Part shown: piece after piece, positions 1 through 44,140 of the stretch
Layout of the letters: each line of letters begins with the position of its first letter
Numbering within the stretch: the first letter of the stretch is position 1
Assembly (NCBI GenBank): GCA_016840085.1
Contig: JAEOTA010000067.1
Coordinates: forward strand, 1 to 44,140
From: Promethearchaeota archaeon
Lineage (GTDB): Archaea; Asgardarchaeota; Lokiarchaeia; Sigyniarchaeales; SOKP01
Reading direction: 5' to 3'
Length of the DNA: 44,140 nucleotides
Notes under the pieces: generated by a model
Seen by the model: only the letters and a program-made list of their open reading frames with translations
What the model was told of the DNA's origin: nothing
Databases searched by the model: none
Made by a program: the position numbers and the translations under genes

Positions 1-187
1 GAGTAGAGGAATGACACAAATGAAGGAGGAACTCCATGAGACTTACCAAAAAAGTTGAAAGAAACACAAATTTTGTCGAGTTGAGCAAAGAATTATATGC
101 TAGAACTAACTTTTAATGATCATACTCCTAAAGAATTAAAAAAAAGAAAAATAAAGAATTTTAATAAAAAATACTCCCTGAAAAATC

Positions 188-1633
188 TTGATAATCAGTA
201 TATTCATCATTTTAGGATGTTTTATATCGGTAATCATTTTAATAATAACAAATAAGTTAAATAGAGCAATTTCCTCTTTATTAGGAGCTGTAATTACATA
301 TTTTGTGCTTATTTTTATTGAAGGACTCGATTTTTCAATAATCGTTAACTTATTATTTGGTTCCCCGAGTGAAGGATTTGTAAATTTACATTCAATAATT
401 ATGATTATTGGAATGATGATGATTGTCCAAATTGCTCATGAAGCGGGGACATTCCAATTCATTGCTGTAAAGTTGATAAAATTATCAGGAGGAAAGCCTA
501 TTCCTTTGATGATAATATTTTGTTCTGTTACTGTTCTTATTTCAGCAATTTTAAATAATATATTAACGGTAATTATTATTATCCCCCTTACTATTACAGT
601 TTCAAGGATGTTAAACATAAATCCCTCTCCTTATATATTAACTCAAGCAGTATTAGTAAATATAGGAGGTACGATTTTTTCAATTTCTTCAATTCCGAAT
701 ATTTTAATAACTACTTATGCAAAAATAGAATTCTTAGAATTTTTTCTAAATATAGGCATAATATCTTTAATTGTTTTTGTGTTTACATTATGTCTTTTCA
801 TTTTAATATATAAAAACGAATTAAAAATTACTGAAGAAGGTGTAAAAGTATTAAAAGAATTCAATGTTTGGAATGTTGTTCAAAATAAAAAATTATTATA
901 TCAGTCTTTGATTTCTTTAATCATTTTGCTGATTTTACTGATTCTAGTCCCTTCTTTCATTATACCTTCTGATATAATTGCGTTAAGTATGGCTTTAATA
1001 TTACTAATTATAACCAGATTAGATCCTAAAGATATTATTTCTAAAATTGATTTTGAATTATTATTTTATTTATTTGGAATTTTCATTATAGTTGGAGGTC
1101 TAGAAATTACTGGAGTAACAGAGGTTATAGGGCTCTCAATTTTGAATATGGGAAGAAATAATTTTTATTTACAATTGTTACTTCTTCTTTGGATCTCTGC
1201 TTATTTAAGTAGTTGTATTGATAATATTCCAATTACCAAAGTGCTAATTCCAGTAGCAGGTAATATGGCTGAAAGCGCTTCATTAGTTAATAAAAATAAA
1301 TTATTTTACAGCCTTGCATTTGGTGCGAACTGGGGTGACAATTTAACCCCATTAGGCGACAATATCTTAGTAGCAAATGTTGCTGAACAAAATAAGCGTT
1401 CCATTAGTTTCAAATCCTTTTTTAAATTAGGCTTTATAACTACAAATTATCAATTAGCAATAATTTCAATATATTACACATTAATATTTAATACTCAAAT
1501 TGGTTTTATTATTTTAGGAACAATTTTTTCTGTGATAATTGTTATTTATTTAATATTTAAGTTTGGTTCTAATAATATCAAATCTCGAATTAATAAAATT
1601 TCAAATAAGATTAGAGATTTAATAATCAGGTGA
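188..1633 (+). CDS. ArsB/NhaD/CitMHS (IT superfamily, P-protein-like) anion or Na+/H+ transporter
   Basis: 481 aa with about 12-13 hydrophobic segments; motifs SAILNNILTV, NIGGTIFSISSIPNIL, SSCIDNIP and NWGDNLTPLGDNI are typical of ArsB_NhaD permeases; TTG start. Confidence 0.85.
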   Translation: MIISIFIILGCFISVIILIITNKLNRAISSLLGAVITYFVLIFIEGLDFSIIVNLLFGSPSEGFVNLHSIIMIIGMMMIVQIAHEAGTFQFIAVKLIKLSGGKPIPLMIIFCSVTVLISAILNNILTVIIIIPLTITVSRMLNINPSPYILTQAVLVNIGGTIFSISSIPNILITTYAKIEFLEFFLNIGIISLIVFVFTLCLFILIYKNELKITEEGVKVLKEFNVWNVVQNKKLLYQSLISLIILLILLILVPSFIIPSDIIALSMALILLIITRLDPKDIISKIDFELLFYLFGIFIIVGGLEITGVTEVIGLSILNMGRNNFYLQLLLLLWISAYLSSCIDNIPITKVLIPVAGNMAESASLVNKNKLFYSLAFGANWGDNLTPLGDNILVANVAEQNKRSISFKSFFKLGFITTNYQLAIISIYYTLIFNTQIGFIILGTIFSVIIVIYLIFKFGSNNIKSRINKISNKIRDLIIR

Positions 1634-1700
1634 AGTAAAAATAGTTTTTAAAAATATTGCACGAATTAAAGCAGCTTTACCAGAAGTCTTACATATCGTA

Positions 1701-2276
1701 ATGTTTTATAATCATGGTACTGTCTTTCAGACTACTTTTGAACAAGAAATAAATGTACCAAAATTAGGCGAGAACTTAGCAGAGTTTTTAAATCATATTA
1801 AAAATGTATATAGAATTTGTAATTTTAAATTAGATGATTATAAGAAACTAATTTTTGAAACTGAGGATATATCTGTTATAATTCTTAAACTTGGAGAGGA
1901 TAGTAATATTGCTCTATTTTTTAAAAAAGAAGAAATAAAAGATATAAAATTGAGTTCAATCAGACGTTATTTAACTAGAATAGAAGAATTAATAGATATG
2001 AATGAAAAAGAAATTCTCCTTCAAGAAATACTAGCTAAAGAAGAACAAGTAAAAAAAATACAAGATCTGCTACAATCTAAACAACAAAATATTCAACATT
2101 TTCAAAAAGAATTAAAAAATATGGATATTAGTGAACTCCAAGAAGAATCAAAAAAGGTTGAAAGCGAAATAAATTCTCTGGAAGATGATTGCATAAAATT
2201 AGAAAAAGATATAGCTAATATTAATGAGGAAATTCTACATTTAAAAGAAATAATTGAAAAAGATAAAATTAATTAG
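1701..2276 (+). CDS. Roadblock/LC7-like domain fused to a C-terminal coiled coil (true start probably upstream, ATA at 1641)
   Basis: Frame is open from 1626. The extension gives FKNIARIKAALPEVLHIVMFYNHGTVFQT, then a helix, then KKLIFETEDISVIILKLGEDSNIALFF, matching the roadblock a-b-b-a-b-b-b-a pattern. The last ~90 aa are heptad-rich in E/K/Q. Confidence 0.6.
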   Translation: MFYNHGTVFQTTFEQEINVPKLGENLAEFLNHIKNVYRICNFKLDDYKKLIFETEDISVIILKLGEDSNIALFFKKEEIKDIKLSSIRRYLTRIEELIDMNEKEILLQEILAKEEQVKKIQDLLQSKQQNIQHFQKELKNMDISELQEESKKVESEINSLEDDCIKLEKDIANINEEILHLKEIIEKDKIN

Positions 2277-2416
2277 GCTTTTGTTATAAATTTAAATATA
2301 ACAAATATTAGAGTTAAAAATCAATCATATATAAATTAGATTTAAGTATAATATATACTAGCGAAGAATCGTTCTAAAATTCATTTCTTTTTAAATATTT
2401 ATAAAGGTAATAAAAT

Positions 2417-3085
2417 ATGGATAATTTAATGCGAATTGAGAAAGAAGCTCAGGAAAATCGTAAAATAGCCCAACATGAAAAGGAAGTTGCCCAAAAATTA
2501 AAAATAAGTGCTTCAGCTGAAATTAAAAAATCAAAAGCTAGAGAAAACTTGATGAAAATTGAATATAAATTAGCAGATATAAAAAAAGATTTAGCAGAAA
2601 AGAGAAATATTTTAGTGAAGGAAAAGACAGAAATCAAAAAGAATAAAATTTTGGATTTTTCAGAAGAGGAATTAAAAATTGAGAATGATTATGCAACTTA
2701 TAACGCAAAAATAGCGAAAAATCAAAAAGAAATTGCTGAAATTAATAAAAAGATTGCTGCAGCTGAGAAACAAATTGCTGAACAAAAAGTAAAATTAGCT
2801 AAAGAAAAATTAAACGTGGCTAAAGCACGAGATCAATTAGCGAAAAAACAACTTGCTTACATCAAAGTTGCTCAAACTCAGGCTTCAGAAGAAAAAATTT
2901 TGAAAGCTAAAAATAATGCAGAAAAACAAAAAGAAGGACTAATAAAGCAGAAAAATGATGTATTAGAAGCTGAAAAAATACTAAGAAAAAGAGAAAATAA
3001 ACTTGCTGATTTAAAGAAAGAATTTTCCTTAAAGTTAGCAGAAAGAGAAAAGATACGGCATCCAGGGGTCATCGTAGCCGGATAA
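2417..3085 (+). CDS. All-helical coiled-coil protein, paralog of 4171..4827
   Basis: 222 aa rich in K/E/A with heptad Ala periodicity; shares NKLADLKKExSxKLAEREKIR with the 4171 ORF. Confidence 0.8.
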   Translation: MDNLMRIEKEAQENRKIAQHEKEVAQKLKISASAEIKKSKARENLMKIEYKLADIKKDLAEKRNILVKEKTEIKKNKILDFSEEELKIENDYATYNAKIAKNQKEIAEINKKIAAAEKQIAEQKVKLAKEKLNVAKARDQLAKKQLAYIKVAQTQASEEKILKAKNNAEKQKEGLIKQKNDVLEAEKILRKRENKLADLKKEFSLKLAEREKIRHPGVIVAG

Positions 3086-3213
3086 ATTTGGATATATTTT
3101 CCAAACCTTAGAAAATCCTTATTAACTGTTTTTTCTTTTAACTATTTTTTGATTTTGTTGTGTTTAAAATTATTTATCTGGATTTTTTCTTAATAGTTTG
3201 AAAATTTACCTTT

Positions 3214-3777
3214 TTATTTAAGTTTAAACTCCAAATGAATCAAATTTGATGTTTTTTCTTCCATTTTTGTTATAAAGTCTAAATTAAAATACTCTAATAA
3301 TAGATATTTATAAAATTTAGTAAAAAAATTCGAGAATATCTCATCTAGATCATGTAGGCCTCTAAAAATATATATATCATCTTGAATCTGAATATCGAGA
3401 GTGTTAAACCATTTTAATCCATTTTTGCCAAAAAAGTTTATCGAAATAGTAGCATATGCTTTCAAAGTTTCGTCATTCATAGTTTTAGCTACTAAAAATT
3501 TCATTATATTGGAGAATAGATCAGCGGAATCCTTAGCAATCATATTTAACTCCTCTTCATCCAATCTGGAAAGAATTTTGGAAAAAACTGTTTTAGATAT
3601 CATAATCATCTCGTTAGTTTGATTAAATAATTCTAAATTAAGCCATTGTTTAATAGCATCTTTTGCGACCAAACCACGAGTTTTATTATCCTGCTTTGCG
3701 AGTAGATCCAATTTATGAAGGATTTTTTCTGAAAGTCTAAAACCAAGGAAATTACTTTTTTTTGATTTTTTTGCCAT
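3214..3777 (-). CDS. Ribbon-helix-helix (CopG/MetJ-like) transcription regulator with C-terminal alpha/beta (possibly V4R/HNOB-like) domain
   Basis: N-terminal NFLGFRLSEKILHKLDLLAKQDNKTRGLVAKDAIKQWL fits the RHH strand-helix-helix pattern. Confidence 0.65.
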   Translation of the reverse strand: MAKKSKKSNFLGFRLSEKILHKLDLLAKQDNKTRGLVAKDAIKQWLNLELFNQTNEMIMISKTVFSKILSRLDEEELNMIAKDSADLFSNIMKFLVAKTMNDETLKAYATISINFFGKNGLKWFNTLDIQIQDDIYIFRGLHDLDEIFSNFFTKFYKYLLLEYFNLDFITKMEEKTSNLIHLEFKLK

Positions 3778-3868
3778 TTTAAAATCTTATTTACTCAGTT
3801 CTTTTTTAAAACCTTTATAATACATATGAATTGTTTTTAAAGTATTTAAAGTTGTCGACTAGGTGTGT

Positions 3869-3894
3869 TGTTTTCAAATGAAAACATTTAAATA
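3869..3894. promoter_or_regulatory. Perfect 8-bp inverted repeat (TGTTTTCA-aa-TGAAAACA) abutting a TATA box (TTTAAATA); candidate operator in a divergent promoter
   Basis: Arms at 3869-3876 and 3879-3886, TATA at 3887-3894, lying between the divergent RHH gene and the 3954 ORF. Confidence 0.45.
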
Positions 3895-3953
3895 TAATGT
3901 TATCTTCATAGCGAATTATAGTCTAAATATTTTAAAAATGGGAGGAATAAAAA

Positions 3954-4082
3954 ATGAATGAAGAAGAGAAATCAAAAAAAAAGAAGAAATATGATGAAGA
4001 TGAGGATGAAGATGAGGATGATTGGGATGATGAAAATGAGGACGAAGAAGAATTAGAAGATTATAACGAAAACTATAGTTAA
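3954..4082 (+). CDS. 42-aa basic-then-hyperacidic microprotein (not in the ORF track)
   Basis: Translates as MNEEEKSKKKKKYDEDEDEDEDDWDDENEDEEELEDYNENYS*; GGAGGA Shine-Dalgarno at 3941-3946; TATA box upstream. Confidence 0.65.
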   Translation: MNEEEKSKKKKKYDEDEDEDEDDWDDENEDEEELEDYNENYS

Positions 4083-4170
4083 TCCCTATAAATTCATAAA
4101 TTAATGTAATTATTTAATAAAAAGAAAAATAAAAAAAAATGAAATAAAGAAGATATAGAGGTGTGAATTA

Positions 4171-4827
4171 ATGGAAGAAGTGAAAAATGTTGAAAAATTA
4201 GCGAATGAAAATTCAACTATAGCAATGAATGAAAAGGATACTGCGAATGAAATGAAAGCGCTAGCAAAACAAGAAGTAAAAAGGGCTAAAGCAAGAGAAA
4301 TGTTAGCTAAGAATGAAATTGAATTAGCAAAAATACGAGAAAGATTGGCTGAGAAAACTAAGAAAGTTGTAAAGAGAAAAGAAGAAGTAAAAGATATTAT
4401 AAAATTTTCTGGAGATAATTTAAAAACTGAGAAAAATCAAGCTATTTACAATGAAAAAGTCGCTGAGATTCAAACAAAAATAGCTGAAATTCAACGAAAG
4501 ATTGCTAATGTTGAAACTGAAATGGCTGAGGTAAAGGTGAAACGTGCTAATAAAAAAACTGATGAAGCTAAAGGAAGAGCAAATTTGGCTAAAAAGCAAT
4601 TTTCATATGTTAAATTAGTCAATAGTAATGCTCCTGGCGAAAAAGTTACAAAGGCTGAAGAAACATATCTTAAACAGCAGAAAGACCTAACCAAATTTGA
4701 AACTGATGCGATGGAAATCAATAAAAATATGGTTGAAAAACAGAATAAATTAGCTGATCTTAAAAAAGAGTTATCAGAAAAATTAGCAGAAAGAGAAAAA
4801 ATCAGACCTGGAGGAATTAGTTCCTAA
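4171..4827 (+). CDS. All-helical coiled-coil protein, paralog of 2417..3085
   Basis: 218 aa, colinear with the 2417 ORF (KARE.L.K.E..LA, YN.K.A..Q..IAEI..KIA, LAKKQ..Y.K); GAGGTG RBS upstream. Confidence 0.8.
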   Translation: MEEVKNVEKLANENSTIAMNEKDTANEMKALAKQEVKRAKAREMLAKNEIELAKIRERLAEKTKKVVKRKEEVKDIIKFSGDNLKTEKNQAIYNEKVAEIQTKIAEIQRKIANVETEMAEVKVKRANKKTDEAKGRANLAKKQFSYVKLVNSNAPGEKVTKAEETYLKQQKDLTKFETDAMEINKNMVEKQNKLADLKKELSEKLAEREKIRPGGISS

Positions 4828-4865
4828 AGAACGATTTAAAAAAGAGAATAGAATTCTAAAAATTA

Positions 4866-4887
4866 ATTTTTTTTATTTTTTTTTATT
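4866..4887 (+). terminator. Archaeal-type poly-T terminator
   Basis: Long T tracts just downstream of the stop at 4827. Confidence 0.4.
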
Positions 4888-4938
4888 AAAAATGATATTC
4901 AACTGAGGAAAAGAACAGAATAAAATTTAAGGAATCTA

Positions 4939-5133
4939 ATGGTTGCCAGTTCCTTATTATTTTTAATTTGGGTTTCATCCGGGATATTAATAATTGCCTT
5001 AATTTTATTGATAATGTTTATTTTTGATGAATACAAGAATTCTTCAAATGGTCAAGGGTTATCTATTATTCTAATATGTATTATAATCATTTTCTTATTA
5101 ACACTAATTATCGGAATGTTTCAAGAATTATAA
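4939..5133 (+). CDS. Small two-TM membrane protein
   Basis: 64 aa, two hydrophobic helices separated by DEYKNSSNGQG; AAGGA upstream. Confidence 0.5.
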   Translation: MVASSLLFLIWVSSGILIIALILLIMFIFDEYKNSSNGQGLSIILICIIIIFLLTLIIGMFQEL

Positions 5134-5347
5134 ACATAAAATTATTATTTCTAGGATGAAATTAAAGAAAGATTAATAGATTGAAGAGTATAAACTTAAT
5201 ATTCTCTTTTTTAATTTCATATTAATTATATTAAAGCATTTTTAGATTTATTTAACAAATTTTTTAATTTACTTTTAATAGATCTAAATATTACGATAAA
5301 AAATTACAAGTTTATTAAATATTAAAATTTAGGAAGTGGAATTGATA

Positions 5348-6232
5348 ATGGCTAAGGCAGAAGAATATAAAATGTTCCAAGGCTGCGTTATTGGCAACAG
5401 AATTCCTTTTATTGAAGCCTCTGCTAGAAAAGTATTTAATACACTCGGCATAAAAACATCTGATGCAGCATTTGCATGTTGTCCAGATCCAGTTGGATTC
5501 AATAGTACTGATCATCTAAGCTGGGTGGCAATGGGTGCTAGAAATCTTACTCTTGCTGAAGATGAAGGAAAAGATATCATTTCATTATGTAACGGATGTT
5601 TTCAAACATTAAAACTTGTTAATGAAGAACTGAAGTATGATAATCATGAAAAAGATAACATCAACAAAATCTTAAAAACAGTTGGCAAAGAATTCAAAGG
5701 TACTATTAATGTGAAGCATTTTGTAGAAGTATTACATGAGAAAATTGATAAAATAAAGGAGAATATTAAAAATGAACTGAGTGGGATGAAAGTGGCTTGC
5801 CATACTGGATGTCACTATAACAGACCATCTGAAAAAATGCAAACAGATGATCCAATGAAACCTGTTAAGCTAAGAGAAATTGTTGAAGCAACAGGAGCAA
5901 CTCCAGTTGATTATGAAGAAGAAATGCTATGTTGTGGTTCTGGAGTTGGGAATTCAGAAGAAGAACCAGCAATGCTGATATTGGCAAACAAATTGACAAG
6001 CGCAATGAATGCTGGCGCAGAAGCAATGATTGTAAACTGTCCAGCGTGTTTTCAACAATTTGACAACAACCAAAAAAAGGCAGGAGAAGTAGGTGGTAAA
6101 ACTTTTGGTATTCCTGTTTTATATATAACTGAATTACTATCTCTCGCTTTTGGTGAAAAACCTGACGATTTAGGTTTAAAATTCCATCGCACCAGATTAA
6201 CAGCTTTTTTAGAAAAATATGGTTTTAAATAA
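5348..6232 (+). CDS. hdrB: Heterodisulfide reductase subunit B family (two CCG domains)
   Basis: QGC...ACCPDP...LCNGCF and HTGCH...CCGSG...NCPACFQQFD; ATG at 5348 preferred over GTG at 5336. Confidence 0.9.
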   Translation: MAKAEEYKMFQGCVIGNRIPFIEASARKVFNTLGIKTSDAAFACCPDPVGFNSTDHLSWVAMGARNLTLAEDEGKDIISLCNGCFQTLKLVNEELKYDNHEKDNINKILKTVGKEFKGTINVKHFVEVLHEKIDKIKENIKNELSGMKVACHTGCHYNRPSEKMQTDDPMKPVKLREIVEATGATPVDYEEEMLCCGSGVGNSEEEPAMLILANKLTSAMNAGAEAMIVNCPACFQQFDNNQKKAGEVGGKTFGIPVLYITELLSLAFGEKPDDLGLKFHRTRLTAFLEKYGFK

Positions 6233-6355
6233 TTTCTCAAAAACACTTACTCATTTTATTAAACTCTACTTTTTTACATTTAGAATTAAATAACATATTT
6301 TATTTATTCCCAATAGTAAGATTTATTTAAAACTATCTTTAAGATATTTGAAATT

Positions 6356-7594
6356 ATGTCTTCAGAATTTGAAAAAAATTTGGATAAATATGCTGAAGTA
6401 ATTCTTAAAGTTACCCTAAATTTACAATCTGGACAAAAATTACTGATAACTTCTGCCCCACTTGAGTTAGCTCCTTTAGTACGATTAATTGTTAAAAAAG
6501 CATATCAAATTGGAGCACGATTAGTTAGTGTATTATGGGATGATGAACAATTAATATTAACTCGTTTTCAACACGCCCCCCGAGATTCATTTAATGAATA
6601 TCCAGTATGGCGAATAAATTCGATTTTAGAAGTGATTAATGAAGGGGGAGCTATATTAAGTTTTGATAATGAGACCCCTGACTTGCTAATGAATCAAGAT
6701 CCCAAATTAATAATGACTAGCCAACAATCATATTTCAAAAATATCAAACCAGTTTTAGACAAAATTTTTAAGAATGAGTCTAATTGGGCTGTTATAGCTG
6801 CTCCTATAGACGGATGGGCAAAAAAACTATTTCCTAACCTTTCTTATGATGATAGAATAAAAAAATTATGGGATATTATTTTTGATATTTGTCGTGTGAA
6901 ATATGAAGATCCCGTCTCAGTTTGGAAACAACATGCTATGCAACTCTTAGAAAGATGTAAATATCTCAATAAAAAACAGTATAAAGCATTAAAACTCATT
7001 GCACCAGGAATTGATCTGAAAATTGGATTACCAAAAGATCATATTTGGTTAGGAGGGTATGATTATACTCCAAATGGAATTAAATTCACAGCAAATATTC
7101 CAACTGAAGAAGTTTTTACTATGCCTCATAAAGATAAAACAGAAGGTGTTGTAACCGCGACCAAGCCCTTATATTTTGATGGTAATCAAATTGAAAATTT
7201 CAAATTAAAATTCTCTAAAGGCGAAGTTATTGAAGTAACTGCTAGTAAAGGAGAGGAATTTCTGAAAGAACTAATAAAAACTGATCAAGGCGCAAAAAGA
7301 TTAGGGGAAATAGCACTTGTTCCAAATACTTCTCCAGTTTCCCAATCAAACTTAGTATTTTACAATATTCTCGTAGATGAGAATGCTTCAAATCATATTG
7401 CACTAGGTCGAGCTTATAAAACTAATATAAAAAACGGTCAAACTATATCAGATGATGAATTTTTAACAGCAGGAGGTAATTATAGTCTTATACATATCGA
7501 TTTTATGATTGGTTCTGATAAAATGAATGTTAATGGGATTTTAGAAGATGGATCAGTTGAACCCGTAATGCAAAATGGAGAATGGGCATTTTAA
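6356..7594 (+). CDS. M29 family aminopeptidase (aminopeptidase T/II/PepS)
   Basis: ANIPTEEVFTMP, LGEIALV, DENASNHIALGRAY and HIDFMIGS motifs. Confidence 0.93.
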   Translation: MSSEFEKNLDKYAEVILKVTLNLQSGQKLLITSAPLELAPLVRLIVKKAYQIGARLVSVLWDDEQLILTRFQHAPRDSFNEYPVWRINSILEVINEGGAILSFDNETPDLLMNQDPKLIMTSQQSYFKNIKPVLDKIFKNESNWAVIAAPIDGWAKKLFPNLSYDDRIKKLWDIIFDICRVKYEDPVSVWKQHAMQLLERCKYLNKKQYKALKLIAPGIDLKIGLPKDHIWLGGYDYTPNGIKFTANIPTEEVFTMPHKDKTEGVVTATKPLYFDGNQIENFKLKFSKGEVIEVTASKGEEFLKELIKTDQGAKRLGEIALVPNTSPVSQSNLVFYNILVDENASNHIALGRAYKTNIKNGQTISDDEFLTAGGNYSLIHIDFMIGSDKMNVNGILEDGSVEPVMQNGEWAF

Positions 7595-7597
7595 ATT

Positions 7598-8761
7598 TTA
7601 CTTAATTAACGATTCTATATCAGCCAATATATTTACAGGGACTTTCTTTAATAATACTTGAGCTGATTTTGGATTTCCTCCTCCTTTCCCACCATATTTA
7701 TTAATTAAGTTATTTAAAATTTTACTAGCATCTATAGATTCACTTAGAGATAATAATCTGATTTTATTAGTTTGCATCTTTACAATAATGAGTGAATTTA
7801 AGGGAAATTGATCTAATACTTTATTTAAAATCTTTAAGTCAATATTAAAGTCAATTACAAAGAGAGAGATATTATTTATTATTAAAATAGGTGATTTTGA
7901 GATAATCTTTAAAAATTCAAATGTTAATTCCTTATATTGTCTTTGAAGGTTATTAATAAATTGTAAACGGTTATTAATATTTTCTTTTAATTTGACAATG
8001 GATGTGTTTAGTTCGTTAGAAAGATTAATAATATCAACGTTGTTATTAGATAATACTAAGTATGCTTTATTTCCTACAAAATATCTTATCTCATTTCCTC
8101 TTTTAAATTCATAGATGAAAATATTACCAATTTCTGCTGTATTTTGAACGTGAGTTCCACCACAACATACTAAATCTAAATTTTCGATTTCAATTAAACG
8201 TATTTGAGGTTCTCTAGGAATTGTACTTCTAATTTTTTCAGACATCTTTTCAGCTTCTTCATGTTTAACTATTTTTGCTTTTATCTTTAAGTTATTGGAA
8301 GTACAAATCTTATTAACTTCAATTAAGATTTCCTTAAATTGATTATAATCTATTTTTTGAGATATTTTAAGAAATACTTCTTCAAAACTTAGATTTGCAC
8401 GTTCAGTATCAATATTATACTTATTTTTAAAAACTGCTGAGAAAATGTGTTGAGAAGTATGAGCTTTCATTATACCATAACGATTTTCCCAATCAATTTC
8501 CCCCTTAACCTGATCTCCAATATTAATTTTATCTTTAAAATCAGAAGAAATTTCATGCAAAATATCGTCTCCATCTTTAATAACGTACTTTACTTCAATT
8601 CTTAGATTATTAATGCTTAAATATCCACGATCACTCAATTGATTCCCACTTTCGGGATAAAATAAAGTTTTATCGAGAATAATTCCGTTTTCTTTAATTG
8701 ATTTTACTTCAGCTACAAATTTGGTTTCATAAGGAGTTTCCCAATATAATTTTTTAGTCAT
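7598..8761 (-). CDS. Alanyl-tRNA editing protein AlaX-L (editing domain + C-terminal DHHA1/C-Ala)
   Basis: TKKLYWETPY, TLFYPESGNQLSDRG, HTSQH and CGGTHV zinc motifs, C-terminal YGGKGGGNPKSAQ. Confidence 0.88.
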   Translation of the reverse strand: MTKKLYWETPYETKFVAEVKSIKENGIILDKTLFYPESGNQLSDRGYLSINNLRIEVKYVIKDGDDILHEISSDFKDKINIGDQVKGEIDWENRYGIMKAHTSQHIFSAVFKNKYNIDTERANLSFEEVFLKISQKIDYNQFKEILIEVNKICTSNNLKIKAKIVKHEEAEKMSEKIRSTIPREPQIRLIEIENLDLVCCGGTHVQNTAEIGNIFIYEFKRGNEIRYFVGNKAYLVLSNNNVDIINLSNELNTSIVKLKENINNRLQFINNLQRQYKELTFEFLKIISKSPILIINNISLFVIDFNIDLKILNKVLDQFPLNSLIIVKMQTNKIRLLSLSESIDASKILNNLINKYGGKGGGNPKSAQVLLKKVPVNILADIESLIK

Positions 8762-8865
8762 TACTTAACATCGCTTAAAAAGATTAATATGAGATTATAT
8801 CAATTAATATTCTAACATATTTCAAATTATAAGATACTTAAAATATTGTAGTGACTCGATTTTAG

Positions 8866-9771
8866 ATGGTTGAATTTGTAAGAACTCCGGATGAGAGGTT
8901 TGAGAATCTTCCTAACTTTCCTTATGAACCTTACTACATTGAAAATCTTAAAGGTTATGAAGATTTAAGGATGTGTTATTATGATGAGGGACCAGTGGAA
9001 TCTAATGAAGTTTTTTTATGTCTTCATGGGGAACCTACATGGAGTTATTTATATCGTAAAATGATCCCTGTTTTCTTAAACGCAGGATATCGCATTGTCG
9101 CCCCGGATTATTTTGGATTCGGGAGGTCAGACAAACCAGTTAAAGACGAGATTTATACGTTTGATTTTCACAGAAATTCCCTCATAGAATTTATAAAACT
9201 AATAAAATTGGATAATTTAACTCTCGTTTGCCAAGATTGGGGTGGTCTTTTTGGCCTTACTCTACCAATGGAATTCCCGAATAAATTTAAGCGTTTGATC
9301 ATAATGGACACAATATTAGGTACAGGGGATTTTGAAATCTCCCAAGGTTTTAAAATATTTCGAGAATTCGTAAATCGTACTCCTGATCTTGATGCAGGGC
9401 GCCTTATTAGTGGCAATACTCCAATATTAACTCCTGAAGAGGTTGCTGCTTATGATGCTCCTTTTCCTGACATAAAATATAAAGCAGGGATTAGGAAATT
9501 TCCCAGTTTAGTTCCAACTAGTTATGACGCTCCTGGAGCTGAAATTTCGAGAAATGCTCGAGATTGGTTTCAAAAAGAATGGGCAGGTGAATCTTTTATG
9601 GCTGTTGGTATGGCAGATCCCGTACTTGGACCTCCCATGATGCAAATATTAAGAGAAATGATTCCAAACTGCCCTGAACCAATGGAAATTAAGGATGCAG
9701 GACATTTTGTACAAGAATGGGGTGAAGAAATAGCTAAAATGGCGCTGGAAGCTTTTAAGCTTGAAAAGTAG
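8866..9771 (+). CDS. Haloalkane dehalogenase (HLD-I/DhlA-like alpha/beta hydrolase)
   Basis: RTPDERFENLP, CLHGEPTWSYLYRKMIP, GFGRSDKP, nucleophile motif CQDWGG, ADPVLG, AGHFVQE. Confidence 0.9.
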   Translation: MVEFVRTPDERFENLPNFPYEPYYIENLKGYEDLRMCYYDEGPVESNEVFLCLHGEPTWSYLYRKMIPVFLNAGYRIVAPDYFGFGRSDKPVKDEIYTFDFHRNSLIEFIKLIKLDNLTLVCQDWGGLFGLTLPMEFPNKFKRLIIMDTILGTGDFEISQGFKIFREFVNRTPDLDAGRLISGNTPILTPEEVAAYDAPFPDIKYKAGIRKFPSLVPTSYDAPGAEISRNARDWFQKEWAGESFMAVGMADPVLGPPMMQILREMIPNCPEPMEIKDAGHFVQEWGEEIAKMALEAFKLEK

Positions 9772-9862
9772 AAAGTTTAAAATAGAATTTTTTTTGTATT
9801 ATTTTTTTAAAAGACCATTTTTTATTAAAACAAACTAAATAACAAATTTAGAGGTAAGAAAA

Positions 9863-10060
9863 ATGCCAATTATTATGATTGAAGGTCCTCCACGTGATAT
9901 AGATACTAAACGGAAGCTTGTTCAACAATTCACAAAGATATTTAAAGAAATTTATGGATATCCTGAAGATTTTACTCATATCTCAGTAATTATCCGAGAA
10001 AATTCTCCTGAAAATGTGGGAACAAATGGAGAATTATTAATCGATAGATTCAAAAAGTAA
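9863..10060 (+). CDS. 4-oxalocrotonate tautomerase family protein (DmpI-like)
   Basis: 65 aa, catalytic Pro-1 (MPII), KRKLV..FT, ISVIIRENSPENVGTNGELL; GAGGT RBS. Confidence 0.88.
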   Translation: MPIIMIEGPPRDIDTKRKLVQQFTKIFKEIYGYPEDFTHISVIIRENSPENVGTNGELLIDRFKK

Positions 10061-10103
10061 ACTAAATAATTTTTTTTTATTTCTAATAAAATCTCTCTAA
10101 TTT

Positions 10104-11420
10104 TTATAAAATTAATTTCCCAAAAAGATTGTATCCGTCGACTTTTTCTATTTTAACATTCATAAATTTACCGAATTCACCATCATAATTATCTATAAAC
10201 ACATTTTTATAAGCAATATTCCGACCAAATGCCTGATGATTTTCAGATCCCTCATGTAATACTAAAATTTCACCTTCCCAATCTTTCCATTTTTCATTGA
10301 TATTTTCTAAACTATTTCTAAACACACGTGAAAGTCTTATTGATCTATTTTTTATTGTTCTACTATCAATTTGTCTCATTTGTTTCGCTTTTGTTCCCGG
10401 GCGAGCTGTGAATTTTGAAATATTTAAAATTTCAGGTTTTAACCACTTTACAAAATTAATTGTCCTATAGAAATCATATTCAGTTTCACCAGGAAAACCA
10501 CAGATAATATCAGTAGATATTGTAAGTTTTGGAAATTTTAATCTTAAAATCTCAATGTTATTAATTATATCAGGAATTAGGTATTTTCTTTGCATTGTTT
10601 TTAGGATGCTATTGCTCCCCGATTGAATAGGGATATGTAAAAACTGATATACTTTTGGGTGTTTAAAAATTGAAATTAATTGTTCTGTGTTATTAATTAA
10701 AAAACTGGGGTTAATCATTCCTATCCTTAAAAAGAATTTAAACTTCAAGTAAGTAATTTTATTAACTAAATCATATAATGTAGCACCATTAGATTGATAT
10801 GTGCTACAATCCTGTGAGGTCAAATATATCTGCTTAATCCCTTGTTCCAATTGATATTTTACATTCTGAATAATATTATTAGGGTTGTAGCAATTTAATT
10901 TTCCCCTGGCATTTTTTACACAGCAATAAGTGCAAGAACCAAAACATCCTTCTGAAATTGGAATAATTCCAGTTATTTTTCCAGGAGAATGGTTAATATA
11001 TATTTCAGCTTTGTCAATTGATCTTTCGGATTTAAATATTAAATTTTTTTTACCTTTTTTAATTTCTTTGAATATTTCAGGAAGCTGTGTAATATTATCT
11101 AAATCTATGATAGCAGAAAATGATGGAATTACTTTTTCAATCACTTTTATATAATTTGGAGCAATATGAGGTAAACACCCAGCAATTATAAAATATTTGT
11201 GTGGTACAGTTCGATAAAGCTCATTTAACTCTTTTAAGCGAGTTTTTATTTTATTTTCTGTTTGTTCTTTTACTCCACAAGTATTTATAATGACAAATTG
11301 AGCTTCCTCTATTGATTTTTGGACATAATTCGATTCTAATAATACATTTGTTATTATGTATGAATCTGCCTTGTTTGATGTGCATCCATACGTTTCTATA
11401 TAAAACGAATTCTCTAGCAA
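10104..11420 (-). CDS. mtaB: tRNA t6A37 methylthiotransferase, archaeal/eukaryotic e-MtaB (CDKAL1) type radical SAM enzyme
   Basis: UPF0004 domain (ETYGCTSN, INTCGVK, IAGCLP), CFGSCTYC radical-SAM motif, RIGMINP, HIPIQSGS, TDIICGFPGET, C-terminal TRAM-like domain. Confidence 0.88.
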   Translation of the reverse strand: MLENSFYIETYGCTSNKADSYIITNVLLESNYVQKSIEEAQFVIINTCGVKEQTENKIKTRLKELNELYRTVPHKYFIIAGCLPHIAPNYIKVIEKVIPSFSAIIDLDNITQLPEIFKEIKKGKKNLIFKSERSIDKAEIYINHSPGKITGIIPISEGCFGSCTYCCVKNARGKLNCYNPNNIIQNVKYQLEQGIKQIYLTSQDCSTYQSNGATLYDLVNKITYLKFKFFLRIGMINPSFLINNTEQLISIFKHPKVYQFLHIPIQSGSNSILKTMQRKYLIPDIINNIEILRLKFPKLTISTDIICGFPGETEYDFYRTINFVKWLKPEILNISKFTARPGTKAKQMRQIDSRTIKNRSIRLSRVFRNSLENINEKWKDWEGEILVLHEGSENHQAFGRNIAYKNVFIDNYDGEFGKFMNVKIEKVDGYNLFGKLIL

Positions 11421-11537
11421 GTGTAATTCATTTAAAAAGAATATAATACTTTATAAAAAGACCTTGATTATTGACTAATAAATACTTTTTTAAATTAAAA
11501 TAATCTAACACATTTTAAGCATAAAAGTTGGGTAACA

Positions 11538-11975
11538 ATGCCAAAAAAAATCAAATACGCATATTGTAAAATATGTAAACATGAAGTAGATAATCCCAGT
11601 AAAAAACCAATGACTACAAGTCAAAAAATTGGGTGGATAATTGGTATTGTAGCTACTTTGGGAATTGCTGCAATTGTTTTAGCATTTATTCAATCGAATA
11701 AACCTAAGAATTATTGTCCTGATTGCCATACTAAATTAGAATATTCTGACGAACCATTTGAAAAGCCAAAGAAAAAACCTGAAGAAATGACTCCTAAAGA
11801 AAGAGTCCTTGATAAAGCTGGAATCGAAGAAGAACCAAAAGAGAAACCAGAAAGAAAAAAGCCTGAAAAGAAAAAAGCCGAAACAGAAAAGAAGATTTTC
11901 TGTCCTTATTGCGGGGAAGAATTAGATGAAAAATATCCAACTTGTCCCTTCTGTCAGTCCGTTATAGAGTATTAA
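11538..11975 (+). CDS. LITAF-like zinc-knuckle/hydrophobic-anchor domain + charged linker + C-terminal zinc ribbon
   Basis: CKIC-(14 aa)-hydrophobic WIIGIVATLGIAAIVLAFI-...YCPDC; K/E/P-rich linker; CPYC...CPFC. Confidence 0.6.
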   Translation: MPKKIKYAYCKICKHEVDNPSKKPMTTSQKIGWIIGIVATLGIAAIVLAFIQSNKPKNYCPDCHTKLEYSDEPFEKPKKKPEEMTPKERVLDKAGIEEEPKEKPERKKPEKKKAETEKKIFCPYCGEELDEKYPTCPFCQSVIEY

Positions 11976-12114
11976 GTTTAAATATTACAATTCGAACAAT
12001 AGTTTTTCATATCAATAAAATAATAAAAATAAATAATAGATCAACTAATAATAAAAATATATAGTTTTGAAAACCAAATTTAATTTATTTATAAAAAAAT
12101 AAGTTGAGTAAATT

Positions 12115-12891
12115 ATGCCGAGAAAAGGAAGAAAAGCACCAGATAGAGAACCCCATCCCCTTGATGTATATAGTGCTTGGGATCTTCGTTATGCAAAAAT
12201 AATTTATTATGGTCTCATACTTGCCACTATAATTGTAGTATTAGGAGTATGGGGAGTAATTATAGGACTTATAATACCAGGAGGCGCCTGGGAGGCCTTT
12301 TTAGAACTTGATCTTGGATATCAGATAGCTATCATTGCTGGAGCAATTACAGGACACTTATTCTTATTAGTTCTATTTTATACAATTTTCCGTGGAGGAA
12401 TGGTGCGTTTATGTCAATTTATGTTTAAAGATCGAGCAATAGCAAATAAGTGGCAAGACTACTACGGGTTACGAATGCTTATAGGAATAGCTCTGATGGG
12501 TCTATATATCACAATTATAAGTCTTATTATCGGTTTGCTCCCAACCACATTTCTTAGACTTGTAAGAAATGTTTGGGATTGGATGGTAGATAATTTTTCA
12601 CCCGGTATGTGGATTATGTGGGTTGGGTTAGATCTTTTTATAATAGTTGCTATCATCTTTTTAGGTTTTGTTATTTGGAATCATGGAGTTTTCTGGGTTC
12701 TGAGACATGTTAAAGAAATAGAAGAAGAAATTAAAATTGATGAAAGTATTAAAAAAGAAGCTATCCAAAGTGCCGATGAAAGAACACTTAGGGCTATTTA
12801 TAAAAAAGAAATAGGGCAAAAAGCGATTTACAGAGGTAAAGAAACCAATGGATATATCGAGTGGAAAAAAGAACAAGGTGTAAAAAAATAA
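12115..12891 (+). CDS. Four-TM membrane protein with a cytoplasmic C-terminal tail
   Basis: 258 aa, four hydrophobic helices in two similar halves; tail YKKEIGQKAIYRGKETNGYIEWKK. Confidence 0.75.
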   Translation: MPRKGRKAPDREPHPLDVYSAWDLRYAKIIYYGLILATIIVVLGVWGVIIGLIIPGGAWEAFLELDLGYQIAIIAGAITGHLFLLVLFYTIFRGGMVRLCQFMFKDRAIANKWQDYYGLRMLIGIALMGLYITIISLIIGLLPTTFLRLVRNVWDWMVDNFSPGMWIMWVGLDLFIIVAIIFLGFVIWNHGVFWVLRHVKEIEEEIKIDESIKKEAIQSADERTLRAIYKKEIGQKAIYRGKETNGYIEWKKEQGVKK

Positions 12892-12937
12892 ATCTTTAAA
12901 AAATGAAAAAGTAATTTTTAAAATTTTTTTTTATTTC

Positions 12938-13870
12938 TTATCTTCTCATCATTCTTGGATTTCTAAACAACGTTAGTTCTTGTCTAGGCATTTTGTAATC
13001 TGTTGTTGCTGTCTTTCTCATCTTTTTGTATAATTTTTTAATCATCTTTTCTGCGCCTCTCATAAAATTACAAATACATCCAAAAAGTATCATATAGAGT
13101 ACAAAAGTTTTATCTTTTGCATAAGTTTCATCCGCAATCTGAATCTCAAAATTTTTTTGCACTCTTTGTCCGTCTACTCGAGCTATTTTTTGCTGACCAA
13201 TATAAATCCAATAGTTTCTTCCCGGTCCTATGATTCCTTTAGCATGAGCTATTTGAAGTTTATCATCCTTCTGTTCTGGAAGAAGTGGCCAAGTCCAACG
13301 TGTCCCCATTAATCTCCAACCTCTTACAACACGAGCTAGATAAATCATTCTCGGTACTTGCATAAAAAATACAGGAGCAGGATGTTTAATTTCATAACTC
13401 TGGACTAGTGAGTGGGCAACACTTAATTCAAGACCCCCTTTGAAATTACCTCCTTTAGGTTGGGCATCCATCGTTTCCTCCATTATTGTAAAAATACGGC
13501 ATGATAGACGTCTTTCTACAAGTGGTTTTTCTTCCCAGTCCTCCTTATTAAAAGCAATAATATATTTTTTCTCGCCATCAACTTCTACTAGTCCTTCAAT
13601 ATCAAAATTTTTGGAAAACCAGCGCGTTTTAGCTTGATATTTAAGTTGTTGGTGTATTCCTAACTCCTCATCATGTAAACGTGTTCGCCAAAAGTTAACT
13701 TTCAACTTTTTATATACTGCTTTCTTTGGTGGTATGGGTTTTTCAGGAGTAGCTGGTTCTTTAGAAGGTTTTTTTACCTTTTTTTTTGCGGGAGTTGCTC
13801 TTGATTTTGCTCTAGGTTTAGCTTTTTTTGCCGCTTCTTCTAATTCTTCTACTGGATCTTCTTCTGACAT
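12938..13870 (-). CDS. Putative Tubby-C/LURP-one/scramblase-like beta-barrel protein with a disordered basic N-terminus
   Basis: Many beta-strands ending GRNYWIYIGQQKIARVDGQRVQKNFEIQI, followed by the hydrophobic helix DKTFVLYMILFGCICNF; K/P/A-rich N-terminal 50 aa. Confidence 0.5.
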   Translation of the reverse strand: MSEEDPVEELEEAAKKAKPRAKSRATPAKKKVKKPSKEPATPEKPIPPKKAVYKKLKVNFWRTRLHDEELGIHQQLKYQAKTRWFSKNFDIEGLVEVDGEKKYIIAFNKEDWEEKPLVERRLSCRIFTIMEETMDAQPKGGNFKGGLELSVAHSLVQSYEIKHPAPVFFMQVPRMIYLARVVRGWRLMGTRWTWPLLPEQKDDKLQIAHAKGIIGPGRNYWIYIGQQKIARVDGQRVQKNFEIQIADETYAKDKTFVLYMILFGCICNFMRGAEKMIKKLYKKMRKTATTDYKMPRQELTLFRNPRMMRR

Positions 13871-14096
13871 AATTAATCACATTTATTAAAATTGTTTTTA
13901 AATTTTATTTAATAAAATTAAATCTTTTTGTTTCTTTTTTAATTTTTTCTTATGACAAGTTTAGTAATAAACTAATCATTACGGGTTTATATTTTTATTT
14001 GTATAGAATTAATATTCAACTCTTTGTATACTTAAATGCGATTTAAAAAAGAGATATAATTACAATGCTATTTTTAAGATTTACAATGAAAAGTTA

Positions 14097-17000
14097 TTAT
14101 CTCTGAATTTCTTGATGTAGTTTCTCTATAAACGCATTAAAATCTTCCTTATCAAATTTTACATTTAAAAGATGACCCAAAATGGGGGGAATATGCTCCT
14201 CTTTTATATAGACCGGAATCAATTTCAATAATTCTTTTTTCCTTCTTTGAAAGGCCGCTTGCCATTCGTCTTTAACAGCGGCAGATTTTACGGAATGTTC
14301 ACTACAGAATAAAACAAACACATTACATTTTTGTAGCGTTTCATCCATGAATTCTACGATATTTTGTTTGCTATCTGCTTCCCAAAATAATACTCTGTCT
14401 ATGTCTGGATAATCTTCCAATCTTCTTACAATTCTTGGCATATCGAAATATTCTGAATCTCTTGTAGAATAACTTAAAAATATGTTAAATTCTTTTAATT
14501 CATCTGGTTTTAATTTAGAAATTGTTTCTATTTCTGGAACATCTAAATCTTCTCGTGCTAATCTAGAAACACCCTTTCCAATATTTATTTCCTTCCATTT
14601 ATTATAAGTTTGAATCAATTCATCAATTTGATCTATATTTCTTTGTTGTTCAAATGCAATTGCTTTAGAACTCGCAAAATAATCACCAAAAATTTCTTTT
14701 TGCTGAATCATGTCTTGAAATACTGAAATAATTAACTCTTCATCCTCTATTCCAGATTTATCACTAATATCCGCAATTTCTAATCTGTGAAATTTAGTGC
14801 CTAAATCTAAAACAGTCTTTTTTATTTTACTAATCATCTCTAAATATAGATTATTACAATAATTTATACTTTTTTCACATGCTGCTGTGATATCGACTAA
14901 GCTATATCTTTTAGATAAATCTTTTACTTCCTTCAGTTTTTTAATAGCTTCTTTTATTTTTCTCTCTTTTATTAGGTGATCAACAAACGATAAGCATTCT
15001 TGGAGTTTATTTTCGATTTTAACTTTCTTTTTTCCATATACTTTTATTTCTTTTCCATGCTTGGGAATAAATATTCTTTTCCTCAAAATTATCGTGGTAC
15101 TTATACTGGCTATACTAATAATGCCAACAATTATACTCACTAAAACTATTATTAAATAATCTGATTCAGTTATAATTTTATTTCCTATGAATAAATTTCC
15201 TTGACTATCTTCAAGTACCCATTTTTTATTATTTTTCATGAAAATATTATTAATAATAGAATTATAGTTAGACTTGTTGAAGTATGTTCCAATTTGGTTA
15301 TATCCTATGAAGTTTCCTCTAATGCTGTTATTATGACTTGAGAATAAATAAATACCATTAAACGTGTTATAGTTTGTGGTGCTATTAAATACATTTCCAT
15401 TTGAAACATGTTCTAATTTTAGTCCCGCATCATCAATTCCTCCACTTGAATTAGAAAAAACACAGTTACTAATATTAAAAAACACACTTGAATTCCTAAT
15501 TACAAGACAACTACTAGCACGTTGACCATTAATTTCTATAAACTCGATAACGTATGGATCACTCTCAATACCGGACCCGCTACACCAAGGTTGAGTTACA
15601 ACTTCTTCCCATGTATAATCTCCCTGTCCTGAATCATCAATTACTAGGGGTGTTAAAATCCAAAATCCAGATACAATATTTATTTTTACATTATTTGAAA
15701 TTGTAAAACCAATATCATTGTAAGCCACAACAACAAAATAGTATTCTCCAGTTTTCAATCCAGAGATCGAATACGGTGATATGGCATTGTTATCTATACG
15801 AGTAGTATATCTTTTGCTAATATATGTGATAGGGATTCCTGAATAATATATAGAATATCTATCTGCTTTAACAGAGTCAGTCCAACTTAGATCGAAAGAA
15901 CCATCCTTATCAGGATCATCAGCTTGACTTGTTAATGTAAAATTTCCTGGTAAATTATGTGAATTATCTCCTACAAGATCATTGATACCCCAATATGGAA
16001 TTGATATTGTTCCGGTTGCGATGGAATTAGGATAAATAGTATTATTTGATGGGAGTATTTCTTTATTGCCATCCATTTGCCATTGACAGAATAATGCATT
16101 ACTATAAGACATCCCCTCTACTAAATCATGAGACATTGTAAACGCAATATTCCAACTAGCACCTGTAAATGGATTATTAATATCATTATTCTCCAATGTA
16201 GAAACAATGGTATTTGATTCGAAAGATTGAGCTTCAACAGCCGCATCTACTAATAATCTAACCGCATCATAAGAACCTATTCCTGTATAATATGGTTCTA
16301 CTCCATTTTCTTCAAAAAAGTTATTCCAAAATGGAATTGTCAGTGAAGTTTTCGATGTATTATAGACATATTGCATTGTAATTTCATATTGAGAGTGTCC
16401 AGTAGTTTGATCCCAATATTTATCAGATTGAGCAAGAGTATTAATACCCGTTAGTAAATATTTAGGTTTCAATAATCCATATTGTTGACCTACATATATG
16501 CCACGCTGTCCAGAGATAAGAGGGATGACTATTTGAGCTTCGGTAGCGTCCAATTCAGCTAAATAAGCACTTATATCTTGTGATGTTGCAGTTATATCAA
16601 AAGCAATATCTTGAATTATCGTGTAACTTGGATTTAATGAAGGAAGAACAGCAGTTAATGCATTTGCGAGAGAATCAGTCCAAGCTAAATCTTCCCGGAG
16701 AATAGCAAATTTAGTTAATTCTCCCCCATATTTTTCGGATAAATTAATCGCAAGAAAATTGAGGTAGGATGAAAGTTCTTTTACTAATGATGTTGTATTA
16801 ATCGGCATTACTCTGAAAAAATATTTATAATGCGAATAATCAGATATTACATTTTGACATAAGTGGTCTGTTGGGCAACCAGTACAAATAAAAGGAATTT
16901 GAGCGTTCATAATAACCTCTTGATACGCCATTATCGATTCAGTACGATAACCACCTATAATAAAATGAGGATCATGAACATCAACCATTTTCAGTGCAGC

Positions 17001-17387
17001 GGCGACACCTTTAGGAATATCTAAGTTGGGATTAGCCTCATCAGTATCTTCTGCTACAAGTCCAATATAATACTGATCCCCATCAATTGAGACCTCTCCT
17101 GCCTTATTAATCTCTCTTGCTGCTAAAATTGCTCCCTTCCAAGCATGATCTCCAGTAATATCATTCATATCACCAAGAATTCCAATTTTAAGTATCTGAC
17201 TTGTTGGAATTGATCCTGAGACACCTGGGACCGTATAACTTCCTACAGTTATATCAGATAAAACAATTTTACTTTTAGTATCCTCATTGCTATCTTGGTC
17301 ATTTAAATTAACTTTTTTTATTTGTATCAAGAAGCTGGTGGATAATAGAAAAATAGAAAGATATAAAAAAATATTTTTGTACTTCAT
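14097..17387 (-). CDS. Single-pass receptor-like protein: signal/anchor + LivK-type (PBP1) solute-binding domain + FN3 + NosD/CASH beta-helix + TM + PCI/winged helix + TIR domain
   Basis: LKIGILGDM..GAILAAREINKAG, IIGGYRTE, YFFRVMP, GSYDAVRLL (PBP1); FDLSWTDSVKADRYSIY..GLKTGEYYFVVVAYN (FN3); GSGIESDPYVI and GIYLFSSHNNSIRGN (beta-helix); TM YLIIVLVSIIVGIISIASISTTIIL-RKR; KKTVLDLGTKFHRLEIADISDK..MIQQKEIFGDY (PCI); IFLSYSTRD..CNVFVLFCSEHSVKSAAVKDEWQAA..LIPVY (TIR). Confidence 0.88.
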   Translation of the reverse strand: MKYKNIFLYLSIFLLSTSFLIQIKKVNLNDQDSNEDTKSKIVLSDITVGSYTVPGVSGSIPTSQILKIGILGDMNDITGDHAWKGAILAAREINKAGEVSIDGDQYYIGLVAEDTDEANPNLDIPKGVAAALKMVDVHDPHFIIGGYRTESIMAYQEVIMNAQIPFICTGCPTDHLCQNVISDYSHYKYFFRVMPINTTSLVKELSSYLNFLAINLSEKYGGELTKFAILREDLAWTDSLANALTAVLPSLNPSYTIIQDIAFDITATSQDISAYLAELDATEAQIVIPLISGQRGIYVGQQYGLLKPKYLLTGINTLAQSDKYWDQTTGHSQYEITMQYVYNTSKTSLTIPFWNNFFEENGVEPYYTGIGSYDAVRLLVDAAVEAQSFESNTIVSTLENNDINNPFTGASWNIAFTMSHDLVEGMSYSNALFCQWQMDGNKEILPSNNTIYPNSIATGTISIPYWGINDLVGDNSHNLPGNFTLTSQADDPDKDGSFDLSWTDSVKADRYSIYYSGIPITYISKRYTTRIDNNAISPYSISGLKTGEYYFVVVAYNDIGFTISNNVKINIVSGFWILTPLVIDDSGQGDYTWEEVVTQPWCSGSGIESDPYVIEFIEINGQRASSCLVIRNSSVFFNISNCVFSNSSGGIDDAGLKLEHVSNGNVFNSTTNYNTFNGIYLFSSHNNSIRGNFIGYNQIGTYFNKSNYNSIINNIFMKNNKKWVLEDSQGNLFIGNKIITESDYLIIVLVSIIVGIISIASISTTIILRKRIFIPKHGKEIKVYGKKKVKIENKLQECLSFVDHLIKERKIKEAIKKLKEVKDLSKRYSLVDITAACEKSINYCNNLYLEMISKIKKTVLDLGTKFHRLEIADISDKSGIEDEELIISVFQDMIQQKEIFGDYFASSKAIAFEQQRNIDQIDELIQTYNKWKEINIGKGVSRLAREDLDVPEIETISKLKPDELKEFNIFLSYSTRDSEYFDMPRIVRRLEDYPDIDRVLFWEADSKQNIVEFMDETLQKCNVFVLFCSEHSVKSAAVKDEWQAAFQRRKKELLKLIPVYIKEEHIPPILGHLLNVKFDKEDFNAFIEKLHQEIQR

Positions 17388-17590
17388 TGAATCTTATTGT
17401 TGAAATTGGATATAGTTAAATAAGATATTTACAAATAAAAGATTTATTTTTGTTCTGCTTTTTTAAAAAAATATCGAGAAAAAAATAAATGAAGTAGTTG
17501 ATTGTGTGATATCGCTAAATTATTGAGGTTCTGAATCAGATAAAAATCCCGTTTTTTTAAATAAACTTTTCGGAAATTAAAAAAAGGAAA

Positions 17591-19738
17591 TTAAATTTTT
17601 TTTTTAGGTTTTAAATATCTTTTGAACAATATAAGAGAACCTATCGAGAAGGCACTTATAATTATCCATAAATCGTATCCAGAGATAATTTTATCCACTT
17701 TATCAATTTCTGAAATTTCAATTGAAACAACAACATTATTTGATAAAGTTTTACCTTTTTCGTTATCAGCAACAACAATATAATTATACTCGCCATCCAA
17801 TGATTCATTTATTAAAAATGGAGACATTGCTGTTTGATATGCAATCTCAGTAAGGCTGTTGTTTATTTCCGCAATATAACTGGTATATTTATATATCGAA
17901 TAATTATCTGCTCCAGAAGAATCTGTCCAACTTAAATTAAAAACGCCATCGGTGTCTGGATCATCAGCATCAGTTGTTAATACAAAATCTCCTGGAGGAG
18001 GGATTTGAACAGAAACGTTAATATTATTAGAGAATGTTTGACCAGTTTCATTATAAGCCACAATAGTGAAATAATATGCTCCTGTTCTCAATCCAGAAAT
18101 AGGAACTGTGGAATTTACATCTTGCTTAGCTATTAAAGTATGTTTTTTACTTACATATGTAATACTTTCATTAGACATATATAAAGAATAATTATCCACT
18201 CCAACAGAACTAGTCCAACTTATATCAAAAGCACCATCGGTATCGGGATCATCAGCATTACTTGATAATACAAAATCTCCAGGTAATTGATGAGAGTAAT
18301 CCGCAACTAGATTATTAATACCCCAATAAGGTATTGATAATGTACCTGTTGCGAGTATATCAGGATAAATTGAACCCCATGAAGGAAGCACTACTTTTTT
18401 TCCATCCATTTGCCACTGACAAAATAATGAAGTTCCAAATGGCCAACCCTCTTGTAAATCGTGAGAGTTTGTGAAAGCAAGTTTACCAGCAACCCCTATA
18501 AAAGGATTGGAGGTATTAATCTTTTCCAAATTTGCTACGATTGTATCAGGTTTGAAAGATTGAGTTTCAATAGACGCGTTTACTAACAGTCTAACAGCAT
18601 CATAAGATCCTGTTCCAATATAATAAGGCTCATTGCCATACTCTCCAATAAATTTATTCCAAAATGGTATTGTAAGGGTAGTTTTTGATGTATTGTGTAA
18701 ACCTTGCATCGTTATTTCGTATCGACAAGTTCCCGCAGTGTCGTCCCAATATGTATCAATTTGAGAAAGAACATTAATACCTGCAAGTAAGTACCGCGGT
18801 TGAATTAGTGCATATTGTTGGTTCATTATGATTCCAGGACCAGCAGGGGCTTGTCCTCCTGAAATAATTGGAATTACTATTTGAGCACCAGCAGAATCAA
18901 GAGAACTTAAATGAATACCCATTTCTGTCGCTGTTAGACCAACTGAAAATGCAATATCATCTACAATAGAGATGTTTGGATTTGAAGTTGGCAATAGTGT
19001 CTTTAAATCATTTGCGATTGGTATTGTCCATGGATAATCTTCACGAAGAATACCTATTTTAATTGTTGGAGCTTCATAAGTATTGTTTAAATAATCAGTA
19101 AGAGATAAATGATAATCTACTAATTCATTAGTAAGGGATGTACTATTAAGTGGCGATACCCTAAAGAAATATTTATATCTCGCATAATTAGTTAATACAT
19201 TTTGACTAAGACCATCAAATGAACACCCAGTACCAATAAAAGGTATTTTAGCGTCCATTATAACTTCTTGATAGGCAAGTATAGCTTCGGTACGAAAGCC
19301 ACCAGTAATAAAATAAGGATCATGATCGTTTATCATTATATTAGCTGCGGTTACCCCTTTTGACGTCTGCAGTATTGGATTTGCTTCCTCAGTATCTTCA
19401 GATACAAGACCTACATAAAATATGCTACTATTAATAAGAACTCCACCAGCTTCATTTATTTCTCTCGCTGCTAAAAGCGCTCCCTTCCAAGCGTGATCAC
19501 CTGAAATGTGGTTCATATCATCAAGAATTCCAATTTTAATTACTTGACTTAATGATATAGATCCAGATACTCCTGGAACCGTATAATTCCCTACTGTTAT
19601 GTCAGATAATTCTGGATTAGTACTTATAGCTTCATAGACATCTTTTTCCTTAAAAATCGCGTTGCTACATAGAAAAAGTATTGAAGATTGAAATATAAAT
19701 ATAAAAAGTAAAATTAACTGCTTATTTTTGTTTTTCAT
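17591..19738 (-). CDS. Surface-anchored LivK-type (PBP1) solute-binding protein with two FN3 domains and a C-terminal TM sorting anchor
   Basis: Ectodomain closely similar to the 14097 ORF; two FN3 repeats (ADDPDTDG.F.lSW); C-terminal IISGYDLWIIISAFSIGSLILF-KRYLKPKKKI; ATG at 19738 preferred over TTG at 19774. Confidence 0.85.
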   Translation of the reverse strand: MKNKNKQLILLFIFIFQSSILFLCSNAIFKEKDVYEAISTNPELSDITVGNYTVPGVSGSISLSQVIKIGILDDMNHISGDHAWKGALLAAREINEAGGVLINSSIFYVGLVSEDTEEANPILQTSKGVTAANIMINDHDPYFITGGFRTEAILAYQEVIMDAKIPFIGTGCSFDGLSQNVLTNYARYKYFFRVSPLNSTSLTNELVDYHLSLTDYLNNTYEAPTIKIGILREDYPWTIPIANDLKTLLPTSNPNISIVDDIAFSVGLTATEMGIHLSSLDSAGAQIVIPIISGGQAPAGPGIIMNQQYALIQPRYLLAGINVLSQIDTYWDDTAGTCRYEITMQGLHNTSKTTLTIPFWNKFIGEYGNEPYYIGTGSYDAVRLLVNASIETQSFKPDTIVANLEKINTSNPFIGVAGKLAFTNSHDLQEGWPFGTSLFCQWQMDGKKVVLPSWGSIYPDILATGTLSIPYWGINNLVADYSHQLPGDFVLSSNADDPDTDGAFDISWTSSVGVDNYSLYMSNESITYVSKKHTLIAKQDVNSTVPISGLRTGAYYFTIVAYNETGQTFSNNINVSVQIPPPGDFVLTTDADDPDTDGVFNLSWTDSSGADNYSIYKYTSYIAEINNSLTEIAYQTAMSPFLINESLDGEYNYIVVADNEKGKTLSNNVVVSIEISEIDKVDKIISGYDLWIIISAFSIGSLILFKRYLKPKKKI

Positions 19739-19913
19739 ATGATTTTTCACATTTAGTAAGGATTCAATTAACAAAGAATAGTTCTTGTATATTATGTTAT
19801 TAGGAATTAAAAATATTTAAAATATTTCTAAGAAATATTCAAATTTAAGTTGAAATCCAAAAAAAGAGTTATAACAAGAGAACAGAACTTTTTCTATTTA
19901 AAATTCAAAATCA

Positions 19914-22900
19914 TTAAAACCTAACCTCGCATCTATCAGAATCGCAGAATTTCTCGCCTATTGCTCTATCTCGTGTCTCATCTAAGTTGAATAGTTTAAG
20001 TTTGCTCATCATTATTTCATACTGCTCTTTAGTAATCTCCTCATAAGGTGCCTGTTTATACCCGTGTTCTTTTATTGGTAAGAAGCTCACACTCTTTAGC
20101 TTATCTTCATAACATTCAAGAACATGTTTGATTTGATTTGATTCCTCCTCTCTGAATGTGATTGTTATTGAAACTTGGTTATCAGACCAATATTTTTGAT
20201 ATGCTGCGGCATTTTCAGCTTGTTCCCAAATAGAGACTTCGTTTTTAGAGCGATCGAAATATTTCTCATGAATTGGGAACTCTGCAACTACAGTATTAGG
20301 CGAATATAAATCATCTTCAATCTTATAGCCAGCATTTTTTATAGGTTCAATTAAATCAGAATTTTTTGAGAGTCTGATTCGTCTTATATAATATTCTGAA
20401 TGAGGATAATGAATTCCAGGAGGAACACCTGGTAGAAGACTTACAGTCCCACTGGGTTTAACTGTGGTTATTTTTATAGATTTTGGAACACATAACCAAT
20501 CAGAATATGTTTCGTCTAACTCTCTTAGATAATTGTATCCTCGATCACTCCATTCTAGTATTGTTCTTCTTCCACGCTTTACAAAAGCTTCGATTATACC
20601 CGTCTGTGAAATTCCCATCCTTCGATTTTTTAACATAACAGCATTAGTTTCTTTCCAATGAGTATTGACTAATGTAACAGATTTTGAATATAAATAAGCA
20701 TACTTTAATGTATCTTGAAATTCTTCATAGGATTCATGTCTTGAGGGAAAAGTTTCAACGAGACAACAAAGTTCAAAGGATTCCAATGTCTGTTCTCCAC
20801 AATTCACAGTAAATATTATTTCTAATTTTGGTCTATCTGTTCTGGTTTTCTTTTCATTAAGTACTATTCCGTAATTGTGGTAGTTATCTACAGTGCCGTT
20901 ATACACATCTGCATTACCAATATAAACAACTGAAACAATTTTGTGGTTGCTGCATAACCCATTCGACATGAGTTGAGTAGCCATTTCACTGCGATATGGT
21001 TTTTTATGAAGTGAACGGACAGAAATCTTATTATTGGTATATCTTTTAGTAATCATATCTAGAATATATTGATAACCCCTGTAGATTCCTGCAGTTCTAA
21101 AATCATTAATACCATTTTTTTTGAGATATGTTAAAAAATCGTTTAATATAGGAATTTCATTATTATCACACACATATTCTTCAAATAATTCAACAAGTCG
21201 TTTTTGTGCAATTTTTCTTTGATTTTTACCTTTTTCTTTCATGGCTGCTCCTGCTTTTAAAGCAGAAATTTTGTTTGAGCAGGTCTGAGAACAGTAAGCT
21301 CTTTCCCTTTCTCTATACTTTACATGAAATTTAGCACCGCATAACTCACAGTATTTTACAAGCCAGATACCGTCATTAAAGATAAGCTCAAAATCACTTT
21401 CTTTTAATAGTTTAATATATTTTTTATATTCTCTCATTAATGCTGGATTTTCAAAGTGCTCAAATCCACTTTCAATGTTAGCTTTCTTAATTAGGTTGAC
21501 CAACTTTCCTCTAAATTCATCAAAGTTATGAATATATCCATGTTTTCTTGAATATTCACTCCAAGATGTAGTAGTTAAAGGAATTCCAGTTTTTTTGATT
21601 ACCGAAAGCATTTCTTTATATAATTCTTGATTTGTAAAACCAGAATATCGAGGATTATTTTCTCTTGCTGTTGCTTTAGACATTCTTTCATGATATTGCT
21701 TTTTTTCTTCTGAACTTGCATAGGGATACCAAAATCGCATGGGATTATTGTCTCCAGAAATATCATGGAGCGAATCATGTTTATCTTTTAGTAAAAGTTC
21801 GAGATTATAGATATTATTATTCAAACTATTATTATCCTTATGGTGAAGGACATATCCTGGTTCGATTTTAGTTTTATTTAATTTTTCATAAGTGAGCGTG
21901 TGTTCAAATATATTTTTTCTTCCATTATTTAATAACCAATATGGTGATTTCTTCTTATTATCTTCACTCATTATCTCTGACCAAGTAGTTTGCCACTTTG
22001 GTGTAACCATTATACTATCGTTGGATTTTAAGTCACTCGCAGATTTAAGTGAACCATTTTTCATTAAAAATTTATGATTACTGGTACATTTGATACTACT
22101 CCCGTCATCAAGATTTACTTCATATATTCTCTCGTTGAAACCTGTGATTCGAGGATTTCTCATCATGCTGATTGTTGTAATTCCTTTATCATTCTTACAA
22201 TAGACCGGGACATCTAAACCTTCCTCAGCTAATTGTTTAATAGAAATGGCGTTTCTTCCATCGACTACAGCAATTAGTGTATCACCTGTAATACAAGGAT
22301 TGACACCTGCTGCTTTTTTATCTTTATAGTTTGGTGGATCTCCCATCCTTCCATAATCTTTCGCATTTTCCAACCAAAAAACACCAGGTTCTCCATTTAC
22401 CGCAATTTGATTAGCTATAAACGAGTAGTCTAGACCTTTAACCGCAAAAACAGAATTATTACTTGCCCATCTATGGGAATATAGTGCTTCTTCATCTTGC
22501 TTACATGTGACAAAATCTAAATCTGTGGGATCACCTAAGGCGATTTCAGCTGAGCGTCTCACATTGCCGGCCACAACACATTTACCAATGTGATTCATGA
22601 TATCGACAATGTCAATAGAGGTAATTTTTTGTCCAATTTTTGCTTTTAAAATGGTTTGAATATCTTCCAACATACTTTTAAGTGGTCCTGGACCAGAAGC
22701 TATTCCTCCAAATCCTCTAATAGGCTCACCTGCGAGTCTAATCTCTGAAAAATCATAATTTGGCACCTGTTTCCCAAGGAAATATGCTTCCAATATTATT
22801 TTTAATGATTCAACCCACCCTTCTCTACTATCATGAATTTGGAAATCAAAATGACCTTCTTTAGGTTTTTTAATAGTTATCTTGTCTGCGCCTTTTGTAT

Positions 22901-23651
22901 CAAAACCCACTCCTACGCCAAGCATTAAAGCATCCATCACAAATTCAAATGCTTTTGAATATTTTAGGTTAATATCTTCGGTAGATGCGAAACCACAGTT
23001 GTTTAAAGACATAGAACCATGACGCGCAATAAATTCTGTTCCCATCATCCATAGTCCTCGACCTGGTGGTGAAAACTTGAAGTTCCAAATTTTATCAAAC
23101 ATGGTTTGAGCCGATTTTTGAGCTTTCTTATCACTCCAAGGAAGACTTAACTTCATACAATGCTCTTTTTGAATTGAATAACAACCTTCCACAACTCGCC
23201 TAATTGTTTCCCAAAAATCTTCTTTTCTGTTTTCACCTTCAATTATTCTAGCATATGTTCTTTTATATGTAATATATCCCAAAGGACCCCAGTCTGGTTG
23301 CTTTCCCTTATATTTGTTAATAAATTCTTCATCAAGTTTGAATCCAATACTTTCCAAATTAATAGCTCTCGCAAACAGATTTCTATATTTATTTAATCCG
23401 CGTTGAGTCAATTCAACACATACTAATTCCCTAATGTAATTTGTAGTAATTTCATCTATTCCAAGGCCAATTATTTTTCGAATGGCATCCTCAGCTACTT
23501 TCTCGGCAATGTGCATATCCAAGCCGGTTTCTTTGTTTAAAATTTTAGCTATGCTATTTTCATCGAACTTTTTCTTTTCACCTTTGGAATTAATGACATA
23601 CTTTGGATACAAATCTATTAACGAGAATGAATTATCAGTCATGTTACTCAT
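19914..23651 (-). CDS. nrdJ: Class II (adenosylcobalamin-dependent) ribonucleotide reductase, RTPR-like, with N-terminal ATP-cone and an intein
   Basis: VINSKGEKKKFDENSI (ATP cone), YKRTYAR, PPGRGLWMMG, LNNC, VVAGNVRRSA, NP|C..N|CGEQTL, TTVKPSGTVS, C-terminal CDSDRC. Confidence 0.93.
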   Translation of the reverse strand: MSNMTDNSFSLIDLYPKYVINSKGEKKKFDENSIAKILNKETGLDMHIAEKVAEDAIRKIIGLGIDEITTNYIRELVCVELTQRGLNKYRNLFARAINLESIGFKLDEEFINKYKGKQPDWGPLGYITYKRTYARIIEGENRKEDFWETIRRVVEGCYSIQKEHCMKLSLPWSDKKAQKSAQTMFDKIWNFKFSPPGRGLWMMGTEFIARHGSMSLNNCGFASTEDINLKYSKAFEFVMDALMLGVGVGFDTKGADKITIKKPKEGHFDFQIHDSREGWVESLKIILEAYFLGKQVPNYDFSEIRLAGEPIRGFGGIASGPGPLKSMLEDIQTILKAKIGQKITSIDIVDIMNHIGKCVVAGNVRRSAEIALGDPTDLDFVTCKQDEEALYSHRWASNNSVFAVKGLDYSFIANQIAVNGEPGVFWLENAKDYGRMGDPPNYKDKKAAGVNPCITGDTLIAVVDGRNAISIKQLAEEGLDVPVYCKNDKGITTISMMRNPRITGFNERIYEVNLDDGSSIKCTSNHKFLMKNGSLKSASDLKSNDSIMVTPKWQTTWSEIMSEDNKKKSPYWLLNNGRKNIFEHTLTYEKLNKTKIEPGYVLHHKDNNSLNNNIYNLELLLKDKHDSLHDISGDNNPMRFWYPYASSEEKKQYHERMSKATARENNPRYSGFTNQELYKEMLSVIKKTGIPLTTTSWSEYSRKHGYIHNFDEFRGKLVNLIKKANIESGFEHFENPALMREYKKYIKLLKESDFELIFNDGIWLVKYCELCGAKFHVKYRERERAYCSQTCSNKISALKAGAAMKEKGKNQRKIAQKRLVELFEEYVCDNNEIPILNDFLTYLKKNGINDFRTAGIYRGYQYILDMITKRYTNNKISVRSLHKKPYRSEMATQLMSNGLCSNHKIVSVVYIGNADVYNGTVDNYHNYGIVLNEKKTRTDRPKLEIIFTVNCGEQTLESFELCCLVETFPSRHESYEEFQDTLKYAYLYSKSVTLVNTHWKETNAVMLKNRRMGISQTGIIEAFVKRGRRTILEWSDRGYNYLRELDETYSDWLCVPKSIKITTVKPSGTVSLLPGVPPGIHYPHSEYYIRRIRLSKNSDLIEPIKNAGYKIEDDLYSPNTVVAEFPIHEKYFDRSKNEVSIWEQAENAAAYQKYWSDNQVSITITFREEESNQIKHVLECYEDKLKSVSFLPIKEHGYKQAPYEEITKEQYEIMMSKLKLFNLDETRDRAIGEKFCDSDRCEVRF
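20802..22295 (-). mobile_element. 498-aa intein with HNH homing endonuclease, inserted in the NrdJ NPCGE active-site motif
   Basis: Starts CITGDTLIAV (Cys453); block B IKCTSNHKFL; HNH HHKDNNSLNNNIYNLELL..HDSLH; Zn finger CELCG..YCSQTC; block F VYNGTVDNYHNY; ends IIFTVN before +1 Cys. Confidence 0.92.
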
Positions 23652-24173
23652 CTACTATTATGTGATATATTAATTTTTTGATTTTATCGGCTAAAATAAT
23701 TGTTTAATAATTTATAGTGCCTTAACCGTCCTATAAACGTATGATTTCTTTTAATTTAAAATTAATGTTTAATTTATATTAAGCTATTGATTAATCTCTT
23801 TAATTTTTGATTATTTATAGTTTGATAAATCTATGGAACATACACAAATTTGTAAATATATTTTTATTGGTTTTGTTTAATAGAATTTTGGCTAGTTTTT
23901 CGTCGAATTTATGTCGGTAATTCTTTATTAATTTAAATAATTAAATATTTTTAAACAAAAATTCTGATTGGAATTACTAATTTTTCAATTAATAAATCGA
24001 TAAAGATTTTTATTTCTTAGAGTTCAATAAAATCAATAGATAAATTGCAGATCTTTTTATCAATCTATTTTTTCCACTTATCCTATGATTTTTAATCTGA
24101 AAATTTTTAAATACTCAAAAGTATATAAAAAAGAAACTAATAGAAAAGCACAATAGAAAGAATTTTTTAATTT

Positions 24174-25064
24174 GTGATTAGAAAATTGGTAGTAAATAAT
24201 ACAGATCAACAACAAAACAGTCAAAATTCAGAGATAATTAAAGAAGAAATTAATTTACAATTTCATTGGTATATGCTAGCTTTTTTTATTATATATTTAG
24301 GGTCATTTTTGCTCCCTGGTGTTATTTTTATGAGTTATATAATGTTATTTTATTTACCCTATTTTTTAGAAACAAAAGATTTCATATTGCTTTTTACAGA
24401 ATTGCAACCCTTGCTCGCTTCGATTCTTATGCCCTTTATTATAGTAATCTGTTACTTAGTACATTTAATTTTAGTTGGATTAATTACGAGATGGTTATGG
24501 GGAATAACTGAGAAAAAATCTCCCTCTAAATCAGGTACTATCCCAAGAAATATCCCAAGTAAGACTTTAAATTATTATCATATTCGTAGTTTTATGATTA
24601 AATACCCGCGCAACGCAGTAAATCGAGGTCTCTTCCCTTGGTTAATTAAATGGCTTTATAATTTTGTTAAAACAAACAAAATAGGGAAAGGTACTATATT
24701 AGAAGAAAATATAGGGGCTGATAGATTTATACAAATAGGAGAAAATTCTTATTTTGGTCAGAAAGGAGCTATTAGCTCTCACGCGGTTGAAGGAATTTTT
24801 GGAAATATTTCGTATGAGAAAATAAAGATTGGAAATAATGTTACCGCCGCAACGTTTAATTGTATAGCTCCAGGAGTCAAAATTGGAAATAATTCAACAT
24901 TATTACCTATGACCGGAGCTACTAAACATAATATTTTGAAAGGAAATAATTATTATTTTGGTGCTCCGTTAAGAAAAATTTTTAAAAAAAGATTAATGGA
25001 ATATTTAAATATTACTGAAGAAGACTTAGAACGAGCAGAAAAGCTTTATAATAAACAAGAATAG
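24174..25064 (+). CDS. Membrane-bound left-handed beta-helix (hexapeptide) acyltransferase-like protein, type A
   Basis: Two N-terminal TMs, SPSKSGTIPRNIPS, IGKGT, IGENSYFG, ISSHAVEG, IGNNV, IAPGVKIG, YFGAP. Confidence 0.8.
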   Translation: MIRKLVVNNTDQQQNSQNSEIIKEEINLQFHWYMLAFFIIYLGSFLLPGVIFMSYIMLFYLPYFLETKDFILLFTELQPLLASILMPFIIVICYLVHLILVGLITRWLWGITEKKSPSKSGTIPRNIPSKTLNYYHIRSFMIKYPRNAVNRGLFPWLIKWLYNFVKTNKIGKGTILEENIGADRFIQIGENSYFGQKGAISSHAVEGIFGNISYEKIKIGNNVTAATFNCIAPGVKIGNNSTLLPMTGATKHNILKGNNYYFGAPLRKIFKKRLMEYLNITEEDLERAEKLYNKQE

Positions 25065-25115
25065 GAAGTAAAATTATAGTATAAAATCTAATAAATTGTA
25101 AAAAATCAAAAAACA

Positions 25116-26012
25116 ATGGAAAAAAATATTCAAATTGAAGAAGATGCTTTATCTGAGTTTAAAGCAGATTATACAATTGATTTTGTTACAAGTAGTGCAG
25201 TAAGTAAAATTAGTCTTAAATTTCTAATTTTTTACATACCTATTTTATGGTTTTCTGGTTACATGGCTGTTGCTGTTTTCTTTGATATTTCAAGTTTAAT
25301 AAATAATTGGATCATTACCATGTTACTCCTACCGATATGGTTATTTATGTTATATTTTATTTTTATTTTTGGAATAGCGATTTTTACAAAAGCATTTGTC
25401 CTTATAATTAATATGATACATAAACCGAGAGAAGGTGTGTTTAGAGCAGAAGAAGGGGATAAGGATTTTGAATTTTGGAGGCTCCGTGTAGAATTAAAAA
25501 AACTTGCAATATGGTTCATGAATAATGGCCCTTTACCTTGGATTGTAATGTGGGGTTTTCGTTGGTTTAATATTCATATTGACTTTACAAGCCATCTACA
25601 AGATGCGTGGGTTGATACAGATTTTATTAAATTTGGAAGAAAGGTAACTGTAGGGCAGGGAACTGTTGTAATGAGTTCAATGATTATTGGTAATTATTTA
25701 ATTATCAAGAAAATAGTTTTTGATGATTATACTGTTGTAGGGGGTGCATCAAATATCTCTCCTGGCACTATTATGGGAAAAGAATCAGTCTCAGGAGCTT
25801 TTTCCTATACTAATTACAACCAAAAATTAGATCCAGGTTGGATTTATATTGGACTACCAGCTCGAAAATATAAGCCAAATAAATATGCAGAAGAACGTAG
25901 AGATAGAATCTATAAACATGATGTAGATGAAGAAGTAAAATATGAAGTTACACAGGAAATAAATATTGATGAAGATAAAAAAAATCTTTTAAATAATAAT
26001 AAAGAGGTTTAG
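25116..26012 (+). CDS. Membrane-bound left-handed beta-helix acyltransferase-like protein, type B
   Basis: IDFVTSSAVS, two TMs, HKPREGVF..DFEFW, FGRKVTVGQG, ISPGTIMG, WIYIGLPA. Confidence 0.8.
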   Translation: MEKNIQIEEDALSEFKADYTIDFVTSSAVSKISLKFLIFYIPILWFSGYMAVAVFFDISSLINNWIITMLLLPIWLFMLYFIFIFGIAIFTKAFVLIINMIHKPREGVFRAEEGDKDFEFWRLRVELKKLAIWFMNNGPLPWIVMWGFRWFNIHIDFTSHLQDAWVDTDFIKFGRKVTVGQGTVVMSSMIIGNYLIIKKIVFDDYTVVGGASNISPGTIMGKESVSGAFSYTNYNQKLDPGWIYIGLPARKYKPNKYAEERRDRIYKHDVDEEVKYEVTQEINIDEDKKNLLNNNKEV

Positions 26013-26017
26013 TAGAG

Positions 26018-26869
26018 ATGTCAGTGCCTGCAAATATAAAAGCTGGACCGTTCACGACCCTTGTTTTATTAAAGAAAAGATACTTAATATTTTACATTTA
26101 TCTCATTTGGATAACTTTATTTACAATTCAATTCGAATTTTGGTTGTATTGGATTCTTCTTTATGATTGGAAATATATTCACTTCTTAATATTCCTTCCC
26201 CTTTTGATATTTGTAATGTATATCTCATCTGTTATAATCTCATTGATCTTTGCAAAAGTATTACTAATTATTGTAAACTTATTTCATAAACCTCGTGAAG
26301 GTGTGTTTTTAAGACATATTTCAGATAAGGATTATAGATATTGGTGTATTAGAAGTGTTATTAAAAAATGGCCACTATGGTTAGCGCATAAATTTCCTTT
26401 CCCTTTTCTAGATAATATATGTTTTAAAGCTTTTGGGGTAAAGACTAAATTTTCGAATTCGCTCTTTGAGGGATGGGTGGATACTGAATTTATTGAATTT
26501 GGAAAAAATGTGGTAATAGGGCAAGCAAGTGTTATTCAATCAGCAGTTATAATAGGTAATCTCTTAATTATACGAAAGACAATAATAGAAGAGAATGCTC
26601 GTGTAGGTGCACATTCAATTGTTATGCCTGGCAGTCATATTAGTAAAAATTGTATATTAGCAGGCACTTCTCTCACCACAATAGGGCAAAATTTAGAAGA
26701 GGGATGGATTTATTTAGGCTCTCCAGCAAAAAAGTTGAAAAGGAATTTATTTTTTGAAGATAATTTAGAAGAAATTTTAGATCGCCAAGATATTGATGAT
26801 GAAGTTTTACTCAAAAAATACGAGAGTCTCTACACTAAGAGGAAAGATAAAGAAATTAGCAAACAATAA
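26018..26869 (+). CDS. Membrane-bound left-handed beta-helix acyltransferase-like protein, type C
   Basis: MSVP..GPF, two TMs, HKPREGVF..DKDYRYW, HKFPFPFLDN, FGKNVVIGQ, VMPGSHI, WIYLGSPA. Confidence 0.8.
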   Translation: MSVPANIKAGPFTTLVLLKKRYLIFYIYLIWITLFTIQFEFWLYWILLYDWKYIHFLIFLPLLIFVMYISSVIISLIFAKVLLIIVNLFHKPREGVFLRHISDKDYRYWCIRSVIKKWPLWLAHKFPFPFLDNICFKAFGVKTKFSNSLFEGWVDTEFIEFGKNVVIGQASVIQSAVIIGNLLIIRKTIIEENARVGAHSIVMPGSHISKNCILAGTSLTTIGQNLEEGWIYLGSPAKKLKRNLFFEDNLEEILDRQDIDDEVLLKKYESLYTKRKDKEISKQ

Positions 26870-26950
26870 TTTGATAGTTTTTTTGGAAAAAACTATAATC
26901 TATTTTTTATTGGGAATAGTTTTAAAGAAAATAGCTTGAAAGGGAAAAAA

Positions 26951-27745
26951 ATGAAAATTGGTTATATTCAAACATCTCCAATTTTTGGAGAAAAGGAGAA
27001 AAATTTTAAAGAAATTGAAAAATTAACAAATGATCTGAAAGCAGATCTAATTGTATTACCTGAATTATTTGCAACAGGATATACATTTATTTCAAAGAAG
27101 GAAGTTGAATCTTTAGCAGAAGGTACTAATGAAGAAACCGCTCACTTTATGATTGATTTATCAAAAAAGACTAATTCTATAATCGTTGGAGGATTTATTG
27201 AGGCTGAAAATAACGAGATCTTCAATTCCGCGATGATTGTATCAAATTCAAAAGTATTGGGAACATATCGTAAAATTCATTTATATTATAAGGAAAAATT
27301 ATGGTTTTCGCCAGGAAATCAACCTCTTCGAATATTTAAAGTTAATGGAGTCAATATTGGGATAATAATTTGTTTTGATTGGATCTTTCCAGAAATTTCC
27401 CGAACATTAGCACTTCTTGGAGCAGATATAATAGCTCATCCCGCTAATTTAGTGCTTCCTTATTGTCAAAATGCTATGATTACTCGATCTATTGAGAATA
27501 GAATATTTACTGTAACTTCAAATAGAATTGGTGAAGAAAAAAGAGGTGTTGATGATTTTAAATTTACAGGAAAAAGCCAAATAACTTCATTTAAAGGAGA
27601 AATTTTATCTTCAGCTCCTAAGGATAAAATTTTTATAGACTTTGTAGATATAGATATCTCTAAGACCAGAGATAAAAAATTAAATGAATTTAATGATTTA
27701 TTTGAAGACCGACGAGAGAATTATTACTATAACATTCGAAATTAA
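26951..27745 (+). CDS. Carbon-nitrogen hydrolase (nitrilase superfamily amidase)
   Basis: E-K-C triad in LPELFATGY, YRKIHL and ICFDWIFPE; ATG at 26951. Confidence 0.92.
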   Translation: MKIGYIQTSPIFGEKEKNFKEIEKLTNDLKADLIVLPELFATGYTFISKKEVESLAEGTNEETAHFMIDLSKKTNSIIVGGFIEAENNEIFNSAMIVSNSKVLGTYRKIHLYYKEKLWFSPGNQPLRIFKVNGVNIGIIICFDWIFPEISRTLALLGADIIAHPANLVLPYCQNAMITRSIENRIFTVTSNRIGEEKRGVDDFKFTGKSQITSFKGEILSSAPKDKIFIDFVDIDISKTRDKKLNEFNDLFEDRRENYYYNIRN

Positions 27746-27850
27746 AAATAAAGAAAAAAGCGCTCTTCTGGTCATAAAAAGTGTAATGAAAGATAAACGA
27801 TTCAATCAAAATAAGTTATGATTAAATAGAATTTTGGATTAATTATATCT

Positions 27851-28321
27851 ATGAAAGTGATAAAACTACCACATATGAGCGAGGATGAAATAAACACAGC
27901 TATCAACTCTCAGAATTTATGTAGAATTGCGTTCATTGATGATAAATATCCTTATATCTCTCCTTTTCAATATGTTAGTATTAATAATATTTTATATTTC
28001 CATTTCACTGACTATGGAAAAAAAAAGAAAATTCTTTCAAATAATCCTAATGTTTGCGTTTCAATTGAAAATTTTAAATCTGACTTAAGCAGTTATTATT
28101 TTATTTCAATACAAGGTAAGTTAGAATTAGTGGAAGATAATGATCTTAAAAATAAAGTTATGAGACAAATGGCAGAGTTAGCACGGAAAAATTATTCAAA
28201 AAACTTTCTTTCAGCTCATGGTTTTGAAAAGAAAGAGGAATGGGACGTATTAACATCAAAAAATCAAACTATTTATAAACTTGTAGTCATGAATAAGCCA
28301 ATTGGCCTAAAATCTTTTTAA
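27851..28321 (+). CDS. Pyridoxamine 5'-phosphate oxidase-like FMN-binding split-barrel protein (NimA-like)
   Basis: CRIAF..YPYISP..LYFH..GKKKKILSNNPNVCVSI..SIQGKLELV. Confidence 0.85.
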   Translation: MKVIKLPHMSEDEINTAINSQNLCRIAFIDDKYPYISPFQYVSINNILYFHFTDYGKKKKILSNNPNVCVSIENFKSDLSSYYFISIQGKLELVEDNDLKNKVMRQMAELARKNYSKNFLSAHGFEKKEEWDVLTSKNQTIYKLVVMNKPIGLKSF

Positions 28322-28407
28322 TAATTATCTTAAATTAATCTTATTAAATTTTTTTTAAATTTCAAGCGATAAAATAAAAAAAAAATTTAAGAAAAAATTT
28401 TTTGAAA

Positions 28408-29226
28408 TTATTCAGGCTGTAATATCCCTGAAAAAGCCAACCATGCTAATAATGATTTTGCTACTAAACTTAGTATTATATATACTCGTTCACCGAAAAG
28501 ATAATCTTTCCATGGTCCCACTGCTTTATATTGAAGTATCATATTAATCGCAAATGAATTGAATAGAATCAGATATGTATAAAATATCCAGTACACAAAA
28601 TCAGGGATACCCTCAGCAGCTACACCATAAAAGTAGCCAAGAATAACTATCCAAGGAATAGCACCAGATATACATCCTATTATGAAAGGCTTCCAATTAG
28701 TTTTTTCCGTATATTGATTAACTAATTCCATCATGTAACCAAACATTATCATCATAGCATTCAATACAAAAATCATGACTAATGACCAGAAATCCCAGAC
28801 ACCAAAAAGTAATGAGAGAAATACAATCATAACTGAACTAGAAAAAGCATACTCGTACCAACGATAGGGATTAAAACCTTTCTTTAGATTATTATTGTAT
28901 CTTTCATTCAATGGATATGCAATTAAAAAATGAGCTAAAGCAGACATTAATAAAAATGAAGCAAGCACAGCCCCAAAGTATGAAACTGTAAATAATACCT
29001 CTGGATTTGGAAATATATTAAATGTATCAGGATCAATAAATTCATAAGACAAATAAAATGTATAAATATCTCTAGAAAAATCTAAAATAAGTCCTACAGT
29101 CAACATTAATATTCCTTGTATTAAATGAAGGATTCCCATGTTTCTGTTAAATTTTTGTAAGTATTCGAATGTAATATCTGATTTCGCGATAATTTCTTGT
29201 CGTTCTTTATAATTCATTTTAACCAT
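28408..29226 (-). CDS. Heliorhodopsin
   Basis: Seven TMs; ILHLIQG, SALAHF, NPYRWYEYAFSSSVM (counterion Glu), YLFGERVYIILSLVAKSLLAW (retinal-binding Lys). Confidence 0.95.
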   Translation of the reverse strand: MVKMNYKERQEIIAKSDITFEYLQKFNRNMGILHLIQGILMLTVGLILDFSRDIYTFYLSYEFIDPDTFNIFPNPEVLFTVSYFGAVLASFLLMSALAHFLIAYPLNERYNNNLKKGFNPYRWYEYAFSSSVMIVFLSLLFGVWDFWSLVMIFVLNAMMIMFGYMMELVNQYTEKTNWKPFIIGCISGAIPWIVILGYFYGVAAEGIPDFVYWIFYTYLILFNSFAINMILQYKAVGPWKDYLFGERVYIILSLVAKSLLAWLAFSGILQPE

Positions 29227-29508
29227 TTTTTCATTTTTTTATTATTAGATTTTATAATTTTAATTAACCCAAGAATAGATTTAAATAGTTCCTATAAAAA
29301 TTATTAAATTTTCATAAGAATTATTTTTAGAAATAATTGAAAACTCTATGATTTTTAATATTTCATTAATAATGCTCAAACTTTAAATAAATAACATCTC
29401 TACAAATATTTTATTTATAATTTAAATAAATAAAGATTAAATACAGATCCAGTATATCAAGCTTAAGCTTATATCTTAAAACAAAATAATTAAGCTTTAG
29501 TGAAAAAA

Positions 29509-29910
29509 ATGGCTTTAGAAATAAATTGGTTAGCAGTTGTAGTTGTATCTTTAATATTTTTTGCGATACTTTTTTTCTGGTATTTTCCATCTGCGTTTGG
29601 AAATATGTGGTTAAAATTAGTCGGAAAAGAAAGTGAACCTAAATCTAAAATAATAAGAGATACAATTATCATGATTCCAACGAGTTTTTTAACAGTACTT
29701 GTTATTGATATAATAATGATTATGGCAGGTATTACGGATATTTTATCAGCAGTATTGATAAATTTATTGCTATGGGTTGGCTTTTTAGCTACGATCGGAA
29801 TTAATCAAACAAATTTTAACGATAGAGGTTTAAATTTATTTCTTATAGAATACGTTGTGTATCTCGTTTGTTTTCTAATTTCTGGTATTATTTTAGTAGT
29901 TTGGGTATAA
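29509..29910 (+). CDS. DUF1761-like four-TM membrane protein
   Basis: INWLAVVV..FFWY.PSAFGNMWLKLVG..LLWVGF..LFLIE..Y pattern. Confidence 0.7.
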   Translation: MALEINWLAVVVVSLIFFAILFFWYFPSAFGNMWLKLVGKESEPKSKIIRDTIIMIPTSFLTVLVIDIIMIMAGITDILSAVLINLLLWVGFLATIGINQTNFNDRGLNLFLIEYVVYLVCFLISGIILVVWV

Positions 29911-30057
29911 AATTTAATTCCATTTTTTTTTAATTTCTTTTTGAAAATCCTTTTAATATTTATTTTAAGCTCTAATTAGAAGTTAGAATAAATGAAATAT
30001 GATTAAAAGAAATAAAAGTAAGAAAAATTAAAACGCTTTTGAGGAGCATTTCATGAT

Positions 30058-30618
30058 TTAAAGATGTTCTACAATACCATATAATCCTGAAATAGGGTCT
30101 TGAAACATAGGTAAATGCGGTGGAATATATGTAAATAATATGAAAATGATTCCTAATGCTATAAAAATTATCCATGAGAAAATTATTGCCAATTTTGGTA
30201 ATTCGGATATAGTTAATATTTTATAGCTTATTAATTGACCAACAACAACTCCAACTATAAAGGAAAGAATATCTATAATCAAAATTTCTGTTTTAAAAAT
30301 AGCAGTATATGTATAAAATGTAATTATTATAATTACTATGCTTAATAATACAGCTACAGTCTTTCCAACAATAAAATTATTTGCTTGTTCTTTTATAAAT
30401 TGATACTCAATTAATGCAAAGATTATAAGTGGCCAATAGGGTAATTTTAAATGCTCCCAAACACTTTCATTTACAGGAAAAAATCCTCCTATATATTCCC
30501 AGTGCCCTAGCCATTCAAAAACAAAATGAAATAAAGCACCTACGATGGTTATAAAAATAATGCCGAAAATTTCCCATTTCAATATCGAATTTTTCAATAT
30601 GATCACTCGTTTTATCAA
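30058..30618 (-). CDS. Conserved membrane protein (DUF6512-like)
   Basis: GALFHFVFEW, PVNESVWEHLKL, FTYIPPHLPMFQDP..G.YG; start uncertain (TTG). Confidence 0.7.
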   Translation of the reverse strand: MIKRVIILKNSILKWEIFGIIFITIVGALFHFVFEWLGHWEYIGGFFPVNESVWEHLKLPYWPLIIFALIEYQFIKEQANNFIVGKTVAVLLSIVIIIITFYTYTAIFKTEILIIDILSFIVGVVVGQLISYKILTISELPKLAIIFSWIIFIALGIIFILFTYIPPHLPMFQDPISGLYGIVEHL

Positions 30619-30844
30619 AATAAAAATATTGCAATTTAATTGGATTTTAATTTAAATAATAAATATTTTAAATACAATATATCCAATTAAATAAGATAAG
30701 ATACAATTAAAATAACTTAGGTTTATTGGCTATAAATTAAACTTATTTTAACTTAATTTATGCAATATATATTTTAAGTCTTTTTATATTTTAAAACTTT
30801 TTTAGGGAAAAGTTCTAAATACTTTAATATCTAATAATTAAATT

Positions 30845-31852
30845 ATGCAAGCTGCTATTTATGATGGAAAGGAACTCCTCATCAAGGAAGTTTCTAATCC
30901 AAAAATTTCTGATACCCAAGCTCTTATTCGGGTTAGAGCTGCTGGAGTATGTGGCACTGATTTAGCTATAGTAAATGGTTCTTTACAGACGCCTACTCCT
31001 ATTATTCTCGGTCATGAGTTTTCGGGTGATGTTGTAGAGATAGGGGATGATGTTGATCCTAAGTGGCTTAATAAAAAAGTTACTTCTGAAATAAATAGCA
31101 ATATTGATTTTAATTGCTTTTATTGTAAGCAAAAGCAATACACTCAATGCATTTCACGAAAAGCATTAGGAATAGATATTGATGGAGCATTTGCAGAATA
31201 TATCGCTGTGGAATCTTATTTATTGCATGAAGTTCCTGAAACTATTTCATATGAAAAAGCTACTTTTATCGAGCCTTTAGCCGCAGCATATCAGATATTT
31301 GAAATGATGCCTTTAGAAGAAAATGATAAGACAATTACAATATTCGGTCTTGGTAAATTGGGGTTATTAATTACCCAAATTGCATTTTTAAAAGGTTTAA
31401 ACTTAATTGTTGTGGATGGATCTCATAAAAAGCTCAATTTGGCTAAAAAATTTGGAGCTCAACATCAAATAAATAGATTTGATGGTGTTAATATCGCTGA
31501 TACAATTAAAACGTATACTAATGGTTTAGGTGCTGATATAGTGGTTGATGCAACCGGTAATCCTCTAGCAGTAAATGATGTGCTTGCTTCATGTAGAACT
31601 CGAGGTAAGATCCATATAAAAAGTACGCATGGAGTTAATACACCCATTAATTTAACAGATCTAGTTGTTCGTGAATTAACTTTATATAGTAGTAGATGTG
31701 GACCATTTAAAAAAGCTATTAATGGATTAAAATCCGGAGAAATTGAAGTTGAGAAATTAATCTCAAAAAAATTTGATTTAAAAGATATTAAAAAAGCATT
31801 AAATTTTCATATGAAAAACCCAGAATATATTAAAGCAATAATTCGAATATAA
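30845..31852 (+). CDS. Zinc-dependent MDR alcohol dehydrogenase (threonine/sorbitol dehydrogenase-like)
   Basis: GVCGTD, LGHEFSG, DGAFAEY, IEPLAAA, IFGLGKLG. Confidence 0.9.
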   Translation: MQAAIYDGKELLIKEVSNPKISDTQALIRVRAAGVCGTDLAIVNGSLQTPTPIILGHEFSGDVVEIGDDVDPKWLNKKVTSEINSNIDFNCFYCKQKQYTQCISRKALGIDIDGAFAEYIAVESYLLHEVPETISYEKATFIEPLAAAYQIFEMMPLEENDKTITIFGLGKLGLLITQIAFLKGLNLIVVDGSHKKLNLAKKFGAQHQINRFDGVNIADTIKTYTNGLGADIVVDATGNPLAVNDVLASCRTRGKIHIKSTHGVNTPINLTDLVVRELTLYSSRCGPFKKAINGLKSGEIEVEKLISKKFDLKDIKKALNFHMKNPEYIKAIIRI

Positions 31853-31870
31853 ATTATATAAAGATTATTT

Positions 31871-33682
31871 ATGGTAAAAACTGAATTGCAATCGATTGAA
31901 AGTGTTTCAAAAGAAGAAGATATAAGAGAAGAGGTTAAACTTCAGTATTTTTGGTATTTATTTGTTTTTTTTACAATATACTTAGTCTCATTTTTAGTTC
32001 CGGCAATTTTGTTTATAACTTATATCTTTTTATTTTTTTTACCCCATTTTTTAGAAAGTACAAGTTTTTTTACACTTTTTACTGAGTTTAAATCCCTAAT
32101 GGTATTAATTTCCACGCCATTTGTTATTATCGGTTGTTATCTTATCCGATTGTTTTTCGTGGGGTTGGTCACACGTGGTTTTTGGAGTCTTAGTGAAAAA
32201 AAATCACCAAGTAAAAGCGGGATAATACCAAGAAATATTCCAAGTAAAGCATTGAATTACTATCATATTAAAAGTTTTATGATAAAATATGGAAAAAACA
32301 CTTTTGTAAAAGGACCTTTTCCTTGGCTCTCTAATTGGTTTTTTAACTTTGTGGGATCAAGTAAAATTGGTAAGGGTACAACCTTAGAAGAAAGTATAAT
32401 GAATGATAAATTCATAAATGTAGATAAGAACTGTTATTTTGGAGTAAATTCTGCTTTAGCAAGCCATTTGGTGGATGGAACTTTTGGAAATATTAATTAT
32501 TTCAAAATATATATAGGAAATAATGTTACAAGTGCAGGATTGAATCTGATTGGGCCAGGATCAGAGGTACATGATAATTCATATTTACTTCCGTTAGCAT
32601 CAACTCCAAAACATAGTATGCTTAAAGGAAATAATTACTATTGGGGGTTACCATTAAGAAGAATCTTTAGAAAAAAGATCTTGAAATTTTTAGGCTTGAC
32701 GCCTAAGAATTTAGAGATAAATGAAAATATTGAGGGATATAAAGATAAAAATTTGTTGAAAGAGTTAAAAGCTAAGAAAACATTGGCCCAATCCCATAAT
32801 AAAGTAGGAAATAACCAAGTAATTAATAATTCTCACGAGGATAAAATTGATCTGAATAATTTAACAGAGAAGGATTTGACAATTGATTTCACAACAAGTA
32901 GTGCAATTTCAAGAATAAATATAAAATTCTTAGTGGTCTATATTCCAATTTTTTGGCTATCTGGCATGATAGTTAATATTATTTTTTATACCTTTACATA
33001 TTATGTACAGAACTGGATTTTAATGGCTTTTTTTTTACCAGCAATGATCATATTTATATGGTTTATTTTCATACTCGGTTGTTTCTTTTTTAGTAAATTA
33101 TTTTTAATATTAGTTAATCTCATTCATAAACCCAAAGAAGGAATATTTAAAGCTGATATTGGTGACACAGATTTTGAATTTTGGTGTTTACGAACTGAAT
33201 TAAAAAAAATAGTTTTTTGGCTTATACGAAATTGGCCTCTTCCTTGGATGGATATATTGGCTTTCAAATGGTTTGGGGTAAAAATGTCTTTATCCAGTTC
33301 GTTATACGATTCCTGGTGTGATGGAGAATTCATTACATTTGGCAGGCGTGTACTTATAGGTCAAGGCTCTACTATTATGTCGAGCATGGTAATTGGCCGA
33401 TATTTGATTATAAAGAATGTAATATGCGGAGATTATTCACTTGTAGGTGGACATACCACAATAGCTCCAGGCACTATTATAGGGGAAGATACTTTCGTTA
33501 GCGCAATTTCAAACACCTTATACAATCAAATTCTTGAACCTGGATGGATCTATCTGGGAATACCCGTCATTAAACTTAAAGAAAATAAATATGCTAAAGA
33601 AAGAAGAGATATAATAATGAAAAGAGATGTAGATGAAGAACAAAAGTTCGAAATCGAGCATGAAGTAAACGTTGATAAATAA
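31871..33682 (+). CDS. Membrane-bound left-handed beta-helix protein, A+B fusion (cluster 2)
   Basis: N-half matches type A (SPSKSGIIPRNIPS, LASHLVDG); C-half matches type B (IDFTTSSAIS, HKPKEGIF..DFEFW). Confidence 0.82.
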   Translation: MVKTELQSIESVSKEEDIREEVKLQYFWYLFVFFTIYLVSFLVPAILFITYIFLFFLPHFLESTSFFTLFTEFKSLMVLISTPFVIIGCYLIRLFFVGLVTRGFWSLSEKKSPSKSGIIPRNIPSKALNYYHIKSFMIKYGKNTFVKGPFPWLSNWFFNFVGSSKIGKGTTLEESIMNDKFINVDKNCYFGVNSALASHLVDGTFGNINYFKIYIGNNVTSAGLNLIGPGSEVHDNSYLLPLASTPKHSMLKGNNYYWGLPLRRIFRKKILKFLGLTPKNLEINENIEGYKDKNLLKELKAKKTLAQSHNKVGNNQVINNSHEDKIDLNNLTEKDLTIDFTTSSAISRINIKFLVVYIPIFWLSGMIVNIIFYTFTYYVQNWILMAFFLPAMIIFIWFIFILGCFFFSKLFLILVNLIHKPKEGIFKADIGDTDFEFWCLRTELKKIVFWLIRNWPLPWMDILAFKWFGVKMSLSSSLYDSWCDGEFITFGRRVLIGQGSTIMSSMVIGRYLIIKNVICGDYSLVGGHTTIAPGTIIGEDTFVSAISNTLYNQILEPGWIYLGIPVIKLKENKYAKERRDIIMKRDVDEEQKFEIEHEVNVDK

Positions 33683-33713
33683 AAAAGAGATCTTATCAAA
33701 AAACTATCATATT

Positions 33714-34109
33714 TTATTCTGTATTCAATTGAAATTCTGTCTTTAAGAAACTCTTTAACTTTTGACAGGTTTTCTTTAATTCTTGCTTATCTTGATAAAA
33801 AAGGTTAGTTCTAGGACAATCTTTATCAAAAACGCATTTTTTCTGAATAAAATCATAAATTAAAGGATAAAATCTGCATCCTTGAGGGCGATATTGATAA
33901 ACTTTACACGTCTTAGACATAAAATCTAAAAATACACAATATTTTGAATCATTTTTTAGTTGATAAAATTGATTTTGATTTTTAAATACAAAATCTTTCA
34001 TTTTTAATTTCTTAGGGAAATTATCTATTATTAAATCAATATCTTGTTGAGATACAATCATTTCTGTCCGGATACAACATTCTCCGCAATTTTGACAATT
34101 GTTTTCCAT
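33714..34109 (-). CDS. YkgJ/CxxCxxCC family Fe-S or Zn cluster protein
   Basis: CQNCGECC, YCVFLD..CKVYQYRPQGCRFYP, C..DKDCP. Confidence 0.88.
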   Translation of the reverse strand: MENNCQNCGECCIRTEMIVSQQDIDLIIDNFPKKLKMKDFVFKNQNQFYQLKNDSKYCVFLDFMSKTCKVYQYRPQGCRFYPLIYDFIQKKCVFDKDCPRTNLFYQDKQELKKTCQKLKSFLKTEFQLNTE

Positions 34110-34242
34110 AGTAAATTATTATTTTTGCTTAAATCTCATAAATTTTAAAGGAAGGAAAATATCTATTAAAATATAATAAACATCAATTGCTTTTTAATTA
34201 AGTAAAAATTACATAAATTTGAATTAAGAATTTAATGCAAAA

Positions 34243-36126
34243 ATGAACGCGGAAGACAAAGAAACTGAGCCACCTGATTCCAATGAGATTAATAATGATA
34301 CTTTAAAAGAAGAAGTAAGTCTACAATTTCATTTGTATATTTTCATTTTTGCTATAATTTATTATGTATCATGGGTAGTGCCTGGATTTATCTTTTGGTT
34401 ATATTTTTTTATACCTTTTCGCATTTTTTTTTTAGAAAATCTTGGATTTATATCAATTTTTACTGATTTTAAATCGTTGATATCTCTTTTATTTATGCCA
34501 TTAGTTATTATATTGTGCTATTTACTTCACTTATTGCTGATAGGGTTGATAACAAGACTTATATGGAAAATTACGGAAAGAATATCTCCATCGAAATCAG
34601 GAATTATCCCACGAAATATAAGAAGCAGAGCAGCAAATTACTATCATATCAGGAGTTTTATGATAAAGTACGGTAAAAACACTTTTAATAAGGGTATATT
34701 TCCATGGTTATCTAATTGGTTTTATAATTTTGTGGGATCAAACAAAATTGGAAAAGGCACAACCTTTGAGGAGTCCGTAGGTATGGATAAATTTATAGAT
34801 ATTGGTGAAAATTGTTATATTGGAGTAAATACAACTTTAGCGAGCCATCTCATTCAAGGGATCTTCGGTAATATCTCCTATTTTAAAATTAAAGTTGGCA
34901 ATAATGTAACATCAGCTGCATTGGGCAATATTGGTCCGGGAAGTGAGGTTTTTGAAGATACATATCTATTACCTCTAGCTTCAACACCGAAACATAGTAT
35001 AATAAAGGGAGGAAAAAACTTTTATTGGGGAATACCATTAAGAAAAATATTTAGAAAGAAGATTATGCAATACTTAGGCTTGTCCCCTAAAGAATTAGAG
35101 AAAAATGAAAATATAGAAGGGTATAAAGATAAAAAATTATTAAAGCAATTGAAAGAGAAAGAAAGTATAGTAGAGAAAACAGATGAGATTCCTAATAACA
35201 CACAAATGTTGGATACCCTACAAGAAGAAAAAATAGATATTGATACTCTAACAAGAGAAGATTTGGCGATTGATTTCACTACTAGTTCTGCGATAAGTAG
35301 AGTAAATGCAAAGTTCTTATTGGTCTACATACCAATATTTTGGGTTTCAGGTTTAATTATTACCATCCTATGGTATTGGTATTCTGAGGATATAATTAAT
35401 GGATATTCAATAAGATTTCATTTACCGTTTTTTCTTTTTTTTCCAGTAATGCTATTTGGATTGCTATACATCTTTATACTAGCGTGTATTCTTTTCAGTA
35501 AATTACTTTTAATAGTAGTAAATCTAATTCATAAACCTAAAGAGGGCGTTTTTAAAGCGAAAATAGGAGACACAGATTTCGAATTCTGGATGTTAAGAAC
35601 TCAAATAAAGAAAATTTCTTTATGGCTTTTACGGAATTCACCATTACCATGGACGGATGAATTAGCTTTTAAGCAGCTAGGAGTTGATATGGATTTTTCA
35701 AGCCATTTAGCTGATACGTGGTGTGACTCTGAATTTATTAAATTAGGTCGTAAAGTGATGATCGGACAGGGGGCAACCATTATGTCTTCAATGGTTGTTG
35801 GAAAATATTTATTAATTAAGAAAGTTTTTTTTGATGACTATGTTATGGTTGGAGGACAGACTTCAATTGCTCCAGGAACTATTATAAAAAAAGAATCTGT
35901 AATTGGAGCAATTAGTTCAACAACCTATGATCAAGTTCTAAAGCCTGGTTGGATTTATTTTGGTATACCTGCTAGAGAATTGAAAGAAAATAAGTACTCT
36001 GAAGAGAGAAGAGATATTCTCATTAAACGTCAAGTGGATGAGGCAAAAAAATTTGAAGTTTTGCATGAAGTAAATATAGATGAAGATAAAAAAGATTTAA
36101 TAAAAACTCAAAAAGAAGAGATGTAA
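34243..36126 (+). CDS. Membrane-bound left-handed beta-helix protein, A+B fusion (cluster 3)
   Basis: Colinear paralog of the 31871 ORF, including the linker NENIEGYKDK.LLK.LK. Confidence 0.82.
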   Translation: MNAEDKETEPPDSNEINNDTLKEEVSLQFHLYIFIFAIIYYVSWVVPGFIFWLYFFIPFRIFFLENLGFISIFTDFKSLISLLFMPLVIILCYLLHLLLIGLITRLIWKITERISPSKSGIIPRNIRSRAANYYHIRSFMIKYGKNTFNKGIFPWLSNWFYNFVGSNKIGKGTTFEESVGMDKFIDIGENCYIGVNTTLASHLIQGIFGNISYFKIKVGNNVTSAALGNIGPGSEVFEDTYLLPLASTPKHSIIKGGKNFYWGIPLRKIFRKKIMQYLGLSPKELEKNENIEGYKDKKLLKQLKEKESIVEKTDEIPNNTQMLDTLQEEKIDIDTLTREDLAIDFTTSSAISRVNAKFLLVYIPIFWVSGLIITILWYWYSEDIINGYSIRFHLPFFLFFPVMLFGLLYIFILACILFSKLLLIVVNLIHKPKEGVFKAKIGDTDFEFWMLRTQIKKISLWLLRNSPLPWTDELAFKQLGVDMDFSSHLADTWCDSEFIKLGRKVMIGQGATIMSSMVVGKYLLIKKVFFDDYVMVGGQTSIAPGTIIKKESVIGAISSTTYDQVLKPGWIYFGIPARELKENKYSEERRDILIKRQVDEAKKFEVLHEVNIDEDKKDLIKTQKEEM

Positions 36127-36131
36127 AGATT

Positions 36132-37073
36132 ATGAGTGTTCCAAATACAATGAGAGTTGGACCATTTATCTCACAAGTATTAGTGAAAAAGAGATATTTG
36201 ATTTTTTATTTTTTATTAATTTGGATAAGTATAATTCCATTACTTTTGGAATTTTGGGTTTATTGGAGGTTATTATGGGATTATGATAGACCAGTTCATT
36301 TTTATACCTTTCTTCCACTTCTCTTTTTTGGAATGTATGTATCTATCGTATTTTTTTCAATTTTTTTTGCAAAAATCTTACTATTTATTATTAATGCAAT
36401 ACATAAACCTCGAGAAGGCATATTCCTACGAATTCCAGAAGATAAGGATTATAGATACTGGAGTCTTCGCAATACCATTAAACGATGGCCAATATGGCTT
36501 GCTCATAAATTTCCTTTTCCTTTCTTAGATAATATCTGCTTTAAAGCTTTTGGTGTTAAAACGAAATTTTCGAACTCACTCTTTGAAGGATGGGTTGATA
36601 CTGAATTTATAGAATTTGGTAAGGATGTTGTGGTAGGACAAGGTGCTATTGTTCAATCTGCAGTAATAATTGGGAATTTACTGATAATTAGAAAAACAGT
36701 TATTGAAGATAATGTAAGAATAGGCTCTCATGCAATTGTTATGCCAGGTACTCATATAGGTAAAAATTCAATATTAGCAGCAAATTCAGTAACTACTGTA
36801 GGGCAAATCTTAGAAAAAAAATGGGTGTATGTTGGGATTCCCGCAAAACAATTCAAGAAAAATTATTTCTTTGAAGATGGATTGGAGGATAAGATAGGAC
36901 AAGTTGAAGATGTAGAAGCACTAAGAGAAAAATATGAGGAGATTTATACAAAGCGTTATGATGAGCTAACTCTAAAAGAACGTAGAGAACTTAAAAAAGA
37001 AAAGAAAGAAGAAGAAAAGAAACGATTAGAATCTGAGGAATATGACATTTTTGATGACGGTTTTAATATATAA
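36132..37073 (+). CDS. Membrane-bound left-handed beta-helix protein, type C (cluster 3)
   Basis: Paralog of the 26018 ORF; long identical block WLAHKFPFPFLDNICFKAFGVKTKFSNSLFEGWVDTEFIEFGK. Confidence 0.82.
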   Translation: MSVPNTMRVGPFISQVLVKKRYLIFYFLLIWISIIPLLLEFWVYWRLLWDYDRPVHFYTFLPLLFFGMYVSIVFFSIFFAKILLFIINAIHKPREGIFLRIPEDKDYRYWSLRNTIKRWPIWLAHKFPFPFLDNICFKAFGVKTKFSNSLFEGWVDTEFIEFGKDVVVGQGAIVQSAVIIGNLLIIRKTVIEDNVRIGSHAIVMPGTHIGKNSILAANSVTTVGQILEKKWVYVGIPAKQFKKNYFFEDGLEDKIGQVEDVEALREKYEEIYTKRYDELTLKERRELKKEKKEEEKKRLESEEYDIFDDGFNI

Positions 37074-37090
37074 AAATTACTATAGATTTC

Positions 37091-37798
37091 TCATTTCAAG
37101 ATAAAATACATTCTTCGATTATTTTTTCCTTTATTTACTGTTTTAGTTACTTCTATTTTACCAATCTCGTTTAGGTGGTTAATATGAGTTCCACCATCCA
37201 CCTGTTCATCAATATCTCCTATTTTGACAATACGAAATTCTTTAATATTTTCAGGTAATCCTGCCGCTAAGCGAGCTAATTCAGGTTTTCCTAAAACTTC
37301 TTCTTTTGACATATAATCAATTGTAATAGGTAAATCTTGTTCTATAATTCTATTAGCTTCATCTACATAAGATCGTAATTTTTCTGGAGAATAATCGATC
37401 ATTGAAAAATCCATTCTCGTTTTATCAAGTTCAATTTGGTTGCCAGTAATTTTTGCGTTAGCTCTTTTATAAAGAATATTTGATATAAGATGGGAAGCTG
37501 TATGATAACGCATATAAGTATATCTTCTTTCCCAATTAAGTTCACAAGATACCTCATCTCCTTCTTTTAATCCAGCCTTATCGATTTCGTGGCTAATCCT
37601 ACCTGCGAATTTACCAACATACACAACTTTGAATTTCTCATCATCTTTAATTATATATCCTTCGTCCCAAGGTTGACCGCCTCCTTTAGGATAAAAAGCA
37701 GTTTTATCAAGGATAATATACTTACCATCTTTAACACTTGAAACTTTAGCTTTCCAAGTCTTTAAATAGCTATCATCCATATATAATGCTCTTACCAT
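37091..37798 (-). CDS. alaXM: Alanyl-tRNA editing protein AlaX-M
   Basis: LYMDDSYL, TAFYPKGGGQPWDEG, MRYHTASH, ITGNQI, VDGGTH, NKGKNNRRMY; GGAG upstream context. Confidence 0.9.
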   Translation of the reverse strand: MVRALYMDDSYLKTWKAKVSSVKDGKYIILDKTAFYPKGGGQPWDEGYIIKDDEKFKVVYVGKFAGRISHEIDKAGLKEGDEVSCELNWERRYTYMRYHTASHLISNILYKRANAKITGNQIELDKTRMDFSMIDYSPEKLRSYVDEANRIIEQDLPITIDYMSKEEVLGKPELARLAAGLPENIKEFRIVKIGDIDEQVDGGTHINHLNEIGKIEVTKTVNKGKNNRRMYFILK

Positions 37799-37836
37799 AA
37801 GGAGTAAAAAGGTAAGTAAACTTAAAATTTTAACTT

Positions 37837-37989
37837 TTAATCGTTTTCATGAATTTCAGAAGGTTTTACGCCATCAAATAATTCTAATTTCAAGAACTTT
37901 AAGGTTTTTTTACATTGAGGGCAGTAATAATATCCTTGCTCTTTATTTTCAAAAGAAAAGCCACATTCTTTACAAACTGCGTAAAACAT
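37837..37989 (-). CDS. 50-aa zinc-ribbon microprotein, copy 2 (not in the ORF track)
   Basis: MFYAVCKECGFSFENKEQGYYYCPQCKKTLKFLKLELFDGVKPSEIHEND*. Confidence 0.75.
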   Translation of the reverse strand: MFYAVCKECGFSFENKEQGYYYCPQCKKTLKFLKLELFDGVKPSEIHEND

Positions 37990-38016
37990 ATCAATAAAAA
38001 AAATATTATATATTAT

Positions 38017-38169
38017 TTAATTTCTTTCATGAAGATCACCCGGTTTAGCCCCACAAAAAGCTTCAAATTTAATAAATTTAACTTCTTTTTGGCACTGAGG
38101 ACAATATTGGAAGCCCGGTTCTTTACTTTCAATAGAATATCCACATTCTTTACAAATAATTACATTCAT
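38017..38169 (-). CDS. 50-aa zinc-ribbon microprotein, copy 1 (not in the ORF track)
   Basis: MNVIICKECGYSIESKEPGFQYCPQCQKEVKFIKFEAFCGAKPGDLHERN*. Confidence 0.75.
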   Translation of the reverse strand: MNVIICKECGYSIESKEPGFQYCPQCQKEVKFIKFEAFCGAKPGDLHERN

Positions 38170-38354
38170 ATTAAAATAACACTGAATTGGATTTTTATAA
38201 GTTATTTCTATGAATTAGAAAACTGTTTGATTTTATTAATATCTTTAATAAGTTTTTCTTAAAGATAATAAATAAATTAGAAGTTTTGTATAATTATTTA
38301 TATTGAATAATCGATAGTTATTATTATTTAAAAATCTTTTAAATTGTGAATTCT

Positions 38355-39392
38355 ATGAAATCTGTGGAATTAGCAGGGATTAAATATGAAGTAGAAAATG
38401 GTTTTCTTGATTTAGGTCTGTTAGACATAAAGGATATTAATGAAATAATAGGTTTATCAAATATTAAAGACCTTAAAAACTTAGAACTCAGTTCAAATGA
38501 AATTGTCGAGATAAAAGGTTTAGAAGATCTTACAGAATTAGAAATCCTCAATCTAGGCAGTAATAGCATAATTGAAATAAAAGGATTGGATTCTCTAAAA
38601 AAATTGGAAGTTTTACATTTAATCAGCAATCAAATAAAAGTGATTAAAGGATTAGAAAATTTAACTAACTTAAAAGAATTATATCTTAGAGGAAATCAAA
38701 TAAAAGAGATAAAAGGGTTAGAAAACCTTAATTCTCTTGAACGATTAGATTTATCTTGGAATGAGATTTCAGAGATTAAGGGGCTTGAGAATCTAGTAAA
38801 TCTTAAAGTTCTATGGATCGCTAGTAATCAAATACTAGATATTAAAAATTTAGAACAGTTAGAGAACCTAGAAGTATTAAATCTTGCTGCTAATCAAATA
38901 TCAAAGGAAAAAGGGCTAGAAAATCTTAAAAACTTAAAGAGTCTTTACCTAAATAATAATTTAATCCAGGAAGTAAAAAATTTAGACTCTCTAAAAAACT
39001 TAGAAACGTTATGGCTAAATACAAATCATATTTCAGATATTAAAGGATTAGAAAATTGTGTAAAATTAAAAATTCTAAACTTAAAACAAAATAATATTAG
39101 TCATATTAAAGGATTATATTCTTTAACAGAATTAGAAAATCTGTTTCTTTCTGAAAATAATATTGGTGAAATTAAAGGTCTCGAAACCTTAACGAAATTA
39201 GAAACACTCGATTTAAATCAAAATCGTGTAATACAGGTAAAAGGTCTAGAATCACTATTAAATCTAAAAGATTTATGGCTCAAGGATAATTTAATTCCTG
39301 AAAGAATATTAGATCAGCTGGGAGGATTAGACTCCGGGGGATGTGCAAATGATCCCTTAAAATTTGTGAAATATAGCCTTGTGAACCTTTAA
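38355..39392 (+). CDS. SDS22-like leucine-rich repeat protein
   Basis: About 12-13 regular 22-aa repeats of LxxLxLxxNxIxxIKGLExLxx. Confidence 0.92.
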   Translation: MKSVELAGIKYEVENGFLDLGLLDIKDINEIIGLSNIKDLKNLELSSNEIVEIKGLEDLTELEILNLGSNSIIEIKGLDSLKKLEVLHLISNQIKVIKGLENLTNLKELYLRGNQIKEIKGLENLNSLERLDLSWNEISEIKGLENLVNLKVLWIASNQILDIKNLEQLENLEVLNLAANQISKEKGLENLKNLKSLYLNNNLIQEVKNLDSLKNLETLWLNTNHISDIKGLENCVKLKILNLKQNNISHIKGLYSLTELENLFLSENNIGEIKGLETLTKLETLDLNQNRVIQVKGLESLLNLKDLWLKDNLIPERILDQLGGLDSGGCANDPLKFVKYSLVNL

Positions 39393-39536
39393 TTCGTAAA
39401 ATTAAACTCAAAACTGTTTCTTTTTTTAAACTTTTTGAGTTTAGCTAGAAATAATTATTGTATCATTTTAATTAGGATAATATTTATATATCCGGATATA
39501 AAAAATAAGAAATATTTTAAAATTTCAGATTAGAAA

Positions 39537-40673
39537 TTATAATGAATTATATAGTGCTTCAATAGGTCTTGCACTTCGCGGATCTCCTGTGAGAGTAGAT
39601 ACCATTTTATTCATAACATAGGCAATACTTAATTTAGCATCGAGATCTATTATACTCACTGAGCCCCCCCATCCACCCCAATATAAAATACGTTGATTTG
39701 GTCCTATAGGGAGCTCCTTACTTTGGAGACCAAAACCTAAACCAAAACGTATTGGAACCATAAGAACTAAATCCGTTCCATAAGACTGTTCTTCTAAAGC
39801 TTTTTCAATAGTATCTAAGGAAAGTAAGTGTATTCCATCAAGTTCACCTCCACACGCTAATGCTGCTGTTATTCTAGCAACTGACCTAGCATTACCATGG
39901 CCGTTTGCAGCAGGAATTTCAGCAGCACGCCAGGCACGAGTTTTAGCTTCTTCCGGACTAGTTACAGCGCTAGTAAATGTTTTTACAGCAACAGAATTAG
40001 GATCAATATCTCCTAATTGACTCATGTCAATTTGGGGGGGCGGTATCAATTCACCAACTCGGAAATCAAATTCTTCTGGAAGTCCGATATGGAAGTCGGC
40101 TTTAAGAGGACCGGCCACTTCTTCCTTGAAAAATGTACCGAGAGTCTTCTCTGTTATACGACGTACTAATTCGCCCAAAAGATGACCAAAAGTTAAAGCA
40201 TGATAACCGCTTTTAGTTCCAGGTTCCCACCATGGCATCTGTGCAGCAAGCAAGTTTACAATTTTTTCCCAATCATATAGTGTTTTAACTCGAATAGGTC
40301 TATCGAAACCAGAAAGACCGGCAGTGTGACTAAGAAGATATCGAACAGGTAATTTCTCTTTACCTCCTTGAGCAAACTCTGGCCAGTATTTAGCTACGGG
40401 AGCATCGAGATCCAGAAGACCTCGATCTACGAGCATGAGAGTACATATTGCTGTCATTACTTTTGTTGTTGAATATACATTTACTATAGTGTTCTTATTC
40501 CACGGTTGTGTTTTAGCAGCATCAGAATAACCAGCCCACATATCTATAATGAACTTGCCATTTAAAGTTGCTGCAAATGAGGAACCCACTTCTAATCCCT
40601 CATCGAAATTATTTGCGAAAGCTTCTTTTACAGATTTAAATTGATCATCACAAATTCCATGAATTTCAACCAT
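39537..40673 (-). CDS. Serine hydrolase, class C beta-lactamase/EstA family (family VIII esterase)
   Basis: YSTTK (SxxK), LLSHTAGL, WWEPGTKSGYHALTFG, AEIPAANG, WGGWGGS. Confidence 0.92.
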   Translation of the reverse strand: MVEIHGICDDQFKSVKEAFANNFDEGLEVGSSFAATLNGKFIIDMWAGYSDAAKTQPWNKNTIVNVYSTTKVMTAICTLMLVDRGLLDLDAPVAKYWPEFAQGGKEKLPVRYLLSHTAGLSGFDRPIRVKTLYDWEKIVNLLAAQMPWWEPGTKSGYHALTFGHLLGELVRRITEKTLGTFFKEEVAGPLKADFHIGLPEEFDFRVGELIPPPQIDMSQLGDIDPNSVAVKTFTSAVTSPEEAKTRAWRAAEIPAANGHGNARSVARITAALACGGELDGIHLLSLDTIEKALEEQSYGTDLVLMVPIRFGLGFGLQSKELPIGPNQRILYWGGWGGSVSIIDLDAKLSIAYVMNKMVSTLTGDPRSARPIEALYNSL

Positions 40674-41034
40674 ATTTATTCACATTTAATAAAAAACTTT
40701 GAATTAAAAATTATTATTATTTTAAATTTTCCACTTAAGTATATATAAATATATTGAATTTGACCTAGTTATATGATAAGTATACAAGAAAGTTCTCTTT
40801 ATAACAGAACATTTTTAGATTGCACATATTGGGGAGGTACTGATAAAATTGTGCTACTAAGTATTGGTAAAAAACCTGCCTATCATTAAAAATATTTATA
40901 TTTTACTTTATCTTTCTGTATTCTTTAAAGACAACTTTCTTATTCTAGATTTTCTATTTTTAGAAAATTATATATTTTAAAAAATGCATTAATTAGATTA
41001 ATTTGAAATTTATATTTCAAAGAGGTAAAATACT

Positions 41035-42285
41035 ATGGAATTAAACCCATTTGATGTAGTAAAAAGACAAATCGATATAGTAGCTAAAGAAATGGGATTA
41101 GATCCCAATATAACAAAATACCTTAAGAGAGTAGAACGAGCATTAATAGTATCTATTCCTATTATTATGGATGACGGATCACTTCAAATTTTTGATGGTT
41201 ATCGGGTTCATCATTTAACAGTTCGAGGTCCTGGAAAGGGAGGCATAAGATATTCTCCAGAAGTCACATTAGATGAAGTTAAAGCTTTAGCCACTTGGAT
41301 GACCTGGAAATGTAGTCTTTTAAAATTACCCTTAGGAGGGGCGAAAGGAGGTGTTTGTGTGGATCCTAGAAAGCTATCAAGAGGTGAATTAGAACGCCTT
41401 ACTAGAAGATATACCTCTGAAATAATTAATATTATTGGTCCTGATATTGATGTTCCGGCCCCAGATGTTAATACAAATGCCCAAGTGATGGCTTGGATAA
41501 TGGATACATATAGTATGAATAAAGGGAGATCAATTCCAGGAGTTGTGACCGGAAAACCTATTGAAATAGGAGGATCTGTAGGGAGGGAATCAGCGACAGG
41601 AATGGGGCTTTTTTATGTGTTAGAAGCTATGTATGAAAAACTAAATATCATTTTAAAAACGCAAAGTATTGTTATTCAAGGGTTCGGTAATGTGGGCGGT
41701 TGGATTGCACGTATATTATATGAGCATGGTTGTAAAATATTAGCAGTTTCAGATATCTCTGGGGGAATATTTTATCCCGATGGTTTAGAGATTGATAAAT
41801 TATTAGATTGGACGCAAAAGGGTAACTATTTGAAAGATTATAGTGATAAGAGATATAAATTAATTACTAATGAAGAATTACTCACAATTGAATGTGATAT
41901 TTTAATTCCTGCTGCTCTTGAAAACCAAATAACACAAGATAATGCACATAATATTAAATCCAAAATTGTACTTGAAGGTGCTAATGGCCCAACTTCACCT
42001 AAGGCTGATAAAATACTATTTGATAAAGGGATACATGTTATTCCTGATATCCTTGCTAACGCTGGTGGAGTTTGTGTTTCATATTTTGAATATGTGCAAG
42101 ATATTAGGGCCTACTTTTGGGATATAGACCGTATTAACAGAGAATTAAAACGGATCCTTTTAGAAGCCTTTGAAGAAGTATATAAAGTTACGAAAGAGAG
42201 AAAAATTGCACTACGAACAGCTGCTTATATTATTTCTGTATCTAGGATCGCTAAAGCAATCGAATTAAGAGGATTCTTCCCTTAA
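41035..42285 (+). CDS. gdhA: Glutamate dehydrogenase (Glu/Leu/Phe/Val dehydrogenase family)
   Basis: GPGKGGIR, MTWKC, GGAKGG, DVPAPDVNT, VTGKP, QGFGNVG, EGANGP, PDILANAGGV; GAGGT RBS. Confidence 0.93.
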   Translation: MELNPFDVVKRQIDIVAKEMGLDPNITKYLKRVERALIVSIPIIMDDGSLQIFDGYRVHHLTVRGPGKGGIRYSPEVTLDEVKALATWMTWKCSLLKLPLGGAKGGVCVDPRKLSRGELERLTRRYTSEIINIIGPDIDVPAPDVNTNAQVMAWIMDTYSMNKGRSIPGVVTGKPIEIGGSVGRESATGMGLFYVLEAMYEKLNIILKTQSIVIQGFGNVGGWIARILYEHGCKILAVSDISGGIFYPDGLEIDKLLDWTQKGNYLKDYSDKRYKLITNEELLTIECDILIPAALENQITQDNAHNIKSKIVLEGANGPTSPKADKILFDKGIHVIPDILANAGGVCVSYFEYVQDIRAYFWDIDRINRELKRILLEAFEEVYKVTKERKIALRTAAYIISVSRIAKAIELRGFFP

Positions 42286-42405
42286 ATGTACATCATATTC
42301 AATAAATTAAAAAAACTTTTTAAATAATTAAACAAAATCCATATTAATTTTAATTTATAAACAATTAATATCAATTAAAAAAAACATAAGAGGTTTAACT
42401 TTAAA

Positions 42406-42783
42406 ATGATTTTTGATTGGTGGGATTTAATTTCAATGGGATTAGATTTAACTGAGCTTCTTATATTTATTTTGCTTGTTATTGTAATATCGCTAGTATT
42501 ATATACTATATTTCTAAAAATAGCTTTGGGGTTAACAAAGGCAAAACACACAGATTTCGGGGAAGTATTTGTAACTGCATTAATCTGTGCCTTAGTAGGG
42601 TGGATACCCTGTATAGGATGCATTTTAAGTTGGGTAGTTATCAATTCTCGACATGACACAGGATTTCTAATGGCTATTGTAGTCTGGCTTATTGCAATTA
42701 TAATAGGATTAGTCATTACGTTTTTTATAGTAATAGCTATTCTAGGGCTTTTTGGCTTAGTAGTAACTTTACCATGGCCTTAA
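42406..42783 (+). CDS. Small multi-TM membrane protein
   Basis: 125 aa, 3-4 hydrophobic helices, WIPCIGCI motif; GAGG upstream and poly-T after the stop. Confidence 0.7.
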   Translation: MIFDWWDLISMGLDLTELLIFILLVIVISLVLYTIFLKIALGLTKAKHTDFGEVFVTALICALVGWIPCIGCILSWVVINSRHDTGFLMAIVVWLIAIIIGLVITFFIVIAILGLFGLVVTLPWP

Positions 42784-42843
42784 ATAAAAAATTATTTTAT
42801 CTTTTTTTTCGTTTTTTATTTTATTTTTTAAATAACAAAAATA

Positions 42844-43473
42844 TTAGGATTCACTATTTCTTCTTTTTTGCAACTTAAATAAATTTGGAAGATTATTGAC
42901 CTCACAATACTCAAATAGAGCTTTAAATCCAGGGCAAATCTCCCAATCAAGTGAAAATTCACATTTTTTACATGTCCTATAAAAACTAAATGCATGATAA
43001 GCATTCACTAAAGCTAGTGCAATGCCAAATATAAGAAAAAATAATAAAAAATTAATGAAGAAATGATTCGGTAAAGTAAAAATCCCCCAAAATAAAAAAG
43101 CTCCTCCAAGATTAAACAAAATTTTTTGAATAATTTTTATTACCTTGAACTTAGTGAATTTAAGAGGGCTAAGAATGAAAGTGGACATTAATATTATGCC
43201 TGTGGTAAAAAGAAGGGTAGATTCCATAATATTTATTAAATTTAAGAAAAAAATCATAAGCACTCCAATGATTGCTACAGGATATCCTATAAAACATCCA
43301 ATACAAAAGTTATATTTGCCAATTTTAAAAGTATGTTCCTTAAATTTGTCACAATTAGGGTGATGACTTAAAATAATTGGCTTAAGACTTCTTATATATA
43401 AAATAAGTTTTCTTATTATTCCATCTTGTCTATTTTTTTCATTTTCAGTAGAATTTGAATTTAGTTTTGGCAA
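42844..43473 (-). CDS. Cys/His-containing four-TM membrane protein (DUF2085-like N-terminal motif)
   Basis: SHHPNC..F..HTFKIG..FCIGC..GY, four TMs, C-terminal CKKC..W..CPGF. Confidence 0.6.
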   Translation of the reverse strand: MPKLNSNSTENEKNRQDGIIRKLILYIRSLKPIILSHHPNCDKFKEHTFKIGKYNFCIGCFIGYPVAIIGVLMIFFLNLINIMESTLLFTTGIILMSTFILSPLKFTKFKVIKIIQKILFNLGGAFLFWGIFTLPNHFFINFLLFFLIFGIALALVNAYHAFSFYRTCKKCEFSLDWEICPGFKALFEYCEVNNLPNLFKLQKRRNSES

Positions 43474-43475
43474 TT

Positions 43476-43910
43476 TTATTCTTCAACCATTTTTCTAAAT
43501 AATTCCATTACCATACCTAAAAATTCTCCATATGCAATAGCATCTTGGAGATTACCTTCAATTTTTAGATCACCTGACATATAGGCACTTGTTCCATCAA
43601 TTTCTCCTGATAAAAGCCCTCCTAATGTTTCTTGGTTAGCAATCATTGAAAATGTAGCCTCATCAACTACTCCTTTACCATAATCAAATATACCCTCACC
43701 TAATTTTAGCCAGTATTTGAAATCTTCGTCAACTACATCAAACTGTGCGATTATTAAATCCATATCCTCTAATTCTTCTTTAGATTCTTTATTAGTCGCT
43801 ATAAACTGCTTTATAAGTTCAAAAACTTTAAAGGCATTTTCAGGCTTTTCTGCAACAACACCAGTTTCATACATTTCCCTTACTTCATTAATTAGTGTTG
43901 CATCAACCAT
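43476..43910 (-). CDS. SCP2 sterol/lipid-binding domain protein
   Basis: YWLKLGEG..GKG..ATFSM..LLSGEIDGTSAYMSGDLKIEGNLQDAI. Confidence 0.88.
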   Translation of the reverse strand: MVDATLINEVREMYETGVVAEKPENAFKVFELIKQFIATNKESKEELEDMDLIIAQFDVVDEDFKYWLKLGEGIFDYGKGVVDEATFSMIANQETLGGLLSGEIDGTSAYMSGDLKIEGNLQDAIAYGEFLGMVMELFRKMVEE

Positions 43911-44140
43911 TTTTATTTTAATCCTTTTTAGAGGTTTAAACTGTTTTTGATTTATAGGGCTTAATTAGTACTTAATTATAACGTTTAGAAATATTAAAAG
44001 GTTTTAATATTCAAAAAAAACTTAAATGTTAATCCATACTCACCCGACAAAATTGATTAGACGATTCAAGAGCAACAGAAAGATTTATCTTTGTGAAATC
44101 CTTATTTTATTTAATGCCCGCAAAACCTTCCGAAATTTTA

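Follow-up and report, generated by a model that had tools for sequence, protein, structure and literature searches.

The prokaryotic TIR enzymes described in the literature that we consulted respond to infection signals within the cell. A contig of a Promethearchaeota archaeon of the Lokiarchaeia raises the question whether a TIR domain may also be gated by a ligand outside the cell. Within its 44,140 nucleotides (the window, meaning the whole stretch of DNA that was analysed) lies a gene that joins a Venus-flytrap binding domain, through a predicted membrane helix, to a C-terminal TIR domain. A sequence-only reading had described the product as a Toll-like receptor that converts binding of an amino acid or other small molecule into NAD+ cleavage or a cyclic-ADPR-type signal. 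In the literature searched, which included Asgard and defence papers and left most subscription papers beyond reach, no description of such a PBP1-TM-TIR receptor was found for any prokaryote.

Architecture and integrity of the receptor gene

The receptor is encoded on the minus strand (14097–17387) by an open reading frame of 1096 amino acids with an ATG start and zero internal stops. Pfam profiles, homology, hydropathy and structure matches confirmed the domain order read from the sequence. The protein begins with a signal peptide or signal anchor (aa 1–23; 17319–17387; hydropathy 1.79), whose basic N-terminus and hydrophobic core are kept in relatives. This is followed by a type I periplasmic-binding (PBP1; Venus flytrap, Liv/HAAT-like) domain (aa 64–470; 15978–17198), assigned by Pfam, Foldseek and a structure model, with Peripla_BP_6 (PF13458) matching aa 67–409 (E = 7.9e-19; 68.9 bits against a cut-off of 31.7). 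The stalk comprises an FN3/Ig-like unit (aa 480–573; 15669–15950), which has no Pfam match and was recognised by phmmer through homology to repeats in nine other proteins of the genome, and a membrane-adjacent, NosD-type right-handed beta-helix (aa 576–742; 15162–15662; PF13229, E = 9.8e-7; PF05048, E = 1.2e-6). Relatives carry one to five copies of the FN3-like unit; within the beta-helix, the Pfam matches over cut-off are Beta_helix at aa 627–742 and NosD at aa 637–733. Pfam found no LRR match in this ectodomain, which consists of PBP1, FN3 and beta-helix instead. The TM helix (aa 745–767; Kyte–Doolittle 2.86) and its basic stop-transfer motif RKR (769–771) span 15075–15155. The cytoplasmic part contains a helical pair (aa 790–848; 14844–15020), visible as helices in the structure model and repeated up to five times in 4-TM relatives, a PCI-like winged helix (aa 850–922; 14622–14840) and the TIR domain (aa 966–1096; 14100–14492; PF13676, E = 9.3e-17).

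The receptor itself has no Pfam match to PCI (PF01399); 15 of 20 aligned relatives do (best E = 1.2e-4), and the model of the cytoplasmic tail matched COP9 signalosome chain C entries with a Foldseek probability of 1.0. Together with the secondary structure, these matches reveal the PCI hallmark, helical repeats followed by a winged helix. A survey for the same architecture yielded 17 other proteins that fuse PBP1 to TIR, giving a family of 18, only three of which contain the PCI-like unit. This unit, presented earlier as part of the effector, is thus optional, and we rejected it as an obligatory hub.

In its mosaic make-up, with a PBP nearest to tail-less proteins and a tail nearest to that of a non-PBP receptor, the protein looks as an assembly chimera of separate genes might. 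We rejected this explanation, which retains next to no likelihood: each of four runs of a single study, possibly the source, yields a unitig that covers the whole reading frame with 0 mismatches, the PBP1-TIR fusion recurs in the 17 other proteins, and an orthologue in another genome (P0002) shows the complete domain order at this locus.

Membrane topology

The receptor carries 11 N-glycosylation sequons before the TM helix and none after it. Across the 18 family members, sequons account for 493 of 1688 Asn on the ectodomain side versus 1 of 199 on the cytoplasmic side. This split supports a topology with the PBP outside and the TIR inside the cell, and argues against the two lying on the same side of the membrane. 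Lys and Arg residues flanking the TM helix number eight after and one before, a bias found in 18/18 members. There is only one strong internal TM helix, the N-terminal hydrophobic stretch being weaker (1.79 vs 2.86), and the receptor is predicted to be single-pass.

The TIR domain

The C-terminal domain matches TIR in both profiles and structures. TIR_2 (PF13676) covers aa 969–1090 with 62.1 bits against a cut-off of 28. In a Foldseek search with the structure model, the top match was the SPARTA TIR-APAZ protein (8qlp; E = 1.3e-4), with MyD88 and TLR2 TIRs at ranks 2, 3 and 6; the probability was 1.0 for SPARTA, MyD88, TLR2 and AbTir. Single-sequence searches of TIR and PBP against solved structures gave nothing useful and profiles were used, by which the closest solved TIRs are the TIR-TPR protein 9m0n and the CRISPR effector Cat1. 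As first noted from the sequence, the domain keeps a catalytic-position glutamate in its SAAVKDEW motif (14262–14285). This residue, Glu1041 (14265–14267), occupies the helix αC position at which 9m0n and Cat1 also have Glu, and is conserved in 158 of 159 TIRs of the clade; the Trp at E+1 is invariant. With dN/dS values of 0.061 and 0.041, compared with 0.23 for the PBP, the TIR is the most constrained domain and is, by this measure, under strong purifying selection. The proposal of an NADase thus gains from the conserved Glu and the low dN/dS; however, Glu alone is no proof, as TLR2 and the tested TIR adaptors are without NADase activity, and non-catalytic TIR assembly is established.

At E-4, where cyclase TIRs have Trp, the receptor has Ala1037 (14277–14279). 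The 159 clade TIRs have Ala (124), Ser (31), Lys (2), Asp (1) or Thr (1) at this position, and neither Trp nor any other aromatic residue in a single case. The cyclase TIRs surveyed by Manik et al. are all aromatic at E-4, and the Trp of the WxxxE motif is needed for cyclisation (10.1101/2022.05.07.491051). Mutation of this Trp to Ala lowers the activity of AbTir and SARM1 and abolishes that of L6 and ROQ1 (10.1101/2022.05.07.491051), so the archaeal TIR could be weak or inactive. The SPARTA TIR-APAZ protein has Gly at the Trp position and is an active NADase that makes linear ADPR (10.1101/2023.07.14.549122). Because Trp is absent in 159/159, linear ADPR, NAD+ depletion or scaffolding appears likelier than the cyclic-ADPR-type signal suggested earlier, and the natural, clade-wide loss of this Trp makes linear ADPR a clear prediction. 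Modelling of the cytoplasmic module as a dimer with NAD scored 0.00, and we draw nothing from it.

The binding domain and its ligand

The PBP was modelled with a pLDDT of 94.5, and its top Foldseek matches were 8wch (E = 2e-21), 4zpj, 4gnr, 4q6b and 4evq. Prokaryotic PBPs score above eukaryotic ones; GABA-B ectodomains reach a TM-score of about 0.6. Conserved residues include Arg148, Asn197 and Trp236, and pocket residues are shared with a transporter binding protein. In E. coli LivJ/LivK, the conserved Ser79 and Thr102 bind the α-carboxyl and α-amino groups of the ligand. In HMM alignments to 4gnr and 3ip5, the positions matching this Ser and Thr are Thr149 and Pro172 in the receptor; they vary among 20 receptors (N9/T4/Y3 and A10/S7/P2, respectively), leaving an amino-acid ligand unsupported. 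The PBP of the genome's Liv operon (contig C19, 254570–255961) is related and shares Arg148, and its gene adjoins an AMP-binding enzyme (acyl-CoA ligase type) and an acyl-CoA dehydrogenase. From the gene neighbours of this distant paralogue only, we infer a small organic solute as ligand and favour a carboxylic acid over an α-amino acid. The PBP dN/dS of 0.23 gave no domain-wide sign of positive selection.

The genomic neighbourhood

Upstream on the minus strand lies a tandem paralogue (17591–19738; PF13458) with the order PBP1-FN3-FN3, a Loki-CTERM-like anchor and no cytoplasmic domain. It measures 715 amino acids from its ATG (the ORF finder gives 727 from a TTG at 19774), and its PBP is 58% identical to that of the receptor. 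Its Loki-CTERM score of 18.6 bits is just under the cut-off of 19.9; the syntenic protein of another genome (G009) scores 27.2. The paralogue could be a decoy, a co-receptor or a plain binding protein.

No Liv permease or ABC ATPase genes were found on the receptor contig, as had been noted in favour of signalling over transport. The absence is real, but the argument is weak, because the fetched loci of relatives in which tail-less PBP1-FN3-Loki-CTERM proteins occupy this position likewise contain no Liv genes, and because the genome has its Liv operon elsewhere, with its only Liv permease pair on contig C19 and four PBPs of the receptor's subfamily. The neighbours of the receptor are housekeeping genes, such as ribonucleotide reductase and a radical SAM tRNA-modification enzyme, and PADLOC found no match for the receptor tail or its neighbours. 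A promoter and terminator scan with a bacterial model stayed at chance level. Several receptor arrays adjoin a 526-aa gene, which we rejected as a partner: being present in 23/24 other genomes of the genus, it only marks the insertion site.

A modular receptor family

About 59 homologous PBPs lack any TIR, and most of them end in a membrane anchor. Fusion of PBP1 to TIR appears in three separate places on the PBP tree, a quick tree, and entails at least five changes on the TIR tree, built from 130 columns; sensing domains were thus joined to this TIR repeatedly. The ectodomain is swappable: one relative, whose DNA at the same locus is 91.7% identical over 9.3 kb, has a 95% identical TIR and, in place of PBP1, a family-5 binding domain fused in frame. 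The same TIR clade occurs with other ectodomains (beta-helix only, 4-TM, LRR) and includes LRR-PCI-TIR and 4TM-TIR proteins; LRR-PCI proteins adjoin receptors in four genomes. The clade was found in 29 of 135 genomes of the family, in one to eight copies and in tandem arrays, with frequent stops both in receptors and in the SLOG partner described below. The studied genome, 98.8% complete, has four TIR_2 matches, all receptor-type, with no soluble adaptor of the MyD88/MAL type among them; two of its four receptors have damaged 5' ends.

The TIR clade hardly occurs outside a single Lokiarchaeia family, and the PBP, nearest to prokaryotic binding proteins, was recruited locally from Loki-CTERM surface proteins. 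We therefore rejected shared descent with eukaryotic TLRs or class C GPCRs: the likeness to TLR, mGluR and GABA-B reflects shared folds and convergence rather than kinship. So narrow a distribution makes the family informative about convergence with eukaryotic receptors rather than about how these arose.

A candidate SLOG partner

A protein with the order RelA/SpoT-like-TPR-SLOG(LSDAT)-longin-like tracks the TIR receptors in relatives and is a candidate partner. Counted among kin, which overstates the support, its close form occurs in 15/135 genomes of the family; all 15 are TIR-positive, in 11 it lies no more than about 7 kb from a TIR gene, and 14 of the 29 TIR-positive genomes are missing it. 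SLOG domains are known to sense ADPR derivatives (PMC9503650); the candidate has no SIR2 domain. Searches did not find it in the studied genome, from which it appears to have been deleted, so the studied receptor copy may be orphaned. The partner is present in GCA_964435435.1, and an intact copy is available in a close relative. Atlas matches for a longin-like tail (0.86) and for an adaptin-appendage-like domain (0.76) are leads only.

Proposed mechanism and alternatives

We propose, with a rough probability of 45%, that the protein is a ligand-gated, outside-in TIR receptor of a modular Lokiarchaeia family that hydrolyses NAD+. PBP1 would close on a small organic solute, rather a carboxylic acid than an α-amino acid, and closure, passed on through the FN3/beta-helix stalk, would cluster or reorient receptors such that their TIRs assemble. 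The assembled TIRs would split NAD+ into nicotinamide and linear ADP-ribose, as SPARTA does, and in most relatives the co-inherited SLOG protein would read the product. In the studied genome, the outcome could be an NAD+ drain, detection by another reader, or a recently orphaned receptor. A broader and more speculative proposal is that a receptor-type TIR signalling pathway without an immune role evolved independently in one Lokiarchaeia family. Interchangeable extracellular sensors (PBP1, family-5 binding protein, beta-helix, 4-TM) would inform a non-cyclising TIR across the membrane of the chemical surroundings, and its linear ADP-ribose would be detected by a SLOG protein of the TRPM type, whose output is longin-like. 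Such a pathway would be a prokaryotic analogue, reached by convergence, of Toll-like and Venus-flytrap receptors and would use ADPR as second messenger.

Alternatively, the TIR could act as a non-enzymatic, TLR-like scaffold, ligand-induced clustering nucleating TIR-TIR or PCI-PCI assemblies without any nucleotide being made. Partners, cytoplasmic or in the membrane, could be proteins such as LRR-PCI-TIR and 4TM-PCI-TIR, which belong to the same clade; LRR-PCI proteins are found next to receptors. The absent E-4 Trp, whose loss kills some TIR NADases, the MyD88 and TLR2 matches and the precedent of assembly without catalysis all fit. We nevertheless consider a scaffold unlikely: a diffusible product better explains the tight linkage to a SLOG nucleotide-sensor protein, and a soluble TIR adaptor is absent among the genome's TIR_2 matches.

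A role in defence is also doubtful. Here the ectodomain, a copy of a virus-used surface protein or a danger-metabolite sensor, would serve as bait or sensor for viruses or competitors, and the TIR would drain NAD+ to cause dormancy or abortive infection. No PADLOC model fits the cytoplasmic part, the housekeeping neighbours do not form a defence island, the PBP has no domain-wide sign of positive selection, and its pocket is conserved with a transporter protein. Against this stand the patchy distribution, variable copy number, tandem arrays, ectodomain exchange and stops, which are typical of conflict systems, the closeness of the TIR sequence to 9m0n and Cat1, and a TIR and SLOG pairing that recalls Thoeris.

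It is improbable that the protein is a binding protein which scavenges nutrients for the distant Liv transporter and whose TIR is a passenger or a decaying relic. Selection constrains the TIR more tightly than the PBP, the PBP1-TIR fusion arose repeatedly, and the same TIR is joined to non-transport ectodomains, although the many anchored PBPs without TIR, the presence of one Liv permease pair and four PBPs of this subfamily, the lost SLOG partner and the broken sister receptors would suit such a role. Least credible among the functional readings is a TIR that makes a cADPR-type second messenger: the catalytic-position Glu is kept, characterised SLOG sensors bind cyclic ADPR isomers, and the invariant E+1 Trp might conceivably substitute for the E-4 Trp, yet the surveyed cyclases are without exception aromatic at a position where this clade never is.

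Comparison with known systems

If true, the outside-in receptor proposed here, which couples a solute-binding domain to a TIR, would extend TIR signalling to sensing of the exterior, possibly beyond immunity. It would offer a transmembrane signalling route in Lokiarchaeia, syntrophs that need to sense partners and nutrients.

With Toll-like and IL-1 receptors, the protein shares a type I topology (ectodomain, one TM helix, C-terminal cytoplasmic TIR) and the TIR fold of TLR2 and MyD88. Its ectodomain is PBP1-FN3-beta-helix, whereas theirs is LRR or Ig; it also differs in the extra helical pair and PCI-like unit, the SLOG linkage and the want of a soluble adaptor in the genome. The restriction to one archaeal family marks the likeness as convergent. 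Class C GPCRs (mGluR, GABA-B) and natriuretic-peptide receptors likewise couple a Venus-flytrap ectodomain across the membrane to a signal; they differ by 7-TM, kinase-homology or cyclase domains not present here. The archaeal receptor resembles the natriuretic-peptide receptors in its single-pass receptor-enzyme logic.

SPARTA TIR-APAZ has the catalytic Glu and no E-4 Trp in common with the receptor, and makes linear ADPR on oligomerisation. It is soluble and triggered by nucleic acid, whereas the receptor has no Argonaute or APAZ and its input would be extracellular. In Thoeris (ThsB TIR and ThsA SIR2-SLOG), as in relatives of the studied archaeon, a TIR gene is linked to a SLOG-bearing protein. 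The ThsB sensor is small and soluble and makes cyclic ADPR isomers, whereas the TIR here is membrane-bound and without the cyclase Trp; its RelA/SpoT-like partner has no SIR2 and was not found in the studied genome. The ThsB_TIR profile (PF08937) scored 18.2, below its cut-off of 21.2, without a PADLOC match.

The Liv/HAAT binding proteins (LivJ/LivK, SAR11_0655, RPA0668) have the same type I PBP fold, with a TM-score of about 0.7. The receptor differs from them in its sequence (13–19% identity), its stalk and cytoplasmic TIR, its variable LivJ contacts and the absence of a nearby permease; a related binding protein heads the genome's own Liv operon.

Domain architecture and membrane topology

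The receptor ORF (14097-17387, reverse strand) encodes 1096 aa. Pfam searches placed a type I periplasmic-binding domain (PBP1) at aa 67-409 (E 7.9e-19), a NosD/beta-helix at aa 627-742 and a TIR_2 domain at aa 969-1090 (E 9.3e-17), all over the cut-off. An FN3-like unit (aa 480-573) recurs in nine further proteins of the genome, and the sole strong hydrophobic helix (aa 745-767) is followed by RKR. The PBP model was confident (pLDDT 94.5) and was matched best by prokaryotic binding proteins (8wch, 4zpj, 4gnr, 4q6b, 4evq), with GABA-B ectodomains ranking below them. In the cytoplasmic model (pLDDT 77), the TIR matched those of SPARTA, MyD88, TLR2 and AbTir, and the helical/winged-helix part matched chain C of the COP9 signalosome; Pfam PCI was matched by 15 of 20 relatives. 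The domain anatomy proposed in the sequence-only reading is thus borne out.

PBP1, transmembrane helix (TM) and TIR are joined in 18 proteins, one of them a paralogue within the same genome. In this set, N-x-S/T sequons take in 493 of the 1688 asparagines on the N-terminal side of the TM, where composition predicts 278, versus 1 of 199 on the C-terminal side, where it predicts 17; the receptor itself carries 11 sequons before the TM and none after. Promethearchaeum syntrophicum has been shown to N-glycosylate one of its extracellular solute-binding proteins at such sequons (PMC11284389). Together, the skew and this precedent place the PBP outside the cell and the TIR in the cytoplasm, on opposite sides of the membrane as had been proposed.

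Candidate ligands

An amino-acid ligand, suggested earlier, loses ground: the receptor positions aligned to the ligand-contacting Ser and Thr of LivJ are variable. Arg148, Asn197 and Trp236 are common to receptor PBPs, to tail-less PBPs (PBP1-FN3-anchor proteins lacking a TIR) and to the transporter PBP on contig C19. This contig holds the only Liv permease pair of the genome, together with genes for that related PBP, for an AMP-binding enzyme and for an acyl-CoA dehydrogenase. A carboxylic acid headed for CoA activation would be our low-confidence guess.

TIR chemistry and proposed mechanism

Glu1041 is conserved in 158 of the 159 aligned members of the TIR clade, and the TIR has the lowest dN/dS of all receptor domains (0.061 and 0.041 in two comparisons). 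SPARTA has Gly four residues before the Glu (E-4), yet is an active NADase producing linear ADPR (10.1101/2023.07.14.549122). In our preferred reading (probability roughly 0.45), ligand binding by the PBP would cluster the receptor, the TIR would hydrolyse NAD+ to linear ADPR, and a SLOG protein, where present, would read this product. Established here are topology, conservation, modularity and linkage; the rest of the scheme, from ligand and clustering to catalysis and read-out, is inferred.

The conserved Glu fits the proposed NADase activity, but TLR2 and TIR adaptors have no such activity (PMC9153377), and TIR fold and topology are therefore no proof of catalysis. A non-enzymatic scaffold is a minority alternative, and a defence sensor that drains NAD+ is about equally improbable. 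That the protein is a binding protein with a passenger TIR seems less likely still, given the low dN/dS of that domain. The receptor resembles SPARTA or Thoeris in likely chemistry, but fails membership tests for Thoeris.

The cyclic-ADPR-type signal, also suggested earlier, is very improbable. Every cyclase TIR is reported by Manik et al. (10.1101/2022.05.07.491051) to have an aromatic residue at E-4, and the closest solved TIRs by sequence also have one (Trp), whereas the receptor has Ala and the clade mostly Ala (124) or Ser (31), with an aromatic residue in 0 of 159. In the same study, AbTir W204A shifted its product to ADPR with lowered activity, and L6 W131A and ROQ1 W82A lost activity. 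This leaves linear ADPR, NAD+ drain or an absence of catalysis as candidate outcomes. The receptor is TLR-like in topology, but failed membership tests for TLRs, as it did for cyclase TIRs and ABC transport units; its likeness to TLRs and class C GPCRs would reflect convergence on shared folds.

Distribution, and apparent loss of a SLOG partner

The host genome (4.68 Mb, 29.5% GC, 98.8% complete) occurs in marine sediment runs, and receptor homologues carry the label Promethearchaeota. Among 135 genomes of the family, 29 encode the TIR clade, with between 1 and 8 copies per genome; a phylum-wide draw gave 14 of 54 further family genomes versus 1 of 196 outside, which makes the clade a lineage-specific innovation. 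We found no published description of these receptors in the literature searched, whose coverage was limited.

Mapping gene neighbours at 24 loci revealed a partner of ~860 aa, with RelA/SpoT-like, TPR and LSDAT-type SLOG domains and possibly a longin-like tail (a lead only), whose gene adjoins receptor genes. The close form of the partner was found in 15 of the 135 genomes; all 15 are TIR-positive against the background of 29/135, a co-occurrence to be read as linkage and not as a significance test, since related genomes are not independent. It lies within ~7 kb of a TIR gene in 11 cases and carries an internal stop in five. A more distant form, which lacks the tail, was seen in 11 genomes, just one of which is TIR-positive; it keeps the synthetase motifs, which look degenerate in the close form.

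Repeated searches of the host genome did not find the partner gene. At its syntenic site, the genes on either side lie contiguously on contig C37, and the spacer that separates TIR gene and partner in relatives persists (G000:C37:1690-1950) with both genes missing. This makes a deletion likelier than an assembly gap, the remnant probably being the deletion scar; the close relative GCA_964435435.1 has an intact partner copy. Two of the four host receptors have damaged 5' ends: one paralogue (G000:C49:139510-142803) has neither an in-frame start nor a signal peptide, and another (G000:C82:61824-62729) has lost most of its ectodomain. The window's receptor gene is intact but may be orphaned.

Gene integrity, modularity and ectodomain exchange

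An assembly artefact can be set aside: unitigs from four runs (all of one study, and possibly the source DNA) cover the whole ORF with 0 mismatches each, the orthologue P0002 has the same architecture at the same locus of another genome, and the 18 PBP1-TM-TIR proteins repeat the fusion.

The same TIR clade is joined to beta-helix-only, family-5 binding protein, 4-TM and cytoplasmic LRR-PCI inputs. PCI occurs in only 3 of 18 PBP1-TIR proteins and is therefore ruled out as the general clustering hub. A quick PBP tree puts the TIR-fused PBPs at three places and makes tail-less PBP-FN3-anchor proteins the sister group of the receptor and its orthologue; the TIR tree requires at least five changes of the PBP1 label. 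The receptor locus of three relatives (G009, G014, G016) encodes tail-less PBP and beta-helix proteins only, and in one of these proteins a Loki-CTERM anchor exceeds the cut-off. GCA_964435435.1 is 91.7% identical to the window across 9.3 kb from the beta-helix downstream (TIR 95% identical); upstream lies a family-5 binding domain in the same frame, with one TAA between. Close relatives thus exchange ectodomains at this site.

A second, independent PBP1-TIR fusion of ~1830 aa (L041:4132-9627, G004:C128; L042:7103-12595, G013:C18) combines a family-5 binding domain, a beta-helix, PBP1 and a TM with an outer-clade TIR that likewise lacks the Trp, followed by an extra C-terminal domain. Soluble LRR-PCI-TIR proteins (L025:6526-7959, L035:9888-11339), with a TIR of the same clade, are possibly the receptors' cytoplasmic counterpart. 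Cytoplasmic LRR-PCI proteins of ~720 aa are encoded convergently to receptor genes in four genomes (L028:12288-14441, L024:6940-9105, L032:7158-9341, L053:931-3090); for the C-terminal part of these proteins, adaptin appendage domains were a weak Atlas lead (score 0.76). Among the best profile matches, P0092-P0096, P0188 and P0203 have two to four tandem Trp-less TIRs each. A tandem array of four PBP1 genes (L051:5768-15890, G023:C7), with FN3 insertions and one PBP duplication, contains no TIR or permease genes.

Other genes of the window

The receptor locus is flanked, in every relative examined, by two conserved genes (12115-13870; 258 and 310 aa) that belong to no known family. A B12-dependent ribonucleotide reductase (19914-23651, reverse strand) contains an intein with an HNH endonuclease inside, where relative G024 is missing ~1.5 kb. 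A heliorhodopsin (PF18761, E 4e-94) lies at 28408-29226 (reverse strand). On the forward strand, two clusters (24174-26869 and 31871-37073) hold six ORFs for paralogous membrane proteins with hexapeptide (left-handed beta-helix) repeats, two being internal duplications, and an LRR-only protein of 348 aa (38346-39392), kin to the N-terminal part of LRR-PCI proteins, ends before the PCI.

Follow-up and report, generated by a model that had tools for sequence, protein, structure and literature searches.

Six genes on a contig of a Promethearchaeota genome probably encode the subunits of pseudo-threefold, membrane-anchored acyltransferases of the hexapeptide, left-handed beta-helix (LbH) kind with one active site. 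The genes lie within the window, by which we mean the whole 44,140-nucleotide stretch of contig JAEOTA010000067.1 that was analysed, and together they contain eight homologous units of three types, here called A, B and C. All six were found as plus-strand open reading frames, in agreement with the sequence-only reading that had drawn attention to them.

The first set consists of separate genes for a type-A unit (A1, 24174..25064, 296 aa), a type-B unit (B1, 25116..26012, 298 aa) and a type-C unit (C1, 26018..26869, 283 aa), the last two separated by a gap of 5 bp. Each product has two TM helices and an LbH, with an SPSKSG strand motif in A1 and an HKPREGVF motif in B1 and C1. A gene for a nitrilase-superfamily (CN_hydrolase) amidase follows on the same strand, 66 bp downstream of C1 (26936..27745). 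Also on the plus strand, the gene for a Zn-dependent medium-chain dehydrogenase of the polyol/threonine-dehydrogenase type (30845..31852) ends 18 bp before AB2 (31871..33682, plus strand), which encodes an A-B fusion of 603 aa with four TM helices and two LbH. Between AB2 and a second A-B fusion gene, AB3 (34243..36126, plus strand, 627 aa), lies a minus-strand gene for a CxxCxxCC (PF03692) cysteine-cluster protein (33714..34109), and the type-C gene C3 (36132..37073, plus strand, 313 aa) starts 5 bp after AB3. An AlaX gene (37091-37798), a syntenic neighbour, is encoded on the strand opposite to the six-gene set.

The order of units in the window is A-B-C, then A-B, then A-B-C, which amounts to three A, three B and two C. 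AB2 has no C gene of its own because the minus-strand CxxCxxCC gene comes next, and C3 is probably the third subunit common to AB2 and AB3. The units had earlier been described as three types always ordered A-B-C; the three types were recovered, but AB2 breaks the order in the window, and the order fails outside it, where contig 51 of the same genome encodes a C-A fusion and then B, sets of the form A-A-A-B-C occur, and sister families have two genes only.

With the two fusions split, the eight units align over their full length. Identity is 50-65% within a type, about 35% between B and C, and about 20% between A and either of the others. BLASTP matches A1 to C3 with an E value of 6e-11 and B1 to C1 with one of 2e-57, and therefore the units are homologous and their similarity is not due to chance. 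Two hydrophobic segments open every unit and are followed by hexapeptide coils, and a Y-x-G-x-P motif closes all eight, so that these elements of the initial description stand unchanged. The HKPREGVF-type motif, which had been ascribed to every unit, is exact in B and C in the form HKP(R/K)EG(V/I)F, but in A the aligned place reads SPSKSGxIP. A search with PF00132, suggested at the outset, matched five of the six proteins above the Pfam threshold (at least 27 bits), and B1 is matched by NCBIfam LbH families only. The models contain predicted LbH strands, and their top Foldseek matches are LbH acetyltransferases; assigned by DSSP, the predicted layout of a unit is TM-TM-strand-helix-helix-LbH, and in the sequence the hairpin is flanked by basic residues on its N side and after TM2. 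A look-up in the ESM Atlas returned only the family itself. In one genome a 780-aa open frame was considered as a fusion of LbH and phosphoesterase and was rejected, as it results from stop-codon read-through and the genes are separate.

A candidate catalytic histidine is found in type A only. It corresponds to His203 of A1 (codon 24780-24782), His199 of AB2 (codon 32465-32467) and His202 of AB3 (codon 34846-34848), the last of which is invariant in 60 AB orthologues. The alignment column holds His in 6/6 A units and S or A in B and C (Ser in B1, Ala in C1). In weak matches (E 0.07-0.3) the His of A aligns with the 'ATH' of maltose O-acetyltransferase 6ag8, a residue that we take to be the catalytic His113, and with the 'LH' of 3hjj; full-length MAT/GAT family models score far under their cut-offs on the window proteins. 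Some LbH enzymes function without a His base. In Pls the His is kept in unit 3 only (16/16), and in bacterial three-unit proteins in unit 2 only (5/5). Therefore, one active unit per ring is a recurrent arrangement.

Several observations support the earlier proposal that A, B and C form a heterotrimer, namely the restriction of the His to A, the fusions A-B, C-A and C-A-B, the model of the last of these, and the co-occurrence of A and C. Neither of the outcomes named at the outset as speaking against the proposal was observed. The A-B fusion is the common form (438 matches), and a single-chain C-A-B protein of 797 aa is present in Promethearchaeota MAGs; this three-unit chain was found only in a relative (P0241), the window proteins having one or two units each. 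Fusions all preserve the cyclic order A>B>C. Using an alignment built from fusions only, the C-A-B chain was modelled as one body with a pLDDT of 78.4 and a pTM of 0.81, values that apply to the fused relative only. The corresponding figures for the AF2 model of AB3 are 68.9 and 0.67.

Profiling across genomes, which had been put forward as a check, was carried out in one set of 301 genomes and found A and C together in 76 of the 77 positive genomes. Within this sample, A was present in 67/68 genomes of family f1, 7/7 of f2 and 1/1 of f5, and C in 68/68, 7/7 and 1/1, respectively. The distribution of the system is limited to a single class-level Lokiarchaeial lineage and does not span Asgard archaea as a whole. 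Subunit dosage varies, with A-A-A-B-C in genus g9, or several A-B with one C; the sister families f2 and f5 encode A and one B/C-like gene only, and family f6 encodes two 2-unit fusions. The host genus carries 8-19 units per genome, and a solo A-like gene was seen on contig 2. We infer that the units most likely assemble into an A:B:C ring, with a gene dosage that is not 1:1:1.

The units had been likened to the C1-C3 module of the poly-lysine synthetase Pls, and this resemblance is borne out at the level of architecture. TIGR02353 is the top NCBIfam match for B and C units, the membrane part included (C1 residues 29-242 match profile positions 5-215, E 1e-11), and the unit layout agrees with the TM-TM-strand-helix-helix-LbH layout of the PosA model (PMC10522769). 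The TIGR02353 search thus names the expected family, but at about 44 bits (44.6 for AB3, the best, and 43.7 for C1) against a curated cut-off of 423.1, and the whole genome contains no match over that cut-off. The unit tree separates every Asgard unit (support 97) from every Pls unit (support 98), and a grouping of the His-bearing units as one clade is rejected in an AU test (p 0.0019). An ancestral triplication common to Pls was rejected on these two results, and judging from these sequence comparisons the A/B/C triplication is independent of that of Pls C1/C2/C3, the units of the two systems not being orthologous. The tree may be subject to a pull from the AT-rich composition of Asgard sequences, yet Pls units from Bacteroidota stay with the rest of Pls. 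Searching the PDB by sequence and by profile, and Foldseek, for a solved Pls-type structure returned soluble LbH chains only (TMq <=0.16), and a literature search covering cryo-EM structures of Pls and membrane LbH systems in Asgard archaea yielded the PosA paper alone and no description of this family.

The six window proteins match no adenylation (A) or carrier (T) domain family (neither PF00501 nor PF00550), which confirms what had been read from the window. A search of the 98.8%-complete genome for such domains, also proposed earlier, gave no match at all to PF00550 and 25 matches to PF00501, none of them on the window contig. Since no carrier domain is found in the genome, acyl-CoA is the likely donor. 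Among the donors suggested initially, acyl-CoA is retained as the default; a carrier is unlikely, and the carrier-protein route was rejected on the absence of PF00550 from the genome; aminoacyl-tRNA finds no support.

The CN_hydrolase amidase gene follows a C-type gene in all six loci checked, from two genera, and its product is likely an operon partner. The Zn dehydrogenase adjoins the system in both genera examined and is nearest to scyllo-inosose, threonine and idonate dehydrogenases, and the CxxCxxCC gene holds the same place in six loci from two genera. Outside family f1, in families f2 and f3, the neighbours are housekeeping genes and offer no clue to function. One bacterial three-unit relative is encoded next to GT1, RmlA-like, RmlD-like, SDR and GMC genes, and another is fused to SDR. 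As regards the acceptor, the operon partners, from few loci, hint weakly at sugar or polyol chemistry.

In the mechanism that we favour, each unit would insert a two-helix hairpin with both ends cytoplasmic. A ring would consist of one unit of each type, supplied by three single-unit chains or by A-B together with C, and these units would pack their LbH prisms in the manner of a classical LbH trimer, on the cytoplasmic side of a bundle of six membrane helices. With the putative general-base His present only in A, each ring would have one active site, located at an interface of A, and B and C would be degenerate subunits that serve as scaffold or for binding. One B and/or one C may be shared by several A or A-B paralogues, giving rise to isoenzymes. 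Acyl-CoA would be the most likely acyl donor, and the acceptor is probably membrane-bound or membrane-crossing, our best guess being the sugar or polyol head group of a glycolipid or a lipid-linked glycan.

The layout and the rule of one His-bearing unit are as in Pls, and among curated families TIGR02353 scores highest for B and C with the membrane part covered, which would suit a carrier-independent polymer synthase, whose ring, in the way of the Pls/PosA terminal domain, would condense an activated monomer repeatedly (aminoacyl-tRNA, aminoacyl- or acyl-CoA, or acyl-phosphate) and thread the product through the six-helix bundle. The syntenic AlaX gene might be taken in the same sense, but it lies on the opposite strand and its product is a general editing factor. 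We consider this reading unlikely, as the TIGR02353 scores are a tenth of the cut-off, the units are not orthologous to C1-C3, the cluster has no adenylation gene, with all 25 AMP-binding genes off the contig, the genome has no carrier domain, and the nearest bacterial stand-alone relative resides in a sugar-modification cluster. A bolder version, to which we give little credence, takes the ring for a relative of the Pls polymerase that is specific to Lokiarchaeia, works without a carrier and would build and export a hitherto undescribed membrane-associated polymer or a heavily acylated surface molecule, with A setting the monomer and common B and C forming the export bundle.

Classical LbH enzymes are homotrimers, and this, together with the unequal gene numbers and the solo A-like gene, would suit A, B and C being independent membrane homotrimers that are clustered by tandem duplication only. 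Such an arrangement is very unlikely given that B and C lack the His, that A and C almost always occur together, that the A-B, C-A and C-A-B fusions place different types in one chain, and that three identical two-unit chains cannot make up a closed threefold ring. The best PDB sequence matches of C3 are complex-I gamma-CA subunits, and NCBIfam gamma-CA families match with E values down to 7e-8, as might be expected of a non-catalytic or non-acyltransferase assembly, that is, a gamma-CA-like or structural membrane module comparable to the heterotrimeric CA of complex I. These matches cover generic LbH coils only, however, and Foldseek ranks acetyltransferases first. The zinc-binding His triad of gamma-CA has the form H...H-x4-H; no H-x4-H was seen in the units, as judged by this motif alone, and C units have a conserved G-S-H...P-G-T-H, which is H-x8-H. 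As A also has the putative acetyltransferase His and ends in the G-x-P-x-x-K motif, we regard such a reading as highly improbable.

If the genes encode single-site acyltransferase rings, as we favour, they bear on the Pls membrane domain, for which the PDB searches gave no solved structure and the literature search yielded a model as the sole description, as the Asgard set separates the same architecture into distinct genes. The catalytic part (A) and the degenerate parts (B and C) being in separate genes provides a natural dissection of the machine. The combination of one active unit and two scaffolds appears to have arisen on three occasions, once each in the Asgard lineage, the bacterial three-unit proteins and Pls, and this recurrence indicates a genuine constraint, which is probably that each ring has a single substrate path. 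In the context of Asgard biology, this is a multi-copy, strongly conserved and lineage-restricted membrane enzyme system, and it could yield a lipid or surface modification characteristic of Lokiarchaeia.

In comparison with known systems, the TIGR02353 domain, which comprises TM1-6 with C1-C2-C3 at the C-terminal end of the Pls/PosA synthetases of cationic homo-poly-amino acids such as poly-lysine and poly-ornithine, shares with the window proteins the two-TM hairpin, the P-x-x-G-x-aromatic strand, the two helices and the five-turn LbH, as well as, probably, three units in one pseudo-threefold body with His in only one of them. It differs in that Pls has its units as three in tandem in one chain, behind N-terminal adenylation and thiolation domains, whereas the window proteins come from an archaeal (Asgard) host, lack A and T domains, and are separate chains or two-unit fusions. 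The bacterial three-unit proteins (650-690 aa; P0309, P0315, P0380 and P0382, and the SDR fusion P0345), from MAGs of Elusimicrobiota, Planctomycetales and Omnitrophota, branch in the unit tree as sister to the Asgard units (support 98) and likewise have three 2TM+LbH units with His in one and no A or T domains; unlike the Asgard proteins they are single chains of shorter units, with His in the middle unit and a triplication of their own. MAT/GAT enzymes and AntD give the best structural and sequence matches (best Foldseek hits) for the LbH part; their 'ATH' His aligns with the candidate His of type A, and they share the closing G-x-P-x-x-K motif. Unlike the Asgard units, they lack the membrane hairpin, the strand motif and the helical pair, and they work as soluble homotrimers in which all three active sites are the same. 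The complex I gamma-CA heterotrimer of plant and protist mitochondria is likewise an LbH heterotrimer of diverged subunits on a membrane complex, yet it has another type of active site, no self-anchoring hairpin and no specific sequence relation to the Asgard units beyond the coils.

The six genes and eight homologous units that had been recognised from the sequence alone are borne out by open reading frames, all on the plus strand, by full-length unit alignment and by BLASTP matches. The window (G+C approximately 29%) comes from an assembly of 4.68 Mb and 98.8% completeness, and close homologues are labelled Promethearchaeota or Lokiarchaeota. A1 (24174-25064), B1 (25116-26012), C1 (26018-26869) and C3 (36132-37073) hold one unit each, and AB2 (31871-33682) and AB3 (34243-36126) hold two; when the latter were split at their linkers, all eight units could be aligned end to end. 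Identity is 50-65% within a type, approximately 35% between B and C and approximately 20% between A and either of the others, and matches between types are found for A1 and C3 (E 6e-11) and for B1 and C1 (E 2e-57). Every unit begins with two hydrophobic segments, followed by a strand motif (HKP(R/K)EG(V/I)F in B and C, SPSKSGxIP in A) and hexapeptide coils, with PF00132 matched in five of the six proteins in Pfam, and is closed by Y-x-G-x-P. The rest of that observation holds, but the order A-B-C is not invariable, as AB2 is directly followed by a minus-strand CxxCxxCC gene instead of a C gene.

The proposal that the three types form a heterotrimer is supported by the fusions among them. The usual form is A-B (438 matches, approximately 620 aa), contig 51 of the same genome encodes a C-A fusion followed by B, and a single 797-aa C-A-B chain (P0241) is present in Promethearchaeota MAGs. 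The cyclic order A>B>C is kept in all three, as expected if the end of each unit must meet the start of the next round a ring, and the C-A-B chain is modelled as one confident body (pTM 0.81). A histidine occupies one alignment column in A-type units only (H203 in A1, H199 in AB2 and H202 in AB3, where all 60 orthologues keep it); the column holds Ser in B and Ala in C. It aligns, weakly, with the 'ATH' of 6ag8, a maltose O-acetyltransferase with His113 as its catalytic base. The same column is His in 16 of 16 third repeats of Pls proteins and in the middle units of all five bacterial three-unit proteins; the remaining units of these proteins seldom or never have it. A, B and C would thus form a heteromeric ring with a single active site, the candidate catalytic His lying in A.

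Co-occurrence in 301 genomes of the phylum also supports the heterotrimer. A-type genes are present in 67/68 genomes of family f1, 7/7 of f2 and 1/1 of f5, and C-type genes in 68/68, 7/7 and 1/1, while the other 28 families yield only generic LbH noise, bar one likely mis-binned or transferred cluster. The system is real, strongly conserved and lineage-restricted. The exceptional A-B-C cluster, from family f26 (G253:C82:3157-7944), is 64% identical to that of the window, its relatives have none, and it represents bin contamination or lateral transfer. Gene dosage is unequal: in the source genus a set of A, B and C is typically followed by two or three A-B genes, with a single C after them, and genus g9 has A-A-A-B-C. 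Together with the lineage-specific duplications of A, this suggests that catalytic A subunits are exchangeable on shared scaffolds. Only A and one B/C-like gene, 'X', are present in families f2, f3 and f5. In family f6, two neighbouring two-unit fusions of a divergent branch (frames of 532 and 520 aa; G309:C57:4426-7606) make four units, an arrangement at odds with a simple three-unit ring.

Synteny in two genera runs RNR ... A(n)-B-C - CN_hydrolase - Zn-dehydrogenase - CxxCxxCC(-) - A-B - C - AlaX(-). Gaps are short: 51, 5 and 66 bp along A1-B1-C1-CN_hydrolase, 18 bp between the dehydrogenase and AB2 and 5 bp between AB3 and C3; in g9, C, the CN_hydrolase amidase and the dehydrogenase are spaced by 6 and 20 bp. 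Since these two genes adjoin in g9, the four genes separating them in the window (27851-30618; PNPOx-like, heliorhodopsin at 28408-29226 on the minus strand, DUF1761 and DUF6512) look like an insertion or variable region inside the cluster. Outside f1 the neighbors are housekeeping genes. Also in the window are a class II (B12-dependent) ribonucleotide reductase (19914-23651, minus strand, 1245 aa), interrupted by an intein with an HNH endonuclease domain (Intein_splicing 464-927, HNH_3 596-621) and 84% identical in two blocks to its g9 orthologues, and, downstream of AlaX, a 348-aa protein with six LRR_4 stretches (38346-39392, plus strand), unrelated to the acyltransferase system.

From the sequence, the LbH domains are predicted to lie in the cytoplasm, as basic residues precede TM1 and follow TM2. 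The absence of carrier and adenylation domains noted for the window extends to a lack of any carrier domain in the whole genome, and its 25 AMP-binding genes all lie away from the cluster, which leaves acyl-CoA as the default donor. The amidase is closest to archaeal nitrilase and the dehydrogenase to scyllo-inosose, threonine and idonate dehydrogenases; one bacterial three-unit relative neighbors GT1, RmlA-like, RmlD-like, SDR and GMC oxidoreductase genes, and another is fused to an SDR. The dehydrogenase kinship and these bacterial contexts are a few indirect hints at acylation of a sugar or polyol head group. Our literature searches found no paper describing the system.

Related loci occur elsewhere in the genome. 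On contig 51 (7370-9836) the permuted paralogous set, a 529-aa C-A fusion overlapping a 299-aa B-like gene, is convergent with an MFS_2 transporter; P0241 belongs to this subfamily. A solo divergent A-like unit with His on contig 2 (6874-7683), which has no B or C neighbor, is flanked by an MFS_1 transporter and an ADP-forming acyl-CoA synthetase-like gene (Succ_CoA_lig, CoA_binding). On contig 9 (8279-11490) an older pair, a B-like unit retaining His and a C-like unit, is followed at 4-9 bp by a soluble 531-aa double calcineurin-like phosphoesterase, an order kept in four genomes of the genus and reminiscent, by analogy, of LpxA/LpxD with LpxH.

The resemblance to the terminal domain of the poly-amino-acid synthetases Pls and PosA is supported. 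TIGR02353 is the top NCBIfam match of B and C units, and residues 29-242 of gene C1, membrane hairpin included, match its positions 5-215 (E 1e-11), the 43.7 bits being about one tenth of the 423-bit cut-off. The AlphaFold model of the PosA domain shows approximate threefold symmetry, with six bent helices in the membrane and three LbH prisms of five turns; in each repeat, two helices and a strand separate the hairpin from the prism (PMC10522769). AF2 models of AB3 (pLDDT 68.9, pTM 0.67) and of P0241, a natural three-unit relative (pLDDT 78.4), show the same order, TM-TM-strand-helix-helix-LbH, and the P-x-x-G-x-aromatic strand motif is common to Asgard units, Pls and the bacterial three-unit proteins. 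PDB profile and Foldseek searches found no solved structure of this 2TM+LbH architecture; matches were single soluble LbH chains, the best being maltose/galactoside acetyltransferases and AntD.

We reconstructed a tree of 80 units, which come from the Asgard types, from five stand-alone bacterial proteins of three units each and from 16 Pls/PosA proteins split into their three repeats. All Asgard units fall on one side (97), the Pls units are all found on the opposite side (98), and the units of the bacterial three-unit proteins group together (92). When the His-bearing units of all three lineages are constrained to a single clade, 69 log-likelihood units are lost (AU p 0.0019), which rules out orthology of A, B and C with the Pls repeats C1, C2 and C3. 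The likeness instead reflects homology of the unit followed by convergent triplication and specialisation, with compositional attraction as a caveat. Gene X is placed in the B/C clade (97), so that A+X, presumably 1:2, looks ancestral on this tree, with X splitting later into B and C. The Asgard system works as a Pls terminal domain split into separate parts would, although it lies outside that family.
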